The notes below the pieces were generated by a model. It did no database searches and was not told the DNA's origin. It was given only the letters and a program-made list of their open reading frames with translations. Positions 1 through 64,000 of a stretch of 64,000 nucleotides of DNA are shown one piece after another. This stretch comes from an uncultured Streptococcus sp. (GTDB taxonomy: Bacteria > Bacillota > Bacilli > Lactobacillales > Streptococcaceae). Both the position numbers and the translations under genes were made by a program. The stretch is taken from assembly GCA_963522215.1 (NCBI GenBank), contig CAUQXM010000003.1, positions 306 through 64,305 on the forward strand, in the 5' to 3' direction. The first letter of the stretch is position 1, and every line of letters begins with the position of its first letter.

Positions 1-57
1 AATAAAGGGTAGCTTACTATTATCTGAATCAACTGATTTGGAAAGAAAGGATTCGTT

Positions 58-1251
58 TTGAAATCAATAGGCTTTATTGAAAAGCTGAAAGGGTTGTCTA
101 GTAAAGAGCTGATTTTATTGGGAATTATCCTGAGTATCTTTTTACCCTTTTATCTTTTTGTAGTTGTATTCTGTTTATATATTATCAGTTTAATTTTTAC
201 AGGAGACATGAAAAGTATTCTTCAGAAAATGGGGGAGCATCCGATGCTGCTTCTTTTTCTTGGCTATAGTACTGTTATATCCGTTTTTGCACAAAATTGG
301 ATGGGAGTTGTGGCTTCAGTAGGAATTTTTCTATTTACTGTTTTCTTTTTGCACTATCAGTCGATTTTATCACATAAATTCTTTCGATTGATTTTGCAGC
401 TCGTCTTGTTTGATAGTGTCTTGTCAGCTGCTTTTGCGAGTTTAGAACATTTCCAAATTGTGAAGAAATTTAACTATGCTTTTCTTTCACCCAATATGCA
501 GGTTTGGCATCAGAATCGTGCAGAAGTGACCTTCTTTAATCCTAATTATTATGGAATTATTTGTTGTTTCTGTATCATGATTGCTTTCTATCTGTTTACA
601 ACGACCAAGTTGAATTGGTTGAAAGTATTCTGTGTGATTGCAGGCTTTGTGAATCTCTTTGGTTTGAACTTTACGCAAAATCGAACTGCCTTTCCTGCTA
701 TTATCGCTGGAGCCATTATTTATCTCTTTACGACCATTAAAAACTGGAAGGCCTTTTGGCTTAGTATTGGGGTCTTTGCGATTGGCTTGAGCTTCCTCTT
801 TTCCAGTGATTTGGGAGTTCGGATGGGGACTTTAGACTCTTCTATGGAAGAACGCATTTCTATCTGGGATGCTGGGATGGCCTTATTTAAGCAAAATCCT
901 TTTTGGGGTGAGGGGCCATTGACCTATATGCACTCGTATCCTCGGATAAATGCTCCTTATCATGAACATGCTCATAGTCTTTATATTGATACGATTCTGA
1001 GTTACGGAGTTGTGGGGACTATTTTATTAGTTTTGTCTTCTGTTGCTCCTGTTCGCTTGATGATGGATATGAGTCAGGAGTCGGGGAAACGTCCGATTAT
1101 CGGTCTTTATCTGTCTTTCCTTACAGTGGTTGCTGTGCATGGAATCTTTGACTTGGCCCTCTTCTGGATTCAGTCAGGTTTCATTTTCTTGCTAGTTATG
1201 TGCAGTGTTCCATTGGAGCATCGAACGTTGGTATCGGACATGACGGATTAA
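58..1251 (+). CDS. tacL: O-antigen-ligase-family membrane protein, lipoteichoic acid ligase TacL (RafX)
   Basis: 397 aa polytopic membrane protein with Wzy_C-like motifs (NPNYYG, ERISIW, HAHSLY); resembles pneumococcal TacL; TTG start. Confidence 0.85.
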   Translation: MKSIGFIEKLKGLSSKELILLGIILSIFLPFYLFVVVFCLYIISLIFTGDMKSILQKMGEHPMLLLFLGYSTVISVFAQNWMGVVASVGIFLFTVFFLHYQSILSHKFFRLILQLVLFDSVLSAAFASLEHFQIVKKFNYAFLSPNMQVWHQNRAEVTFFNPNYYGIICCFCIMIAFYLFTTTKLNWLKVFCVIAGFVNLFGLNFTQNRTAFPAIIAGAIIYLFTTIKNWKAFWLSIGVFAIGLSFLFSSDLGVRMGTLDSSMEERISIWDAGMALFKQNPFWGEGPLTYMHSYPRINAPYHEHAHSLYIDTILSYGVVGTILLVLSSVAPVRLMMDMSQESGKRPIIGLYLSFLTVVAVHGIFDLALFWIQSGFIFLLVMCSVPLEHRTLVSDMTD

Positions 1252-1266
1252 GTTTATAAGATTAGA

Positions 1267-1294
1267 ATCTTCTACCTTGGGTGGGAGATTTTTT
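1267..1294 (+). terminator. Intrinsic terminator after tacL
   Basis: AATCTTCTACC/GGTGGGAGATT stem followed by a T run. Confidence 0.6.
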
Positions 1295-1325
1295 ACTGGG
1301 AAAAATTATTTCTAAATCGAAATAG

Positions 1326-1379
1326 TTGACAGTTAGAATGATGAGTGTTACAATTATTTTATTCGTTTCGATATCGAAA
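1326..1379 (+). promoter_or_regulatory. SigA promoter with probable MarR operator
   Basis: TTGACA(1326)-17bp-TACAAT(1349) with TG extension; perfect palindrome TTTCGATATCGAAA at 1366-1379; related TTTCTAAATCGAAA near 1309. Confidence 0.7.
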
Positions 1380-1394
1380 TAAATTGGAGGTGTT

Positions 1395-1838
1395 ATGAAA
1401 GATAGTCATTTGGTAGCCCATCATATTCGTTTGTTGAATGCGAGGATTTTTCAAAAGTTACTTAGTCGGGATCCTGAAGCTCTTTATAGGAGTGAACAGG
1501 GAAAGATTTTAGCGGTTTTATGGAATAGTGAAACTGGCTGCGCAACTGCGACAGATATTGCTCTGGCAACTGGGCTTGCTAATAATACACTGACGACGAT
1601 GATTAAAAACCTAGAGGAACAAAATCTTGTAACTATTAGTCCATGTGGAGAAGATAAGCGTAAGAAGTATTTGGTTTTAACAGAGTTGGGGAAGTCTCAG
1701 AAAGAAGTGGGGCATCGTGTCAGTCAGAAATTGGATACGATCTTTTACAAAGGATTTTCAGAGGAAGAAATTCGTCAGTTTGAAGCCTTTCAAGAAAGAA
1801 TTTTGGCTAATCTGAAAGAGGAGGAAAATGAGGTTTAA
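1395..1838 (+). CDS. MarR-family transcriptional regulator of the egtU operon
   Basis: 147 aa winged-helix protein with DKRKKYLVLTELG MarR motif; GGAGG RBS. Confidence 0.9.
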   Translation: MKDSHLVAHHIRLLNARIFQKLLSRDPEALYRSEQGKILAVLWNSETGCATATDIALATGLANNTLTTMIKNLEEQNLVTISPCGEDKRKKYLVLTELGKSQKEVGHRVSQKLDTIFYKGFSEEEIRQFEAFQERILANLKEEENEV

Positions 1839-1866
1839 AATGGAGCAAATTAGCTGTTTATAAGTA

Positions 1867-2064
1867 AAGACCACTTTCGACTTTGTTTTCCAACTCTTAG
1901 GACAAGGAAACTATGTGGTTAGCTATGATCAGACTCAGATTGATGGAGTTGCTTATGCCCAGTATGATATCTTCCGTCTAGAAAACGGGAAAATTGTGGA
2001 ACATTGGGACAGTAAGGAAGTCATGCCTAAGGTAGAAGATTTGACCAATCGAGGGAAGTTTTAA
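1867..2064 (+). pseudogene. C-terminal remnant of a SnoaL/NTF2-like protein
   Basis: Frame reads KTTFDFVFQLLGQGNYVVS..YDIFRLENGKIVEHWD..NRGKF*, a SnoaL-like motif; no in-frame N-terminus. Confidence 0.7.
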
Positions 2065-2078
2065 ATTGAGGATACAGA

Positions 2079-4320
<2,242 letters not shown>

Positions 4321-4366
4321 CTTGAAAAGCTAAACTCAACTTGGTTAAACGACCATATAGAAAACT

Positions 4367-4393
4367 GCTCAGACAATGTTGTCTGGGCTTTTT
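4367..4393 (+). terminator. Intrinsic terminator after egtU
   Basis: GCTCAGACAA-TG-TTGTCTGGGC followed by a T run. Confidence 0.65.
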
Positions 4394-4478
4394 GGGTGTC
4401 AGAATTAATGATTTTCATTTTTAAATGGAAAATAAGAGGAAATTTTTAGGATTTTCTAAAATTTTACTGTAAATACAC

Positions 4479-4506
4479 TTGACTATTCACAAAATAGGTG
4501 TATAAT
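4479..4506 (+). promoter_or_regulatory. SigA promoter of the former pnuC leader
   Basis: TTGACT-16bp-TATAAT. Confidence 0.65.
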
Positions 4507-4509
4507 GTG

Positions 4510-4527
4510 TTGTGAACTACTTAACAA
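4510..4527. promoter_or_regulatory. Rex-like operator
   Basis: TTGTGAA-CTAC-TTAACAA, one mismatch to TTGTGAANNNNTTCACAA, just downstream of the -10. Confidence 0.65.
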
Positions 4528-4568
4528 ATAAAGATTTCCAGCTCATGTCGACTAAGGCTGGAAATCTT

Positions 4569-4582
4569 GTGTATAGACAGTT
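4569..4582. promoter_or_regulatory. NiaR-like operator
   Basis: GTGTATAGACAGTT fits the GTGTMTWKACASYT core recalled for streptococcal NiaR sites, which include the pnuC promoter. Confidence 0.55.
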
Positions 4583-4597
4583 CAGTAGATATATAAT

Positions 4598-4653
4598 AGA
4601 GCGTTGCGTCCGAAAGTCTATCCAGACACGGCTCTTTAAAAACAAAAGGAGAA
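4598..4653 (+). ncRNA. NAD+-II (pnuC-motif) riboswitch
   Basis: AGAGCGTTGCGTCCGAAAGTCT-ATCC-AGACACGGCTCTTTAAAAACAAAAGGAGAA: P1 AGAGC/GCTCT, inner GTCT/AGAC stem, loop TCC able to pair with the GGA of the RBS; matches the streptococcal pnuC motif; a pnuC remnant lies downstream. Confidence 0.88.
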
Positions 4654-4657
4654 GATT

Positions 4658-5260
4658 ATGAAAACAGAACCGATTCATCGTACCAGTATGTGGAAATTTA
4701 AGTTAAGTGCTGCCACCATGACTTTGATTCCCGCTGCCGTGGGGATTAACTATGTTGCCAAAGCCTTGGCGGAGGGATTAAAGTTGCCCGTTTGGCTGGG
4801 GTCTTTGGGAACCTTTCTTACCAGCATGTTGGCTGGGCCGGTTGCCGGTGCCATTAGTGGTTTCATCAACAACGTGATCTATGGGCTGACCTTATCGCCA
4901 ATTTCAACCGTGTATGCGATTACCAGCATCGGAATTGGGATTGCTGTCGGAGTTTTGCACGCCAATGGGTGGTTCTCGTCAGCGCGACGAGTATTTGTTT
5001 CTGCTATTATTATTGCCATCGTTTCAGCTGTCATTTCAACGCCACTCAACGTCATCTTTTGGGGTGGTCAGACCGGTATCGCTTGGGGTGACTCATTGTT
5101 TGCGGTAATGGTCGCCAATCATGCACCAGTGTGGCTGGCCTCATTTACCGATGAGTTTGTCTTGGATATTTTGGATAAAGTCTGCGTGGCCTACCTGTCA
5201 TTCTTCATCTATCGTCAGCTGCCGAAGCGGATGGTGCACTTCTTTAGCGATGATAAATGA
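4658..5260 (+). CDS. ECF transporter S component (QrtT/MtaT-like, nucleoside-associated family)
   Basis: 200 aa hydrophobic; KLPVWLGSLGT..AGPVAG, GGQTG, DK motifs; adjacent T and A components. Confidence 0.8.
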   Translation: MKTEPIHRTSMWKFKLSAATMTLIPAAVGINYVAKALAEGLKLPVWLGSLGTFLTSMLAGPVAGAISGFINNVIYGLTLSPISTVYAITSIGIGIAVGVLHANGWFSSARRVFVSAIIIAIVSAVISTPLNVIFWGGQTGIAWGDSLFAVMVANHAPVWLASFTDEFVLDILDKVCVAYLSFFIYRQLPKRMVHFFSDDK

Positions 5261-6051
5261 TGACTGATAAAACATTGATTTCTGGAGCGCCACGGGTCAA
5301 GCTCAAGTGGTACCAGGTAATCGATCCGATTACTAAGCTCTTGTTCATCTTGGACATGACGTTGTTGAGCTTTGCCAGTATGAATTTATTGCTTCAGGCC
5401 GGATTAATTCTTGTCGCAACACTGCTATTGTTATTTTCCAAATTGAGTTCTACCACCTTTAAGGCGCTGGGATTCAGCCTGTTTCTGATTTGCACCATGC
5501 TGATCATCCAAGGGTTATTTTACGGTCGGAATCAAACTGTGCTGTTTTCTGTGCTTGGGGTGTCGTTCTACAAAGAAGGCCTGATTTACGCCACCACTCT
5601 GGGTTGTCGAGTATTGGTGATTATTTTGACCAGTGGCTTTTTTATGGTGACCACGAGTATTTCAGAAAACGCGGCCTATTTGGAACTGTCCGGATTGTCT
5701 TATAAAACCGTCTACGTTCTGATGTCGGTGTGTTATATTTTGCCGGAAATGATACGCAATATGCGGAAAATCCAGCAGGCACAAAAAGTTCGCGGAACCA
5801 ATCCGCAAAAAACGTTGATTCAGAAATTAAAGTCAGTCCTGCCGGTTCTAATTCCATTGGTGATTAAGACCTTGGATCAATCGATGACGCGGTCGATTTC
5901 TCTCCAACTGAGAGGTTTTGATAATCTCAACCGGACTGTCAGAACCTCCCAGCGCGTGTATCGCCTGTCGCGGACGCTGCACATTGGTCTGACTGGATTG
6001 GCAATTTTATTGATTGGGTGGAAGATATGGACGAAGATAAACGGATTGTAA
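5257..6051 (+). CDS. ECF transporter T component (EcfT/CbiQ)
   Basis: DPITKL, AQKVRG and LQLRGF motifs. Confidence 0.85.
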   Translation: MMTDKTLISGAPRVKLKWYQVIDPITKLLFILDMTLLSFASMNLLLQAGLILVATLLLLFSKLSSTTFKALGFSLFLICTMLIIQGLFYGRNQTVLFSVLGVSFYKEGLIYATTLGCRVLVIILTSGFFMVTTSISENAAYLELSGLSYKTVYVLMSVCYILPEMIRNMRKIQQAQKVRGTNPQKTLIQKLKSVLPVLIPLVIKTLDQSMTRSISLQLRGFDNLNRTVRTSQRVYRLSRTLHIGLTGLAILLIGWKIWTKINGL

Positions 6052-6863
6052 TTGAAAATTTGACCACCCGTTATCCGGGTACTGAGCAACCACAACTGCG
6101 TCAGATTAACGCGGAGATTCATACCGGCCAGGTGGTTGGGATTATCGGGAATAGCCACTCCGGCAAATCGACTTTGTGTCGTGTGCTGGCAGGGGTCATT
6201 CCCAAAATTGTGTCTGCTGAGATTGAGGGTGATTGGCACATGTTTGGCCAGCGAGTGTCCGACAATTGGCCCGTTTATAATGCCATGAATGGAGTTGTAC
6301 TGCAAAATCCAGCTGGCCAACTAAGCGGGTTGGCAGACACGGTTGCCGATGAAATCGCCTTTGACTTGATTAATCAGGGAATGGCTGAAGGACTGATTCA
6401 AAAACGGGTTGAAGAAGTTGCCACGCAAATGGGGCTGATTGAACAGCTGAATTTGCGTCCCGAGAGCCTTTCCGGTGGTCAGATCCAGCGGTTGGCAATT
6501 GCCACGGCGATTGTGGCTAATCCGGCTGTTTTGATTATGGATGATCCGACCAGTGAGATGGATCCCCTTGGCCGCCGGCAATTTTTCCAATGGCTGGCCC
6601 AAGTCAAAGAGACGACTGTCTTCATTGTCACCAGTGAAATTGACGATTTGTGCGAAGTCGCCGACGTTGTGTGGGTGCTGCACGAGGGTCAAATGGTAGC
6701 CCAGGGCAGGCCGGGTGAGGTGTTTAATCATTTGGCGGCTGACTGGCAGATTCCAGCCCCGACAATCCAGCAACTTGCTCAAAAAATGGATTGGCACTTG
6801 GCTGATGGCCGGTATCCGGTGAATTACGCTGATCTGAAGGAGGTTCGTTATGTCCACAATTGA
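6018..6863 (+). CDS. ECF ATPase A1 (CbiO-like); start may be ATG 6027
   Basis: GNSHSGKST, LQNP, LSGGQ, MDDPTSEMD (Asp in the catalytic Glu position). Confidence 0.85.
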   Translation: MEDMDEDKRIVIENLTTRYPGTEQPQLRQINAEIHTGQVVGIIGNSHSGKSTLCRVLAGVIPKIVSAEIEGDWHMFGQRVSDNWPVYNAMNGVVLQNPAGQLSGLADTVADEIAFDLINQGMAEGLIQKRVEEVATQMGLIEQLNLRPESLSGGQIQRLAIATAIVANPAVLIMDDPTSEMDPLGRRQFFQWLAQVKETTVFIVTSEIDDLCEVADVVWVLHEGQMVAQGRPGEVFNHLAADWQIPAPTIQQLAQKMDWHLADGRYPVNYADLKEVRYVHN

Positions 6864-7650
6864 ACTGAGCCACCTGACGTTCACTTATCCGGAACGGTCC
6901 TTTAGCTTGGATGTTGAAGACAAACACTTCGCCGATCCGATGGTGGCGATTGTCGGCCAAAATGGTGCCGGCAAATCAACGCTCTTCAAATTGTTGACGG
7001 GCTTGCTGACACCACAAACCGGTGTGATTAAGAGCGATGGAGAAAATTTTAATGATCTTAAACCAGTCGAAAAGTTACTGAAGGTTGGGATTACTTTTCA
7101 GAATCCTGACGATCAGCTTTTCAACCCGACCGTTCAACGAGAGGTGGAGTGGAATGTCGCGCAGGTCATGGATGACCACGACACGATTACGAGGCGGGCT
7201 TTAGCGGCTCTAAAAAGAGTTGGCTTGGATGATAAAACAGCTGAAAGTCCATATGACCTGTCATTGTCGGAACGCAAGCTGTTGAGCGTTGCCACAGTTT
7301 TGGCAGTGGATCCGGCGATTTATTTATTTGATGAGCCGATGATGTCGCTTGATTGGGAAAGCCGGCGCAAGTTGACCGCAATTTTCCATCAGTTGGCTGA
7401 TTCGGGCCACCAAGTTGTGACCATCACCCATGACATGGATTGGGTCGCCGCCGAGTTTGAGTCGGTGTATGTTATGGAACACGGGAAGTTTGGCTTCGCC
7501 GGCAGTCCACGGGAATTGTTCAGCAATCACGAACTTGTCCAGCGAGTGGGATTACTACCACCGCGGATTATGGACATAGCGGAGTCTCTGGGTGATTCAC
7601 AGACATATTTATCGGTTAATGATTATTGCCAGAAAAATCGAGATGTATAG
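6850..7650 (+). CDS. ECF ATPase A2
   Basis: GQNGAGKST, FQNPDDQLF, degenerate LSLSE signature, DEP, THD. Confidence 0.85.
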   Translation: MSTIELSHLTFTYPERSFSLDVEDKHFADPMVAIVGQNGAGKSTLFKLLTGLLTPQTGVIKSDGENFNDLKPVEKLLKVGITFQNPDDQLFNPTVQREVEWNVAQVMDDHDTITRRALAALKRVGLDDKTAESPYDLSLSERKLLSVATVLAVDPAIYLFDEPMMSLDWESRRKLTAIFHQLADSGHQVVTITHDMDWVAAEFESVYVMEHGKFGFAGSPRELFSNHELVQRVGLLPPRIMDIAESLGDSQTYLSVNDYCQKNRDV

Positions 7651-7651
7651 A

Positions 7652-7707
7652 AAAAGTCACCTCTGCGGGTTTTCCAGGTTGAAGGATTAACTTCAGCTTC
7701 TGGCAAG
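7652..7707. terminator. Long hairpin after the ECF cassette
   Basis: AAAAGTCACC...GGTGACTTTT inverted repeat. Confidence 0.5.
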
Positions 7708-7856
7708 AACTCACATGGGTGACTTTTGTGTTTAATAACGTTTCATGATCATCGGGTGCTTCCTCAGATCACTCGGTTTGATTTTACTTTGTTTCATGGT
7801 TATAATCATATACCATTTCTTTTGGATTTTTTGTTTGACTAATACAAAATAGGTCT

Positions 7857-8048
7857 TCATAGGTCTTCGCATTTTTGGCGCCCATTAGGATCATCAGTAT
7901 AATTTTCTGAATTAGGAGACTGTCCCATCACTATTCGAACTTCGTCTTCCAACTTACGCTGTTCCCATTCATCCGTGAATCCTTTAAATCGCAATTCTGG
8001 AACTTTCTTTTTAACTGAATCATCTATTTTCGCCATAGTCCCCACCAT
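7857..8048 (-). pseudogene. hsdS: 5' fragment of a plasmid-type type I R-M specificity subunit
   Basis: KKKVPELRFKGFTDEWEQRKL, typical of lactococcal plasmid HsdS N-termini; truncated after about 55 aa. Confidence 0.8.
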
Positions 8049-8521
8049 TTTATTGGTTTTTCTTGTTCTTCTATCCTTTTTTGATCTTTGATTTGTTCCT
8101 GCAAATTTTCCAACTTCTCTTTAAGAGCGTTCACTTCATCTTTATATTGATTGTATAAGTGTTTGAATTCTGTTTCTTGTGAGGGCATTTTGAGGGCTTT
8201 TAAGTTATCATTTTCCGCCTTGTATTCTTCTAGCAACTTTTTATCTTGCAAGGCTAATCGTTGTTACTGGTCTAACAAATTAGTTAGTTTTTCTATTTGT
8301 TGGTCTTTGCTACTTATTTGTTGGTCTTTGGTATTCGATTTGCTACTACTTTCTACTTTACCTAAAATTATTTTTTCTGCTTTAGAATTTATTAGATTAG
8401 ACCCATTGGAACTTTTAAGCTGTAATTCTTTTGGTAACCTTTGGTAGTGATATTGAATATTTTGTTTTGTAACACTCAACTCATCCGCCAGCTCTTTGAT
8501 CGTTTTTAAGTCTTCACTCAT
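8024..8521 (-). pseudogene. Plasmid replication-associated OrfX/RepX, split by one nonsense codon
   Basis: MSEDLKTIKELADELSVTKQ HTH, coiled coil, KWWGLW end; the two ORFs are in frame around a TAA at 8264-8266. Confidence 0.8.
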
Positions 8522-8890
8522 GGTTTAAGTCCTGCCTTTTAACCGTTGGTAGATATTGTTCAATGGCTTTTTTGAGGTAGCGTACGATATTATGCTTAGA
8601 ATATTCTTCACGTCTGCTGGCAACATAAGACAAGTGGTCTTTAACACTATTTAGCCCTCTTAATTCTTTCAGTTCGTCATAGAGGGGGTAAACATGGACT
8701 TGCAATCCTGCCATGATTTTTGTATCTTGCATTTCAAACGGACTTAGCAACATATTTTCTAGCAATAGCGTGGTGTACTTGTTTTTCATTGCTTCAATAG
8801 CTAGCTTATCTTCGGTTTCTGCTTTGCGTGCTTTATCTTCTTGATAGGCGGTATCTTCTAACTTATAGCTGTTATCGTCTGCTCGACGTT
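8514..8890 (-). pseudogene. repB: 3' part of a lactococcal theta-plasmid RepB
   Basis: KRRADDNSYKL..LQVHVYPLYDELKELRGLN..YLKKAIEQYLPTVKRQDL; overlaps the orfX start as in repB-orfX-hsdS replicons. Confidence 0.8.
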
Positions 8891-9209
8891 TCTTTCGTAA
8901 CCAGATATCCAATGTTAAACCGTCCGCATCAATCGCTCGATAGAGATAATGCCAACGCCCCTTAATTTTGATATAGGTTTCATCCATTTTCCACGAATAG
9001 AAGGACTGTTTATTTTTCTTTTTCCAGAGATGATAGAGGATTTTACTGTATTCTTGAACCCACCGATAAATCGTAGTGTGACAAACATTTATTCCAGGGT
9101 CATAAAGCAATTCCTGAACTTCACGATAGCTCAGATTGTAACGTAGGTAATAATCAACAGCGACAATGATGACGTCTTGTTGGAATTGTTTGCCTTTAAA
9201 ATGATTCAT
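8890..9209 (-). mobile_element. N-terminal half of an IS6-family (ISS1/IS1216-like) transposase, fused in frame to repB
   Basis: MNHFKGKQFQQDVIIVAV..WKMDETYIKIKGRWHYLYRAID; C-terminal half absent and no terminal IR visible. Confidence 0.85.
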
Positions 9210-9251
9210 CTCTCAAGCCTTACTAACCTTTTTTCTGCTCTTTGAGAAGCT

Positions 9252-9770
9252 GAAGGTCGTGCTAGTAACTACCTATTTGGTTTGATTAATTCCATCATTT
9301 ATCTGGTGCTTGCCCTTCAAAAAGGCTTCTATGGTGAGGTTTTAACAACTCTCTATTTTACAATTATGCAACCGATTGGGCTCCTAGTTTGGATTTATCA
9401 AGCTCAGTTTAAGAAAGAACAACAAGAGTTTGTCGCACGTAAACTATATGGCAAGGGTTGGACAAAGTATCTTTCCATTAGTGTTCTTTGGTGGTTGGTT
9501 TTTGGCTTTATTTATCAGTCTATCGGTGCCAATCGTCCCTATCGTGATTCTATCACTGATGCGACCAATGGGGTAGGGCAAATCCTCATGACAGCTGTTT
9601 ACCGTGAACAATGGATATTCTGGGCAGCTACAAATGTCTTTTCAATTTATCTCTGGTGGGGAGGAAGCCTGCAAATTCAAGGGAAATACCTGATTTATCT
9701 CATCAACAGTCTAGTTGGTTGGTATCAGTGGAGCAAGGCAGCTAAGCAGAATGCTGACTTACCTAACTAA
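9252..9770 (+). pseudogene. pnuC: 5'-truncated nicotinamide riboside transporter PnuC
   Basis: Frame begins mid-protein at EGRASNYLFGLINS; contains YREQWIFW..N PnuC motif; N-terminal part, RBS and promoter missing. Confidence 0.85.
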
Positions 9771-9849
9771 GAAGAGATGTTTGAAAATGCTGTTTTAAGT
9801 TTTCGGTTAAAACAGATAGAGTTGATAATCAAGGATTTGAGATAATGAA

Positions 9850-9874
9850 AAAGAGGATCGGTGGGTCCTCTTTT
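9850..9874. terminator. Bidirectional terminator between pnuC and sczA
   Basis: AAAAGAGGAT-CGGTG-GGTCCTCTTTT. Confidence 0.6.
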
Positions 9875-9936
9875 ATTGTTAAAAAAATGAAAAACTCAGT
9901 AGTCTAGGCATAAGGCAACTGAGCTCTACTCTGTAT

Positions 9937-10473
9937 TCAATTTTTAGGAATGAGAAGGTCTAGATAAAACTGGACAACTTCTTGTTCTGTGAAATCTTGC
10001 CCTTTTTTAAGCCACCAGGTTAATGTCTCGATAAAGTTGGTTACAACTAAGTGTTGGAGATAAGAAGCAGGCAGACTTGGGTGAGCTTTTTTCAAATCCT
10101 CAGCCAGCATAGGATAGACGTGGTGCTCCAGCTCTCTCTGGAGTTGACGGAGGAAGTAGTCATTTTTGGAGAATAGTAAACTAGTGATATGGTCTTGATT
10201 TTTCTGAAAATGTAGAAAGAGGTGGGCAAGGTAATCTTCGGTTGAAATGGCTTGCTCTCTTTCAAAGAGATGATGGAAGAGGTAACGACAGAGCTCATCT
10301 AGAAGTAGCTCTTTGCTTTCATAGTGACAGTAAAAGGTGGAACGTCCCACATCTGCGAGATCAATGATATCCTGAACAGTAGTGGCCTCGTAGCCCTTAG
10401 CATTCAAAAGTTGTAGAAAAGCTTGATAGATGGCTTTTTTTGTTTTACTGATACGGCGGTCAATCTTAGTCAT
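9937..10473 (-). CDS. sczA: TetR-family zinc-responsive regulator SczA
   Basis: TetR HTH (ADVGRSTFYCHY), His-rich; divergent from czcD. Confidence 0.9.
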   Translation of the reverse strand: MTKIDRRISKTKKAIYQAFLQLLNAKGYEATTVQDIIDLADVGRSTFYCHYESKELLLDELCRYLFHHLFEREQAISTEDYLAHLFLHFQKNQDHITSLLFSKNDYFLRQLQRELEHHVYPMLAEDLKKAHPSLPASYLQHLVVTNFIETLTWWLKKGQDFTEQEVVQFYLDLLIPKN

Positions 10474-10492
10474 ATGGACACTTGAGGCAAAT

Positions 10493-10575
10493 TGTTCAGA
10501 ACTGAATAAAGCTGACGCTTTGCTTCTATCCTTTCTTTGAGTTTTAGTGGATAATGATAATGAACAAGATGTTCA
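10493..10575. promoter_or_regulatory. SczA operators
   Basis: TGTTCA-GAAC-TGAATA (10493-10508) and TGAACA-AGA-TGTTCA (10561-10575). Confidence 0.65.
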
Positions 10576-10596
10576 TGAATCTATTATAACAAAGGA

Positions 10597-11496
10597 ATGA
10601 GAAATATGAAGACAAAATATGCTGTTTGGGTGGCCTTTTTCTTAAATTTGACTTATGCCATTGTCGAGTTTATTGCAGGTGGAATATTTGGTTCGAGCGC
10701 TGTTCTTGCTGACTCTGTGCATGACTTGGGAGATGCGATTGCAATTGGAATATCAGCTTTTCTAGAAACCATCTCTAATCGTGAAGAAGATAATCAGTAC
10801 ACCTTGGGCTATAAGCGGTTTAGTCTGCTAGGAGCCTTGGTAACAGCGATAATACTCATGACAGGATCAGTTCTAGTCATTTTGGAAAATGTCACGAAGA
10901 TTTTAAATCCGCAACCAGTCAATGATGAGGGGATTCTCTGGTTAGGAATTATTGCGATTACTATTAATGTGTTAGCGAGTCTAGTGGTTGGTAAGGGAAA
11001 GACAAAGAATGAGTCTATTCTGAGTCTGCATTTTCTGGAAGATACCCTAGGGTGGCTGGCTGTGATTCTGATGGCGATTGTTCTTCGGTTCACGAACTGG
11101 TATATCCTAGACCCACTTTTGTCCCTTGTCATTTCTTTCTTTATTCTTTCAAAAGCCCTTCCACGTTTTTGGTCTACGCTCAAGATTTTCTTGGATGCTG
11201 TGCCAGAAGGTCTTGATATTGAGCAAGTAAAGAATGGCCTGGAGCGATTGGACAATGTGGCCAGTCTTAATCAGCTTAATCTCTGGACTATGGATGGTTT
11301 GGAAAAAAATGCCATTGTCCATCTCTGTTTAGAAGATTGGGAGCAGATGACGGAAACAAAGAATCAAGTACGTCAGCTCTTAGAAGAAAGAGGTGTGCAG
11401 AATATTACTATCGAAGTGGACACCAGTCAAAGCAATCATGCGCAACATAAGCGAAAGGTAACAGCTTTAGAGCAGCACCACGGGCATCAACACTAG
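10597..11496 (+). CDS. czcD: CDF zinc exporter CzcD
   Basis: LADSVHDLGD and LHFLED metal sites; His-rich tail. Confidence 0.95.
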   Translation: MRNMKTKYAVWVAFFLNLTYAIVEFIAGGIFGSSAVLADSVHDLGDAIAIGISAFLETISNREEDNQYTLGYKRFSLLGALVTAIILMTGSVLVILENVTKILNPQPVNDEGILWLGIIAITINVLASLVVGKGKTKNESILSLHFLEDTLGWLAVILMAIVLRFTNWYILDPLLSLVISFFILSKALPRFWSTLKIFLDAVPEGLDIEQVKNGLERLDNVASLNQLNLWTMDGLEKNAIVHLCLEDWEQMTETKNQVRQLLEERGVQNITIEVDTSQSNHAQHKRKVTALEQHHGHQH

Positions 11497-11501
11497 AAAA
11501 A

Positions 11502-11628
11502 GAGGCTGGGACAAAACTCAATTTCAAGAGAGAATGAAGTAAATCTTCACACAAAAACGCATAGTATCAAGGTTTCTAAACATTTGACACTATGCGCTTT
11601 TTGCTTTTAGAGACTTTTTGCCTAGCTT
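11502..11628. repeat. Small intergenic repeat (SPRITE/IS1182-end-like) with internal hairpin
   Basis: Ends GAGGCTGGGACAAAA / TTTTTGCCTAGCTT; internal GCATAGTATCAA..TTGACACTATGC stem. Confidence 0.55.
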
Positions 11629-11638
11629 ATTTAATATC

Positions 11639-12661
<1,023 letters not shown>

Positions 12662-12684
12662 TTAGTATATCATATTTTTCTGCT

Positions 12685-12767
12685 TTTTACTGATAATTTA
12701 GTAAAATTTTAGTAAAAAGGATTGACCTTGGGAAATCCCTTGGATACAATAGAAGAAAACGATTACA
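12685..12767 (+). promoter_or_regulatory. galK promoter with GalR-type boxes and cre
   Basis: TTTTACT..AGTAAAA and TTTTAGTAAAA boxes; TTGACC-17-TACAAT; cre-like AGAAAACGATTACA at 12754. Confidence 0.7.
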
Positions 12768-12806
12768 CGTTAAGGTGACTTAACGGACAGTAAAAGGAGA
12801 AATCAT

Positions 12807-13985
12807 ATGACACAACATCTTACTGCTGAAGCTCTTCGTAAAGACTTTCTTGCTGTTTTTGGTCAAGAAGCAGATCAAATATTCTTTTCACCAGGTCGTA
12901 TCAACTTGATTGGTGAGCACACAGACTATAATGGTGGACATGTATTTCCAGCAGCTATTTCCTTAGGAACTTACGGTGCAGCTCGTAAGCGTGACGACCA
13001 AGTTTTACGTTTCTACTCAGCTAACTTTGAGGACAAGGGTATTATCGAAGTGCCTCTCGCCGACCTCAAGTTTGAAAAAGAGCACAACTGGACCAACTAT
13101 CCAAAAGGAGTTCTTCATTTCTTGCAAGAAGCTGGGCATGTGATTGACAAAGGTTTTGATTTTTATGTTTATGGGAATATCCCAAATGGTGCTGGTTTGT
13201 CTTCTTCAGCATCCTTGGAACTTTTGACAGGGGTTGTGGCAGAGCATCTCTTTGATTTAAAATTAGAGCGTCTCGATTTGGTTAAAATCGGAAAACAAAC
13301 AGAAAACAACTTTATCGGAGTCAACTCTGGTATCATGGACCAGTTTGCTATCGGTATGGGGGCAGACCAACGTGCTATTTACTTAGATACTAACACTTTA
13401 GAGTATGACTTGGTGCCACTTGATTTGAAGGACAATGTCGTTGTTATTATGAACACCAATAAACGCCGTGAATTGGCAGACTCTAAATACAATGAACGCC
13501 GTGCTGAATGTGAAAAAGCAGTGGAAGAATTGCAAGTCGCCTTAGATATTCAGACCTTGGGTGAATTGGACGAGTGGACCTTTGACCAATATAGCTATCT
13601 GATTAAAGACGAAAATCGTTTGAAACGTGCTCGCCATGCTGTGCTTGAAAACCAACGTACCCTTAAAGCTCAAGCAGCCCTTCAAGCAGGTGATTTGGAA
13701 ACATTTGGTCGTTTGATGAATGCGTCACACGTTTCTCTGGAGCATGATTACGAAGTAACTGGTTTGGAATTGGATACTCTTGTTCACACAGCTTGGGCAC
13801 AAGAAGGTGTTCTCGGTGCTCGTATGACAGGGGCAGGTTTTGGCGGATGTGCCATTGCTTTGGTGCAAAAAGATGCTGTTGAGGCCTTTAAGGAAGCTGT
13901 TGGCAAACACTACGAGGAAGTAGTTGGCTACGCTCCAAGCTTCTATATCGCTGAAGTTGCAGGTGGCACTCGCGTCCTTGACTAG
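12807..13985 (+). CDS. galK: Galactokinase
   Basis: [32 protein letters not shown]. Confidence 0.97.
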
Positions 13986-14003
13986 TCAAAAGGAGGCTCT
14001 ATA

Positions 14004-15485
14004 GTGACCTTAGTAGATAAATTTGTAACACATGTCATTTCTGAAAGTTCATTTGAGGAAATGGATCGAATCTACCTGACCAATCGTGTCTTGGCACGAG
14101 TGGGAGATGGTGTTTTGGAAGTTGAGACCAATCTGGATAAAGTGATTGACCTCAAGGACCAGCTGGTTGAGGAAGCCGTTCGATTAGAGACGATTGAGGA
14201 TAGTCAGACTGCGCGTGAAATCCTTGGTGCTGAACTGATGGATTTGGTAACCCCTTGTCCAAGTCAGGTCAATCGTGATTTTTGGACAACCTATGCCCAC
14301 TCTCCTGAGCAGGCGATTGCGGATTTTTACCAACTTAGCCAGAAAAATGACTACATCAAACTCAAGGCTATTGCTAAAAATATCGCTTATCGTGTTCCAT
14401 CTGATTACGGTGAACTTGAAATTACCATCAACCTCTCTAAGCCTGAAAAGGATCCCAAAGAGATTGCGACAGCCAAGTTGGTGCAAGCTAGTAATTATCC
14501 TCAGTGTCAGCTTTGTCTAGAGAATGAGGGCTACCATGGTCGGGTCAACCACCCAGCTCGCAGCAACCACCGTATTATCCGTTTTGAAATGGCTGGTCAG
14601 GAGTGGGGCTTCCAGTATTCGCCCTATGCTTACTTTAATGAGCACTGTATTTTCTTAGATGGCCAGCATCGTCCCATGGCCATTAGTCGTCAGAGTTTTG
14701 AGCGTCTACTGGCTATTGTAGAGCAGTTTCCAGGCTATTTTGCGGGTTCAAATGCCGACCTGCCGATTGTGGGGGGCTCTATTCTAACTCATGATCACTA
14801 TCAGGGAGGCCGTCATGTATTTCCTATGGAATTGGCTCCCTTGCAAAAGACCTTCCTATTTGCTGGTTTTGAGCAGGTCAAGGCTGGAATTGTCAAATGG
14901 CCAATGTCAGTGTTGCGTTTGACTTCGGATTCCAAAGAAGATTTGATCAACTTGGCTGACAAGATTTTACAGGAATGGCGTCAGTATTCAGATCCTAGTG
15001 TGCAGATTTTGGCAGAGACGGACGGAACACCGCATCACACCATCACACCCATTGCCCGTAAACGCGATGGCCAGTTTGAGTTGGACTTAGTCTTGAGAGA
15101 CAATCAGACATCGCTAGAGCATCCTGATGGCATCTATCATCCCCACAAGGATGTACAACATATCAAGAAGGAAAATATCGGCTTGATTGAGGTCATGGGC
15201 TTGGCAATCTTGCCACCACGTTTAAAAGAAGAAGTGGAGCAAGTCGCTAGCTATCTTGTAGGAGAAGCTGATACAGTTTCCGACTATCATCAGGAATGGG
15301 CAGACCAACTTAGAACCCACTATCCAGATCTAACAGATAAAGAAAAAGCCCTTGAAATCGTCAAGGACTCTGTGGGTACTATCTTTGCGCGTGTGCTTGA
15401 GGATGCAGGAGTCTACAAGCAGACGGAACAAGGACAGGCAGCCTTTATGCGCTTTGTGGAGCAGGTCGGAATTTTGCCAGACTAG
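14004..15485 (+). CDS. galT: Galactose-1-phosphate uridylyltransferase (Gram-positive type)
   Basis: [34 protein letters not shown]. Confidence 0.95.
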
Positions 15486-15554
15486 GAGCTTTCTCCTTGC
15501 ACAGTCCTATAAAAAGTAGTATCATAGTGTCGTTTGAAATATCAGGAGGAAACG

Positions 15555-15959
15555 ATGAAAGATTTTCATTTTGACGCTATATCTGCCTTTGAAAATTACG
15601 AAATTGAACAAATGAGAGATGGTCACGTTGTGGTGACGACCAAAGTAGTGGACTCGTCGCTCAACTACTATGGCAATGCCCATGGTGGCTATCTCTTTAC
15701 TCTCTGTGACCAGATTAGTGGTTTGGTGGTTATCTCTCTGGGGCTTGATGGAGTGACACTCCAATCCTCTATCAACTACCTCAAAGCAGGAAAACTCGAC
15801 GATGTGCTGACCATTAAAGGAGAATGTGTCCACCAAGGACGCACAACTTGCGTCGTGGATGTCGATATCACCAATCAAGAAGGCAGAAATGTCTGTAAAG
15901 CAACCTTTACCATGTTTGTTACAGGCCAACGGTCAGAAGACAGACAGGTAAGGATATAG
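15555..15959 (+). CDS. PaaI-family thioesterase
   Basis: NYYGNAHGGYLFTLCD hotdog motif; ATG after AGGAGG. Confidence 0.9.
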   Translation: MKDFHFDAISAFENYEIEQMRDGHVVVTTKVVDSSLNYYGNAHGGYLFTLCDQISGLVVISLGLDGVTLQSSINYLKAGKLDDVLTIKGECVHQGRTTCVVDVDITNQEGRNVCKATFTMFVTGQRSEDRQVRI

Positions 15960-15991
15960 AGAAACAAAAAAGAGGCTCACACCTCTTTTTC

Positions 15992-17254
15992 TTATTTCTT
16001 TTTATGATTTAATACGGCATTGAGGACAATGGCGAGTAGGCTGGCTACGACGATTCCGTTTGAGAAGAACATTTGGAAGGCTGTCGGCATGCTGACAAAG
16101 AGATTACTGTTGTTGAGTCCGACACCTGCAGCGATTGAGACTGCTGCGATAAGGAAGTTGTGTTCATTGTTAGCAAAGTCAACACGAGCGAGGATTTGCA
16201 TCCCTTGAATCGATACAAAACCAAACATCACCAGCATGGCACCACCGAGGACAGGGCTTGGAATGATTTGGGCAAGGGCGCCAAACTTAGGAAGGAGTCC
16301 AAGGAGAACCAGGAAACCAGCTGCGTAGTAGATTGGCAGGCGAGTCTTGATACCTGATAATTTAACCAAACCAACGTTTTGTGAAAATCCTGTGTAAGGG
16401 AAGGTGTTAAAGATTCCTCCGAGAAGTACGGCCAAACCTTCTGCGCGGTAACCGTTGCGAAGGCGCGTGCTGTCGATTGGGTCTTTCGTGATATCAGACA
16501 AGGCTAGGTAAACACCAGTGGATTCAACCATAGACACTGTTGCGATGATACACATCATGACAATCGATGAGATTTCAAAAGTTGGCATCCCAAAGTAGAG
16601 TGGAGTTGGGACATGGACAAGTGGCGCTGCCGCAACAGGAGAGAAGTCAACCAAGCCCATGGTAGCGGCAATGGCAGTTCCAACAACCAGACCAATCAAA
16701 ATAGAGATAGACTTGATAAATCCTTTGGTAAAGATGTTGATCAAGAGGATAATCAGAACAGTGATAGCTGCAAGCAAGAGACTTTGACCAGTTGGCTCTG
16801 GAACGTTATTTCCCATATTTCCAATAGCGACAGGAATCAAGGTTAAACCAATCGTGGTAATAACAGATCCTGTTACGATAGATGGGAAGAGATTGGCCAC
16901 TTTTGAGAAGATGCCTGAAACAAGAACCACGTAAATCCCTGATGCGATAAGGGCACCAAACATAGCGCCACTACCATGGCTTTGCCCAATCATAATCAAG
17001 GGAGCGACGGATTGGAAGGCTACTCCGAGAACGACTGGTAGTCCAATACCAAAGTATTTGTTGAGTTGGAGTTGGAGGAAAGTTGCCACCCCACACATGA
17101 AGATATCTGTAGAAATCAGGTAGGTCAACTGCTCAGCTGAATAGCCAAGAGCTGTCGCAATCATGATGGGAACCAGGATGGAACCTGAGTACATGGCTAG
17201 TAAGTGCTGCAAGCCAAGAACGGCTGCTTGCGAGTGTTTTTCTTGAGTTTGCAT
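15992..17254 (-). CDS. pbuX: Xanthine permease
   Basis: NCS2 motifs LQH and FSQNVG; operon with xpt. Confidence 0.95.
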   Translation of the reverse strand: MQTQEKHSQAAVLGLQHLLAMYSGSILVPIMIATALGYSAEQLTYLISTDIFMCGVATFLQLQLNKYFGIGLPVVLGVAFQSVAPLIMIGQSHGSGAMFGALIASGIYVVLVSGIFSKVANLFPSIVTGSVITTIGLTLIPVAIGNMGNNVPEPTGQSLLLAAITVLIILLINIFTKGFIKSISILIGLVVGTAIAATMGLVDFSPVAAAPLVHVPTPLYFGMPTFEISSIVMMCIIATVSMVESTGVYLALSDITKDPIDSTRLRNGYRAEGLAVLLGGIFNTFPYTGFSQNVGLVKLSGIKTRLPIYYAAGFLVLLGLLPKFGALAQIIPSPVLGGAMLVMFGFVSIQGMQILARVDFANNEHNFLIAAVSIAAGVGLNNSNLFVSMPTAFQMFFSNGIVVASLLAIVLNAVLNHKKK

Positions 17255-17835
17255 TAGAGATCTGCCTCCTTAAATACGACTTGACCATTTTCAAAACGAT
17301 CTAAACGAGCGAGTGATAGAACAGGGTAGCCTGCTTTTTCAAGCAAATCACGGCCATCTTGGAAGGATTTTTCAATCACAATACCGATGGCTTCGACTGT
17401 GGCACCAGCTTGTTCGATGATTTGAATCAAGCCTTTGGCAGCTTGGCCATTAGCAAGGAAGTCGTCGATAATCAAGACCTTGTCCTCTGGTGAGAGGAAT
17501 TTTCCAGCGATAGAAACGGTGCTGGTTACTTGCTTGGTAAAGGAGTAAACTTCGGCAGTTAAGATTCCTTCGTTCATAGTGATGTTTTTAGCTTTTTTAG
17601 CAAAAATCATGGGAACGTTTAAGGCTTCCGCTGTAAAAACGGCTGGGGCAATACCCGACGCTTCAATGGTCACGACCTTGGTAATACCAGCAGAAGCAAA
17701 TTTTTCCGCAAAAACCTTACCAATCTCTCGCATCAAGCTAAAGTCAACTTGGTGGGTTAAAAAGGAATCCACCTTGAGGATGTTGTCACCCAAGATATGC
17801 CCATCCTTGAGGATGCGCTCTTCTAATAATTTCAT
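17254..17835 (-). CDS. xpt: Xanthine phosphoribosyltransferase
   Basis: [20 protein letters not shown]. Confidence 0.97.
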
Positions 17836-17914
17836 AAGACCTCCTAAAGTCTAAAAGCCAATTTACTTGTTGTTTAAATGTTTCTATAGTGATCCCTTTT
17901 GCTAGTACTATATA

Positions 17915-18090
17915 TTTGATAAAACTATTACGAGCGAAGCGAGTCTTATCAAATATTTCCCGTTGTAGTGGTATCATAGACAATAATCTTGTTATTGTCT
18001 ATGACGGGATTTTTGAGACTTTTGGCTCAAAAATTAGGGATGAAATTCCGAAGGAAGTTGCTCCCGTCCGCACTAATTAAGGGAAATATT
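17915..18090. repeat. Multi-hairpin structured element in the xpt leader
   Basis: Nested inverted repeats AATATTTCCC/GGGAAATATT, TCATAGACAATAA/TTATTGTCTATGA, GACGGGA/TCCCGTC, ATTTTTGAG/CTCAAAAAT. Confidence 0.7.
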
Positions 18091-18100
18091 AAAAATATTC

Positions 18101-18131
18101 AAAAAAGACCTACTTAATCTCTAAGCAAGTC
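18101..18131 (-). terminator. Terminator of the purine riboswitch expression platform
   Basis: Minus strand GACTTGCTTAG-AGA-TTAAGTAGGTC-TTTTTT. Confidence 0.75.
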
Positions 18132-18169
18132 CCCAAAATAGGCATGACAAAAACGACCATACCTCACTT

Positions 18170-18245
18170 CTGACTTACTTATTGTTAGGTGTTCCGGCAC
18201 CTTGTAGAAACGTCGTGCCAATTCACGACATAAACAAGTAAAATG
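18170..18245 (-). ncRNA. Purine (guanine-type) riboswitch
   Basis: Minus strand TACTTGTTTATGTCGTGAATTGGCACGACGTTTCTACAAGGTGCCGGAACACCTAACAATAAGTA; C at the discriminator; upstream of xpt-pbuX. Confidence 0.92.
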
Positions 18246-18487
18246 ATATTCAATTTCAAATAGGCTTGAGCCAATGTTTTTATTTTACACTAAATAACTT
18301 TAAAAATCAAATATTTTGTCAGTATTTAGATATAAAAAACGAACAAATGTAAGAAAATGGACAAAAATCCATCATTGGCTAACATTTAGAAGGTTTTTCC
18401 ATCATAAAAGGGCATATTATTAGGTTTTTAAACACCTGACAATATGCCTTTTTCTAACTTTAAAGACTTTTCCCAATCTTTATTATT

Positions 18488-18874
18488 CTACTCGCTAAAT
18501 CTTAAAAAATAGCCATCTGGATCCAAAACTGCAAATTCATGAGGATATATAAAGCTATTTCCTACTCGAAATTCTCTTTTTGTCAGGGGACGATGGATAG
18601 GATAGTCAGCTTCCAGCAGTTTTTGGTGGAGCTGAGGAACATCTGCAATGCCAAAGGAAATATTGACACCGCGCCCGAAAGGATAGGTCAGCTGGGCTAA
18701 TTCTTCTGCGCTGCCTTCTTCTAGCATAAGTTGGCAGTCTTCAAGCGAGAGGAAGAGAAATTTCTCCTCTGGACGCTCGTATTCGACAGAGAATCCCAGC
18801 AGGTCGCAGTAGAAGTGGCGTGATTTTTCGATGTCAGATACTACAAATTCAGGAATGACAGCTTGATAGTCCAT
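18488..18874 (-). CDS. VOC/glyoxalase-family protein
   Basis: FYCDLLGF, EFAVLDPDGYFLRF. Confidence 0.85.
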   Translation of the reverse strand: MDYQAVIPEFVVSDIEKSRHFYCDLLGFSVEYERPEEKFLFLSLEDCQLMLEEGSAEELAQLTYPFGRGVNISFGIADVPQLHQKLLEADYPIHRPLTKREFRVGNSFIYPHEFAVLDPDGYFLRFSE

Positions 18875-18885
18875 TAGCTTTCTCC

Positions 18886-19713
18886 TTAGAGCTCAATCTC
18901 CATGACAATGGGTGTGTGGTCTTGGCGCGCACCTGAGTCAATCATATCAGACTTGGTCACCTTGTCAGCCACGCGGTTGCTTGTCAGCCAGTAGTCGATT
19001 CTCCAGCCTGTATTGTTGATTTTAGAAGTCTTGCTGCGTTGTGCCCACCAAGTGTAGCGTTCTGGAACATCGCCGTGAATGTGGCGGAAGGTATCCGTAA
19101 ATCCAGTTGCCAAGAGGTTGGTAAATCCAGCACGTTCCTCGTCGGTAAATCCAGGTGAACGGCGGTTGCTAGCAGGATTTGCAAGGTCGATTTCATTGTG
19201 GGCTACGTTGTAGTCACCGGTCGCAAGGACTGGTTTTTCTTTGTCTAGTTCAGCCAAATACTCCGCATATTTGACATCCCAGACTTGACGTTCTTCCAAG
19301 CGTTTGAGACCGTCGCCAGCGTTTGGAGTGTAAACTTGGGTTACGAAAAATTCATCAAATTCTAGAGTGATGATACGGCCTTCCAAGTCCATGGTAGAAG
19401 GGGCACCGATTTCTGGGAAGCTGATAGTAGGCGTAAGTTCTTTCTTATAGAGGAACATGGTTCCAGCATAGCCTTTACGGGCAGGTTCTTGGGAAGAGCG
19501 CCACGTGTTTTCGTAACCTGGGAAGAGTTCCTCTAAAATTTCCAAGTGTTTCTTTGTAGGACCCTTGGCAGAAAGCTTGGTTTCTTGGATAGCGATGATA
19601 TCAGCATTTTCAGCGACCAAGGTTTGTAGGACTTCTTGGGACAATTTGGCACGAGCTGAGTCACTAGTTAGGGCAGCATTGAGGGAATCAATATTCCATG
19701 AGATAAGTTTCAT
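18886..19713 (-). CDS. exoA: Exodeoxyribonuclease III
   Basis: MKLISWNID, QETK, GDYN, GWRIDY, DHTP; likely start 19713. Confidence 0.95.
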   Translation of the reverse strand: MKLISWNIDSLNAALTSDSARAKLSQEVLQTLVAENADIIAIQETKLSAKGPTKKHLEILEELFPGYENTWRSSQEPARKGYAGTMFLYKKELTPTISFPEIGAPSTMDLEGRIITLEFDEFFVTQVYTPNAGDGLKRLEERQVWDVKYAEYLAELDKEKPVLATGDYNVAHNEIDLANPASNRRSPGFTDEERAGFTNLLATGFTDTFRHIHGDVPERYTWWAQRSKTSKINNTGWRIDYWLTSNRVADKVTKSDMIDSGARQDHTPIVMEIEL

Positions 19714-19846
19714 AAAGTTACCTTTTTCATTCAGATTATAGATTTTATTATACCAAAAAAAGGTCCATTTCCCCAACGTATGGCTTGAAAAATCACTCTC
19801 TTTCGTTTATAATTAAGAATGATTTTATGAAAGGGAGTGAAAATAA

Positions 19847-20302
19847 ATGAAATTTTACTCATATGACTATGTACTTAGCCAAATCAGTCAGCAAAATGGC
19901 ATCATGATTGGCTTTGGGATTGTGCTCCTAGCTATCACAGGATTTTTTGCTTTTAAAGCCTATCGAGATAAAAAGGGGACTAAGTTTCGGGAATTGGTCA
20001 TGATTTTGGCCTTGACCTTAGTAGCCATGCTTTTGGTGACAATTTCAAAATACCAGACCAACCAAGCCTCTAACAACCAATTTCAAACTTCACTTCATTT
20101 CATAGAGGTTGTTTCCAAAGACTTGGGAGTGGATAAATCAGAAGTTTATGTCAATACTTCTGCAGCCACTGATGGAGCGCTTATCAAGGTAGGTTCAAAT
20201 TTCTATCGTGCCATGAACGGGAGCCAACCAGACAAGTATCTTTTAGAGAAATTAGAATTGCATCAAACAGACGCTATTGAATTGGTGGAGGTAAACAAAT
20301 GA
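19847..20302 (+). CDS. DUF3290-like membrane protein
   Basis: MKFYSYDY start, two TM helices, paired with a DUF421 gene. Confidence 0.7.
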   Translation: MKFYSYDYVLSQISQQNGIMIGFGIVLLAITGFFAFKAYRDKKGTKFRELVMILALTLVAMLLVTISKYQTNQASNNQFQTSLHFIEVVSKDLGVDKSEVYVNTSAATDGALIKVGSNFYRAMNGSQPDKYLLEKLELHQTDAIELVEVNK

Positions 20303-20934
20303 CACTCAACTATATGGAAATTTTAATCAAACTGGCCTTGGGGCTCTTCTCGCTTGTTTTTGTTATCAATGTGACAGGAAAGGGGAATCTGGCGCCTAAC
20401 TCTGCGACAGACCAAATTCAGAACTATGTTCTCGGTGGTATCATCGGTGGGGTGATTTACAATAGTTCTATTAGCATTCTCCAGTACGCAGTGATTTTGA
20501 TGATGTGGACGATTTTGGTTTTGACCCTCAAATGGCTCAATAACAATGTTCGTTTTGTCAAACGCTTGATTGATGGAAAGCCAACTCTCCTCATCAAAAA
20601 TGGGCAGATTGACCCAGAAGCCTGTCGTTCAGTTGGTTTGTCTGCAGCGGAAGTAGCCCTCAAACTTCGTAGCCAAGGGATTTTCCAGATGAAGCAGGTC
20701 AAATGCGCTGTGCAGGAGCAAAATGGCCAACTCATCGTGGTCCAAATGGGAGATGAAAATCCTAAGTATCCAGTTGTGACTGACGGTGTGATTCAAGTTG
20801 ATGTTTTGGAATCGATTGGTCGTAGCGAAGAGTGGTTGCTTGATAACCTCAACAAACAAGGGCATGACAATGTAGCCAATATCTTTATCGCTGAGTATGA
20901 CAAGGGTGCGGTCACAGTCGTAACCTATGAATAA
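20299..20934 (+). CDS. DUF421/YetF-family membrane protein
   Basis: GKPTLLIKNG, LRSQGIF, EQNGQL. Confidence 0.85.
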   Translation: MTLNYMEILIKLALGLFSLVFVINVTGKGNLAPNSATDQIQNYVLGGIIGGVIYNSSISILQYAVILMMWTILVLTLKWLNNNVRFVKRLIDGKPTLLIKNGQIDPEACRSVGLSAAEVALKLRSQGIFQMKQVKCAVQEQNGQLIVVQMGDENPKYPVVTDGVIQVDVLESIGRSEEWLLDNLNKQGHDNVANIFIAEYDKGAVTVVTYE

Positions 20935-20988
20935 GAAAAACCTGGGGTCTTGGCCTCAGGTTTCTATTTGCAATCAGAAAGGGATGTT

Positions 20989-22734
20989 ATGTCCATTATT
21001 CAAAAACTTTGGTGGTTTTTCAAGTTAGAAAAACGCCGTTATTTAGTCGGGATTGTGGCTCTGGTCTTGGTTTCCGTCCTCAACCTCATTCCCCCAATGG
21101 TTATGGGGAGGGTCATTGATGCCATCACATCGGGGCAATTAACCCAGCAGGACCTCCTTCTTGCCCTATTTTACTTGCTTCTTGCAGCCTTTGGGATGTA
21201 CTATCTGCGCTATGTTTGGCGTATGTATATCCTCGGTACTTCCTACCGTTTGGGACAGATTATGCGCTCTCGCTTATTTGAGCATTTCACAAAAATGTCT
21301 CCAGCCTTTTATCAAACCTATAGGACGGGGGACCTGATGGCACACGCAACCAACGATATCAATGCCTTAACGCGTCTGGCAGGGGGAGGGGTTATGTCAG
21401 CGGTTGATGCCTCAATCACAGCTTTAGTGACCTTGTTGACCATGCTCTTTAGCATTTCATGGCAGATGACCTTGGTTGCCATTCTTCCCCTGCCTTTCAT
21501 GGCTTATGCGACCAGTCGTCTAGGGAGAAAGACCCACAAGGCCTTTGGCGAATCCCAAGCTGCCTTTTCCGAACTTAATAACAAGGTACAGGAGTCTGTA
21601 TCAGGTATTAAAGTGACCAAGTCTTTCGGTTACCAGGCGGACGAGTTGAAGTCCTTTCAGGCAGTCAATGAATTGACCTTCCAAAAGAACCTGCAAACCA
21701 TGAAATACGATAGTCTCTTTGACCCCATGGTTCTCTTGTTTGTTGGTTCATCCTATGTGTTAACCCTCTTGGTCGGCTCCTTGATGGTTCAGGAAGGGAA
21801 GATTACAGTTGGAAATCTAGTAACCTTTATAAGCTACTTGGATATGCTGGTCTGGCCTCTCATGGCCATTGGCTTCCTCTTTAATATTACCCAGCGAGGG
21901 AAGGTTTCCTATCAGCGGATTGAGGAACTTTTGTCTCAGGAATCACCTGTACAAGACCCTGAGTTTCCTTTAGATGGCATTGAAAACGGGCGCTTGCAGT
22001 ATGCCATTGATAGCTTTGCCTTTGAAAATGAGGAAACACTGACAAATGTTCACTTTAGTTTGGAAAAAGGGCAAACTCTGGGCTTGGTTGGTCAGACAGG
22101 CTCTGGAAAAACGTCCTTAATCAAGCTCCTTTTGCGTGAATATGATGTGGATAAGGGTGCTATTTACCTAAACGGTCATAATATTCGTGACTATCGTCTG
22201 ACAGATCTTCGTAGTCTCATGGGCTACGTCCCTCAGGACCAGTTCCTCTTTGCGACTTCAATCTTAGACAATATTCGCTTTGGGAATCCTGATTTACCCC
22301 TTTCAGCGGTCGAGGAAGCGACTAAGCTAGCCCAAGTTTACCAAGACATTGTAGCTATGCCTCAGGGATTTGATACGCTGATTGGAGAAAAAGGAGTCAG
22401 TCTTTCTGGAGGTCAAAAGCAGCGTCTGGCCATGAGTCGGGCTATGATTTTAGACCCTGATATCTTGATTTTGGATGATTCTTTGTCGGCCGTGGATGCC
22501 AAGACAGAGTATGCGATTATCGACAACCTCAAGGAGACGCGAAAGGACAAGACAACCATTATTACGGCTCATCGCCTCAGTGCGGTTGTCCATGCAGATT
22601 TGATTTTAGTTCTGCAAAATGGCCAAATTATCGAACGAGGCAGGCATGAAGACTTGCTAGCTTTGGATGGCTGGTATGCCCAAACCTACCAGTCTCAGCA
22701 GCTGGAAATGAAGGGAGAAGAAGATGCAGAATAA
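20989..22734 (+). CDS. Heterodimeric ABC exporter subunit 1 (BmrC/YheI-like)
   Basis: TMD+NBD; LSGGQKQR; degenerate LDDSLS; likely start MSIIQ. Confidence 0.9.
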   Translation: MSIIQKLWWFFKLEKRRYLVGIVALVLVSVLNLIPPMVMGRVIDAITSGQLTQQDLLLALFYLLLAAFGMYYLRYVWRMYILGTSYRLGQIMRSRLFEHFTKMSPAFYQTYRTGDLMAHATNDINALTRLAGGGVMSAVDASITALVTLLTMLFSISWQMTLVAILPLPFMAYATSRLGRKTHKAFGESQAAFSELNNKVQESVSGIKVTKSFGYQADELKSFQAVNELTFQKNLQTMKYDSLFDPMVLLFVGSSYVLTLLVGSLMVQEGKITVGNLVTFISYLDMLVWPLMAIGFLFNITQRGKVSYQRIEELLSQESPVQDPEFPLDGIENGRLQYAIDSFAFENEETLTNVHFSLEKGQTLGLVGQTGSGKTSLIKLLLREYDVDKGAIYLNGHNIRDYRLTDLRSLMGYVPQDQFLFATSILDNIRFGNPDLPLSAVEEATKLAQVYQDIVAMPQGFDTLIGEKGVSLSGGQKQRLAMSRAMILDPDILILDDSLSAVDAKTEYAIIDNLKETRKDKTTIITAHRLSAVVHADLILVLQNGQIIERGRHEDLLALDGWYAQTYQSQQLEMKGEEDAE

Positions 22735-24466
22735 ACAAGAACAATGGACTGTATTGAAGCGCTTGATGTCTTATCTCAAGCCTTATGGACTCCTGACCTT
22801 TTTGGCACTCAGTTTTCTCCTAGCGACGACGGTCATTAAAAGTGTCATTCCCCTTGTGGCTTCCCACTTTATCGACCAGTATCTCAGCAATCTTAACCAA
22901 CTAGCTGTGACCGTTTTGCTGGCCTACTATGGTCTTTATATCCTGCAAACTCTGGTTCAGTATGTCGGCAATCTTCTCTTTGCGCGGGTGTCCTACAGTA
23001 TTGTCAGAGATATTCGTCGCGATGCCTTTGCAAATATGGAGAAGCTGGGTATGTCTTATTTTGACAAGACGCCAGCAGGTTCCATCGTCTCTCGTTTGAC
23101 AAATGATACCGAGACCATCAGTGATATGTTTTCGGGGATTTTGTCTAGCTTTATCTCAGCATTTTTCATTTTTCTGACAACCCTTTACACCATGTTGGTG
23201 CTGGATTTCCGTTTGACAGCTTTAGTCTTGCTCTTTCTTCCCTTGATTTTCCTTTTGGTCAATCTCTATCGGAAAAAGTCAGTCAAGATTATCGAAAAAA
23301 CCAGAAGTCTCTTGTCAGATATCAATAGTAAGCTGGCAGAGAATATCGAAGGAATCAGAATTATTCAGGCCTTTAATCAAGAGAAGCGCCTACAGGCAGA
23401 ATTTGATGAAATCAACCAAGAACACTTGGTCTACGCCAACCGTTCTGTAGCCTTGGATGCCCTCTTTTTACGTCCTGCCATGAGTTTGCTGAAACTTCTA
23501 GGCTACGCTGTTTTGATGGCCTACTTTGGCTATCGTGGACTTTATCTGGGAATAACGGCCGGGACCATGTATGCCTTTATCCAGTATATCAATCGTCTCT
23601 TTGACCCCTTAATTGAGGTGACGCAAAACTTTTCAACCCTGCAAACGTCTATGGTTTCTGCAGGCCGTGTCTTTGCCTTGATCGATGAGAGGACCTATGA
23701 GCCTCTTCAGGAAGATGGGCAAACTAAAGTTAAAGAAGGCAATATTCGTTTTGAACATGTGTGTTTCTCATATGATGGAAAACATCCGATTCTGGATGAC
23801 ATTTCTTTCTCTGTTAACAAGGGTGAAACTATTGCCTTTGTAGGCCATACAGGTTCAGGAAAATCTTCGATTATCAATGTCCTTATGCGCTTTTATGAAT
23901 TCCAGTCAGGGAGAGTTCTCTTGGATGATGTGGATATCAGGAACTACAGTCAGGAAGAGTTGAGAAAAAACATTGGTCTGGTCTTGCAGGAACCCTTCCT
24001 CTATCACGGGACTATCAAGTCCAATATCGCCATGTACCAAGACATTAGTGATGAGCAGGTTCAGGCTGCGGCTGCCTTTGTGGATGCAGATTCCTTTATT
24101 CAAGAACTTCCTCAGGGATATGATGCACCTGTTTCTGAGCGTGGTTCGAGCTTCTCTACTGGTCAGCGCCAGCTTCTTGCCTTTGCCAGAACAGTCGCCA
24201 GTCAGCCTAAAATCCTGATTTTGGATGAAGCGACAGCCAATATTGATTCTGAAACAGAAAGCTTGGTTCAAGCTTCTCTGGCTAAGATGAGACAGGGACG
24301 GACAACCATTGCCATCGCTCACCGTCTTTCTACTATCCAAGACGCCAACTGTATTTATGTTTTGGATAAGGGGCGCATTATCGAGAGTGGAACCCATGAG
24401 GAACTCTTGGCTCTGGGAGGAACCTATCACAAGATGTATAGTTTGCAGGCAGGGGCCATGTCTTAA
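22724..24466 (+). CDS. Heterodimeric ABC exporter subunit 2 (BmrD/YheH-like)
   Basis: GHTGSGKS, FSTGQRQ, LDEATA. Confidence 0.9.
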   Translation: MQNKQEQWTVLKRLMSYLKPYGLLTFLALSFLLATTVIKSVIPLVASHFIDQYLSNLNQLAVTVLLAYYGLYILQTLVQYVGNLLFARVSYSIVRDIRRDAFANMEKLGMSYFDKTPAGSIVSRLTNDTETISDMFSGILSSFISAFFIFLTTLYTMLVLDFRLTALVLLFLPLIFLLVNLYRKKSVKIIEKTRSLLSDINSKLAENIEGIRIIQAFNQEKRLQAEFDEINQEHLVYANRSVALDALFLRPAMSLLKLLGYAVLMAYFGYRGLYLGITAGTMYAFIQYINRLFDPLIEVTQNFSTLQTSMVSAGRVFALIDERTYEPLQEDGQTKVKEGNIRFEHVCFSYDGKHPILDDISFSVNKGETIAFVGHTGSGKSSIINVLMRFYEFQSGRVLLDDVDIRNYSQEELRKNIGLVLQEPFLYHGTIKSNIAMYQDISDEQVQAAAAFVDADSFIQELPQGYDAPVSERGSSFSTGQRQLLAFARTVASQPKILILDEATANIDSETESLVQASLAKMRQGRTTIAIAHRLSTIQDANCIYVLDKGRIIESGTHEELLALGGTYHKMYSLQAGAMS

Positions 24467-24491
24467 TACTCTTTGATTTTCATTGAGTGTA
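24464..24491 (+). repeat. Collapsed BOX element remnant
   Basis: TAATACTCTT (boxA start) joined to TTTGATTTTCATTGAGTGTA (boxC end). Confidence 0.55.
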
Positions 24492-24596
24492 AGAAGGAAA
24501 TCCTTCAAATTACAGATTTCTTTCACCGCCTTTTCCATTTTGTGGTATAATGAAAAATGTTGACAAATAGTATAATAAAAACAAAGGAGAAACAGC

Positions 24597-25289
24597 ATGC
24601 TGAAATGGGAAGACTTGCCCGTGGAAATGAAATCAAGCGAGGTTGAGTCTTACTACCAGCTTGTCTCTAAAAGGAAGGGTTCGCTGATTTTTAAGCGTTG
24701 CTTGGACTGGGTTTTGGCCGTAGTCTTGCTGATTCTAACCTCTCCTATCTTTCTCATCTTGAGCATTTGGATCAAGTTGGATAGCAAGGGGCCAGTGATT
24801 TACAAGCAAGAGCGCGTGACCCAGTACAATCGACCTTTCAAGATTTGGAAGTTCCGTACCATGGTGACGGATGCGGATAAAAAAGGGAGTCTGGTGACTT
24901 CTGCTAACGATAGCCGTATTACCAAGGTTGGCAATTTCATCCGCCGTGTGCGTTTGGACGAACTGCCTCAACTGGTCAATGTCCTTAAAGGCGAAATGTC
25001 CTTTGTCGGTACACGACCTGAAGTGCCACGCTACACAGAACAGTATAGCCCTGAGATGATGGCAACCTTGCTTTTACCAGCAGGGATTACCTCTCCAGCC
25101 AGCATCAACTACAAGGATGAGGACACCATTATTAGTCAAATGACGGAGAAAGGTTTGTCGGTTGACCAGGCCTATGTGGAGCATGTTCTTCCTGAAAAGA
25201 TGCGCTATAACCTTGCCTATCTCCGAGAGTTTAGTTTCCTTGGAGACATCAAAATCATGTTTCAAACCGTGTTTGAAGTGCTAAAATAA
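24597..25289 (+). CDS. Phosphoglycosyl transferase (teichoic acid AATGal-P initiating, probable)
   Basis: KFRTM, LDELPQL, GEMSFVGTRP; adjacent sugar aminotransferase. Confidence 0.85.
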   Translation: MLKWEDLPVEMKSSEVESYYQLVSKRKGSLIFKRCLDWVLAVVLLILTSPIFLILSIWIKLDSKGPVIYKQERVTQYNRPFKIWKFRTMVTDADKKGSLVTSANDSRITKVGNFIRRVRLDELPQLVNVLKGEMSFVGTRPEVPRYTEQYSPEMMATLLLPAGITSPASINYKDEDTIISQMTEKGLSVDQAYVEHVLPEKMRYNLAYLREFSFLGDIKIMFQTVFEVLK

Positions 25290-25331
25290 AGTAGTCATGA
25301 GAAAATGAGTACAGATAAAAGGAGCAAATCA

Positions 25332-26558
25332 ATGCCAAATTACAATATTCCATTTTCACCACCCGATATTACGGAAGCAGAAATTGCTGAAGTAGCGGAT
25401 ACCCTGCGTTCTGGTTGGATCACAACAGGTCCTAAGACAAAAGAACTAGAGCGTCGCTTGTCTCAATACACACAGACGCCTAAGACTGTCTGCCTCAATT
25501 CTGCAACTGCCGCTCTTGAGTTGATTTTGCGCGTCTTGGAAGTTGGACCTGGTGATGAAGTCATCGTTCCAGCCATGACCTATACAGCTTCATGTAGTGT
25601 CATTACTCACGTAGGAGCGACCCCTGTCATGGTGGATATTCAAGCAGATACGTTTGAGATGGACTATGACTTGCTGGAGCAAGCTATCACTGAGAAAACT
25701 AAGGTGATCATCCCAGTAGAACTTGCAGGGATTGTTTGCGACTATGACCGTTTGTTCCAAGTTGTGGAAAAGAAACGTGACCTCTTTACTGCTTCAAGCA
25801 AGTGGCAAAAAGCCTTTAACCGTATTGTGATTGTCTCTGATAGTGCCCACGCTTTGGGATCTACTTATAAAGAACAACCAGCTGGTTCTATCGCTGACTT
25901 TACTTCCTTCTCATTCCATGCTGTTAAGAACTTTACAACGGCAGAAGGTGGAAGTGCCACTTGGAAGGCCAATCCAGCGATTGATGACGAAGAAATGTAC
26001 AAGGAATTCCAAATTCTTTCCCTTCATGGTCAAACTAAGGATGCCCTAGCCAAGATGCAACTGGGCTCATGGGAATACGATATCGTAACACCAGCCTACA
26101 AGTGCAATATGACAGATATCATGGCATCACTTGGATTGGTACAATTGGATCGTTACCCAAGTTTGCTTGGCCGGCGTAAGGACATCGTGGACCGTTATGA
26201 TCGTGGTTTTTCAGGTTCTCGTATCCATCCATTGGCACACAAGACTGATAGTGTCGAATCTTCACGCCACCTCTACATCACCCATGTAGAAGGAGCAAGC
26301 CTAGAAGAACGCAACCTCATCATTCAAGAATTGGCTAAAGCAGGAATTGCAAGTAACGTACACTATAAACCGCTTCCACTCTTAACAGCCTATAAGAATC
26401 TTGGCTTTGATATGGCGAATTATCCTAAGGCCTATGCCTTCTTTGAAAATGAAATTACGCTCCCTCTTCACACTAAATTAAGCGATGAAGAAGTGGACTA
26501 TATCATTGAGACTTTCAAAACAGTTTCTGAAAAAGTGCTAACTTCATCAAAAAAATGA
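25332..26558 (+). CDS. DegT/DnrJ PLP sugar aminotransferase (AATGal synthesis, probable)
   Basis: NSATAAL, DSAHALG, SFHAVKNFTTAEGG; start MPNYN after GGAG. Confidence 0.9.
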   Translation: MPNYNIPFSPPDITEAEIAEVADTLRSGWITTGPKTKELERRLSQYTQTPKTVCLNSATAALELILRVLEVGPGDEVIVPAMTYTASCSVITHVGATPVMVDIQADTFEMDYDLLEQAITEKTKVIIPVELAGIVCDYDRLFQVVEKKRDLFTASSKWQKAFNRIVIVSDSAHALGSTYKEQPAGSIADFTSFSFHAVKNFTTAEGGSATWKANPAIDDEEMYKEFQILSLHGQTKDALAKMQLGSWEYDIVTPAYKCNMTDIMASLGLVQLDRYPSLLGRRKDIVDRYDRGFSGSRIHPLAHKTDSVESSRHLYITHVEGASLEERNLIIQELAKAGIASNVHYKPLPLLTAYKNLGFDMANYPKAYAFFENEITLPLHTKLSDEEVDYIIETFKTVSEKVLTSSKK

Positions 26559-26638
26559 CAAACTACAGTCAAGTAATAGTGATTCTGTTTCTAAAAAGTC
26601 TAATTGAGTGTAAAACTGTTGTTTTCAATTGAAAGTCC

Positions 26639-26745
26639 TATAGTAAAATGAAATAAAAACAGGACAAATTAATCAGGATAGTCAAATTAATTTCTAGCAA
26701 TATTTTAGAAGCAAAGGTGTACTCTTATAGTTTCAATATACTGTA
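26639..26745. repeat. RUP element (IS630-Spn1-related MITE)
   Basis: 107 bp TATAGTAAAATGAAATAA...TTTCAATATACTGTA. Confidence 0.85.
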
Positions 26746-26848
26746 TGGTTTGAAATGAGATGTGAGCAATTTGGTGTAGCATTTAGAATTTTTATTAGGC
26801 ATCATTTAGAAAATGTAGTGTCTTGTTCTAGTTTTCAATTCACCCTAT
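26743..26848. repeat. Second, degenerate RUP-like copy in tandem
   Basis: TGAAATGAGATGTGAGCAATT and TTTAGAAAATGTAGTGTCTTGTTCTAGTTTTCAATT resemble RUP segments. Confidence 0.55.
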
Positions 26849-26853
26849 TTTTT

Positions 26854-26907
26854 GAAAGACGCGAGTTTCCACGAATGAGGTTGTGGAAACTCGCGTCTTT
26901 CTTTTTT
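26854..26907 (+). terminator. 19-bp perfect hairpin followed by a T run
   Basis: GAAAGACGCGAGTTTCCAC / GTGGAAACTCGCGTCTTTC-TTTTTT. Confidence 0.7.
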
Positions 26908-27364
26908 GTTTTCAGAATATTGTTCAAAGTTTTGAGACTATTTTTCATGTTCTAGTCATTCTTTTGAAATAATCTATAAAACACGTGTCTACAATGATCT
27001 ATATGTCCTATTCCAGTATTTTAGAAGAACTGCGTCTATTTTTATAGAGCTTGAATCTAGCTTTTATAGAAAATCTATTTAAGAAATATATTGTATTGTT
27101 TTGATTTCAATCCGCTATATGAACGATATTCATGTAAATATACCTGGTGAATGCTTGCATGACAAGATATTTGTTCTTGTATTTATAAATTAGTATTTTA
27201 CGAGATATCAACATGCTTTAAATACAGTGAATAGGATATTTTTATGTTCAAGCTAAGAAAGATAGTAATCACTTTTGAATGGAAGGTTAAAGAATTATTA
27301 GAAGTATGGTTAGATATATAAATGGTCACGCTTTCACAATTTTGATATTTTATTGTGTTATTCC

Positions 27365-27420
27365 TTGACAATTTTGATTTAAAAATATATTATAAAGAAA
27401 ATGACAGCGGTGTCATTTTC
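27365..27420 (+). promoter_or_regulatory. pfbA promoter with LacI-type operator
   Basis: TTGACA-17-TATTAT; palindrome GAAAATGACA-GCGG-TGTCATTTTC at 27397-27420. Confidence 0.75.
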
Positions 27421-27479
27421 TGGTATGGAATTTATATGAATATTAAATTAGGACATAATATTTTTAATTGGAGGCTAAT

Positions 27480-29588
27480 ATGAAATCTTTTCAACAAAAT
27501 GAGGTTTTCTCTATTCGTAAGTCTAAGGTGGGAGTTTGCTCAGTTCTCTTAGCGGTTTTATTTATTGGAACACAAAGTGTTTTAGCTAATGAAGTAGTTG
27601 GTGAAACTTCTTCGTCTAAAGATAATATGCAAATGAACTCTTTGTTGAGTAGCACATCTACATCATTATCTGCGGAACCCCATTCTGATACTCTCAGTCT
27701 TGATAACAATTCAAGTTTAAGTACTGATAATAATGGAGGAGTGAGTATTAATCAAAATAAACCTGATATAACAAATGATACTATGATTGGTAACATCTCT
27801 GGGATGGAAGTGAATACTATTTTAAGTACTAATCTGAACGAACACGTAGCTTTGAATGTTAAAGATTATGGAGCAATAGGTGACGGGGTTAATGATGATC
27901 GTCAAGCAATTCAAGATACAATAGATGCTGCAGCTAAAGGACTAGGCGGAGGAAATGTATATTTTCCTGAAGGAACTTATTTAGTAAAAGAAATTGTTTT
28001 TTTAAAAAGTCATACACACTTAGAATTGAATGAGAAAGCTACAATTCTAAATGGTATAAATATTAAGAATCACCCTTCTATTGTTTTTATGACAGGTTTA
28101 TTTACGGATGATGGTGCGCAAGTAGAATGGGGCCCAACAGAAGATATTAGTTATTCTGGTGGTACTATTGATATGAACGGTGCTTTGAATGAAGAAGGAA
28201 CTAAAGCAAAAAATCTACCACTTATAAATTCTTCAGGTGCATTTGCTATTGGGAATTCAAATAACGTAACTATAAAAAACGTAACATTCAAGGATAGTTA
28301 TCAAGGGCATGCTATTCAAATTGCAGGTTCGAAAAATGTATTAGTCGATAATTCTCGTTTTCTTGGTCAAGCTTTACCTAAAACTATGAAAGATGGGCAA
28401 ATTATAAGTAAGGAGAGTATTCAGATTGAACCATTGACTAGAAAAGGTTTTCCTTATGCTTTGAATGATGATGGGAAAAAATCTGAAAATGTTACTATTC
28501 AAAATTCATATTTTGGTAAAAGTGATAAATCTGGAGAATTAGTAACAGCAATTGGTACACACTATCAAACATTGTCGACACAGAACCCCTCTAATATTAA
28601 AATTTTAAATAATCATTTTGATAACATGATGTATTCTGGTGTACGTTTTACAGGATTCACTGATATTTTAATTAAAGGAAATAGATTTGATAAGAAAGTA
28701 AAAGGAGAAAGTGTACATTATAGAGAAAATGGTGCAGCCTTAATAAATGCTTTTAGTTATAAAAATGTAAAAGATGAACTTGATTTAAATAAGAAAGTCG
28801 TTATTACTGAAAATACATTTTATATTTCTGATCCTAAAACAAAGGCTATTAGAGTAGCAAAAGATAGTGCAGAATATTTAGGAAAAGTATCAGATATTAC
28901 TGTAACAAAAAATGTAATTAATAATAATTCTAAGGAAACAGAACAACCAAATATTGAATTATTACGAGTTAGTGATAATTTAGTAGTCTCAGAGAATAGT
29001 ATATTCGGCGGTAAAGAAGGAATTGTTATTGAGGATTCAAAGGGTAAAATAACCGTTTTAAATAACCAATTTTATAATTTATCCGGTAAGTATATATCAT
29101 TCATCAAATCTAATGCAAATGGGAAAGAACCAGTTATACGTGATAGCGATGGTAATTTCAATATTGTAACGGAGAATGGGCTTTACAAAATTGTAACAAA
29201 TAACTTAAGTGATAAAAACGAAAAAGAAAAAAACAAAGAGGAAAAATTTAAAACAAGTTCATATGTGCATGAAAAACAATCTAATTCAAATAATGTAATT
29301 GATAGTAACCAGAAGAAAGGAGAGTTTAACTCAAGTAAAGATAATAGACAAATTAATGACAAGATCGACAATAAACAAGATAATAAGATAGAAGAAGTGA
29401 ACCATAAAAAAGTTGGAGATGGCAGAGAAACTGAAAATCATATTAATAAATCTAAAGAAATAGTAGAGGTAAAACAAAAATTACCAAAGACTGGTTCGAA
29501 CAAGATTATGGAACTATTCTTAACAGTGACAGGAATTGGTTTACTTTTGACACTAAAAGGGTTGAAGTATTATGGTAAAGATAAATAA
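27480..29588 (+). CDS. pfbA: Cell-wall-anchored beta-helix protein PfbA
   Basis: FSIRK..G..S signal, NVKDYGAIGDGVNDD pectate-lyase-3-type start, LPKTG anchor; ATG 27480 after GGAGG. Confidence 0.9.
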   Translation: MKSFQQNEVFSIRKSKVGVCSVLLAVLFIGTQSVLANEVVGETSSSKDNMQMNSLLSSTSTSLSAEPHSDTLSLDNNSSLSTDNNGGVSINQNKPDITNDTMIGNISGMEVNTILSTNLNEHVALNVKDYGAIGDGVNDDRQAIQDTIDAAAKGLGGGNVYFPEGTYLVKEIVFLKSHTHLELNEKATILNGINIKNHPSIVFMTGLFTDDGAQVEWGPTEDISYSGGTIDMNGALNEEGTKAKNLPLINSSGAFAIGNSNNVTIKNVTFKDSYQGHAIQIAGSKNVLVDNSRFLGQALPKTMKDGQIISKESIQIEPLTRKGFPYALNDDGKKSENVTIQNSYFGKSDKSGELVTAIGTHYQTLSTQNPSNIKILNNHFDNMMYSGVRFTGFTDILIKGNRFDKKVKGESVHYRENGAALINAFSYKNVKDELDLNKKVVITENTFYISDPKTKAIRVAKDSAEYLGKVSDITVTKNVINNNSKETEQPNIELLRVSDNLVVSENSIFGGKEGIVIEDSKGKITVLNNQFYNLSGKYISFIKSNANGKEPVIRDSDGNFNIVTENGLYKIVTNNLSDKNEKEKNKEEKFKTSSYVHEKQSNSNNVIDSNQKKGEFNSSKDNRQINDKIDNKQDNKIEEVNHKKVGDGRETENHINKSKEIVEVKQKLPKTGSNKIMELFLTVTGIGLLLTLKGLKYYGKDK

Positions 29589-30318
29589 AATTTGTTCGAT
29601 ACAAGGAAGTTCCGTAGAAAATGAGGATGCTGTAGGTTCACAAAATCAGTATTTTTGGATTATTGATGGAGCTACAGATTTATATAATTCTAAAGAGGAG
29701 ATAGGTTATTCAGTCTCAGAAGTTGTACATATTTTATCAGAAAGTTTGTCGGTTAATTGTAAAGAATCAAAAACTCTTAAACAAATATTTGAAACTGCTT
29801 TACTAGAGGTTAAAGATGAAATCGGTTTAAACTCATATGAATTAACAGAGTATTATCGCTTACCAACATTTGCTTTTATATTTGCTAAACTTTCAGAAAA
29901 AAAGTTGGAGTATATGATGCTAGGTGACTGCGTCATGTTAGTAAACGAAATGGAAATAACTGATCATAGAGTAGATAACTTATTTGAAAAAGGGAAAAAT
30001 GAGATAAAAGACTCAATTGGTACAAATAGTGTTTTAAATAAAAAAATTATTTTACAAAAAATCAGAAAATTATCTAATCAACCGAGTGGGTACTGGATAG
30101 GTTCGTTGGATGAAAGATTTTTAGACCATGCTATTATTAATCAAATAGATGTTACTAGTGAACAAATTGTTTTAATGAGCGATGGCTTTTATGAATTCTA
30201 TCAAAATAATCAAAATAAAACTTTTGAAGAGTTAATTAAGATGAGATTTAATTCTTCTGCTATTGATCCAATCTATGGAAAGAAAGATGATGCAAGTATT
30301 GTAGTTATTGATGTTTGA
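29572..30318 (+). CDS. PP2C-like phosphatase domain protein
   Basis: NEDA, IDGA, LGDC, LMSDG, KDDAS motifs in PP2C order. Confidence 0.75.
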   Translation: MVKINKICSIQGSSVENEDAVGSQNQYFWIIDGATDLYNSKEEIGYSVSEVVHILSESLSVNCKESKTLKQIFETALLEVKDEIGLNSYELTEYYRLPTFAFIFAKLSEKKLEYMMLGDCVMLVNEMEITDHRVDNLFEKGKNEIKDSIGTNSVLNKKIILQKIRKLSNQPSGYWIGSLDERFLDHAIINQIDVTSEQIVLMSDGFYEFYQNNQNKTFEELIKMRFNSSAIDPIYGKKDDASIVVIDV

Positions 30319-30375
30319 TATATTGTTTAAAATATTAATTGTTACTATTGAACTTTGTTAAGAAGAGGTACCTAA

Positions 30376-31017
30376 ATGTTAAGGTTATATTTAGAAAATG
30401 AAATTATAGAATTATCAAATAATTTAGAGACCATTTGGGTATCTGTGCTTGATAAATATGAGAAGTTATTTGAATATTTATCAAATGAAGAACGAATAGA
30501 ATTGATTAAAGAAGATTTAATCATAAATGAGTCAGTTCTAAATGTTGATAAAAAAGGATATGAGTTAATTTGTTTACAACATCCCGTTTCATATGACTTA
30601 AGAAGAATTATTAGTGTAATAAAAATATCAACTGACATTGAACGTATTGGGGATAGAATTGTTGAAATTTTAAAAAATCTACAGATTATTCAAAATAATG
30701 AAATTTTGAAGAAAATTATTTCAGAAATAAAAATACTTCATGAAGTTATCGGACTGCATATGAATAGGGCTATATCTTGTTATAGAGAGGAACAATCTGG
30801 ATGTTTAGATATGGTTGTTATACAAAAACAGAATGAGATAGAAGAGCTTAGTACAAATATTGAAAATAAAATAATGAATTACATATTTGAAGATGATGGG
30901 AATGTTTCTGAAGTAATTGGTGCTTTAGATATTATTCATCACCTTGATAAAATTGCTCATACTACGCAATCAATTTATAAATGGATAATGTATAGAAAAT
31001 ATGGGAACATAAATTAG
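30376..31017 (+). CDS. PhoU-family protein
   Basis: QHPVSYDLRRIISVIKISTDIERIGD. Confidence 0.85.
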   Translation: MLRLYLENEIIELSNNLETIWVSVLDKYEKLFEYLSNEERIELIKEDLIINESVLNVDKKGYELICLQHPVSYDLRRIISVIKISTDIERIGDRIVEILKNLQIIQNNEILKKIISEIKILHEVIGLHMNRAISCYREEQSGCLDMVVIQKQNEIEELSTNIENKIMNYIFEDDGNVSEVIGALDIIHHLDKIAHTTQSIYKWIMYRKYGNIN

Positions 31018-31029
31018 AAAGAAAAATAT

Positions 31030-32505
31030 ATGAAAACAATTATTGATAATTTTGTTGATAGAGTAATTGAATACGGAATGTATAATGAAATTGACAAAAT
31101 ATATGTGAAAAATAGAGTACTAGCGTTAATAGGTGAGGAGGGAACTGATCGCATTTCCGATGAAAATGACCTGAAACAAATAAAAGATTACTTAGTGGAA
31201 ATCGCCTTAAAAAACGGTAAAATTAAAGATTTAATCGAGGAAAAGGAATGTTTAGGAGCAGAGTTAATGAATTTCATAGTTCCTTTACCTAGTCGATTAA
31301 ATGATATTTTTTGGAGTTCATATGATATATCACCTCAAGAAGCAGTTGAAGAGTTTTATAAGTTAAGTAAAGATAGTGATTATATTAAAACTTCTGCTAT
31401 TGCTAAGAATATTGAGTTTCGATCATCAACTAAATACGGAGAGCTAGAGATTACGATAAATTTGTCAAAACCCGAAAAAGATCCAAAAACAATTGCTGCT
31501 GAAAAATTAGTAAAAGCAACTAATTATCCCAAATGTTTACTATGTATGGAAAATGAAGGATATCAGGGGCGAATAAATTATCCAGCACGTTCGAATCATA
31601 GAATTATTCGGTTGAAACTTGGTGACGAAGTATGGGGATTCCAGTATTCTCCCTACTCATATTTTAATGAGCATGCGATATTTTTAAATAGTCAACATGT
31701 ACCAATGGCTATTACCTCTAAAACATTTGAACAATTATTGGAGATTGTTGATATTTTGCCAGGATATTTTGCTGGTTCAAATTCTGATCTTCCTATCTCA
31801 GGAGGCTCCATTCTTAGTCATAACCACTACCAGGGAGGGAAACATATTTTCCCAATGGAAAAAGCAAAATTTGAGAGTGAATTTCGTTTTAAAGACTTTG
31901 AGGATGTTAATGCTGGTATTGTAAAATGGCCAATGTCAGTAATTAGGTTACAAAGTGAAAATAAAAATCGCTTGTTAGATTTAGCTACTAAAATTCTAAA
32001 TAAGTGGAGAGAATATTCAGATTTAGAAGTAGACATCATTGCTATGACTGAAGATGTCCCACACCATACGGTGACTCCTATTGCTCGTAAAGTGGACGGG
32101 AGATATGAATTAGATATTGTTCTAAGAGATAATCATACTACTGAACAATACCCAGATGGTGTTTTCCATCCTCATCAAGATGTACAACATATTAAAAAGG
32201 AAAATATCGGGTTAATCGAAGTGATGGGACTTGCGATATTACCACCTCGTTTGAAACCAGAGTTAGAAGAAGTTGGAAAATATCTTTTAGGAGAGGATAA
32301 CGCAATTGCGGATTATCATTTAGAATGGGCTGATCAATTGAAAGAAAAATATCCTAACATTAAAAAAGAAGAGGTTAATAGCGTAGTTCAACACGAAGTA
32401 GGACAAGTATTTGCGAGAGTCCTAGAAGATGCAGGTGTTTATAAGAATACTTCATCTGGACATGAAGCGTTTATGAGATTTGTTAAATCGGTTGGAATAA
32501 ATTAG
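31030..32505 (+). CDS. galT: Second galactose-1-phosphate uridylyltransferase
   Basis: Same motifs as 14004-15485 but AT-rich codon usage. Confidence 0.93.
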
Positions 32506-32517
32506 GAGGAAACAAAA

Positions 32518-33528
32518 ATGGCAATATTGGTAACAGGCGGAGCTGGTTATATTGGTAGCCATACCGTGGTAGAATTATTAATTTTAGGAAAGGAAGTTGT
32601 AATTGTCGATAACCTTTCGAACTCTAGCATCTTGGTATTAGATCGTATTGAAGCAATTACAGGGAAACGTCCTACGTTTTACGAATTAGATGTTTGTGAT
32701 AAACAAGAATTGAGAAAAGTTTTTGAACAAGAATCTATTGAAGCTGCAATCCATTTTGCAGGATACAAGGCTGTCGGCGAATCAGTGCAAAAGCCTGTGA
32801 TGTACTACGAAAATAATATTATGAGCACATTAGCTCTTGTTGAAGTGATGTCAGAGTTTAATGTTAAAAAGATCGTATTTTCATCGAGTGCGACTGTATA
32901 CGGCATTCACAATCAGTCTCCTCTTATTGAGACAATGCCTACAAGTGCAACAAATCCTTATGGGTACACGAAAGTGATGCTTGAACAAATTTTAAAAGAT
33001 GTTCATGTGGCAGATTCAGAATGGAGTATTGCGTTGCTTCGTTATTTCAATCCAATTGGTGCTCATGAGTCTGGTTTGATTGGGGAAGATCCCTCAGGAA
33101 TTCCTAACAACTTGATGCCTTATATTGCACAAGTAGCGGTAGGTAAGCTGTCAGAGCTAAGTGTGTTCGGAAATGATTATGATACGCTTGATGGTACTGG
33201 TGTGCGTGATTATATCCATGTAGTAGATTTAGCAATAGGACATATAAAAGCTTTAGAAAAAGTATTTGAAAAAACAGATGTTTATATCTATAACCTAGGC
33301 TCGGGAGAAGGCACTAGTGTATTACAACTTGTAAATACATTTGAAAGTGTTAATAAGATCCCTATTCCTTATAAAATAGTTCCAAGACGTTCAGGAGACG
33401 TTGCAACTTGTTATGCAAATGCAGACAAAGCATATAAGGAATTAAATTGGAGGACAACAAAATCGGTTGAAGACATGTGTAGAGATACATGGAATTGGCA
33501 ATCAAAAAATCCCAATGGCTATAATTGA
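32518..33528 (+). CDS. galE: UDP-glucose 4-epimerase
   Basis: TGGAGYIGSH, SSSATVYG, YGYTK, LRYFNPIG. Confidence 0.95.
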   Translation: MAILVTGGAGYIGSHTVVELLILGKEVVIVDNLSNSSILVLDRIEAITGKRPTFYELDVCDKQELRKVFEQESIEAAIHFAGYKAVGESVQKPVMYYENNIMSTLALVEVMSEFNVKKIVFSSSATVYGIHNQSPLIETMPTSATNPYGYTKVMLEQILKDVHVADSEWSIALLRYFNPIGAHESGLIGEDPSGIPNNLMPYIAQVAVGKLSELSVFGNDYDTLDGTGVRDYIHVVDLAIGHIKALEKVFEKTDVYIYNLGSGEGTSVLQLVNTFESVNKIPIPYKIVPRRSGDVATCYANADKAYKELNWRTTKSVEDMCRDTWNWQSKNPNGYN

Positions 33529-33624
33529 TGATACTGTCTATATGAGTGCTGTATTTTGGAAAAATTACTTAACCTTTTAATGAAATTCATATTTAATGAA
33601 AGATAAATTTTTTTAAAAAAATTT

Positions 33625-33688
33625 TTGAAAGCGCTTGACAAAGGAAACGGTTTCATTGTATAATGTAAACATGATGACACCGATGTCA
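33625..33688 (+). promoter_or_regulatory. Promoter with cre-like boxes and second LacI-type operator
   Basis: TGAAAGCGCTTGAC and AGGAAACGGTTTCA; TTGACA-18-TATAAT; TGACA-CCGA-TGTCA at 33675-33688. Confidence 0.75.
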
Positions 33689-33711
33689 AATATAAAAAAG
33701 AAGGTCTTTAT

Positions 33712-34371
33712 ATGAAAAACTTAACAAAAATTAAGTTCAAAGAGAATGGGGAATTTAATCATTTCCCTGGGAATACAGTTGTAGCAAATCTTTATACTAA
33801 ACAAGATTTGATGGAAGTTGTTGATATTATTCAATCACGTTATAGAGAATTACCATTTATCGATAAGTTTACTTTAACTCCAAGGAATTCTATTCACATG
33901 ACTGTAATTGAATTGTTGTGCCATGAAAATCGTGAAACGGAGTTTTGGAGCAGTAATCTTCCTCTAGATACACCTTTACAGGAAATACATGATTACTTTG
34001 CTAAACAACTTGAAATTTTTCCATTGTTGGATGAAGAAATTCATATGCGTGTAACTGAAATGGGAAAACAAAACATACTAGTTGAACCTGCAGATGAAGC
34101 TTCTGCAAAGAGATTAGAAGAAATTCGTACTTATGTCTCAGAAAAAGCAGGTGTTCGTTTCCCTAATCATGATAGATATCAATTCCATATTTCAATTGGG
34201 TATCTTCGGATTCCTCTAACCGAAGAGGAGGAAGAAGAGTTTACTAAAGTCAGAGCAGAATTAACTGAAATTTTATTAGAGAAGATTCCAACTATTACTG
34301 TAAACCGTATTGACTATACTGTATTTGAAGATATGAGACAATTTGTTCCATATCATGAAAAATTTAAATAA
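33712..34371 (+). CDS. 2H phosphoesterase (DUF1868-like)
   Basis: Two HxT/S motifs (SIHMT, FHIS); FPGNTVV. Confidence 0.8.
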   Translation: MKNLTKIKFKENGEFNHFPGNTVVANLYTKQDLMEVVDIIQSRYRELPFIDKFTLTPRNSIHMTVIELLCHENRETEFWSSNLPLDTPLQEIHDYFAKQLEIFPLLDEEIHMRVTEMGKQNILVEPADEASAKRLEEIRTYVSEKAGVRFPNHDRYQFHISIGYLRIPLTEEEEEEFTKVRAELTEILLEKIPTITVNRIDYTVFEDMRQFVPYHEKFK

Positions 34372-34395
34372 AATAATAAAAAAGGAGAACTTATC

Positions 34396-35463
34396 ATGAA
34401 AAAAATGAAAGTTTGGTCTACTGTACTTGCAACGGGAGTTGCTCTTACTACACTTGCTGCTTGCTCTGGAGGTTCAAATTCTACGACTGCTTCTTCATCT
34501 GAAGAAAAAGCTGATAAAAGTCAAGAATTAGTAATCTATTCGAACTCAGTCTCAAATGGTCGTGGTGATTGGTTAACTGCTAAAGCAAAAGAAGCTGGTT
34601 TTAATATCAAAATGGTTGATATCCCTGGCGCTCAATTAGCAGACCGTGTTATTGCCGAGAAGAATAATGCAGTTGCAGATATGGTATTTGGAATTGGTGC
34701 TGTTGATTCAAATAAAATTAGAGATCAAAAATTACTAGTACAGTACAAGCCTAAATGGTTAGATAAAATTGATCAATCTTTATCAGATAAAGATAATTAT
34801 TATAATCCTGTGATTGTTCAACCATTAGTTTTAATTGGAGCGCCTGATGTAAAAGAAATGCCTAAAGATTGGACTGAATTAGGTAGTAAGTATAAAGGTA
34901 AATATTCAATTTCTGGGCTCTCAGGTGGAACAGGACGGGCAATTCTAGCAAGTATCTTAGTTCGATACCTTGATGATAAAGGTGAATTAGGTGTTTCTGA
35001 AAAAGGTTGGGAAGCAGCAAAAGAATATCTGAAAAATGCATACACTCTTCAAAAGGGAGAAAGTTCAATTGTTAAGATGTTAGACAAAGAAGATCCAATA
35101 CAATATGGAATGATGTGGGGTTCTGGTGCATTAGTTGGACAAAAAGAACAAAATGTTGTTTTCAAAGTTATGACTCCTGAGATTGGTGTACCATTTGTAA
35201 CTGAACAAACTATGGTTTTAAGCACTAGTAAAAAACAAGCGTTAGCTAAAGAATTTATTGATTGGTTTGGTCAATCAGAAATTCAAGTAGAATATAGTAA
35301 GAACTTTGGATCTATTCCTGCAAATAAAGATGCCCTCAAAGATCTACCAGAAGATACTAAGAAATTTGTTGATCAAGTGAAACCACAAAATATTGACTGG
35401 GAAGCTGTTGGAAAGCATTTGGATGAATGGGTAGAAAAAGCTGAATTAGAATACGTACAATAA
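34396..35463 (+). CDS. ABC substrate-binding lipoprotein (AfuA/PhnS/FbpA-like)
   Basis: Lipobox LAAC; AEKNNAVADMVFG; SGGTG. Confidence 0.85.
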   Translation: MKKMKVWSTVLATGVALTTLAACSGGSNSTTASSSEEKADKSQELVIYSNSVSNGRGDWLTAKAKEAGFNIKMVDIPGAQLADRVIAEKNNAVADMVFGIGAVDSNKIRDQKLLVQYKPKWLDKIDQSLSDKDNYYNPVIVQPLVLIGAPDVKEMPKDWTELGSKYKGKYSISGLSGGTGRAILASILVRYLDDKGELGVSEKGWEAAKEYLKNAYTLQKGESSIVKMLDKEDPIQYGMMWGSGALVGQKEQNVVFKVMTPEIGVPFVTEQTMVLSTSKKQALAKEFIDWFGQSEIQVEYSKNFGSIPANKDALKDLPEDTKKFVDQVKPQNIDWEAVGKHLDEWVEKAELEYVQ

Positions 35464-35563
35464 GAAATAAGAGTTAATTTTTGTCCAAGTCTCTCTATTA
35501 TTTCTAAATTTATTGAAGAAATAAAGAGAGGCTTTTGGTTTAGTAATAGAGGGAGTTAGTGAG

Positions 35564-36574
35564 ATGATTAAATTTGATAATATTCAAATTAAATATGGTG
35601 ATTTTGTTGCAATTGATAATCTGAATTTAGATATACATGAAGGGGAATTTTTTACATTTCTTGGGCCTTCAGGATGTGGTAAATCAACTACTTTGAGAGC
35701 ATTGGTAGGTTTTCTAGATCCATCATCAGGAAGTATTGAAGTTAATGGAACAGATGTCACTCATTTGGAACCTGAAAAGCGTGGAATTGGTATTGTATTT
35801 CAATCTTATGCGCTATTTCCAACTATGACTGTTTTTGATAATATTGCATTTGGTTTAAAAGTTAAGAAGGTAGCTCCAGATGTTATTAAAGCTAAAGTAT
35901 CAGCAGTAGCAGCAAAAATTAAGATCTCTGATCAACAGTTACAGCGTAATGTATCAGAATTATCTGGGGGTCAACAACAAAGGGTAGCATTGGCTCGTGC
36001 TCTGGTTCTTGAACCTAAAATTCTTTGTCTAGATGAACCATTGTCAAACCTTGACGCAAAATTACGTGTAGATTTGAGAAAAGAGTTGAAAAGACTTCAA
36101 AAAGAGTTAGGTATTACTACTTTATATGTTACTCATGACCAAGAGGAAGCCTTAACTTTATCTGATAGAATTGCAGTCTTTAACAATGGATACATCGAAC
36201 AGGTCGGTACACCTGTAGAGATTTATCATAATTCTCAAACTGAATTTGTATGTGATTTTATTGGCGATATTAATGTTTTGACCGATGAAACAGTCCACGA
36301 AGTATTACTGAAAAATGCAAGCGTTTTCTTAGAAGATAAAAAAGGATACATTCGATTAGAGAAAGTTCGATTCAATCGTGAAACTGAACAAGATTTCATT
36401 CTAAAAGGAACAATTATTGATGTTGAGTTTTCTGGAGTTACAATTCACTATACAATAAAAGTTTCTGAAAGTCAGATTCTTAATGTAACAAGTATTGATA
36501 GTCAGGCTGCTATTAGATCTGTCGGAGAAAGTGTGGACTTATTTATCACACCATCAGACGTTCTGCAATTTTAA
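35564..36574 (+). CDS. ABC ATPase (AfuC/PotA-like)
   Basis: [31 protein letters not shown]. Confidence 0.93.
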
Positions 36575-36585
36575 GGAGGTGCAGT

Positions 36586-38277
36586 ATGCGTCATAAATTA
36601 AATTTAAAAGATTGGCTTATTCGTTTAGGGTTAATCTGGTTCCTAGTAACATTTATTATTTATCCAAACTTTGATCTAGTAGTGAATGTATTTGTAAAAG
36701 GAGGAGAATTTTCCCTTGAAGCTGTACATCGTGTTCTAAAATCTGAGAGGGCACTTCAGAGTATTATGAACAGTTTTAAGTTAGCATTTTCACTCATTAT
36801 TACAGTTAATGTCGTAGGTATTCTTTGTGTTCTATTTACAGAGTACTTTGATATTAAAGGTGCTAAAATTTTAAAATTAGGCTATATGACCTCTTTAATT
36901 TATGGAGGAGTGGTTTTAGCGACTGGATATAAATTTGTCTATGGTCCTTATGGATTGATAACAAAATTTTTACAAAATGTTATCCCTTCTTTAGACCCTA
37001 ACTGGTTTATTGGGTATGGTGCAGTCTTATTCATTATGACATTTTCAGGAACTGCTAATCATACATTGTTTTTAACAAATACAATTCGAAGCGTTGACTA
37101 TCACACTATTGAGGCTGCACGAAATATGGGAGCAAAACCATTTACTGTTTTCCGAAAAGTAGTGTTACCAACCTTAATTCCAACTCTATTTGCACTTACT
37201 ATTATGGTTTTTCTTAGTGGTTTATCTGCAGTAGCAGCACCCATGATTGTTGGTGGTAAAGGATTTCAAACTATAAATCCAATGATTATTACATTTGCAG
37301 GGATGGGGAATTCTCGTGATTTAGCTGCCTTACTTGCAATTATTTTAGGTATTGCAACTACAATTTTGCTTACTATCATGAATAAGATAGAAAAAGGTGG
37401 AAATTATATTTCTATCTCTAAGACTAAAGCGCCTCTTAAAAAACAAAAAATTGCATCTAAGCCTTGGAATATCATTGCTCACATTGTAGCATATGGATTG
37501 TTCACAGTTTTCATGCTTCCACTAATTTTTATAGTATTATACTCATTTACAGATCCAGTTGCAATTCAAACAGGTAACTTAACATTATCAAACTTTACTT
37601 TAGAAAATTATCGCTTATTCTTTAGTAATAGTGCGGCATTCTCTCCATTCTTGGTCAGCTTTATTTATTCTATTATCGCTGCGACAACAGCAACAATTCT
37701 CGCAGTTGTATTTGCTCGAGTTGTCAGAAAACATAAAGCTCGCTTTGATTTCTTATTTGAATATGGTGCTCTACTTCCTTGGTTACTACCAAGTACACTT
37801 TTAGCAGTAAGTTTATTATTTACTTTTAATCAGCCACAATTTCTTGTCTTGAATCAGATTTTGGTAGGTAGTTTGGTAATTCTACTTATTGCATATATAG
37901 TTGTAAAAATCCCATTTTCTTATAGAATGGTACGTGCTATTTTATTTAGTGTTGATGATGAGATGGAAGATGCAGCAAGAAGTATGGGTGCTTCACCTTT
38001 TTATACTATGATGAAGGTTATCATTCCATTTATTTTACCGGTTGTTCTCTCTGTTATTGCTTTAAACTTTAACTCTTTATTAACTGACTTCGACTTATCT
38101 GTATTTCTTTACCATCCATTAGCTCAACCGCTGGGTATAACTATTCGTTCAGCAGGTGATGAAACAGCAACTTCAAATGCTCAAGCACTTGTATTCGTTT
38201 ATACTATTGTATTAATGATAATTTCTGGTTCTGTATTATACTTTACTCAGAGACCAGCTAGTAGAAAAAGGAAATAA
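36586..38277 (+). CDS. ABC permease with duplicated TMD (AfuB/FbpB-like)
   Basis: 563 aa; two EAA loops ([17 protein letters not shown]). Confidence 0.92.
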
Positions 38278-38279
38278 TA

Positions 38280-38990
38280 ATGAATGCAACAAGCTTAGGA
38301 CTATCATATATCGAAATTGTATTAAGAATTGTGCTTTCATTAGTTATTGGTGGTGTAATTGGTTTAGAGAGAGGAAGTAAATCTCAACCAGCAGGTATTC
38401 GTACACATAGTATTGTTTGTCTGGCTGCATGTTTAATTATGATGACTAATGAGTATGTATCTTATAAATTTGGTACAGGAGATCCTACACGCTTAGGTGC
38501 GCAAGTTATATCAGGTGTTGGTTTTCTTGGGGCTGGAACAATACTTATTACAGATAAAAAGAAAATAACTGGTTTAACAACTGCAGCCGGAATATGGGCT
38601 TCAGCTGGAATCGGTCTAGCTATAGGTGTTGGTTTTTATGAAGGAGCCGTACTAGGAGCAGTTTCTGTTTGGAGTGTTATAACTATGTTCCAACCTTTAA
38701 AAAAATATCTTCAAAGTCGTTCAAAGATAATCGAATTGTATATCGTTGTTAGATCTACAGAGGCATATAATCGGGTACTAGTATACTGTGCTGAGAATGG
38801 CATTAGAATGACTGATTCTAGAACTGCATTTGGAGATGTTAATTCAGAAAGAATTGAATATTTTGATGTTCCAGAAAAAAAAATAGCATCATTTATTACT
38901 CTAGAACTATCAGGAAGATTTGAACATCTTCGTTTGATGGAAGAAATTGCTAATATTGTAGGTGTTATTTATGTCGAAGAAATTAGCTGA
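38280..38990 (+). CDS. MgtC/SapB-family membrane protein
   Basis: GLER, AGIRTH, DPTRLGAQVISGVGFLGAG, GLTTAA. Confidence 0.92.
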   Translation: MNATSLGLSYIEIVLRIVLSLVIGGVIGLERGSKSQPAGIRTHSIVCLAACLIMMTNEYVSYKFGTGDPTRLGAQVISGVGFLGAGTILITDKKKITGLTTAAGIWASAGIGLAIGVGFYEGAVLGAVSVWSVITMFQPLKKYLQSRSKIIELYIVVRSTEAYNRVLVYCAENGIRMTDSRTAFGDVNSERIEYFDVPEKKIASFITLELSGRFEHLRLMEEIANIVGVIYVEEIS

Positions 38991-39085
38991 AATTTAGTAA
39001 ACAAAGGGACAGATGTTTTTGTCCTTTTGTTTTTTTAATGTTTTAATCATCTAATTTTTGAGTAGATTTTTGCTCAGAGGTTTTT

Positions 39086-39454
39086 ATGAAAGATTATAAA
39101 ATCTATTTTGATTTAGGTAAAATAGAATATTTTGATAATAATTGTTTGATACAAGTATACAAATTTATTTCTTTTTATGATATTTGTGAAATGGTGTTTC
39201 CCTTTCGTTTACCTCCTGATGAGTTGATAACAAATGTTATTTTTAAAGAAAAAATTAAGTCTATGTTAGAATGTTACATTGACAGGCTATTATATATTTT
39301 TATAAATCCAACAATTTTTACTGAAAAAGTTAATCTACAATTTTATGGTAGTTTTTTCTCATATGAATTTATTTGTCGTGAAGTTGGAAACATTCTTAAA
39401 AATAAAGGTGTGAATTGCAATTTAAACTTTTTTGAAGGGGAAGAATATTTGTAA
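39086..39454 (+). CDS. Hypothetical protein
   Basis: 122 aa ORF with AGAGG RBS; no recognisable motif. Confidence 0.55.
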   Translation: MKDYKIYFDLGKIEYFDNNCLIQVYKFISFYDICEMVFPFRLPPDELITNVIFKEKIKSMLECYIDRLLYIFINPTIFTEKVNLQFYGSFFSYEFICREVGNILKNKGVNCNLNFFEGEEYL

Positions 39455-39561
39455 AATTAATTTTGTGAATTTGTGGATCTTAAATAATTTACAAAATTCT
39501 CTTGTTAAAAAAAATTAAATATTGTATAGTAATATTAGAATGTTCGTAATGGAGGACTGAA

Positions 39562-40563
39562 ATGAAAAATATAAATGGGAAAAAGGTAACTATTTATGAT
39601 ATTGCACGTTTATCAGGTTTTTCTCCAAAAACAGTTTCACGAGTTATTAATGGTGGAGTAAATGTTAAAGAAGAAACTTATCAAGCGATTCAAAAAGTTA
39701 TAGAGGAATTGTCGTATATTCCAAATGCGTATGCAAAAAATTTAACTAAAAAAGAAGCTATAAATATATTGATTTCTGTAAAAAAAATCGACTCTTTTCC
39801 TTTAATTTGGTTTCAAACTTTATTAGATAAAGTTTTACAAACTTGTAAAGAGTATGGTGTTAACGCTATTGTTGAATATTTTAGTGAAGAAGATACAATT
39901 AGTAATTCAATAATCTCGAGTACAGGAAGCTTGATAGATGGTGTAATAGTATTTTATGAAAGTAAAGAAGATATTCGGATTAATTACTTGCAAAAGAATA
40001 AAATGCCATTCATAGTTTTTGGAGAATCTAGAACACCTAATGTTGTGTATGTTTCTAACAACAATTTTCAGGCCACTTATGACATGATGAAATTAGTATC
40101 AAAAGAAAACATTAATAGTATGTGGTTACTTATGGGAGGAGAATCCCTTGTTAATATTGATCGAGAGAGAGGGGTTCGTGCTTTTTTAAATGATAATAAC
40201 TATGAAATGGATTTGAAAGTAGTATATGGTCTAACTACAATAGATTCTGTTTATTCATATGCTACAAGACATCTATCTAATCAAAATTATCCTGATTTGA
40301 TTTTTGTATCCGGTGATGAAAAAGTACAGGGATTGATTCGTTCTTGCTATGAGAAGGAAATTACCATTCCTGATGATATTTCAATAATCGGATTTGACAA
40401 TATTCCAATTTCTCAATATTATACTCCAGCTTTATCTACAATTTCTCCTAATTATGTTAAATTAGCTCAAGAAATGATTGAAGGGGTATTAGCAATTATA
40501 AAGGGGGAAAGTGTCACATCTGTTGAAGTTTCTACTAAACTTGTTAGGAGACAGAGTTTCTAG
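39562..40563 (+). CDS. LacI-family regulator of the pfbA-gal-ABC locus
   Basis: TIYDIARLSGFSPKTVSRVIN; IIGFDN. Confidence 0.92.
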   Translation: MKNINGKKVTIYDIARLSGFSPKTVSRVINGGVNVKEETYQAIQKVIEELSYIPNAYAKNLTKKEAINILISVKKIDSFPLIWFQTLLDKVLQTCKEYGVNAIVEYFSEEDTISNSIISSTGSLIDGVIVFYESKEDIRINYLQKNKMPFIVFGESRTPNVVYVSNNNFQATYDMMKLVSKENINSMWLLMGGESLVNIDRERGVRAFLNDNNYEMDLKVVYGLTTIDSVYSYATRHLSNQNYPDLIFVSGDEKVQGLIRSCYEKEITIPDDISIIGFDNIPISQYYTPALSTISPNYVKLAQEMIEGVLAIIKGESVTSVEVSTKLVRRQSF

Positions 40564-40750
40564 TATTGTTTAATTCTTGAAAATCCTAATGGAAAAGATG
40601 GAGTGTTCTAAAGTAAGTTCTGTTTAGCATCTATTCAGTTTCTATTGAGTTGGATCCAATTTCCAACAAGTGGGACATTTTCACGTTCGATTTACTAAAG
40701 ACATTATCACATTCGAATCACACATCTTTCAAAAAAATCGTAAAAAAGTC

Positions 40751-41039
40751 TTGACAAAGAAAAAACAAAGTATTAAAATAAGTTCAACAAATCAGAAAAG
40801 TAACTATTTTTGATCTTCAGGGAGCCTGTGGTGATTGTGAACAGGTGGTTGAAAGTAGTGAAAGTGGGCTGATTTTAAAAATGAATTTGAAACAATGAAA
40901 ATTCGGTGCGCACACCTTACAGTGCAACTTGTTGTTAGACAAGGTAGAGATGTAAAGGAGATAGTTCCTTTATAATTGAGGTGGCACCGCGTTACCAACG
41001 CCCTCACATGGAATTTAATTCTGTGTGTGGGCTTTTTTC
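40751..41039 (+). ncRNA. Promoter and Trp T-box riboswitch 1
   Basis: TTGACA-17-TAAAAT; stem I AAATCAG/CTGATTT with GAAAG-TGG specifier; AATTGAGGTGGCACCGCG at 40974; terminator with T run. Confidence 0.9.
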
Positions 41040-41074
41040 ATATCTTGAAATCAATACAGAAAGAGGAAATTTTT

Positions 41075-42253
41075 ATGACAACTAAAGGTTATTTTGGACA
41101 ATTTGGTGGTAGTTTTGTACCGGAGCCTATTCAGGCTTTGTTGGATGAGTTGGAAGTGACATTTGAAAAGTACAAGGATGATCCAGAATTTTTGGCAGAA
41201 TTTCGCCATTACTTAAAGGACTATTCAGGTCGCGAAACACCGCTCTATTTTGCGGAAAGTTTGACAGACCACTTAGGTGGCGCTAAGATTTATCTCAAGC
41301 GCGAAGACCTGAACCACCTTGGTTCTCACAAGCTCAACAACGTTTTAGGACAAATCCTTCTTGCCAAACGTATGGGCAAAAAACGAGTGATTGCGGAAAC
41401 AGGAGCTGGTCAGCACGGTGTTGCGACAGCAGCGGCTGCAGCCAAGTTTGGGATGGCCTGTGATGTCTACATGGGAGCAGAGGATGTGGAACGTCAACGT
41501 CTCAATGTTTTCCGTATGGAGATGATGGGAGCAACTGTTCATGCAGTTGAAACGGGAACACGAACTCTTAAGGATGCGGTTGATGCAGCCTTTGGAGCAT
41601 GGATGAATGACCTTGAAGCCTTCTATGTTCTGGGATCTGCTGTAGGTCCTCACCCTTATCCTACAATTGTTCATGAATTCCAAAAGGTCATCAGTGAAGA
41701 ATCTCGCCGTCAAATCTTAGAAAAAGAAGGCCGTTTACCAGACTACGTTATTGCCTGTGTAGGTGGTGGTTCCAATGCCATCGGTGCTTTTTCGCAGTAT
41801 GTGGCTGATGAAGAAGTCAAATTGGTTGGGGTCGAAGCTGCTGGTCATGGACTTGATACAGACAAGCACGCAGCTACTATGACAAAAGGTAGTATCGGAA
41901 TTGTCGACGGCATGAAGACCTATGCAGTCTTTAAGGAAGATGGAGAGCTAGCTCCAGTTTACTCTATCTCAGCTGGTTTGGACTATCCAGGGGTTGGTCC
42001 AGAACACGCCTACTTTAAAGATTCTGGCCGCGTAGAATATGTGGCAGCGACAGATGAAGAAGCGGTTCAAGCCTTGCTCCTTCTTAGTAAGACAGAAGGA
42101 ATTATCCCAGCGATTGAAAGTTCGCATGCCATCGCAGAAGCAGTTAAACGTGCACCGAAACTAAGTAAAGATGAGATTATCATCATCAATGTCTCTGGTC
42201 GTGGAGACAAGGACGTAGCTGCTATTGCAGACTACCTAGAAGCTAAAAAATAA
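41075..42253 (+). CDS. trpB: Tryptophan synthase beta chain, extra paralogue
   Basis: [37 protein letters not shown] 41075 after AGAGG. Confidence 0.93.
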
Positions 42254-42254
42254 A

Positions 42255-42501
42255 AGATGGAAAAATTACAGTCTTTTCTCTCACAGAGAGCTTGTGGTTG
42301 CTGGAAACAAGCAGAGAAAGCTGTAAGGTTGGGTCCATCTGAAACGAGAGAAGAAAACATAATTCTCAAGGGAGTGCCCTTTATCGCACAGCCTGTTACA
42401 GGAGGTTTCTGAGACAGGAATGAGAGATAGGAGAAATCCTATAATTGAGGTGGCACCGCGAATTTCGTCCTCACGCAAGTTATTTTGCGTGGGGATTTTT
42501 C
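42255..42501 (+). ncRNA. Trp T-box riboswitch 2
   Basis: Stem I AGATGG/CCATCT with AGAGA and GCTG motifs and TGG specifier; AATTGAGGTGGCACCGCG at 42443; terminator TCCTCACGCAAG/TTTGCGTGGGGA-TTTTT. Confidence 0.9.
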
Positions 42502-42546
42502 ATACAGTCGCCACGGACTAGAAGTAGAACTGAAAGGGAAATTACA

Positions 42547-43908
42547 ATGGAACGAATCATTCATGGAGATGTCTTATCACCAATCTTGGCTTATATGCGC
42601 CTAAAGGGGCAACACAAGGTTATTTTAGAAAGTATTCCGAGAGACAAGGAAACAGCTCGTTTTTCTATCCTAGCCTATAATCCTGTTTTTGAGATTAAGT
42701 TTGAAAATGGGGTCCTTTATCAAAATGGGCAAGTGATTGATCGTGATCCCTTGGATTGTCTTTATGAAGTGACTCATAAGAGCCAACACCATTCAGACCT
42801 CCCTTTTGGTGGGGGAGCCATTGGATTTGTTGGCTACGATATGATTTCGCTTTATGAAGAAATTGGTCAAATTCCTGAAGATACAATTGGAACGCCAGAC
42901 ATGCATTTCTTTGTCTATGAGAGTTACATGGTCTTTGACCACAAGAAGGAAAAAATCCATGTCATCGAGGATGCTCTCTATAGCGAGCGTAGTCAAGAAG
43001 ACTTGGAAAAAGCCTTGAACCAAGTGCTTGAGGAATTACGCATTCCTGCTCCAAATGAATTTGAAGACTTGGATCTATCTCCACTGGACTTCAAACCGCA
43101 TATCGCTCCTCAGAAGTTTGAGGAAATGGTGGAAACAGCTCGTGACTTGATTCGTAATGGCGATATGTTCCAATGTGTACTCAGCCAGCGCTTCTCAGCA
43201 GAAGTTACTGGAAATCCATTTGACTTCTACAGAAATCTCCGCGTGACTAATCCTTCTAATTACCTTTATTTCTATGATTTTGGGGATTATCAAATCATCG
43301 GTGCCAGTCCAGAAAGTTTGGTTTCTGTCAAAAATGGCATCGTAACAACCAATCCGATTGCAGGGACACGACCAAGAGGAGCTACGGATGAAGAAGACAA
43401 GGCTTTGGCGACAGACCTGCTTTCGGATGAGAAGGAAACAGCAGAGCATCGAATGTTAGTAGACTTGGGTCGTAATGATATTGGCCGCATCTCTGAAACG
43501 GCCAGTGTCCAAGTCACCAAGTATATGGAAGTGGAGCTCTTCCGTTATGTTATGCATTTGACCAGTGTGGTCAAGGGGCGTTTGCTTCCAGAACTCACTG
43601 CCATAGATGCTTTAAAATCAACACTTCCAGCTGGAACAGTTTCAGGAGCACCAAAGATTCGCGCGATGAGACGCATCTATGAACTGGAAACGGAAAAACG
43701 GGGCGTATACGCAGGAGCAATCGGCTACTTGTCTGCGACGGGTGATATGGATTTCGCCATTGCCATCCGAACCATGATTCTCAAAAATCAAACAGCCTAT
43801 GTGCAGGCTGGGGCAGGGATTGTCTACGACTCCATCGCCCAAAACGAATACCAAGAAACCATTAACAAAGCTAAATCTATGACTAGAATTGGAGAACTAA
43901 GACCATGA
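42547..43908 (+). CDS. trpE: Anthranilate synthase component I
   Basis: NPSNY, GASPE, PIAGTRPRG, EHRMLVDLGRND. Confidence 0.96.
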   Translation: MERIIHGDVLSPILAYMRLKGQHKVILESIPRDKETARFSILAYNPVFEIKFENGVLYQNGQVIDRDPLDCLYEVTHKSQHHSDLPFGGGAIGFVGYDMISLYEEIGQIPEDTIGTPDMHFFVYESYMVFDHKKEKIHVIEDALYSERSQEDLEKALNQVLEELRIPAPNEFEDLDLSPLDFKPHIAPQKFEEMVETARDLIRNGDMFQCVLSQRFSAEVTGNPFDFYRNLRVTNPSNYLYFYDFGDYQIIGASPESLVSVKNGIVTTNPIAGTRPRGATDEEDKALATDLLSDEKETAEHRMLVDLGRNDIGRISETASVQVTKYMEVELFRYVMHLTSVVKGRLLPELTAIDALKSTLPAGTVSGAPKIRAMRRIYELETEKRGVYAGAIGYLSATGDMDFAIAIRTMILKNQTAYVQAGAGIVYDSIAQNEYQETINKAKSMTRIGELRP

Positions 43909-44471
43909 TTTTATTGATTGACAACTATGATTCTTTTACCTATAACTTGGCCCAATACATTGGGAATTTTGCAGAAGTTCAGGTCTTGAGAAATGATGAT
44001 CCCAAGCTGTATGAAGAAGCTGAAAAAGCAGATGGTCTGGTCTTTTCTCCTGGTCCTGGTTGGCCAGTTGATGCTGGAAAGATGGAAGACATGATTCGTG
44101 ATTTTGCTGGCAAGAAGCCGATTCTTGGAATTTGTTTGGGCCACCAAGCTATCGCAGAAGTCTTTGGCGGTAAGCTAGGCTTGGCTCCAAAAGTCATGCA
44201 TGGGAAACAGAGCAATATCAACTTTGAAGCGCCATCTGTTCTGTATCAAGGTATCGAGGATGGCCGTGCGGTCATGCGTTACCACAGTATTTTGATTGAA
44301 GAAATGCCAGAAGACTTTGAAGTGACAGCTCGTTCGACTGATGACCAAGCTATCATGGGAATTCAACACAAAAGCCTCCCGATTTATGGCTTCCAGTACC
44401 ATCCAGAGAGTATTGGAACGCCAGATGGCTTGTCTTCTATTCGGAATTTTATCGAGAAGGTTGTAAAGTGA
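43905..44471 (+). CDS. trpG: Anthranilate synthase component II
   Basis: [23 protein letters not shown]. Confidence 0.96.
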
Positions 44472-44481
44472 GGAAACTAGG

Positions 44482-45486
44482 ATGAAAGAGATTATTGAAA
44501 AACTAGCAAAATTTGAAAATTTATCAGGTGTGGAAATGACGGATGTCATTGAGCGTATCGTAACTGGGCGTGTAACGGAAGCGCAAATTGCTTCTCTCCT
44601 CTTAGCTCTTAAGATGAAGGGGGAAACACCTGAAGAACGCACAGCCATTGCCCAAGTCATGAGAGGACATGCCCAACATATTCCAACTGAGATTCATGAT
44701 GCCATGGACAACTGTGGTACAGGTGGGGACAAGTCTTTCAGCTTTAACATCTCCACAACTGCAGCCTTTGTCTTGGCTGGTGGTGGTGTTCATATGGCAA
44801 AACACGGTAATCGCTCGATTTCTTCTAAATCTGGTTCTGCAGATGTCCTCGAAGCCTTGGGTATCAACCTAGACCTCAAACCAGCTGAACTAGGTAAGGT
44901 CTTTGATAAAACTGGCATCGTCTTTCTCTTTGCTAAAAATATGCATCCAGCTATGAAATACATCATGCCAGCTCGTTTGGAATTGGGAATTCCAACGATT
45001 ATGAACTTGACTGGTCCTCTGATTCACCCAATGGCTTTGGAAACACAGCTTCTTGGTATTAGTCGTCCAGAACTGCTAGAAAGTACAGCTCAGGTTTTGA
45101 AAAATATGGGTCGCAAACGTGCTATTGTGGTTGCTGGACCAGAAGGATTGGATGAAGCTGGTTTGAATGGAACAACCAAGATTGCACTTCTTGAGAATGG
45201 CGAAATCAGCTTGTCAAGCTTTACTCCAGAGGATTTGGGGATGGAACGCTACGCTATCGAAGATATCCGTGGTGGCAATGCTCAGGAAAATGCAGAAATT
45301 TTGCTCAGCGTTCTTAAAAATGAACCAAGTCCATTCTTGGAAACGACAGTTTTAAATGCTGGTCTTGGTTTCTATGCTAATGGTAAGGTAGATAATATCA
45401 AGGATGGAGTTGCCTTAGCTCGCCAAGTCATTGCTAGTGGCAAGGCCCTTGAAAAACTCAGACTGTTACAGGAGTACCAAAAATGA
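44482..45486 (+). CDS. trpD: Anthranilate phosphoribosyltransferase
   Basis: [26 protein letters not shown]. Confidence 0.96.
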
Positions 45487-46250
45487 GTCAGGAATTTTTA
45501 GCACGAATTTTGGAGCAGAAGGCGCGTGAGGTTGAGCAGATGGAGCTGGAGGAAATCCAGCCCCTGCGCCAGACCTATCGCTTGGCAGAATTTTTGAAGA
45601 ATCATCAGGCCCGCTTGCAGGTAATCGCTGAGGTCAAGAAGGCTAGCCCTAGTTTGGGAGATATCAATCTCGATGTGGATATTGTGCAACAGGCCCATAC
45701 TTATGAAGTGAACGGAGCAGTGATGATTTCTGTTCTGACAGATGAAGTTTTCTTTAAAGGGCATTTGGATTATCTGAGGGAGATTTCCAGTCAGGTGCAG
45801 ATTCCGACGCTCAACAAGGACTTTATTATCGATGAAAAGCAAATCATCCGCGCTCGCAATGCAGGTGCAACAGTCATCCTGCTCATTGTGGCAGCCTTGT
45901 CCGAAGAACGTCTCAAGGAACTTTACAACTACGCGACAGAGCTTGGTCTGGAAGTCTTGGTGGAAACACACAATCTAGCTGAACTAGAAGTGGCTCACAG
46001 ACTTGGTGCCCAGATTATCGGTGTCAATAACCGCAATTTGACTACCTTTGAAGTTGACTTGCAGACCAGTGTAGACTTGTCCCAGCACTTTAAGGAAGGA
46101 CGCTATTACATTTCTGAATCTGCTATTTTCACAGGGCAGGATGCGGAACGAGTAGCACCATACTTTAACGGAATTTTGGTAGGGACAGCTCTCATGCAGG
46201 CAGAAGATGTAGCCCAGAGAATCAAGGAGTTGCAGATTGACAAAGGTTAA
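45483..46250 (+). CDS. trpC: Indole-3-glycerol phosphate synthase
   Basis: [22 protein letters not shown]. Confidence 0.96.
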
Positions 46251-46836
46251 GATTTGTGGACTATCGACCAAAGAAGCGGTGGAAACAGCCGTATCAGCAG
46301 GAGCCGACTACATCGGTTTTGTCTTTGCACCTAGTAAAAGACAGGTGACTTTGGATCAGGCTGCTGAGCTGGCAAAGCTTATTCCTGCAGATGTCAAAAA
46401 GGTTGGTGTATTTGTTTCACCAAGTCGGGCAGAACTGCTAGAAGCCATTGAAAAAGTTGGTTTGGACTTGGTTCAAGTTCACGGTCAGGTGGCAGATGAT
46501 TTGTTTGATAATTTGCCTTGTGCCAGCATTCAGGCTGTGCAGGTGGATGGAGAGGGACATGTACCCAATTCTCAGGCAGACTATCTACTCTTTGATGCCC
46601 CTGTGGCTGGGAGTGGCCAGACCTTTGACTGGGCTCAACTGGATACGATTGGACTAACTCAGCCTTTCTTTATCGCAGGTGGGCTTAAGGAAGACAATGT
46701 AGTAAAAGCAATTCAACACTTTACTCCCTATGCAGTAGATGTATCGAGCGGAGTGGAGACAGATGGACAAAAAGATCATGAAAAGATTAGAAGATTTATA
46801 GAGAGGGTAAAGAATGGCATATCAAGAACCAAATAA
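46237..46836 (+). CDS. trpF: Phosphoribosylanthranilate isomerase
   Basis: KVKICGL, QVHG, DVSSGVE. Confidence 0.95.
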
Positions 46837-48037
46837 AGATGGATTTTACGGAAAATTCGGCGGACGTTTTGTCCCAGAAACATTGATGACAGCAGTTTTG
46901 GAGTTGGAGAAGGCCTACCGTGAAAGTCAGGCAGACCCAAGTTTCCAAGAGGAATTAAACCAACTCTTGCGCCAGTATGTGGGGCGTGAAACTCCTCTTT
47001 ACTACGCAAAAAACTTGACCCAGCATATTGGCGGAGCCAAGATTTATCTAAAACGTGAAGACCTTAACCATACAGGGGCCCACAAGATTAACAATGCCTT
47101 GGGACAAGTTCTTCTGGCTAAACGCATGGGTAAAAAGAAAATTATCGCTGAAACAGGTGCTGGTCAGCACGGTGTGGCAACTGCAACTGCTGCAGCCCTC
47201 TTTAACATGGAATGTACTATCTACATGGGTGAGGAAGATGTCAAACGCCAAGCGCTCAATGTCTTCCGTATGGAGCTTTTGGGAGCCAAGGTTGAGGCAG
47301 TGACAGACGGTTCGCGGGTGCTCAAGGATGCGGTCAATGCAGCCCTTCGTTCATGGGTAGCTAATATCGATGATACCCACTATATCCTTGGTTCCGCCTT
47401 GGGACCTCATCCCTTCCCAGAAATCGTTCGTGACTTCCAAAGTGTCATCGGTCGAGAAGCTAAACAACAGTACCGTGACTTGACAGGTCAAGATCTGCCA
47501 GATGCCCTAGTGGCCTGTGTTGGTGGTGGTTCTAACGCTATCGGTCTCTTCCATCCATTTGTAGAAGATGAGTCAGTAGCTATGTATGGAGCTGAAGCAG
47601 CAGGACTTGGTGTAGACACAGAGCACCACGCAGCTACCTTGACTAAGGGTCGTCCGGGTGTCCTTCACGGTTCTCTCATGGATGTGCTCCAAGATGCCCA
47701 TGGTCAAATTCTTGAAGCCTTCTCTATCTCAGCAGGTTTGGACTATCCTGGTATCGGTCCAGAACATTCTCACTACCACGATATCAAACGTGCCAGCTAT
47801 GTTCCTGTGACAGACGAAGAAGCCTTGGAAGGATTCCAACTCTTGTCTCGTGTGGAAGGGATTATCCCAGCCTTGGAATCTAGCCATGCTATCGCCTTTG
47901 CGGTGAAATTGGCCAAAGAACTTGGACCAGAAAAGTCTATGATTGTCTGCCTATCAGGTCGTGGGGACAAGGATGTGGTTCAAGTCAAAGACCGCTTGGA
48001 AGCAGATGCAGCAAAGAAGGGAGAAGCCCATGCCTAA
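46814..48037 (+). CDS. trpB: Tryptophan synthase beta chain
   Basis: [15 protein letters not shown]; directly upstream of trpA. Confidence 0.97.
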
Positions 48038-48806
48038 GACACTAACAGAAAAATTGAATGCTATCAAAGCAGCTGGAAAAGGAATTTTCGTTCCCTATAT
48101 CATGGCTGGAGACCATGAGAAAGGTTTGGACGGTCTTGCTGAAACAATTCACTTTTTAGAAGATTTGGGTGTCTCTGCAATTGAAGTGGGCATTCCCTTT
48201 TCAGACCCTGTTGCAGATGGACCTGTTATCGAAGAAGCTGGCTTGCGCAGTTTAGCCCACGGGACCTCTACCCAGGCTTTGGTTGAAACCTTGAAAACCA
48301 TTGAAACAGAGGTTCCGCTGGTCATTATGACCTACTTCAATCCCCTCTTTCAGTACGGTGTTGAGAACTTTGTCAAAGATTTGGCAGATACAGCGGTTAA
48401 GGGCTTGATTATTCCAGACCTGCCTCATGAGCATGCCAACTTTGTGGAGCCCTTTTTAGCAGATACAGACATTGCTTTGATTCCTTTAGTAAGCTTGACC
48501 ACAGGGATTGAGCGCCAGAAAGAATTAATTAAAGGGGCAGAAGGATTTGTCTATGCGGTTGCCATCAATGGGGTGACAGGGAAATCTGGCAATTACCGCG
48601 CAGACTTGGACAAGCACTTGGCACAATTGCATCAAGTGGCCGATATCCCAGTCTTGACAGGTTTTGGCGTATCTAGTCAAGCCGATGTAGAACGCTTCAA
48701 TGCAGTGTCAGATGGCGTTATCGTCGGTTCAAAAATCGTAAAAGCTCTCCACCAAGGAGAGCCGATTCAGGACTTTATCAAACAAGCAGTAGATTACCAA
48801 AAATAA
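48030..48806 (+). CDS. trpA: Tryptophan synthase alpha chain
   Basis: [14 protein letters not shown]; start MPKTL. Confidence 0.96.
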
Positions 48807-49437
48807 TCATGCAAGCAGCAAGTAAGAGGAAAGGCACGAAAGGAAGTCTTTCCTTTTTATTTTGCAGGAGAAAGGCTAGAATTCCCATCGCAGAAGCAAA
48901 CTGAATCAAGATGAGTAATTCTGTTGCGCTAAAGATGAGAGCACAAGAAGCTAAAAAGAGAAAATCCCCTGCGCCCATGCGGATATCGATAAAATGAGCC
49001 AAAAAGCCAAGAGCAAGGAAAAAGACCAAGACCAGATTCCAGCCAGAGGAAGCCATGAGGATTAGGTGGAAAGTCATCCAGACCAGTAGGGGATATTCCT
49101 GATGGCGAAAGTCGTAGATGCCCAAGGTCAAACCAGCGGTGATTAGGACGACTTGCCCCAAGGAAAGCAATTCCCAAGACCAAGCCAGAAAGAGGAGCCC
49201 TAAGCCTAGTTCAAAGAGGGCATACCAGACTGTATAAGGAGACTTGCAGTAGCGACAGCGAAAGCGATTGAGCACTTGCGAGAGAATCGGAATCAAATCT
49301 AAGGGACGCAAGCGAGTCTGACAGGAATCGCAGTGACTAGCAGGTTGGATAATGGATTGCTCTGGAAAACGGTCAATAACCAAACCAAGAAAGGAAGCGA
49401 GAATGCTCCCGACAAGAAAAAAATAAAAATCAATCAT
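48778..49437 (-). CDS. cclA: Type IV prepilin peptidase (competence)
   Basis: SHCDSC..CRYC, YD, MGAGD, PFVPF; cin-box upstream. Confidence 0.93.
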
Positions 49438-49444
49438 ACTTATC

Positions 49445-49452
49445 TATTCGTA
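49445..49452 (-). promoter_or_regulatory. ComX (SigX) cin-box
   Basis: TACGAATA on the minus strand preceded by a T run, just upstream of cclA. Confidence 0.85.
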
Positions 49453-49506
49453 AAAAATGGGAGAAGTAGTATAATGGAGAAACATAGACAAGATAGTGAG
49501 GTCAAG

Positions 49507-49962
49507 ATGACAATTCGTTTTGAAGAAAATGTGAGCACAGAAAACGCTCAATTCGTATGCCAATGGTCCAACTCCCTTGGCAAATCCTTTCAAGAACAAT
49601 GGATGGGAACAATGATTCCTTTTCCCTTGACAATTCAAGTCTTGCAAGATTTGGAAGGAATCTTTTCAATCTTTGAAGGACAAGAGTTTGTGGGGCTTAT
49701 CCAGAAAATCAGGCTAGAAGACAGGAATCTTCATATCGGGAGATTTTTTATCAACCCCCAGAAACAGGGGCAAGGCTTAGGTAGCCAGGCTTTAAGGAAA
49801 TTTGTTAGTTTGGTCTTTGAAAATGAAGACATAGATACTATTTCTTTAAATGTCTTCGAAGCAAATCAAGCAGCCCAGCACCTTTATCAAAAAGAAGGAT
49901 TTGAAGTCGTTCAAATGGTTGAAGCACCTGTACGAAAATGCATCATGAAAAAGGGGAGATAG
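49507..49962 (+). CDS. GNAT-family acetyltransferase
   Basis: QGQGLG, N..A..LY.K.GF; start after GAGG. Confidence 0.88.
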   Translation: MTIRFEENVSTENAQFVCQWSNSLGKSFQEQWMGTMIPFPLTIQVLQDLEGIFSIFEGQEFVGLIQKIRLEDRNLHIGRFFINPQKQGQGLGSQALRKFVSLVFENEDIDTISLNVFEANQAAQHLYQKEGFEVVQMVEAPVRKCIMKKGR

Positions 49963-50034
49963 GAAGCAAACAGCCTTGAAATCAATCTTGACTGCGATGA
50001 TGAACCTGAATCAGCCCCTCAAAAGGGACTGTAT

Positions 50035-50274
50035 ATGAATGAACGTTACCAGTGTTTAAAAACTAAAGAATATCAGGCACTTTTATCTTCCAAGGGTAGA
50101 CAAATTTTCGCTAAACGTAAGATTGATATGAAATCTGTCTTTGGGCAGATAAAGGTTTGTTTGGGTTATAAGAGATGTTATCTGAGAGGTAAGAGCCAAG
50201 TGAGAATTGACATGGGATTCGTACTCACGGTCAACAACCTGCTGAAATATAATAATAGAAAGAGGCAAAATTAA
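50035..50274 (+). mobile_element. C-terminal fragment of an IS1182-family-like transposase
   Basis: KRKIDMKSVFGQIK..GYKRCYLRG..NNLLKY. Confidence 0.7.
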
Positions 50275-50383
50275 AAAGCTAGAGTTCCGCAATTGGAAAT
50301 TTCTAGCTTTTTGTTTTCTGAGAATCATCTTGACTCAGACTCTTTTGACTAATGTTACTAAAAAGATAAAGTAACTTTTAGCC

Positions 50384-50587
50384 TTATTTATTGTCGCCAC
50401 TCAACATGTTTTTAACACCTTCGATAGCACCTTCTACAGCGTCTTTGGCATCTTCAGCAACTTCTTTTACTTTAGAAACAACTTTTTCAGCTGTTCCTTC
50501 TTTTTCCATTTTTTCATCACCGATGACTTTCCCAACACCTTCTTTAATAGAACCTTTAGCTTGATTTAATTTTTCTTCTACTGACAT
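50384..50587 (-). CDS. CsbD-family protein
   Basis: [14 protein letters not shown]. Confidence 0.88.
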
Positions 50588-50617
50588 GATAATTTCTCCT
50601 GTTATATTTATTTTATC

Positions 50618-51226
50618 TTAGTTTACACGAGTTTTTTCGTGAGATACTACACCAGTTGCTGCACCTTTAACAGCTTCTACACCTTCGCTAACTTTTTCTT
50701 GAACAGTTGAGAAACCAGATCCAAGACCAGATTTAGCTTTTTCGAATTGTTCTGAAGCGAATTCTCCTGTTGATTCAGCAACGTCAGATACACGATCTTG
50801 AAGGCTTACTGAGTCTGCTTCATGTTGTTCTTTAGTTTTGATGTCGACAACGTTTACGTTGATTTCAACAACTTCCAAGTCAGTCATTTTAGCAACTTCT
50901 GAAGATACGATTTCTCTGATTTCTGAATATAAAGCTGGAACATTTTTTTGGTACTCAACAATAACGTTTAAGTCAACTGCAACTTGTGTTTTACCAACTT
51001 CTACGTTGACACCACTTGTTACGTCATCGCTGTTAACGATTTTTTCTTTAAGATTTGAGAAGAAACCACCGTCGATTCCCAAAAGACCTGAAACGTTTTC
51101 TAGTGACAGACCAATGATTTTTTGGATAACTTTATCTTCGTAAGTAAGTTCTCCTTTGATTTCGTGAGCTACAGCAGTAGCATCTTTCTTTTCTACGTTA
51201 GTGTTAATGTTTTTTTCGTTTGACAT
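50618..51226 (-). CDS. Asp23/Gls24-family envelope stress protein
   Basis: VIQKIIG, GVNVEVGKTQVAVDL, MTDLEVVEINVNV. Confidence 0.92.
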   Translation of the reverse strand: MSNEKNINTNVEKKDATAVAHEIKGELTYEDKVIQKIIGLSLENVSGLLGIDGGFFSNLKEKIVNSDDVTSGVNVEVGKTQVAVDLNVIVEYQKNVPALYSEIREIVSSEVAKMTDLEVVEINVNVVDIKTKEQHEADSVSLQDRVSDVAESTGEFASEQFEKAKSGLGSGFSTVQEKVSEGVEAVKGAATGVVSHEKTRVN

Positions 51227-51265
51227 ATGAAACTCCTTTAATTAAATTAGTAATTTTTATTTTTT

Positions 51266-51436
51266 TTATTTATCTATATAGTTTTTTTCGATATATAATC
51301 CAGCTGCAACTCCCAGTGCTCCTAAAATCAATACAAATATTGTTTTGAAGAAGCCAAAGGAGACAATCAAACAAGCGAGAAATACGCCTATGAGACCTGC
51401 GATTATTGGATATCGATATTGTTTAAGCCATTCCAT
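51266..51436 (-). CDS. Small membrane protein (DUF2273-like), not in the ORF track
   Basis: MEWLKQYRYPIIAGLIG..GFFKTIF..YIDK*, 56 aa, typical member of asp23 operons. Confidence 0.8.
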   Translation of the reverse strand: MEWLKQYRYPIIAGLIGVFLACLIVSFGFFKTIFVLILGALGVAAGLYIEKNYIDK

Positions 51437-51446
51437 TTTTACTTCC

Positions 51447-52025
51447 TTACTTTACACGACTAGCAGTTTTTTTCTTTTGAGCTTTAGGCTGTGGCTGATA
51501 GTCTTTTACCAAGACGTCCAATTTCACCTGACGCTCAATACCAAAGAATTGCTTTAATCCATTAGCTATTTCATTTTGAATTAGTTGGCATCTGTCAGCG
51601 ATGTTGTCCGAAGGAAGAATTTTACCTTCTACATGAACGAAACATTTATTTTTTCGTAAATTTACATGAACAGTTGGGTTCTTGATCAATCCATGATCAC
51701 TCACCAAACTTCTAACAAAACCTTCGATTGCTGAATTCTTTAATTTCAATGTATCGTTTTTAGTTTCAAGTTGAATTTCCAAATAACGTTTAGGATAAAA
51801 CAACACAACTAACATCGATAACAAAACTAAAGTTGATAGAGCCACTATCCCCCAGAATATATATCTAGAGAGATAGAATTCAACGAAATGATTCTGTCTC
51901 CAGCTAAATAGCTGAATGCCTAGATCACTAACTTGATGATAATCTATCAAAACAGGAAGGAAAATTGTCAAGATTAAAATACAGAAAATAATTAAACATA
52001 TTTTCTTTGCTTTTGACATATACAA
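51447..52025 (-). CDS. AmaP-like alkaline shock membrane anchor
   Basis: Two N-terminal TM helices; LKLKNSAIEGFV; SRVK end; asp23 operon. Confidence 0.8.
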   Translation of the reverse strand: MYMSKAKKICLIIFCILILTIFLPVLIDYHQVSDLGIQLFSWRQNHFVEFYLSRYIFWGIVALSTLVLLSMLVVLFYPKRYLEIQLETKNDTLKLKNSAIEGFVRSLVSDHGLIKNPTVHVNLRKNKCFVHVEGKILPSDNIADRCQLIQNEIANGLKQFFGIERQVKLDVLVKDYQPQPKAQKKKTASRVK

Positions 52026-52095
52026 TCCTTTCGATTTAACATTAAACTATTTTTACCCGTCTAATCTATTTAAAAATAGTTTATTCTACAAGTAA

Positions 52096-52332
52096 TTATT
52101 TTTTACCTGTAAAGAATGACACTACAGTAATCACAATAGCTGCACCTACAATAGATGGGATCAAAGCCATTCCAGCGATTGATGGGCCCCAACTACCTAA
52201 AAGGGATTGTCCTACAGATGCCCCGACTAAACCAGCGAATACATTTGCGATGATTCCCATAGAACTACCTTTTTTAGTGATTTTACCTGCCAAGAGACCA
52301 ATAAGACCTCCTGCAATAATTGACCACAACAT
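52096..52332 (-). CDS. GlsB/YeaQ/YmgE-family membrane protein
   Basis: 78 aa Gly-rich hydrophobic; MGIIANVFAGLVG. Confidence 0.85.
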   Translation of the reverse strand: MLWSIIAGGLIGLLAGKITKKGSSMGIIANVFAGLVGASVGQSLLGSWGPSIAGMALIPSIVGAAIVITVVSFFTGKK

Positions 52333-52617
52333 TGCTTACCCTCCTTTTTTATTTTAATCTCAAAAAATCAATTTTTTTGATTGTTGCTATTATATAATTT
52401 TTAAAATTAAAAATATAATCTTTCGACTTGAATTTGATTCTGTATTCACGCCCTCAATAGACGCTAAAATAAGAAAATTGTTTATATATTGCCTCCGTAG
52501 TGTTATTATACGAGATAAAGGATCTTAGTAAAAGTCGTTATAGCATGCTATACCTTTTCTTTGTGGTATAATTGCAAGAGGTTTAATCCGATAATTTATA
52601 AAGAGAGAAAGACATTC

Positions 52618-54096
52618 ATGAGAGATTTATTATCTAAAAAAAGTCATAGGCAATTAGAATTATTAGAATTATTATTTGAACATAAACGTTGGTTTCATCG
52701 TTCTGAACTAGCAGAGTTACTAAATTGTACAGAACGTGCAGTCAAAGATGATCTATCCCATGTTAAATCTGCTTTTCCTTACTTGATTTTTCATTCTTCT
52801 ACTAATGGTATACGCATTATTAATACCGATGATAGTGATATTGAAATGGTTTACCATCATTTCTTTAAACATTCAACTCATTTTTTGATTTTAGAATTTA
52901 TCTTCTTTAATGAAGGGTGTCAAGCTGAGAGTATTTGTAAAGAATTTTATATCAGTTCTTCCTCTCTTTACCGTATCATCAGTCATATTAATAAAATTAT
53001 TAAGAAACAATATCGTTTTGAAATTAACCTTAATCCAGTTCGAATCACAGGAAATGAGATTGATATCCGTTACTTTTTTGCTCAGTATTTTTCAGAGAAA
53101 TATTATTTCTTTGAATGGCCTTTTGAAGATTTTTCAGTAGAACCTTTGTGTAAGCTGTTAGCACTGGTCTATAAAGAAACAGCATTTCCTGTCAATTTCG
53201 CAACTCAAAGAATGCTAAAGTTGCTCCTCGTTACGAATTTATATCGAATAAAGTTTAGTCATTTCTTGGAAGTTGAGAAAAATTCTTTTAACGACCAAAG
53301 TTTGAATGCTTTGATGCAGGCAGAAGGAATAGAAGGTGTTGCACAGAGTTTTGAATCAGAATACAATCTCTCTTTAGATGAAGAAGTTGTTTGCCAATTA
53401 TTTGTGTCTTACTTTCAAAAAATGTTTTTCATAGATGAAAGTCTCTTTATAAAATGCGTAAAAAATGATAGCTATGTTGAAAAATCTTACCATCTATTGA
53501 GTGATTTTATTGATCAGATTTCAGTCAAGTATCAGATTGAGATTGAGAATAAGGATAATCTGATTTGGCATCTGCATAATACCGCACATCTGTATCGTCA
53601 AGAGTTGTCCACTGAGTTTATTCTATTTGATCAAAAAGGGAATACAATCAGGAATTTTCAAAATATTTTTCCTAAATTTGTTTCAGAGGTGAAGGAAGGA
53701 ATTGAACATTATCTAGAGGTTTTAGGTATGGATTGTAATTCGATGAAAGTCAATCATTTGTCCTATACTTTTATCACCCATAGCAAACACTTAGTTCTAA
53801 ATCTTTTACAAAATCAACCTAAATTAAAGGTTTTAGTCATGAGCAATTTTGATCAGTATCATGCAAAATCAGTAGCGGAAACACTTTCTTATTATTGCAG
53901 CAACAATTTTGAACTGGAAGTTTGGAATGAATTAGAGTTATCACTTGAGTCTCTAAAAGATTCACCTTACGATATCATTATTTCTAATTTTATTATTCCT
54001 CCTATTGAAAATAAGAGACTAATCTATTCCAATAATGTCAATACAGTCGCTCTCATCTCTTTGCTTAACGCAATGATGTTTATTCGATTAGATTAG
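52618..54096 (+). CDS. mga: Mga/AtxA-family regulator (MgaSpn-like)
   Basis: MRDLLSKKSHRQLELLELL, YISSSSLYR, GNEIDIRYF; TGTGGTATAAT extended -10 at 52562. Confidence 0.88.
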   Translation: MRDLLSKKSHRQLELLELLFEHKRWFHRSELAELLNCTERAVKDDLSHVKSAFPYLIFHSSTNGIRIINTDDSDIEMVYHHFFKHSTHFLILEFIFFNEGCQAESICKEFYISSSSLYRIISHINKIIKKQYRFEINLNPVRITGNEIDIRYFFAQYFSEKYYFFEWPFEDFSVEPLCKLLALVYKETAFPVNFATQRMLKLLLVTNLYRIKFSHFLEVEKNSFNDQSLNALMQAEGIEGVAQSFESEYNLSLDEEVVCQLFVSYFQKMFFIDESLFIKCVKNDSYVEKSYHLLSDFIDQISVKYQIEIENKDNLIWHLHNTAHLYRQELSTEFILFDQKGNTIRNFQNIFPKFVSEVKEGIEHYLEVLGMDCNSMKVNHLSYTFITHSKHLVLNLLQNQPKLKVLVMSNFDQYHAKSVAETLSYYCSNNFELEVWNELELSLESLKDSPYDIIISNFIIPPIENKRLIYSNNVNTVALISLLNAMMFIRLD

Positions 54097-54131
54097 TAAC
54101 CTAAAATAACAAAAAAACGCTATTTAGCGTT

Positions 54132-54195
54132 TGAACTGTACCTCAAAAGTTAGACAGAAAAAATCTAATTTTTTGGGTGTTTTTGTTAAGAAAAT
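54132..54195 (+). mobile_element. Isolated left end of an IS3-family (IS861-like) element
   Basis: TGAACTGTACCTCAAAAGTTAGACAGAAAAAATCTAATTTTTTGGGTG; no transposase follows. Confidence 0.65.
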
Positions 54196-54260
54196 ACCTT
54201 CAATCATTTAAGCAAAATGTACATCTAGATTCATAGCCCTCTAAAACTCTTGCTTTTTTG

Positions 54261-54314
54261 TAGAAGATACGAAAAAAGCCATGAAACCAAGGCTTTTCCT
54301 GTTTTATGTAGATG
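54261..54314. repeat. Degenerate copy of the att/terminator repeat at 63566-63624
   Basis: TAGAAGATACGAAAAAAGCCATGAAACCAAGGCTTTTCCTGTTTTATGTAGATG aligns with the 63566 copy. Confidence 0.7.
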
Positions 54315-54459
54315 TTTACACATGAAAATTGAAGTATTTTCAAAAGCTAATTGGAGTGATTTTATTAATGATGGGATAAATGATCTGGCCAAAAATGATT
54401 GAGAAATAGTTGCCAAAAAAACGTTTGCATGATACTATATATTGAAAGGAGGTGATAAT

Positions 54460-55455
54460 ATGGTAGAACGAAAAAAATCAATTACCATGAAAGATGTTGC
54501 TTTAGAAGCAGGAGTTAGTGTTGGAACAGTTTCACGTGTGATTAATAAAGAAAAAGGCATTAAAGAAATAACTTTAAGGAAAGTTCAAAGGGCTATAAAA
54601 ACATTGGACTATATCCCTGATAATTATGCTCGAGGTATGAAAAAGAATAGAACAGAAACTATCGCTTTGATTATTCCGAGCATATGGCATCCATTTTTCT
54701 CGGAGTTTGCCTATCATGTTGAGAAAGAGTTATTAAAATATAATTATAAATTATTTATTTGTAACGCTGATAGTGATTCACAAAATGAAATCGAATATAT
54801 CGAAATGTTGAAACAAAATAAAGTGGATGGAATTATTGGTATTACATATTCTGATATTGACAAATATATTTTATCTGATTTACCGTTTGTAAGTATAGAT
54901 AGACATTTTTCGGAAAATGTATGCTATGTTACTTCAGCAAATTACAAAGGAGGACAAACTGCAGCAGAGGAACTGGTTAGAAGGGATAATAAGCACCTTG
55001 CTTTTATTGGTTCAATTAATATGTATGAGAATGAGACTATACTCAGAAGTAAAGGATTCAGAGAAAAAGCTAAGGAATTAGGAGTAGATGTCTATAATTT
55101 TGAAATGAAAGAACCTTTAATAAATCCTGAAGATCAGATAAGAATTTTTTTGCAATCTCATAAAGAAATTGATGGTATATTTACAATAAATGATATGATG
55201 GCTCTGAGAGTTATTAGTATTATGAAGGAACTGGGGAAAATAGCACCTGATGATTACCAGATAATTGGGTTTGATGGTTTAAAAACTTCTGTCGATCAAT
55301 CTTATCTAGTGTCTACAATAGTTCAAGATATTGGTATGATGGCAAAAGAATCTGTTGCAATGATACTGAAAATGATTAAGCGAGAAGAGATTCTAGAAAA
55401 ACGAATCGTAATTCCCACATATTTTTGGGGAGATAAAACAACAAAAAAAATTTAA
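54460..55455 (+). CDS. susR: LacI-family sucrose/FOS repressor
   Basis: TMKDVALEAGVSVGTVSRVIN; adjacent GH32 operon; ATG after GGAGG. Confidence 0.85.
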   Translation: MVERKKSITMKDVALEAGVSVGTVSRVINKEKGIKEITLRKVQRAIKTLDYIPDNYARGMKKNRTETIALIIPSIWHPFFSEFAYHVEKELLKYNYKLFICNADSDSQNEIEYIEMLKQNKVDGIIGITYSDIDKYILSDLPFVSIDRHFSENVCYVTSANYKGGQTAAEELVRRDNKHLAFIGSINMYENETILRSKGFREKAKELGVDVYNFEMKEPLINPEDQIRIFLQSHKEIDGIFTINDMMALRVISIMKELGKIAPDDYQIIGFDGLKTSVDQSYLVSTIVQDIGMMAKESVAMILKMIKREEILEKRIVIPTYFWGDKTTKKI

Positions 55456-55462
55456 ACAGCAC

Positions 55463-55566
55463 TTGACAAATAATGAAAGCGCTGTTATAATATAAACTAT
55501 AAATGAAACGTTTCAAAAACAAGTTGAAAAACTTGTTTAAAAATAAATAAAAAATGAAACGTTTCA
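55463..55566 (+). promoter_or_regulatory. Promoter with cre and two LacI operators
   Basis: TTGACA-17-TATAAT with TG extension; TGAAAGCGCTGTTA; TGAAACGTTTCA at 55504 and 55555. Confidence 0.8.
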
Positions 55567-55581
55567 AAAAGGAGGAAAAAT

Positions 55582-56892
55582 ATGCGTAAAGGTACAATGT
55601 TATCTGTTGTTGCGGGGCTATCGTTAGCTATACTTGCAGGTTGTAGTGGAGGAACTAACTCAAAACAAGCGAGTTCTTCAAATGATATTAAAGTCTGGGT
55701 ACAATTCTCTGACGAAACCAATGAAGGAAAAGCTTGGCAAAAAGTTGTTGATAACTTTAATCAATCAGGAAAAAGTAAGTACAAGGTTGTAACTGAGTAT
55801 ATTCCTCGTAGTGGTAGTGGTGGAGGATATGAAGACAAGGTTAATGCTGCTATCACGACTAATAGTCTTCCAGATGTTATTACCCTTGATGGACCAAATA
55901 CGGCAGCTTATGCAAAATCTAAAGTGATTACTCCGCTAGATGATTATCTAAAAGATAATAATATGGATGATGTTTTGGACAGTATTAAACAACAAGGAAC
56001 TTATGATGGCAAATTCTATGCATTTGGATTTTCTGAATCGAATGTTGGTGTTTATTACAACAAAAAAATGTTCAAAGAGGCCGGAATTGCGGAATCAGAG
56101 CTTCCAACGCTAGAAAAGCCATGGACATGGGATGAATTTAATACGATTGCTAAAAAATTGAAAGATCATTATAACAAACCGGCAATTGATTTTCGTATTA
56201 ATTCAAACGATGAAATGTTACCATATGCTTATATGCCGTTGATTTGGTCAAATAATGGTTCTGTCGTAAACGAAGATGGAACAAAGGCAGAAGGATACTT
56301 CAACTCAAAAGAGAGTGTAGAAGCAGTTCAATTCATTCAAAATCTTGTAAAAGAAGGTTACACAACTGTTAGTCCAGTCGAAAAAGGTTTTGAAACAGGA
56401 GAGTATCCAATGCTTTTGAGTGGTTCTTGGACGATTGCTGACATGAATACAAACTACAAAGATATTGATTTTGGTATCCTTCCTTACCCAGTATCTAGTA
56501 AGACGAAAAAATTAGTATCCCCTTCAGGTAGTTGGCAATTAGCTGTTACGACAAAATCTGATAAAAAAGAGGCAGCATCTGAATTTGTTAAATTTGCTAC
56601 AAATACAGAATCAAGTGAAATTATTAGCTTGGGGAATTCGGTCCTTCCGATTCGTAAATCTACAATTGAAAATATCAAAGATAAAGTGTCCGAACCAATG
56701 CGTTTCTTGATGGAACAAAATTCAAAAACAGCTCATGCTCGCCCAGTTGTCGTAGCATATCCTCAGGTTTCTCGTGCTTTTCAACAAGCAATGCAAGATA
56801 TTAGCTATTATGAAGAAAATCCAAATGTGCAAAAAGTCTTGGATACTCGTACAAAAGAAATGCAAACTGCTATTGATCAGTCGCTCAAATAA
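55582..56892 (+). CDS. Sugar ABC substrate-binding lipoprotein (sucrose/FOS)
   Basis: Lipobox LAGC; LPDVITLDGP; CUT1 SBP. Confidence 0.9.
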   Translation: MRKGTMLSVVAGLSLAILAGCSGGTNSKQASSSNDIKVWVQFSDETNEGKAWQKVVDNFNQSGKSKYKVVTEYIPRSGSGGGYEDKVNAAITTNSLPDVITLDGPNTAAYAKSKVITPLDDYLKDNNMDDVLDSIKQQGTYDGKFYAFGFSESNVGVYYNKKMFKEAGIAESELPTLEKPWTWDEFNTIAKKLKDHYNKPAIDFRINSNDEMLPYAYMPLIWSNNGSVVNEDGTKAEGYFNSKESVEAVQFIQNLVKEGYTTVSPVEKGFETGEYPMLLSGSWTIADMNTNYKDIDFGILPYPVSSKTKKLVSPSGSWQLAVTTKSDKKEAASEFVKFATNTESSEIISLGNSVLPIRKSTIENIKDKVSEPMRFLMEQNSKTAHARPVVVAYPQVSRAFQQAMQDISYYEENPNVQKVLDTRTKEMQTAIDQSLK

Positions 56893-56981
56893 TCTGTAAA
56901 AAGGAAGGAGGAAGGAAAATGTTTGGAACTACCTTCCCCTTTCTTGTTAATAGCCTAGTTTGATATATATGATTAAAGGAG

Positions 56982-57890
56982 ATGGATATGAGTAAAGAAA
57001 CTGTTGTGGATACAAAAAGACGTGAAAAAATAAAGGATAACATACTAGGTTATAGTTTTTTAGCTCCAGCTTTAATTTTATTAGGTATCTTTTTAGTAAT
57101 TCCAGTTGGAATGGTCATTTATTACGCTTTTACAGATTATTATTTGTTGACACCAGATGAAAGAAAATTTGTTGGACTTGAAAATTTTATTCGATTAATA
57201 AAGGATCCGATTTTCTTAAAGAGCTTCTTGAATACGTTGAAATTTGTTGTTTGGATTATTCCAGTTCAATTGGGAGCAGCCTTAGGAATGGCTTTGATTG
57301 TTAATAAAAAGCGCAAAGGGAATATGTTTTTTAAAGTGGCTTTTTTTGCTCCAGTTGTCATGTCCTTGGTAGTTATTTCTATTCTTTGGCTTTATCTTTT
57401 AAATCCAAATAGTGGCTTATTAAATGCTATTTTAAATAAGGTAGGTATTGCTTCTCAACCTTTCTTGACTAGTCCTAAACAAGCTATGTATGCAATTGTT
57501 TTTGTTTCTGCTTGGCAGGGTGCAGGTTATCAGATGCTTTTATTTTTAGGAGGAATGCAGAATATTCCACAAGATGTCTATGAAGCTGCTGAATTAGATG
57601 GATTCTCAAAATGGGCTCAGTTTCGTTATATCACGATGCCTCTACTAAAACCAACAGCCCTGTTTGTATTGTTAACAACTTTAATTTCTGCTTTTAAGCT
57701 GATTGTACAACCAATGGTTATGACGCAAGGTGGGCCATTAAACTCAACAATTACTATGGTGTACTATATTTATCAACAAGGTTTTACTGATCGTCTTGTA
57801 GGATATTCTAGCTCAATCGCTTTAGTATTTACAACGTTAATTGGTATGATTAGCTTAGTACAACGTCGCGTTCTGAAGGAGGATGACTAA
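56982..57890 (+). CDS. Sugar ABC permease
   Basis: FVGLENF, YEAAELDG, ITMPLLKP. Confidence 0.92.
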   Translation: MDMSKETVVDTKRREKIKDNILGYSFLAPALILLGIFLVIPVGMVIYYAFTDYYLLTPDERKFVGLENFIRLIKDPIFLKSFLNTLKFVVWIIPVQLGAALGMALIVNKKRKGNMFFKVAFFAPVVMSLVVISILWLYLLNPNSGLLNAILNKVGIASQPFLTSPKQAMYAIVFVSAWQGAGYQMLLFLGGMQNIPQDVYEAAELDGFSKWAQFRYITMPLLKPTALFVLLTTLISAFKLIVQPMVMTQGGPLNSTITMVYYIYQQGFTDRLVGYSSSIALVFTTLIGMISLVQRRVLKEDD

Positions 57891-58737
57891 GATGAAACGA
57901 TTTAAACCAACAACAATCTTAGAATATATTCTGTTAACTTTATTGGCAGGACTCTTCCTTTTTCCTATGGTTTGGATGGTAGTTTCAGCTATGAAGCCAG
58001 AAGCGGATGTTTATAAAAATTTGACTAGTTGGCAAGCCTTCTTACCAAGTTTAAATCCCGCTGATTGGTTTAAACCTTATCAGGAAGTATTTGAGCGCTT
58101 TAGTATTTTTACATATCTAGGGAACAGCATTTTTTATGCTGGAACGTTTGCTATTGGTTCTATTATTGTCAATGCACTGGCCGGTTTCGCTTTTGCAAAA
58201 GTAAATTTTTCAGGTAAGAAAATTTTATTTGGTTTCTTACTTGCTTTACTTATTATTCCAGTAGAAACTGTGTTAATTCCACAATTTACCATTATCAATT
58301 CCTTAGGTTTGGTCAATAATCGTCTTGCAGTTATTATTCCAGGATTGGCGAGTGTATTTAATATTTACTTATTTAGGAATTTCTTTATTGCAATTCCAGA
58401 AGAGATTCTTGAGTCTGCAAAGATGGACGGAGCAAGTATCGTTAGAATTTTCTTTAGAATTATGCTTCCAATGTCTAAACCTGCAGTTGCTACAGTTGGT
58501 GTTTTATCATTTATTTCAAGCTGGAATGATTATATTTGGCCATTGATGGTTTTGACAGATTCTTCTAAATTTTCAATGCAGGTTGCAATTACAACTATTA
58601 ATACAACTCAACCAGTTTATATCAATCAGGTAATGGCTGTATTAACTATTTCAACGATTCCGTTGATTTTGGTCTATGTAGTCGCTCAGAAATATATTGT
58701 TCAAGGTCTGGGTGGTTCCGGAACTGGAATAAAATAG
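57883..58737 (+). CDS. Sugar ABC permease
   Basis: ESAKMDGAS, SWNDYIWP. Confidence 0.92.
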   Translation: MTKMKRFKPTTILEYILLTLLAGLFLFPMVWMVVSAMKPEADVYKNLTSWQAFLPSLNPADWFKPYQEVFERFSIFTYLGNSIFYAGTFAIGSIIVNALAGFAFAKVNFSGKKILFGFLLALLIIPVETVLIPQFTIINSLGLVNNRLAVIIPGLASVFNIYLFRNFFIAIPEEILESAKMDGASIVRIFFRIMLPMSKPAVATVGVLSFISSWNDYIWPLMVLTDSSKFSMQVAITTINTTQPVYINQVMAVLTISTIPLILVYVVAQKYIVQGLGGSGTGIK

Positions 58738-58746
58738 GATATACTT

Positions 58747-60066
58747 ATGATAAATAAAACATTTACAGTAGAAAAAGCCAATCGTTTTATAGCAGAAAAT
58801 AAACATCTTGTAAATACTCAATATAAGCCTGAAGAACATTTTTCAGCTGAGATTGGCTGGATCAATGATCCAAATGGATTTGTCTATTTTCGTGGAGAAT
58901 ACCATCTCTTTTATCAATTCTATCCTTATGATAGTGTTTGGGGACCTATGCACTGGGGTCATGCTAAAAGTAAGGACTTGGTGACTTGGGAGCACTTGCC
59001 GGTGGCACTTGCTCCTGACCAAGATTATGACCGAAATGGTTGCTTCTCAGGCTCTGCCATTGTCAAGGATGATCGCCTCTGGCTCATGTATACTGGGCAT
59101 ATCGAAGAAGAAACAGGTATTCGTCAAGTGCAAAATATGGCATTTTCAGATGACGGGATTCACTTTGAAAAGATTGAACAAAATCCAGTTGCAACTGGAG
59201 CAGACTTGCCAGATGAGTTAATTGCTGCTGATTTCCGTGATCCAAAACTCTTTGAAAAAGATGGACGCTATTACTCCGTAGTAGCTGCCAAACACAAGGA
59301 TAATGTGGGCTGTATCGTTCTACTAGGGTCCGATAACCTAGTAGAATGGCAGTTCGAATCCATCTTTTTAAAAGGTGTGGAACATCAAGGTTTTATGTGG
59401 GAATGTCCAGACTACTTCGAGTTAGATGGGAAGGATTGCCTGATTATGTCACCCATGCGTTATCAGCGTGAGGGAGACTCATATCATAACATCAACTCAT
59501 CGGTTTTGTTCACGGGTAAGGTAGATTGGGGAGAAAAACGTTTTATCCCAGAATCAGTTCAAGAAATTGATCATGGCCAAGACTTCTATGCGCCTCAAAC
59601 ATTGTTGGACGATCAAAATCGTCGTATCCTGATTGCTTGGATGCAGACATGGGGGCGTACCCTTCCAACCCATGACCGAGAACATAAATGGGCTGGTGTC
59701 ATGACTTTACCTAGAATTCTAAGATTGGAAGATGGCAAACTAAGACAATTCCCTGTTAAAAAAGGCCAATATCAAATCCAAATAGATAAAGATTGTCATT
59801 ACCACTTAGGAAATGATACAGATTATCTTGAATTTGGTTATGACAGTAATACGCAGCAAGTTTACATTGATCGTAGCCATCTTGTTCAAAAAATTCTAGG
59901 TGAAGAAGAACAGGACACTAGTCGACGGTATGTAGATATTGAAGCTAAAGAATTGGATGTTATTTTAGATAAAAATTCCATCGAGATTTTTGTCAATCAA
60001 GGTGAAGCAAGCTTGACTGCAACTTATTACTTAACAGTACCAGCGGAGCTATCACGAATCGATTAA
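58747..60066 (+). CDS. susA: GH32 beta-fructofuranosidase/sucrose hydrolase
   Basis: WINDPNG, FRDP, WECP catalytic motifs. Confidence 0.92.
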   Translation: MINKTFTVEKANRFIAENKHLVNTQYKPEEHFSAEIGWINDPNGFVYFRGEYHLFYQFYPYDSVWGPMHWGHAKSKDLVTWEHLPVALAPDQDYDRNGCFSGSAIVKDDRLWLMYTGHIEEETGIRQVQNMAFSDDGIHFEKIEQNPVATGADLPDELIAADFRDPKLFEKDGRYYSVVAAKHKDNVGCIVLLGSDNLVEWQFESIFLKGVEHQGFMWECPDYFELDGKDCLIMSPMRYQREGDSYHNINSSVLFTGKVDWGEKRFIPESVQEIDHGQDFYAPQTLLDDQNRRILIAWMQTWGRTLPTHDREHKWAGVMTLPRILRLEDGKLRQFPVKKGQYQIQIDKDCHYHLGNDTDYLEFGYDSNTQQVYIDRSHLVQKILGEEEQDTSRRYVDIEAKELDVILDKNSIEIFVNQGEASLTATYYLTVPAELSRID

Positions 60067-60091
60067 AAATTAAGTTATTTCTCCTAAAGAA

Positions 60092-60130
60092 AAAGTTCTC
60101 TTTCTAGTAAAATGGAAAGAGAACTTTTTT
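60092..60130. terminator. Bidirectional terminator
   Basis: AAAGTTCTCTTTC..GAAAGAGAACTTT between convergent genes. Confidence 0.75.
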
Positions 60131-61009
60131 CTAGTTTATCTGAGAATGTTTCTGTTTAAACAACTCAATTTTATAATTACAGTAATTGATTAAATCTCGA
60201 GTTTTCTCAAAAGTATAGCCTTTTTCAGAAACTGTTTTGACAGTTTTATCATCAAAATAGTAGCCAGTCAAACCAGTGACTTCTTCTGAAAATGTAAGAT
60301 AGTAGCCTGTTTCAATTCCCTTGTCTAGATTTTTGGAAAATGACTTCATCAAGCGTCCGAAGAGAGACTTTTTCGTCTTTTCATCACTGGAATCATTCCC
60401 TAAGTTGGTTGAAATCAAGCCAGGATGGTAAGAATTGACGGTGATGCTTGAACCACTTAAAAAGAAGTCTCTGGACAGATAACGTGTCATCCAAATAGTG
60501 TAAAGTTTGGAATTATTGTAGGCCAATCCGGGATTATAGTTGTTCTCAAATCCAAAGTCTAAATCCTTGACCTTGGCAAAATGATGCATATAGGAAGAAG
60601 TATTAATGACACGGCCGTCAGCCGCTTTTTCTAACAAGGGACTTAGCTCAGTTGTTAAAATATAAGGAACCAGAACAGATAGCATAAAAGTCAACTCGAC
60701 ATTTTCAGCACTCGCTTTTCGTTCTTTTCCGGCATACAGGCCTGCATTGTTAAACAAGACATCAATACTTTGAAATTCTCTCTTGATTTCCTCTACAAAT
60801 CGATAAACATCGTCTAATTTTGAAAAATCTGCCAAGTAGCTAGAAACTCTCCCTCTCAAGGAAACTGCCCGAACCTCTTGAAGCACCAGCTCAAGTTTTT
60901 GGGGATTTCGACCATGGAGGATGACATGATGCCCTTTACTGGCCAATTTCTTTGCCAAATGTTTACCGATACCGTCAGTAGCACCTGTAATCAGAATCGT
61001 TTTGACCAT
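60131..61009 (-). CDS. SDR-family oxidoreductase
   Basis: ITGATDGIG, NNAG, YNNSK; start MVKTIL after GGAGG. Confidence 0.9.
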   Translation of the reverse strand: MVKTILITGATDGIGKHLAKKLASKGHHVILHGRNPQKLELVLQEVRAVSLRGRVSSYLADFSKLDDVYRFVEEIKREFQSIDVLFNNAGLYAGKERKASAENVELTFMLSVLVPYILTTELSPLLEKAADGRVINTSSYMHHFAKVKDLDFGFENNYNPGLAYNNSKLYTIWMTRYLSRDFFLSGSSITVNSYHPGLISTNLGNDSSDEKTKKSLFGRLMKSFSKNLDKGIETGYYLTFSEEVTGLTGYYFDDKTVKTVSEKGYTFEKTRDLINYCNYKIELFKQKHSQIN

Positions 61010-61010
61010 A

Positions 61011-61848
61011 TTAGTCCTCCAAGAAAGCCAGTAGTTCTTTTGAAAATTCGTCTGCATATTGGAAAATCGAACCGTGGCCAGCATTTGGATAGATGATGAG
61101 TTTACTATTTTTGATTTTTTCATGCATGTGATAAGAATTTTCCGTTGGAACCTGCATACCCTTATCCCCGTTGACGATTAAGGTTGGTTGGGTGATGAAT
61201 TGAAGGTCGTCCTGCGAATCTTTTCCCCAACGTTTAATAGCTTTGAGTTGAGTTAGGAATCCTGGTAGGTTCATGTCTTTATCCGCAAATTCCTTTGTTC
61301 TTATAACCCATTCGTCCTAGGACTTTCAAAGCTTCAATTTTCCCTTGTTCATCATGATTATAGAAGATATAGCGTTTAGGATCGATGCGCTCGAGTCCCG
61401 CTTTAAACATATAGTTAAAGGTTTTCCCTGTGACCTTATCGACCTCTTTTCCGCCTCGAGGTCCTGTTCCAGCCAAGATTAAACGATTGACTAGAGTAGG
61501 ATTTATTCTGATGATTTCTTGGGCAATCATATCTCCCATAGAAAGGCCAAGAAGATTGATTTTATCGTAACCAAGCGCTTTTACAAAGTCAATTGTCTGC
61601 TTAGCCATTCCAGGAATCGTCGGAGCAACTTTGCCCTGACTGGCTCCTACTCCAGGAAGATCGACTACAATGACATGGTGCTTTTCAGCAATCAAGTCTA
61701 AGAGTTTAGGATCCCAGTTATCGAGAGTTGCTGTCAAATGGACCAGCATCAGAAGAGGTAGTTTTGATTTACTTTTACTAAGTTCGCGATAAGCTATTTT
61801 GTTCCCGTCGACTGTGATGTATTGATTTTTAGTTGTAAGATATGACAT
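61011..61848 (-). pseudogene. Alpha/beta hydrolase, frameshifted near 61305
   Basis: GLSMG in the 5' ORF and YPNAGHG in the 3' ORF; removing one base restores ..RTKEFADKDMNLPG. Confidence 0.8.
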
Positions 61849-61861
61849 TGTGTTTTCCTTT

Positions 61862-62866
61862 TTATTTCTTAAAGCTGAGGACTGTTTTTCCACGTGAGCG
61901 ACCATTAGCGACCTTGTCTAAGGCGCTATTTACCTCTTCAAATGGATAAACTGTATCGATAGAGGGTTTGATTTCTAATTTACTAAAGAGGTCAGCTACC
62001 TCTTGTAATTGAGCGCCATTGCTTTCTACAAAGATAAAATGGTAGTGGACGCCATATTTTTCCGCCATCTTATCAAATTTGCGACCTGCTAGGCCTAGAA
62101 TAATCTGTTTCCATTTTGGTAGATTCATGCGTTTGGCAAAGGCACCGTTTGGCATGGCACGAAGTGAAACAAGATGACCACCTTTTTTCATGATAGACAT
62201 TTGTTTTTCAGTTTCAGCTCCACCGAGAGTATCGAGGACATAATCCACCTGACTAACAGTTTTTGTATAATCCTCTGTTTTGTAATCGATAAATCTATCT
62301 GCTCCTAGTTTCAACACACGCTCAGCACTATCTCCAGAACCGTTGGTGATGACTTTCAAACCTTTGGCCTTGGCAATCGGAATGGCCATTCCACCGACTC
62401 CTCCAGTACCACCAGAAATAAAGATCGTTTTCCCAGCTTGAGCGCCCATGAGGTCAAGAGCCTGCATGATAGTCAAGGCAGTAAGAGGAACAGCAGCAGC
62501 TTCCTCGTCTGATAGATAGTCTGGAGCCTTGGCTAAGGCTTGGCTATCGACAGCTACGTATTCTGCAAAGGCGCCGATATGATCAAGTGGCAGACGGCCA
62601 AAAACTCGGTCTCCGACTTTGAAATTTTTGACTTGTCTACCTGTCGCCTCAACGATTCCAACCACTTCGTTACCTGCAGTTTGAGGAAGTTTGTAAGGAA
62701 CAATCATCTTAACCTCACCACGAGAGATCATGTTATCGAGAGGATTAACCCCGGCTGCGGTGACTTTAACTAAAACTTCTTTTTCTGTAATACTTGGTTT
62801 AGCGATTTCTGTGATGTTCAGTGTGATATTATTTTTGTTATAAGTAGTGTGTTGTGCGGCTTTCAT
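61862..62866 (-). CDS. NADP-dependent MDR/quinone-oxidoreductase-like protein
   Basis: AAGVNPLD, GGTGGVG, GRSRGKTV; start MKAAQH. Confidence 0.9.
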   Translation of the reverse strand: MKAAQHTTYNKNNITLNITEIAKPSITEKEVLVKVTAAGVNPLDNMISRGEVKMIVPYKLPQTAGNEVVGIVEATGRQVKNFKVGDRVFGRLPLDHIGAFAEYVAVDSQALAKAPDYLSDEEAAAVPLTALTIMQALDLMGAQAGKTIFISGGTGGVGGMAIPIAKAKGLKVITNGSGDSAERVLKLGADRFIDYKTEDYTKTVSQVDYVLDTLGGAETEKQMSIMKKGGHLVSLRAMPNGAFAKRMNLPKWKQIILGLAGRKFDKMAEKYGVHYHFIFVESNGAQLQEVADLFSKLEIKPSIDTVYPFEEVNSALDKVANGRSRGKTVLSFKK

Positions 62867-62901
62867 GTGTTTTCTCTTTTCTTTTTTAATATGATTATTA
62901 T

Positions 62902-62920
62902 ACCTGTATCTGATACAAGT
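62902..62920. promoter_or_regulatory. Putative Rrf2 operator 2
   Basis: ACCTGTATC-T-GATACAAGT. Confidence 0.7.
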
Positions 62921-62957
62921 ATATGTTATTTCCAGTAAAAACTGACTTGTTATCAAA

Positions 62958-63389
62958 TCAGTTTCGGACTTGTTTGGCTTGTTTATATAGATTGTCAATG
63001 ACATCTTCTAAAGTTTGATTTGCTAATTCCTCCTCTAATTGAGATTCGGCACTAGCGAAAAGCGGTGAAACTGCTCCTTGGATATGTTTTCCAACGGGAC
63101 AATCGGGATTACTATTTTGATGAACAGGGAATAAACTAATATGATTGATTTCTTGAGTAGCATAGTAGATCTCTAGTAAAGTCATTTTCTTTGGAGGCTT
63201 ACTGAGTTGATAGCCTGTTTTTCCTTGCTGGGAATGAATCAAATTTGCATTTTTCAATAAGGAAATCACCTTTCGAATATAACTAGCGTTAGTCCCAACA
63301 CTAATAGCTAGTGCTTGAGAACTTAATGTTTCCTTGCTTTCATTAATCATTGTTAAGATATGCAAAGCAACTGAGAATTTTGTATCCAT
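62958..63389 (-). CDS. Rrf2-family regulator (single conserved Cys, NPDCPVG)
   Basis: FSVALHIL, SVGTNASYIRKV, TLLEIY. Confidence 0.9.
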   Translation of the reverse strand: MDTKFSVALHILTMINESKETLSSQALAISVGTNASYIRKVISLLKNANLIHSQQGKTGYQLSKPPKKMTLLEIYYATQEINHISLFPVHQNSNPDCPVGKHIQGAVSPLFASAESQLEEELANQTLEDVIDNLYKQAKQVRN

Positions 63390-63410
63390 ATGAATCCCTC
63401 TCTTAATAAA

Positions 63411-63427
63411 CTTGTATCAGATACAAG
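63411..63427. promoter_or_regulatory. Putative Rrf2 operator 1
   Basis: Perfect palindrome CTTGTATC-A-GATACAAG. Confidence 0.75.
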
Positions 63428-63565
63428 AACAAGTATATCAAAAATAAAAAGAAAAGCAAGACTTTTGTTTTAAATTTTTTAAAATTTTAAGTGCAATCAG
63501 ATTAGAGCTGTCTGGGAAGGGTGTTCATAAAATTATACCGTTGATATCCATTAGTTGAACAAAAG

Positions 63566-63744
63566 TAGAACAGATACACAAAAAAGCCTAGTAAATCAAG
63601 GCTTTTTCCTGTTGTATTTAGATGCCCCCTACAGGGATTTGGAAAGGACTTTCATATTGAGAGCAATTAAAAATATTGAAATATAAGTGATTTTAGGTAT
63701 TTTCAATGTCATGATTTAAAAATGGGACAAAAGTGGGGCAAAAA
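63566..63744 (-). mobile_element. att-like site: tRNA 3'-end duplicate, terminator and arm-type repeats
   Basis: Minus strand TCCCTGTAGGGGGCA (63623-63637) followed by AAAAAGCCT..AGGCTTTTTT; TGGGACAAAA-G-TGGGGCAAAA at 63723-63743. Confidence 0.6.
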
Positions 63745-64000
63745 CCATACAGATTCTAAACTGTATGGTTCTTTTTTTATCTAACCAAGAAAGGTTAAAA
63801 CTTATTAAAACACATGCAATCAACTGTTGAAAACTTTTTAGTCCGTGTAATATAAAAACAAGTAAAAAGTTGAACTATAGGGAATATTGTGTCATAATAG
63901 GTAATAGATGAATAATTAATAGATTGGAAATAATGCTTTCTTACCTTAACAAGTTGAATTGGTTATACATTTTTTCGTCGCAATTGTGTCTATCTCTCGA

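Follow-up and report, generated by a model that had tools for sequence, protein, structure and literature searches.

An ECF transporter operon from lactic-acid-bacterial plasmids joined to the NAD+-II riboswitch leader of pnuC in Streptococcus

In a 64,000-nucleotide stretch of DNA from an uncultured Streptococcus sp., here termed the window, an intact NAD+-II riboswitch is followed directly by the gene for the S component of an ECF transporter rather than by pnuC, of which residues 83-262 sit 4.6 kb downstream. We are highly confident of this architecture and its history, in which the native pnuC promoter, a candidate NiaR operator and the riboswitch would have come to drive an S-T-A-A' operon from a plasmid of lactic acid bacteria. 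The best explanation as a whole, extending from the architecture through regulation and substrate, we regard as probable. Its most specific form, wherein an ATP-driven ECF importer of nicotinamide riboside (NR), NMN or a close pyridine nucleoside has displaced PnuC at its riboswitch- and NiaR-controlled locus, is a reading of the genomic context that we place a little short of an even chance. A search for the junction across streptococci, proposed in the first-pass annotation of this DNA, recovered the same joint in 99 of 401 genomes of the genus (the carriers below), amounting to about a quarter of the sampled streptococcal species. The features of the locus are listed in Table 1.

Table 1. 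Features of the riboswitch-ECF locus, in window coordinates
Feature	Position	Strand	Basis or remark
Terminator-like hairpin closing the upstream opuA-type ABC operon	4367..4388	+	9-bp stem, then T run
NiaR-operator-like site overlapping the -35 hexamer	4461..4483	.	Consensus match
Sigma-70-type promoter TTGACT-16-TATAAT, native to pnuC	4479..4506	+	11/12 matches
13-bp hairpin in 5' leader	4531..4568	+	Folding prediction
NAD+-II (pnuC-motif) aptamer, intact	4598..4653	+	Covariance-model match and crystal-structure positions
Aptamer P1 helix	4598-4603 with 4629 and 4631-4635	+	Closes large internal loop
Pseudoknot 5' strand UCC	4609-4611	+	
P1a stem, variable loop	4616-4619 with 4624-4627	+	
Ligand-contacting G	4630	+	
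Aptamer C	4643	+	
A4 run	4644-4647	+	
Crossover interval AAAGGAGAA	4645..4653	+	Identical in pnuC leader and RBS region of plasmid cassette (alignment)
Pseudoknot 3' strand GGA	4648-4650	+	Within Shine-Dalgarno GGAG
ECF S component, 200 aa, signature KLPVWLGSLGT	4658..5260	+	NCBIfam NF045596, AlphaFold/Foldseek
ECF T component (CbiQ family)	5257..6051	+	CbiQ 78.6 bits; start overlaps S stop codon
ECF ATPase A1	6018..6863	+	TIGR04520 best match, 175 bits, below 315 equivalog cut-off
ECF ATPase A2	6850..7650	+	TIGR04521 best match, 184.5 bits, below 330 equivalog cut-off
Lactococcal-plasmid small-ORF fragments	7857-8048, 8024-8251, 8264-8521 (7857..8521)	-	
Fusion ORF: N-terminal part of IS6-family transposase and RepB C-terminal domain	8514..9209	-	Profile positions 1-120 of 202
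pnuC remnant, residues ~83-262 of 263	9246..9770	+	DNA homology from ~9246; ORF 9282-9770

The pnuC leader and its riboswitch

Panchapakesan et al. (2021, PMC7749635) described the NAD+-II class (pnuC motif) in front of pnuC in streptococci, and crystal structures have been reported (PMC9841397). A covariance model that we derived exclusively from the leaders of intact pnuC genes (n=7) yielded a single match in the window, at 4595-4660 (87.8 bits, E 6.6e-20). In addition, of the positions named in the available text of the crystal-structure paper (G6, U7, U8, A9, C10, G11, U12-C14, A16-A18, A39, C40, G41, C54, A55-A58 and G59-A61), 22 of the 23 that could be mapped are identical in the window aptamer; the sole mismatch, G instead of A at position 9, is also seen in all seven pnuC-linked relatives. 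These results bear out the initial annotation of an intact pnuC-motif riboswitch that supplies the ribosome-binding site for the ATG at 4658. A search with Rfam 15 returned no match at the window leader and likewise none on the intact-pnuC leaders of relatives; since it is blank on genuine pnuC leaders, the class is absent from that library and the negative result for the window is uninformative.

All six pairs of P1 are standard in the window and in each of the seven relatives. One P1a pair is U-A in four, A-U in two and non-standard in one of seven sequences, a covariation that is not significant in a sample of this size (78 of 500 shuffles were as good). The UCC strand is complementary to the GGA lying just 5' of the start codon, and a 3-bp pseudoknot is predicted from this complementarity alone. 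The window aptamer, which is identical to those 5' of intact pnuC in two loci (L035 and L036), shares with the NAD+-II riboswitch of streptococcal pnuC the P1 helix, the internal loop, P1a, the A-rich tail and a UCC/GGA pseudoknot that takes in the ribosome-binding site, and it likewise occurs in Streptococcus at the same locus with the same promoter region. It differs in that the regulated gene is the ECF S component (with T, A and A'), and in that the final four nucleotides before the ATG are plasmid-derived. By analogy with its pnuC counterpart, the window leader is expected to act as a translational OFF switch.

Upstream of the aptamer, the candidate NiaR operator departs from the published streptococcal consensus at three of 23 positions and is the sole match in the 64 kb window at three or fewer mismatches, with 0.07 expected by chance. 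It agrees at 20 of 22 bases with the S. pneumoniae PpnuC operator given in PMC5343564, a site that has been tested by mutation, and the genome encodes a 3H-domain protein of the NiaR type. The window leader is 95% identical to the leader of a relative's pnuC, and the promoter with its NiaR-like box is native to the pnuC locus. The minimum free energy of the whole leader is -32.6 kcal/mol (z -2.04). In the mechanism that we propose, binding of NAD+, NMN or NR would allow the pseudoknot to mask the ribosome-binding site in front of S, with T, A and A', whose genes overlap, probably affected through coupling, and plentiful niacin would lead NiaR to repress the promoter. Under this dual control the ECF importer would be produced only when the supply of NAD precursors is low.

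The plasmid-derived cassette and its joints

The genes for T, A1 and A2 follow that for S in one operon with overlapping gene ends, and the S-T-A-A' set is predicted to constitute a dedicated (group I) ECF importer. The only NCBIfam match of the S component is to the uncharacterised CD3073 family (NF045596), at 89.4 bits, under the curated cut-off of 180, with its relatives scoring 96-116 bits; Pfam ECF_trnsprt is matched only at E 0.006. Its AlphaFold model (pLDDT 94.4) retrieves ECF S components at all of Foldseek ranks 1-22, with TM-scores of 0.43-0.62 (normalised by model length) and none at E <= 0.001. Together with the profile matches of the other three genes, this fold upholds the reading of the ATG at 4658 as the start of an ECF S gene followed by T, A1 and A2. 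At position 48 the S component, like its clade, has a Gly in place of the near-invariant Asp seen in 50 of 54 members of the family.

The foreign origin of the cassette, suspected earlier from its composition, is confirmed by 95-99% DNA identity to copies on the lactococcal plasmids pNZ4000 (NC_002137) and pEPSC7 (NZ_AP024229) and on the Lactiplantibacillus plantarum plasmid NZ_CP094386; the GC content is indeed higher, 0.44-0.53 over 4600-7600 as against 0.31-0.43 on both sides. The plasmid cassettes have the same four genes followed by the same RepB-region DNA. However, each has a -10 box of its own immediately 5' of the genes, and riboswitch and NiaR box are both lacking. Searches with our model and Rfam upstream of the donor cassettes and of ECF relatives in other families found neither NAD+-II nor any riboswitch known to Rfam, and hence the cassette has no NAD tie in its origin. 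A literature search returned no published function for the cassettes on these three plasmids.

By alignment, the left joint maps within the nine nucleotides of AAAGGAGAA, common to the Shine-Dalgarno tail of the riboswitch and the cassette's own RBS region. Its left flank is chromosome-like (A at 4644) and its right flank plasmid-like (GATT, 4654-4657), with plasmid homology beginning at ~4639-4641. As the joint lies inside this interval, every nucleotide of the aptamer and pseudoknot is retained, and the ATG sits 7 nt past GGA. Recombination within nine nucleotides common to both ribosome-binding sites implies that the pairing started by accident. The first-pass annotation had allowed for a chance junction: an accidental origin through microhomology stands, but a one-off event or artefact is refuted by the 99 carriers.

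On the right, the plasmid genes trailing the cassette are broken, as had been noted, with 7857-9209 comprising split small ORFs and the IS6/RepB fusion ORF. A complete IS6 insertion sequence was considered and rejected, as only part of the transposase profile is covered and no terminal inverted repeat was found; an inverted-repeat motif had no matches and the element end is unlike that of ISS1S. The cassette, the trailing plasmid DNA and the IS6 remnant have together replaced pnuC codons 1-82. What is left spans just positions 31-187 of the PnuC profile TIGR01528, short of full length; it is a remnant as originally described, but corresponds to the 3' two-thirds of the gene, with homology from ~9246, and not to a 3' half from 9252. 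In relatives whose pnuC is intact the locus is laid out in the same way, in the order opuA, riboswitch, pnuC, tetR and CDF, and with the 5' third of the gene lost the proposed displacement of pnuC by the ECF genes holds. The length of the remnant varies among the 16 ECF loci compared.

Substrate and functional context

A nucleoside link had been suggested for this S family, and it is found in other lineages: directly 5' of the S gene lies a uridine-phosphorylase-like gene in relatives ~50% identical and a RihC/UriH-like gene in relatives 31-32% identical, and a ribokinase, an adenosine deaminase and PNP occur nearby in locus L059. Close relatives of the S clade of the window (L055 and L056) have no adjoining nucleoside enzyme. 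From these contexts we infer a ribonucleoside as the substrate. Among single candidates, NR or a closely related pyridine nucleoside comes first, as a plausible substrate at slightly under even likelihood. A comparable type is the nucleoside-linked QrtT/QueT, involved in queuosine-precursor salvage (PMC11130926); the points of comparison are a dedicated ECF system and an S family adjoining nucleoside hydrolase or phosphorylase genes in other lineages. The likeness is one of description only, and the relatives of the window cassette are without a preQ1 or other upstream riboswitch.

Another related known system is the salvage of NR by PnuC and NadR, which uses the same locus and regulators as the window. 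PnuC is a facilitator of an unrelated fold family, whereas the ECF importer is ATP-driven, and our hypothesis is that the latter does the job of the former. A pnuC paralog (~57% identical) is kept by 59 of the 99 carriers, including the window genome, where it adjoins nadR in an intact nadR-pnuC2-nrtR operon. The remaining 40 have no full-length PnuC; among 18 of these tested, 16 keep a two-domain NadR and two lack NadR, as against none of ten genomes having neither PnuC nor ECF, a contrast that is confounded by phylogeny. Observations favoring NR import are thus the carriers devoid of full-length PnuC and their retention of NadR; those against it are the NAD-unlinked donor cassette, its youth and the nadR-pnuC2 pair kept in the window genome. 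The two tested carriers lacking NadR, the Gly at position 48 and the missing nucleoside enzymes beside L055 and L056 also weigh against the explanation.

A serious competitor, which we hold to be fairly plausible yet distinctly below an even chance, is that the ECF system imports a cargo unrelated to NAD, be it uridine, another ribonucleoside or some other compound, with control by NAD+ and niacin a tolerated by-product of the landing site. Its spread would then reflect either an NAD-unrelated benefit or recombination, which is frequent in streptococci as naturally transformable bacteria. The riboswitch-free donors with their own promoter, the phosphorylase- and hydrolase-like neighbors of the relatives, a joint explicable by chance microhomology and the persistence of pnuC2 in most carriers are all compatible with it. 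However, it requires an unrelated importer to be expressed only in NAD precursor shortage, which sits poorly with the presence of ECF genes at 99 of 167 riboswitch loci and with the purifying selection described below; moreover, in the 40 carriers without full-length PnuC the ECF genes replaced the only one, and most of those tested retain NadR with its riboside-kinase domain.

Selection and spread in streptococci

Moderate purifying selection acts on the ECF genes, as the first-pass annotation had surmised: pN/pS is 0.44 when pooled and 0.15-0.28 when the window is compared with six loci of the same layout, and 20,951 aligned ECF bases contain no indel, versus seven in 11,165 bases of the plasmid DNA that trails the cassette. 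Of 17 streptococcal loci, counting the window, 14 have all four genes intact, and later deletions that took plasmid DNA and further parts of pnuC spared all four (L026-L031 and L033). RNA-library contigs extend over the operon, and those from four libraries of four studies bridge the riboswitch-S joint, with the qualification that such libraries may include DNA and do not fix the transcript start. This evidence speaks against the idea that the insertion merely killed pnuC and left the ECF genes as recent, functionless passengers in streptococci. We judge that idea improbable, though a dS of about 0.02 marks the cassette as young, a stop or frameshifts break an ECF gene in three of the 17 loci (L020, L032 and L037), and the trailing plasmid DNA has diverged from the window much as the cassette has, by 1.0%. 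With so young a cassette, inertia may account in part for the intact frames and for the retention of nadR.

Against the window, seven loci of the same layout diverge by 0.75% in the cassette, as compared to 7.0% for opuA, 8.3% for what remains of pnuC, 20% for tetR and 23% for CDF. Overall, a cassette divergence of 0.75-1.5% versus 7-23% in the flanking genes points to recent spread between species. The P1a alleles of the ECF-linked riboswitches are those of pnuC-linked relatives. The fusion arose once and was later passed from one streptococcal species to another, entering the same locus each time, with the recipients keeping their own riboswitch allele. A strong riboswitch match occurs in 168 genomes, with ECF genes downstream in 99, pnuC in 68, neither in one and both in none. 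This preponderance of ECF might suggest that the riboswitch first belonged to the cassette and that its link to pnuC is secondary, but we consider this very improbable: the element is absent upstream of plasmid cassettes and other-family relatives, pnuC remnants lie 3' of the ECF genes in the same locus, pnuC-linked leaders are far more diverse in keeping with flank divergence, and the ECF copies bear the allele of the recipient species. An assembly chimera, which a 75-contig draft that is 85% complete, with misjoin-prone IS and plasmid sequences, might invite, is for practical purposes excluded, because the identical 100-nt joint recurs in all carriers, including the single-contig genomes G140, G304, G099 and G173, and contigs from four independent runs span it.

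The claim that this pairing was undescribed is not borne out. The available text of PMC7749635 mentions a 'hypothetical' gene, usually with a transposase, as frequently associated with the motif, and there leaves the gene unidentified and sets it aside. In pNZ4000 and pEPSC7 the S gene carries the annotation 'hypothetical protein', and at the window locus the cassette is followed by the remnant of an IS6 transposase; the arrangement alluded to in that text is almost certainly the one described here. Relative to it, what is new is the identification of the gene as the S component of a plasmid-derived ECF operon, the mapping of its origin and joint, and its frequency, 99 of the 168 genomes in which the riboswitch is strongly matched. 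If the proposed function is correct, NR would have its first known transporter of the ECF type, and its NR role would be the reason why the cassette swept through streptococci of oral, gut and dairy origin from the lactic-acid-bacterial plasmid pool. In our sample, this ECF transporter would then be under NAD+-II riboswitch control more often than pnuC, and the fusion, given its presence in about a quarter of the species sampled, may mark an unrecognised route of NAD-precursor uptake.

The riboswitch, its leader and the ECF cassette

The first-pass annotation recognized an intact pnuC-motif (NAD+-II) riboswitch in front of an ECF S component gene, and the riboswitch half of this description holds up well. 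A covariance model trained on seven pnuC-linked leaders only (alignment A4) gives a single match in the window, at 4595-4660 (87.8 bits, E 6.6e-20), and none in the donor plasmids, the nadR-pnuC2 locus or the ECF relatives from other families. Mapped onto the crystal-structure residue numbering in the available portion of PMC9841397, the window agrees at 22 of the 23 positions named there, including the pseudoknot between UCC (4609-4611) and GGA (4648-4650), the G at 4630 that contacts the ligand, the C at 4643 and the A4 run (4644-4647). The exception is position 9, which has G in place of A in the window and in all seven pnuC-linked relatives. A single P1a pair varies in the seven-sequence alignment (U-A in four, A-U in two and no standard pair in one), and this covariation, which is not significant, agrees with the remark in the accessible text of the discovery paper (PMC7749635) that covariation is seen in P1a only. 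Rfam 15 has no match at 4300-4800, either at the gathering threshold or at E <= 10, and none on the relatives' leaders before intact pnuC genes; the class is therefore absent from that library and its silence is no evidence either way. Elsewhere in the window, two T-box leaders (40784-41008 and 42250-42475, + strand) and a purine riboswitch (18162-18257, - strand) exceed the Rfam gathering threshold. A second riboswitch match in the window's own genome was rejected as a second copy, being an A-rich ribosome-binding stretch only.

The operator-like site upstream is the sole match to the NiaR consensus in the 64-kb window, where 0.07 would be expected by chance. It shares 20 of 22 bases with the mutation-tested PpnuC operator of S. 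pneumoniae, as given in the available part of PMC5343564, and a NiaR-type 3H-domain protein is encoded in the genome. These intact parts suggest that the transcript would be regulated both by NAD+ and by NiaR. The leader hairpin between the promoter and the aptamer lacks a T run and thus is not a terminator; the same hairpin occurs in the pnuC leader of genome G011. The minimum-free-energy fold of the leader misses P1 and instead pairs CUCUUU with AAGGAG, and we leave it uninterpreted because the program cannot model pseudoknots.

Features of the riboswitch-ECF locus in window coordinates, with divergence from the window of seven loci sharing its layout, each compared with the window
Feature	Position	Basis or remark	Divergence
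opuA-type ABC system	2079-4320	gene annotation	7.0%
Terminator-like hairpin	4367-4388	closes the opuA-type system	
NiaR operator-like site	4461-4483	over the -35 hexamer; 3 mismatches to streptococcal consensus	
Near-consensus promoter	4479-4506	TTGACT-16-TATAAT	
Leader			3.3%
13-bp leader hairpin	4531-4568	between promoter and aptamer; folding of the leader	
NAD+-II riboswitch	4598-4653		
ECF cassette	4658-7650 (+)		0.75%
ECF S component, 200 aa	ATG at 4658	sub-threshold NCBIfam match and predicted fold	
T component (CbiQ family), then A1 and A2	3' of S gene	gene ends overlap	
Split plasmid ORFs and one fusion ORF	3' of cassette	fusion: N-terminal part of IS6 transposase to C-terminus of RepB	
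Trailing plasmid DNA			1.0%
pnuC remnant	beyond plasmid ORFs and fusion ORF	residue 83 onward	8.3%
tetR			20%
CDF gene			23%
galR			10.6%

The earlier reading of the ATG at 4658 as the start of an S component, followed by T, A1 and A2 in GC-richer DNA, is likewise confirmed, with a GC content of 0.44-0.53 within the cassette against 0.31-0.43 around it. The S protein has no Pfam match at E <= 0.001 (ECF_trnsprt appears only at E 0.006) and scores 89 bits, below the cut-off of 180, with the NCBIfam model "CD3073 family putative ECF transporter S component". Its AlphaFold model, derived from a 54-sequence alignment, has a pLDDT of 94.4 and a pTM of 0.90. A Foldseek search of the PDB with this model returned nothing at E <= 0.001; ranks 1-22 are all ECF S components at 12-18% identity, among them RibU, ThiT, PanT, FolT and BioY, and this uniform ranking points to an S-component fold for the predicted structure. 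The ESM Atlas label is again "ECF transporter S component". The family motif W-L-D-S-I-G-T contains a near-invariant Asp, present at position 48 in 50 of 54 family representatives, which is replaced by Gly (window 4799-4801) in the window's own clade, comprising streptococci, plasmids and lactobacilli at >= 75% identity; this substitution may mark a shift in specificity. Some distant S relatives are domains of very long proteins of 800-2000 aa (P0150, P0167, P0177, P0180, P0187 and others).

Plasmid origin, joint and spread

Lactococcus plasmids (pNZ4000, pEPSC7 and others) match the window at 95-99% identity from about 4639 to 8895, and a Lactiplantibacillus plantarum plasmid does so only as far as 7858; the S proteins encoded on lactobacillal chromosomes share 75-95% identity with that of the window. 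In the donor plasmids the S gene is directly preceded by its own -10 box and, unlike in the window, by no riboswitch. Close to the cassette, these plasmids also have the "lactis-plasmid" RNA and ctRNA elements of Rfam (L039 1454-1559, L041 2954-3059), which the window's plasmid remnant lacks. Alignment A1 shows that AAAGGAGAA is common to the plasmid ribosome-binding region and the riboswitch tail. Chromosome-like sequence in the window extends through the A at 4644, and plasmid-like sequence starts with the G at 4654, which puts the crossover within the 9 nt at 4645-4653, inside the pseudoknot-forming sequence. The riboswitch P1a allele of the ECF-linked copies is that of their own lineage's pnuC leader, implying that the incoming DNA recombined 3' of P1a. 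At the right joint an IS6 terminal-repeat motif has no match at <= 3 mismatches, so this joint is not a clean IS end; our guess is that plasmid DNA entered pnuC through an IS6 cointegrate, followed by a deletion.

The sister genomes (L034-L036) present opuA, the riboswitch, an intact pnuC, tetR, the CDF gene and galR in this order. All seven fetched loci of the window's type share its whole layout, including the trailing plasmid DNA and the truncation point, while eight other ECF loci have an identical left joint and have lost more of pnuC, retaining only the last 21 codons, residues 144-263, or nothing. The search for the junction across streptococci proposed by the first-pass annotation, performed with a 100-nt joint-spanning probe, finds it in 99 of 401 genomes (one per species), nearly all at 98-100% identity over the full length. 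When the three genus scans, for riboswitch, ECF joint and pnuC, are cross-tabulated, the 168 genomes with a strong riboswitch match divide into 99 with the ECF joint, 68 with pnuC of the riboswitch-linked type, one with neither and none with both. Two genomes (G110 and G279) have the joint on two contigs each, which could reflect duplication, strain mixture or an assembly split. As a separate observation, the riboswitch-linked pnuC is decaying in some relatives lacking the ECF (L005 of G011, 1500-1570, - strand; also L034 of G167), where A replaces the ligand-contacting G (window equivalent 4630) and codon 6 of pnuC is TAA; internal stops occur in five of the pnuC rows listed (G011, G354, G167, G123 and G398).

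In seven loci with other layouts the cassette diverges by 1.5% against 21-29% in the flanks. Together with the values in the table, this places cassette divergence far below that of the flanks, and the insertion is therefore much younger than the carrier species and has moved between them. Of 17 streptococcal loci, counting the window, 14 have all four ECF genes undamaged; the exceptions are a premature stop in T (L020, G304), multiple frameshifts (L032, G179) and a frameshifted, heavily degraded copy (L037, G003). The G179 assembly is 66% complete and that of G003 is possibly rich in indel errors; we rejected the G003 cassette as a distinct divergent type, its DNA being 90-92% identical but riddled with frame breaks. 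The pN/pS ratio is 0.44 pooled and 0.15-0.28 for the window against six same-layout loci, and indels number 0 in 20,951 aligned ECF bases versus 7 in 11,165 trailing plasmid bases, although the copies are related and these counts are hence not independent events. To us this points to moderate purifying selection acting on an element of recent origin, so that the selection proposed earlier stands in moderate form.

The stretch is present in fourteen RNA runs from five studies, and the riboswitch-S joint is crossed by contigs from four libraries, each from a different study (4624-9350, 4493-8121 and two that extend over 4200-9742). Such contigs give no transcript starts, ends or levels and the libraries may contain DNA, and we use them for joint bridging only; in run X3 no contig covers 4329-4492 and one starts at 4493, and run X1 has low depth left of 4448.

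The central proposal of the first-pass annotation, that an ECF cassette of foreign origin has taken over the riboswitch of the pnuC it displaced, can be held with high confidence. Its history can now be given in more detail: the cassette came from a plasmid, was joined once through microhomology at the Shine-Dalgarno sequence, and has recently spread from species to species. The same annotation called this pairing undescribed. We found no literature tying the pnuC motif to an ECF transporter or giving the cassette a function; a partner gene had nonetheless been noticed in PMC7749635, which in its accessible text sets it aside as "hypothetical" and does not identify it, and which very probably refers to the S gene. 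The pairing is thus not wholly undescribed, though the identity of the partner is new relative to that text.

Substrate of the transporter

Relatives of S at about 50% identity are present in other families of the order. Among nine annotated loci of relatives at >= 50% identity, five (L042, L046, L049, L052 and L054) have a uridine-phosphorylase-like gene directly upstream on the same strand, scoring 185-220 bits with TIGR01718, under its cut-off of 280, and four (L043, L044, L055 and L056) have none there. Two relatives at 31-32% identity directly follow a RihC- or UriH-like nucleoside hydrolase gene, one of them with a ribokinase, an adenosine deaminase, a phosphorylase and a LacI regulator nearby too. 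These upstream enzymes tie the S family to ribonucleoside use, in keeping with the nucleoside link first proposed. The annotated S-relative loci have no Rfam-known riboswitch and no NAD+-II element before the operon. L055 and L056, the closest chromosomal relatives annotated, have no nucleoside enzyme next door, and the window's ECF may not share the specificity of the enzyme-linked relatives. In one streptococcus (G353, L054 5836-6969; S relative 49% identical) the phosphorylase-like gene encodes an N-terminal cyclic-nucleotide-binding domain.

The reading that we place first, tentatively and at somewhat short of even chances, is that the ECF imports nicotinamide riboside. The window's genome needs no replacement for PnuC, since an intact operon with no NAD+-II element in front of it lies on contig 23 (L014 427-3049) and comprises nadR (352 aa), pnuC2 (259 aa, sharing 56% identity with the riboswitch-linked type) and a gene for an NrtR-like Nudix regulator (257 aa). 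With the query used, full-length PnuC is undetectable in 40 of the 99 carriers (25 with no match, nine with a fragment and six with the remnant only). Uninterrupted NadR is present in 16 of 18 tested PnuC-less carriers, G219 and G260 giving no match, and the three checked with Pfam (G230, G013 and G325) have the adenylyltransferase domain as well as the riboside-kinase domain; none of ten genomes with neither PnuC nor the ECF has full-length NadR, three having only a 169-aa frame matching its adenylyltransferase half. This pattern is as expected if an unrelated transporter replaced PnuC, and it carries only moderate weight because shared ancestry and a very recent insertion would produce the same. 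The cassette has lost its own promoter and would now be expressed only from a leader shut down by NAD+ and niacin, an arrangement that would suit an importer of an NAD precursor and would suit an unrelated one poorly; yet the ECF allele is the commoner one at the riboswitch locus. This argument adds some support.

Nearly as probable is a substrate unrelated to NAD, whereas a cassette without function is very improbable.

Under the nicotinamide riboside reading, the cassette is a candidate new NAD-precursor uptake system of commensal and dairy streptococci and lactococcal plasmids, and one that is testable. Should the ECF have another substrate, the locus would instead be a clear example of a mismatched regulator that has spread widely, and would bear on how function is inferred from riboswitch context. 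Descriptions of the NAD+-II class link it almost exclusively to pnuC; with each species sampled by one genome, 99 of the 168 strong matches to it precede a plasmid-derived ECF operon instead. The locus also illustrates how a riboswitch acting on translation can acquire a new target gene, through a crossover within the Shine-Dalgarno/pseudoknot stretch that keeps the sensor untouched.

Follow-up and report, generated by a model that had tools for sequence, protein, structure and literature searches.

The uptake of glycerophosphodiesters in E. coli relies on UgpBAEC-UgpQ, a binding-protein ABC importer encoded together with a cytoplasmic phosphodiesterase. In the bifidobacterial lacto-N-biose/galacto-N-biose pathway (lnpABCD), a type-2 GalT and GalE are encoded next to an ABC importer, and galactose-1-phosphate (Gal-1-P) is obtained without galactokinase by a GH112 phosphorylase acting on the disaccharide. 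Chemical precedents for the conversion of a sugar 1,2-cyclic phosphate into a sugar 1-phosphate are given by 2H cyclic phosphodiesterases, which turn a 1'',2''-cyclic phosphate into ADP-ribose 1''-phosphate, and by PhnP, whose substrate is phosphoribosyl 1,2-cyclic phosphate. The hexose/heptose-phosphate importer AfuABC initially carried an iron-importer annotation (PMC4546632). It is not known to have a linked phosphodiesterase.

The locus analyzed here is an island located in a 64,000-nucleotide stretch of DNA (the window) from an 85%-complete genome of an uncultured Streptococcus sp. Like Ugp, it encodes a binding-protein importer together with a cytoplasmic phosphodiesterase, and a sister subfamily of this importer uses a GDPD-family enzyme. 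Unlike Ugp, its binding protein falls in cluster D, with an FbpA/AfuA-like fold, its permease is fused and accompanied by an MgtC partner, a 2H enzyme takes the place of GDPD, GalT and GalE are added, and control would be exerted by a LacI-type regulator rather than by the Pho regulon. The type-2 GalT and GalE next to an ABC importer recall lnpABCD, yet no phosphorylase or hexosamine kinase was found in the island by family searches, and the proposed source of Gal-1-P is phosphodiester cleavage. Both HxT/S motifs of 2H cyclic phosphodiesterases are present in the island enzyme. With AfuABC (PMC4546632) the importer shares its overall fold, its transporter architecture, a first annotation as iron importer and an alignable phosphate-type S/T plus S-G-T motif, whereas the sugar-binding triad defining AfuA homologues (H205/D206/E229) is not kept and the sequences are only marginally similar (family profile versus 4R72, E 0.00038). 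On balance, the island is probably a self-contained catabolic regulon governed by a single LacI-type repressor, through which a hexose-1-phosphate diester or cyclic phosphate would be imported, opened by the 2H enzyme and passed to GalT and GalE.

Organization and regulation of the island

According to ORF and family calls, all genes of the island lie on the plus strand (27365-40563), and GC content was 0.28-0.35 across 26-40 kb versus 0.43-0.47 in the flanks; the low-GC, co-oriented cluster of the original prediction was recovered with all of its named genes. Domain and family profile searches of the island ORFs found no GHMP or galactokinase domain, as predicted, and the second, complete galK-galT set that had been proposed was located at 11.6-15.5 kb with a divergent regulator. 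The features are the following:

11639-12643, minus strand: LacI-family regulator (galR) divergent from galK-galT
12807-13985: GalK
14004-15485: GalT, galK-linked copy
26854-26901, plus: strong terminator hairpin of the upstream DegT-type gene (20-pair stem, then a T run), left boundary of the island
27365-27393, plus: promoter P1 upstream of pfbA, TTGACA-17-TATTAT (11/12 consensus matches)
27401-27416: operator O1 ATGACAGCGGTGTCAT, LacI-family-type palindrome directly 3' of the P1 -10 box
27468/27480-29588, plus: PfbA, with YSIRK signal, right-handed beta-helix and LPKTG sortase anchor
29572-30318, plus: PP2C_2-like (PPM) phosphatase without signal peptide (37.5 bits, cut-off 24)
30376-31017, plus: PhoU-like protein with two PhoU domains (PDB 1T72, E 6e-15)
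31030-32505, plus: type-2 UDP-glucose--hexose-1-phosphate uridylyltransferase, second GalT copy (NF003631, 954 bits, cut-off 765)
32518-33528, plus: GalE, UDP-glucose 4-epimerase
33626-33639: weak cre-like element TGAAAGCGCTTGAC, an imperfect match overlapping the P2 -35 box
33635-33664, plus: promoter P2 upstream of the 2H gene, TTGACA-18-TATAAT (12/12 consensus matches)
33674-33689: operator O2 ATGACACCGATGTCAA, directly 3' of the P2 -10 box
33712-34371, plus: cytoplasmic 2H-superfamily phosphoesterase, DUF1868 (PF08975, 147.5 bits; PDB 2FSQ, E 1.6e-24)
34396-35463, plus: lipoprotein substrate-binding protein with LAAC lipobox, distinct cluster-D family
35564-36574, plus: ABC ATPase with TOBE_2 domain
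36586-38277, plus: fused double permease with two BPD_transp_1 domains
38280-38990, plus: MgtC-family membrane protein, starting 2 bases past the permease stop
38999-39032, plus: terminator 3' of mgtC
39086-39454, plus: 122-aa ORF matching no family
39562-40563, plus: LacI-family regulator

A 14-bp LacI-type operator core (TGACAnCGnTGTCA) lies directly 3' of the -10 box at both P1 and P2. In the 85%-complete genome this core occurred only at O1 and O2, plus one site with a single mismatch that lacks the central CG. Among related loci it was kept upstream of the 2H gene in 78/78 and upstream of pfbA in 64/68, with near-matches in three more, and it still preceded pfbA where this gene was relocated behind lacI (L072) or divergently transcribed (L067). 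Because P1 and P2 carry the same operator, conserved across related loci, the parts of the island can be read as one system, and the in silico evidence supports a single regulon formed by the pfbA and 2H transcription units. RNA depth rose at the 2H gene in three of four runs; RNA molecule ends accumulated at 39551-39557, where depth exceeded that of the rest of the locus. The LacI-family regulator has its own promoter and presumably acts as repressor at O1 and O2. The cre-like element was judged by eye, against what we take to be the cre consensus. Membership of the 122-aa ORF in the system is doubtful; it was poorly conserved (33-55% identity) in many loci otherwise nearly identical.

Substrate-binding protein and 2H phosphoesterase

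The binding protein is equivalent to pneumococcal SPD_1609/SP_1826. Structure searches assigned it the cluster-D fold, with ferric, sugar-phosphate, vitamin B6, phosphonate and polyamine binders ranking equally, a result that counts against the preferred explanation. Membership in AfuA or PhnS was rejected, given the loss of the AfuA triad in the profile alignment and the scores of PhnS models (57-60 bits versus cut-offs of 310-393). By sequence comparison the protein is a family of its own within cluster D, so that of the predicted "AfuA/PhnS-type" label the cluster-D fold stands and both memberships fall. In the profile alignment to ferric-binding proteins from C. jejuni and M. catarrhalis, the positions that we take to be iron ligands are replaced (HY by (A/V)S, Y by T179 and YY by W241-G242); as aligned, the island protein would lack the ferric-binding tyrosines. 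In the alignment, its S/G-G-T motif at the start of a helix falls on the phosphate site of VcA0625, a G6P-binding protein, and phosphate sites of this type are described for AfuA and P5PA (PMC8427247).

The HxT and HxS/T motifs of the 2H protein were invariant in 15/15 sequences. A structure of DUF1868 has been solved (2FSQ), and we know of no function assigned to this family. To our knowledge, characterized 2H enzymes use nucleotide, RNA or ADP-ribose cyclic phosphates and not hexose phosphates, which counts against the preferred explanation, and we are aware of none with a hexose cyclic phosphate or hexose-1-phosphodiester as substrate.

Gene neighborhoods of related loci

The survey comprised 160 loci related by the binding protein (80 from genomes and 80 from metagenomes), many of them close kin, so that the following counts overstate independent support. 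A phosphodiesterase adjoined the binding protein in 140 loci (2H in 84, GDPD in 56, never both); the remaining 20 comprised 19 on contigs that end early and one with a transposase. Genome loci had 2H in 74 cases and GDPD in four, two being cut short, while metagenome loci had 2H in 10, GDPD in 52 and 17 cut short; in the single complete metagenome locus with neither, the next ORF after the permease was a Mutator-family transposase approximately 1.3 kb downstream. MgtC accompanied the importer in both subfamilies (70/74 genome and 10/10 metagenome loci of the 2H type; 4/4 and 29/52 of the GDPD type). The original prediction had suggested a neighborhood analysis of DUF1868 with galT: GalT was present in 67/74 and 9/10 2H-type loci versus 0/56 GDPD-type loci, and in S. 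suis and S. merionis, where the genes are ordered differently, it was still linked to the importer.

Distant DUF1868 proteins from another Bacilli family (22-30% identity) were adjoined by a homologous binding protein-ATPase-permease cassette in three of five places; in the fourth, the ATPase and permease genes of such a cassette were found and no binding protein was detected, and in the fifth the neighbors were LacI, a GH42 beta-galactosidase and a sugar ABC importer. Sister loci carried an NTP-transferase, an APH-family kinase and GalE (L118-L120), a PF09992 phosphodiester glycosidase with a phosphohexomutase (L092), HAD phosphatases, or MBL-fold proteins of the RNase Z/PhnP branch (weak matches, 30-33 bits). 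These comparisons support in silico a tie between the importer family and phosphodiesterases with unrelated folds, as well as the co-occurrence of GalT and GalE with the 2H-type importer despite differing gene order.

Alternative explanations

An unlikely alternative is that the system serves chiefly to obtain phosphate from phosphodiesters in the environment, in a Ugp-like manner; GalT and GalE would then only remove the leftover sugar, and phosphate influx would be tuned by the PhoU-like protein and MgtC. The clustering of PhoU-like, MgtC, phosphatase and phosphodiesterase genes, the HAD phosphatases and GDPD of sister loci, and the listing of SP_1824-1826 as a phosphate transporter by Kilian and Tettelin (PMC6722419) fit this idea, but control by a LacI-type repressor, perhaps together with a cre site, is typical for carbon catabolism, the GalT product is a retained sugar phosphate rather than free phosphate, and Granulicatella loci lack the PhoU-like gene. 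It is quite improbable that the importer takes up a phosphomonoester (e.g. Gal-1-P, as AfuABC does with hexose-6-phosphates) or an unrelated organophosphate while the 2H enzyme does housekeeping work on cyclic phosphates of nucleotides or RNA. This reading would be compatible with the phosphate-type motif of the binding protein and with the nucleotide-derived substrates of the 2H enzymes known to us; against it, 2H or GDPD genes remain linked to the importer at identities as low as 22-30% and where one fold has replaced the other, the operon under direct control of O2 begins with the 2H gene, and DUF1868 was found in 0/400 other genomes sampled from the phylum, an odd distribution for a housekeeping enzyme.

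The published view of the ABC system (SPD_1609/SP_1824-1826, "operon 804", "afuA-C") as a ferric-iron importer beside unrelated sugar and phosphoesterase genes appears very improbable to us. The fold does resemble that of ferric-binding proteins. The replaced positions, presumably iron ligands, the phosphodiesterase partner in most loci and the LacI-type operator common to the importer and GalT/GalE speak against iron, and AfuA itself was moved from iron to sugar phosphates (PMC4546632). In PMC4738293 and PMC6682666, spd_1609 mutants are reported to contain less iron and to grow less well when the medium is depleted of iron, which counts against the preferred explanation: the piaA/piuA/1609 triple mutant contained less iron by ICP-MS, and growth was poorer in Chelex-treated medium, without rescue by FeCl3 or ferrichrome. 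The available text of these papers reports no direct binding assay and terms the evidence indirect. A 2026 paper still regards the system as importing Fe(III) (PMC13317198). The predicted doubt about the "iron ABC" annotation is supported in silico. Finally, it is extremely improbable that GalT and GalE are biosynthetic, providing a surface glycan with UDP-Gal or UDP-GalNAc, and lie beside the transporter by accident, since, despite three GalE paralogs in the genome (the island copy being one) and Bac_transf sugar transferase and DegT glycan-synthesis genes immediately upstream, a terminator separates those genes from the island, the importer linkage is kept in other species and gene orders without them, and repressor sites are common to GalT/GalE and the importer operon.

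Proposed pathway and implications

Under the preferred explanation of a catabolic regulon for hexose-1-phosphate diesters, surface-anchored PfbA would engage an anionic glycan extracellularly through its electropositive groove. PfbA matched PDB 4MR0 with 1090 bits; the groove, shaped like those of carbohydrate-active enzymes (PMC3718772), has the residues named in that paper invariant in 9/9 orthologs (49-86% identity) across genera. PfbA is published to bind fibronectin and plasmin(ogen), while neither glycosaminoglycans nor pectins were cleaved by it in lyase assays and glycan arrays gave no clear signal; these findings count against this explanation. The cluster-D lipoprotein, ATPase, fused permease and MgtC partner would then import a small phosphodiester organophosphate, as comparative genomics strongly suggests, and the cytoplasmic 2H phosphoesterase may yield hexose-1-phosphate by opening either the diester or a hexose 1,2-cyclic phosphate.

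Judging by their enzyme families, the island GalT (approximately 58% identical to the housekeeping type, locus L003) and GalE would convert hexose-1-phosphate into glucose-1-phosphate and UDP-sugars, bypassing galactokinase. For the pneumococcal GalT-1 copy, published genetic work supports such a function: PMC4380338 reports that, in D39 on galactose, galT-1 was 49-fold higher in a galT-2 mutant, which still grew, than in the wild type. This difference is consistent with an inducer formed after the GalK step and not with free galactose in that role.

The PP2C-like phosphatase and the PhoU-like protein are seen as optional extras, which probably handle a second phosphate or restrain transport. 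Acidic motifs of the former (ED, DG, GD, DG, DD) were invariant in 4/4 orthologs, while the latter scored 98 bits with TIGR02135, below its cut-off of 130. PP2C-type enzymes are mostly protein phosphatases, and deletion of the PhoU-like gene spd_1614 gave no growth phenotype; both points count against the preferred explanation.

The originally predicted route, i.e. import and cleavage of a Gal-1-P-containing compound with bypass of GalK, is partly supported: it gains from the single regulon, the importer-phosphodiesterase pairing and the GalT/GalE linkage, but loses its AfuA or PhnS binding protein; both the identity of the substrate and the role of PfbA are what we infer, and a receptor polysaccharide, a capsule or a teichoic-acid-like polymer would be candidate sources of the substrate. 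The island, known for the "adhesin" PfbA and a supposed iron transporter, occurs in oral and nasopharyngeal streptococci. If the explanation is correct, that transporter would be mislabelled, and Gal-1-P would enter sugar metabolism without galactokinase.

Gene content and borders of the island

Twelve co-oriented ORFs were enclosed by the island (27365..40563, + strand), and Pfam and NCBIfam searches returned the same family assignments as those named in the original prediction:

PfbA, island ORF, + strand: Pfam/NCBIfam; YSIRK signal and LPKTG anchor; 1090 bits against 4MR0
PP2C_2-like phosphatase, island ORF, + strand: PF13672, 37.5 bits (cut-off 24)
PhoU-like protein, island ORF, + strand: two PF01895 stretches
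Type-2 GalT, island ORF, + strand: 954 bits (curated cut-off 765)
GalE, island ORF, + strand: 481 bits (curated cut-off 394)
DUF1868/2H phosphoesterase (2H protein), island ORF, + strand: PF08975, 147.5 bits (cut-off 21)
Lipoprotein binding protein (SBP; equivalent to pneumococcal SPD_1609/SP_1826), island ORF, + strand: Pfam/NCBIfam
ABC ATPase, island ORF, + strand: Pfam/NCBIfam
Fused double permease, island ORF, + strand: Pfam/NCBIfam
MgtC, island ORF, + strand: Pfam/NCBIfam
122-aa ORF, 39086 onward, + strand: no family match
LacI-family regulator, up to 40563, + strand: PF00356 helix-turn-helix and PF13377 effector domain

The region was AT-rich, as had been noted, with a GC content of 0.28-0.35 vs. 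0.43-0.47 in its surroundings, and was bordered on the left by a strong terminator (26854-26901) and on the right by a T-box leader (40784-41008) belonging to the next gene. No galactokinase was found among the island proteins in the Pfam/NCBIfam search, and GalK was encoded elsewhere in the window (12807-13985), in a separate set comprising a galR-like gene, galK and a second galT (11.6-15.5 kb); the label "GalK-less" thus holds for the island. The nearest public records were from Mitis-group streptococci, and the pneumococcal counterpart corresponds to SPD_1605-1617 / SP_1821-1833, as designated in PMC4380338 and PMC6722419.

Several additional features of the region were recorded. The T-box leader (98.6 bits vs. 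a gathering score of 93) lies 5' of a TrpB-family ORF (40976-42253) that precedes trpE; the listed TTG start of this ORF falls within the leader, so its true start is probably located later. The right end of the island (39086-40563) occurred in two allelic forms (seen in related loci L005, L011, L014, L018 and others): in many loci otherwise 98-100% identical, the 122-aa ORF was only about 51% and LacI about 85% identical, which points to a recombination mosaic. In Granulicatella adiacens-type loci (L060, L062), identity to the streptococcal island was 95-96% for GalE, 91% for the 2H protein, 75% for GalT and about 60% for PfbA, suggesting a recent intergenus exchange with uneven divergence.

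Linkage of the importer to phosphodiesterases

A search at E <= 1e-20 gathered 449 members of the SBP family, and an alignment of 22 diverse ones had 55 invariant columns (including R84, E88, K89, N90, D95, R190, Y191, W241 and E270); the island protein is the founder of this well-conserved family. Its occurrence is sporadic: orthologs (E <= 4e-120) were present in three of 25 genomes of the genus, the window's own included, with weak matches only elsewhere, and family members at E <= 1e-60 in two of 401 sampled genomes of the class.

Related loci were retrieved from genomes (80) and metagenomes (80), and their neighbouring genes were labelled by BLASTP against the proteins of the window and those of one sister locus. 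In 140 of the 160 loci the importer was accompanied by either a 2H protein (2H-type) or a GDPD (GDPD-type), and never by both.

Phosphodiesterase beside the importer in related loci (number of loci)
Class; genome loci (n = 80); metagenome loci (n = 80)
2H; 74; 10
GDPD; 4; 52
Both; 0; 0
Neither, cut by contig end; 2; 17
Neither, complete; 0; 1

Many of these 160 loci are closely related; the distinct 2H-type lineages were the Mitis group, the S. oralis group, two Granulicatella types, S. merionis and S. suis, and the GDPD type was represented by numerous gut and streptococcal forms (38-55% identity). The sole complete locus with neither enzyme (L125) carried a Mutator-family transposase as the next ORF past the permease, approximately 1.3 kb downstream.

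The linkage extended to distant relatives. In another family of Bacilli, DUF1868 was detected in four of 301 genomes, at five places, three of which had the 2H protein (22-30% identity) adjoining a cassette of homologous SBP (30-32%), ATPase and fused permease. At the fourth, the DUF1868 match adjoined homologous ATPase and permease genes and no SBP was detected; an AraC-family regulator was found near all four. At the fifth, the neighbours of the closest relative (37%) were a LacI homologue, a GH42 beta-galactosidase and a sugar ABC importer. Beyond these contexts, a sample of 400 other genomes from the phylum yielded no DUF1868. Operator analysis and comparative genomics give good support to a core element of the original prediction, that the transported compound would be a phosphodiester, the strongest evidence being the exchange of one phosphodiesterase fold for another and the persistence of the linkage down to about 25% identity.

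The distant DUF1868 cassettes also encoded a protein of about 250-316 aa without a Pfam family 5' of the importer genes, directly before the SBP gene in L177 (14242-15192), L179 (14356-15231) and L180 (5122-5877); in L178 (13966-14859), the locus with no detected SBP, a few hundred bases separated it from the ATPase gene.

Association with sugar-1-phosphate metabolism

Among 2H-type loci, GalT was encoded in 67 of 74 from genomes and nine of ten from metagenomes; the 56 GDPD-type loci had none. In six of the seven GalT-less genome loci the sequence ended within 2 kb of the SBP gene; the seventh (L064) had other genes upstream. The order in S. suis and S. merionis (2H-SBP-ATPase-permease-MgtC-PhoU-like-GalT-GalE-LacI) differed from the GalT-GalE-2H order of the island, so the link to GalT does not reflect simple inheritance of one arrangement. 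Genes of the sister loci point the same way: a nucleotidyltransferase, an APH-family kinase and GalE preceded the SBP gene in L118-L120, a PF09992-domain protein and a phosphohexomutase followed the permease in L092, and others encoded HAD phosphatases and, as weak matches, MBL-fold proteins from the RNase Z/PhnP branch. The product's predicted entry into the Leloir pathway without need of GalK has good support from comparative genomics together with operator analysis, the island GalT and GalE travelling with the 2H-type importer.

Proteins of PF09992 (NAGPA, "phosphodiester glycosidase") were encoded near the importer in two unrelated loci, L064 (5986-7017, - strand, 141 bits) and L092 (6245-8458, 47 bits), i.e. 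two of 160 loci, with Pfam run on the unlabelled neighbours of a subset only; they may be a lead towards glycosyl-1-phosphodiester substrates.

Published data for S. pneumoniae D39 bear on the inducer. According to Paixao et al. (PMC4380338), a mutant in galT-2 still grows on galactose, with galT-1 expressed 49-fold above the wild type on the same sugar, which shows that GalT-1 works. These reported values suggest an inducer that builds up downstream of GalK, in keeping with Gal-1-P or a derivative of it and not with free galactose. A Cys "gatekeeper" residue of the island GalE was rejected as a distinguishing mark, given that the housekeeping paralog (58% identity) also has Cys; the island protein matched the E. 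coli Y299C mutant structure 1LRK with 5 bits more than the wild type.

Promoters, operators and expression

Four regulatory features were identified in the island:

P1, 27365-27393, + strand: promoter-like site before pfbA
P2, 33635-33664, + strand: perfect TTGACA-18-TATAAT before the 2H gene
O1, directly after the P1 -10 box: operator palindrome ATGACAGCGGTGTCAT (pattern search)
O2, directly after the P2 -10 box: operator palindrome ATGACACCGATGTCAA, the same palindrome as at P1 (pattern search)

The operator pattern yielded seven strand-wise matches with up to three mismatches in the window, vs. 0.37 expected, and its core occurred at these two sites only in the whole genome (85% complete), with one extra site at one mismatch that had no central CG. 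The core TGACAnCGnTGTCA preceded the 2H gene in 78 of 78 sufficiently long loci and pfbA in 64 of 68 (three near-matches and one miss), and stayed with pfbA both where this gene was relocated behind lacI (Granulicatella elegans, L072) and where it was divergently transcribed (S. merionis, L067). The regulator combines a LacI helix-turn-helix with a periplasmic-binding-type effector domain, and the CG-centred palindromes have the form expected of LacI-family operators, to which it would bind. Comparative genomics and the operators lend good support to the island genes being a functional unit.

Other regulatory elements were noted. A cre-like site at P2 matches imperfectly and constitutes a lead only, and a cre-like palindrome ATGAAAGCGCTGTTAT was found outside the island (window 55473-55488) by the operator search at three mismatches. 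The island operator also preceded a second MgtC-family gene (43% identical) 3' of lacI in some loci of S. oralis, S. infantis and S. gordonii (L046, 16262; L051, 16262-16997). Most GDPD-type loci encoded a 678-aa regulator of unusual architecture, a fusion of a LacI-type helix-turn-helix with an SBP_bac_8-like domain (e.g. L001, 3880-5916, - strand).

RNA-seq contigs from seven runs of three studies contained about 0.6 of the sampled words. In raw reads from four runs in culture, sense-strand coverage was low across the locus, rising at the 2H gene in three of the four, and was much higher at lacI than in the rest of the locus, with molecule ends at 39551-39557. This pattern fits, weakly, a repressed regulon whose repressor is expressed separately. 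Sense-strand coverage of the 3' half of mgtC (38400-38863) was near zero in all four raw-read runs, the preceding bins being covered; early termination, or an effect of mapping or divergence, could account for this, and there is a weak terminator-like site at 37986-37998.

Ligand of the binding protein

No close solved relative of the SBP was found by sequence. Its structural model (pLDDT 87) had a cluster-D fold, and a Foldseek search gave almost the same E-values to binders of ferric iron, G6P, vitamin B6, phosphonates, polyamines and thiamine, so the fold alone cannot name the ligand. In profile alignments, the tyrosinate iron ligands (tandem Tyr-Tyr plus Tyr/His/Glu) were not kept in the family: the HY, Y and YY positions of 1Y4T, which together with the YY of 7LI0 we take to be iron ligands, aligned to (A/V)S, T179 and W241-G242; for 7LI0, YY fell within WGSG. 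These A/V, S, T, W and G residues agree with the original suspicion that the "iron ABC" label may be wrong.

The assignment of SPD_1609 to iron uptake was based on cell iron content, determined by ICP-MS, and on growth data (PMC4738293, PMC6682666), evidence termed indirect by the authors of the second paper (PMC6682666). The system is still named afuA-C, an Fe(III) transporter, in a 2026 paper (PMC13317198), and a comparative-genomics paper refers to a phosphate transporter inside a 16-gene accessory block (PMC6722419). Considering comparative genomics and operator analysis, the iron label of the island importer appears doubtful.

Only part of the proposed "AfuABC/PhnS-type" label was retained. 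AfuA homologues are defined by residues that coordinate the sugar, H205, D206 and E229 (PMC4546632), a triad that was not kept in the SBP family: against 8X1A (VcA0625, G6P-binding), HD aligned to Q/V-N/G and the Glu position to V268. The phosphate site, described as a Ser/Thr after strand 1 plus S-G-T at a helix start (PMC8427247), was kept, with SSGT of 8X1A aligned to G177-G178-T179 and the Ser37 region to Y-S-N-S; T179 was nearly invariant and N50 invariant in the family alignment. The SBP is therefore a relative of AfuA in fold and phosphate-site style, and not a member of that family. The phosphonate (PhnS) reading was rejected, with scores below the NCBIfam cut-offs (60.4 vs. 310, 57.4 vs. 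393 and 38.8 vs. 395 bits) and no phosphonate-catabolism families among the locus proteins (Pfam/NCBIfam).

Enzymes and surface protein of the island

The 2H protein matched 2FSQ (E 1.6e-24) and belongs by its family-model match and two HxT/S motifs in the 2H phosphoesterase superfamily, the motifs H62-x-T64 and H159-x-S/T161 showing no variation in 15 of 15 DUF1868 proteins, the most distant of them at 33% identity. It had no signal peptide.

In the PP2C-like protein, the acidic motifs ED, DG, GD, DG and DD, presumably the PPM/PP2C metal-binding aspartates, were invariant in four of four orthologs; no PDB relative was found by sequence, and an ESM Atlas search returned only unnamed clusters and one PP2C_2 cluster. 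The PhoU-like protein scored 98 bits against TIGR02135 (equivalog cut-off 130); it has the PhoU fold but is no PhoU equivalog. Both genes are accessory, since the former is missing from S. suis and S. merionis loci and the latter from Granulicatella loci. The PP2C-like gene was split into two ORF fragments in L022 and L029, and in RNA-seq run X15, 34 and 11 reads had loose ends on either side of 29851-29853, so the strain of this run has an insertion there.

PfbA is nearly identical to the solved pneumococcal protein 4MR0. The structure paper describes a 50-angstrom electropositive groove resembling those of carbohydrate-active enzymes, and reports that neither glycosaminoglycans nor pectic substrates revealed any lyase activity and that glycan arrays were inconclusive (PMC3718772); the substrates named in its available text are glycosaminoglycans and pectic ones only, with no anionic phosphodiester-linked glycans listed. 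The groove residues named there (H293, Q296, K320, Q331, E333, K338, G339, H377, Y378, Y401, R405, R431, Y443, K444 and R474, in the numbering of PMC3718772, 16 lower in the window) were invariant in nine of nine orthologs at 49-86% identity, and the N- and C-terminal parts varied freely among them.

Proposed pathway and its meaning

As a tentative, far-reaching interpretation, which we consider possible rather than probable, PfbA would be the outer depolymerase or capture protein, and not primarily a fibronectin adhesin, of an undescribed pathway in which fragments from bacterial polysaccharides with phosphodiester linkages, either glycosyl-1-phosphodiesters or hexose 1,2-cyclic phosphates, would be imported by a new SBP family with an MgtC partner, opened by the first sugar-catabolic 2H enzyme and passed into the Leloir pathway at GalT; its SBP would be the "fourth pneumococcal iron transporter". 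Within it, we infer the substrate, its source, any activity of PfbA and the chemistry of the 2H enzyme (on a diester or a 1,2-cyclic phosphate).

The logic of the system is that of Ugp, its hardware is like that of AfuABC and its Leloir shortcut recalls the LNB/GNB pathway of bifidobacteria; it is a member of none of these. Ugp-type systems have a GDPD beside the importer, as 56 of the 160 related loci do, whereas the island has a 2H protein and no GDPD. The LNB/GNB pathway (lnpABCD) uses a GH112 phosphorylase and an N-acetylhexosamine 1-kinase, neither of which is among the 12 island proteins; an APH-family kinase occurred in sister loci L118-L120 only. A search of the literature on DUF1868 and the island locus tags found no proposed phosphodiester or Gal-1-P function, and no paper mentioning "DUF1868".

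If true, this reading would correct the function label of a pneumococcal lipoprotein that published work treats as an iron transporter and vaccine component, and would give PfbA, a solved but functionally puzzling protein, a substrate class, namely anionic phosphodiester-linked glycans. It would also provide the first physiological context for DUF1868 and for a widespread SBP family of oral and gut bacteria, add a second galactokinase-free entry route for Gal-1-P beside the bifidobacterial phosphorylase route, and point to cross-feeding on the cell-surface polymers of neighbours in oral and nasopharyngeal communities.
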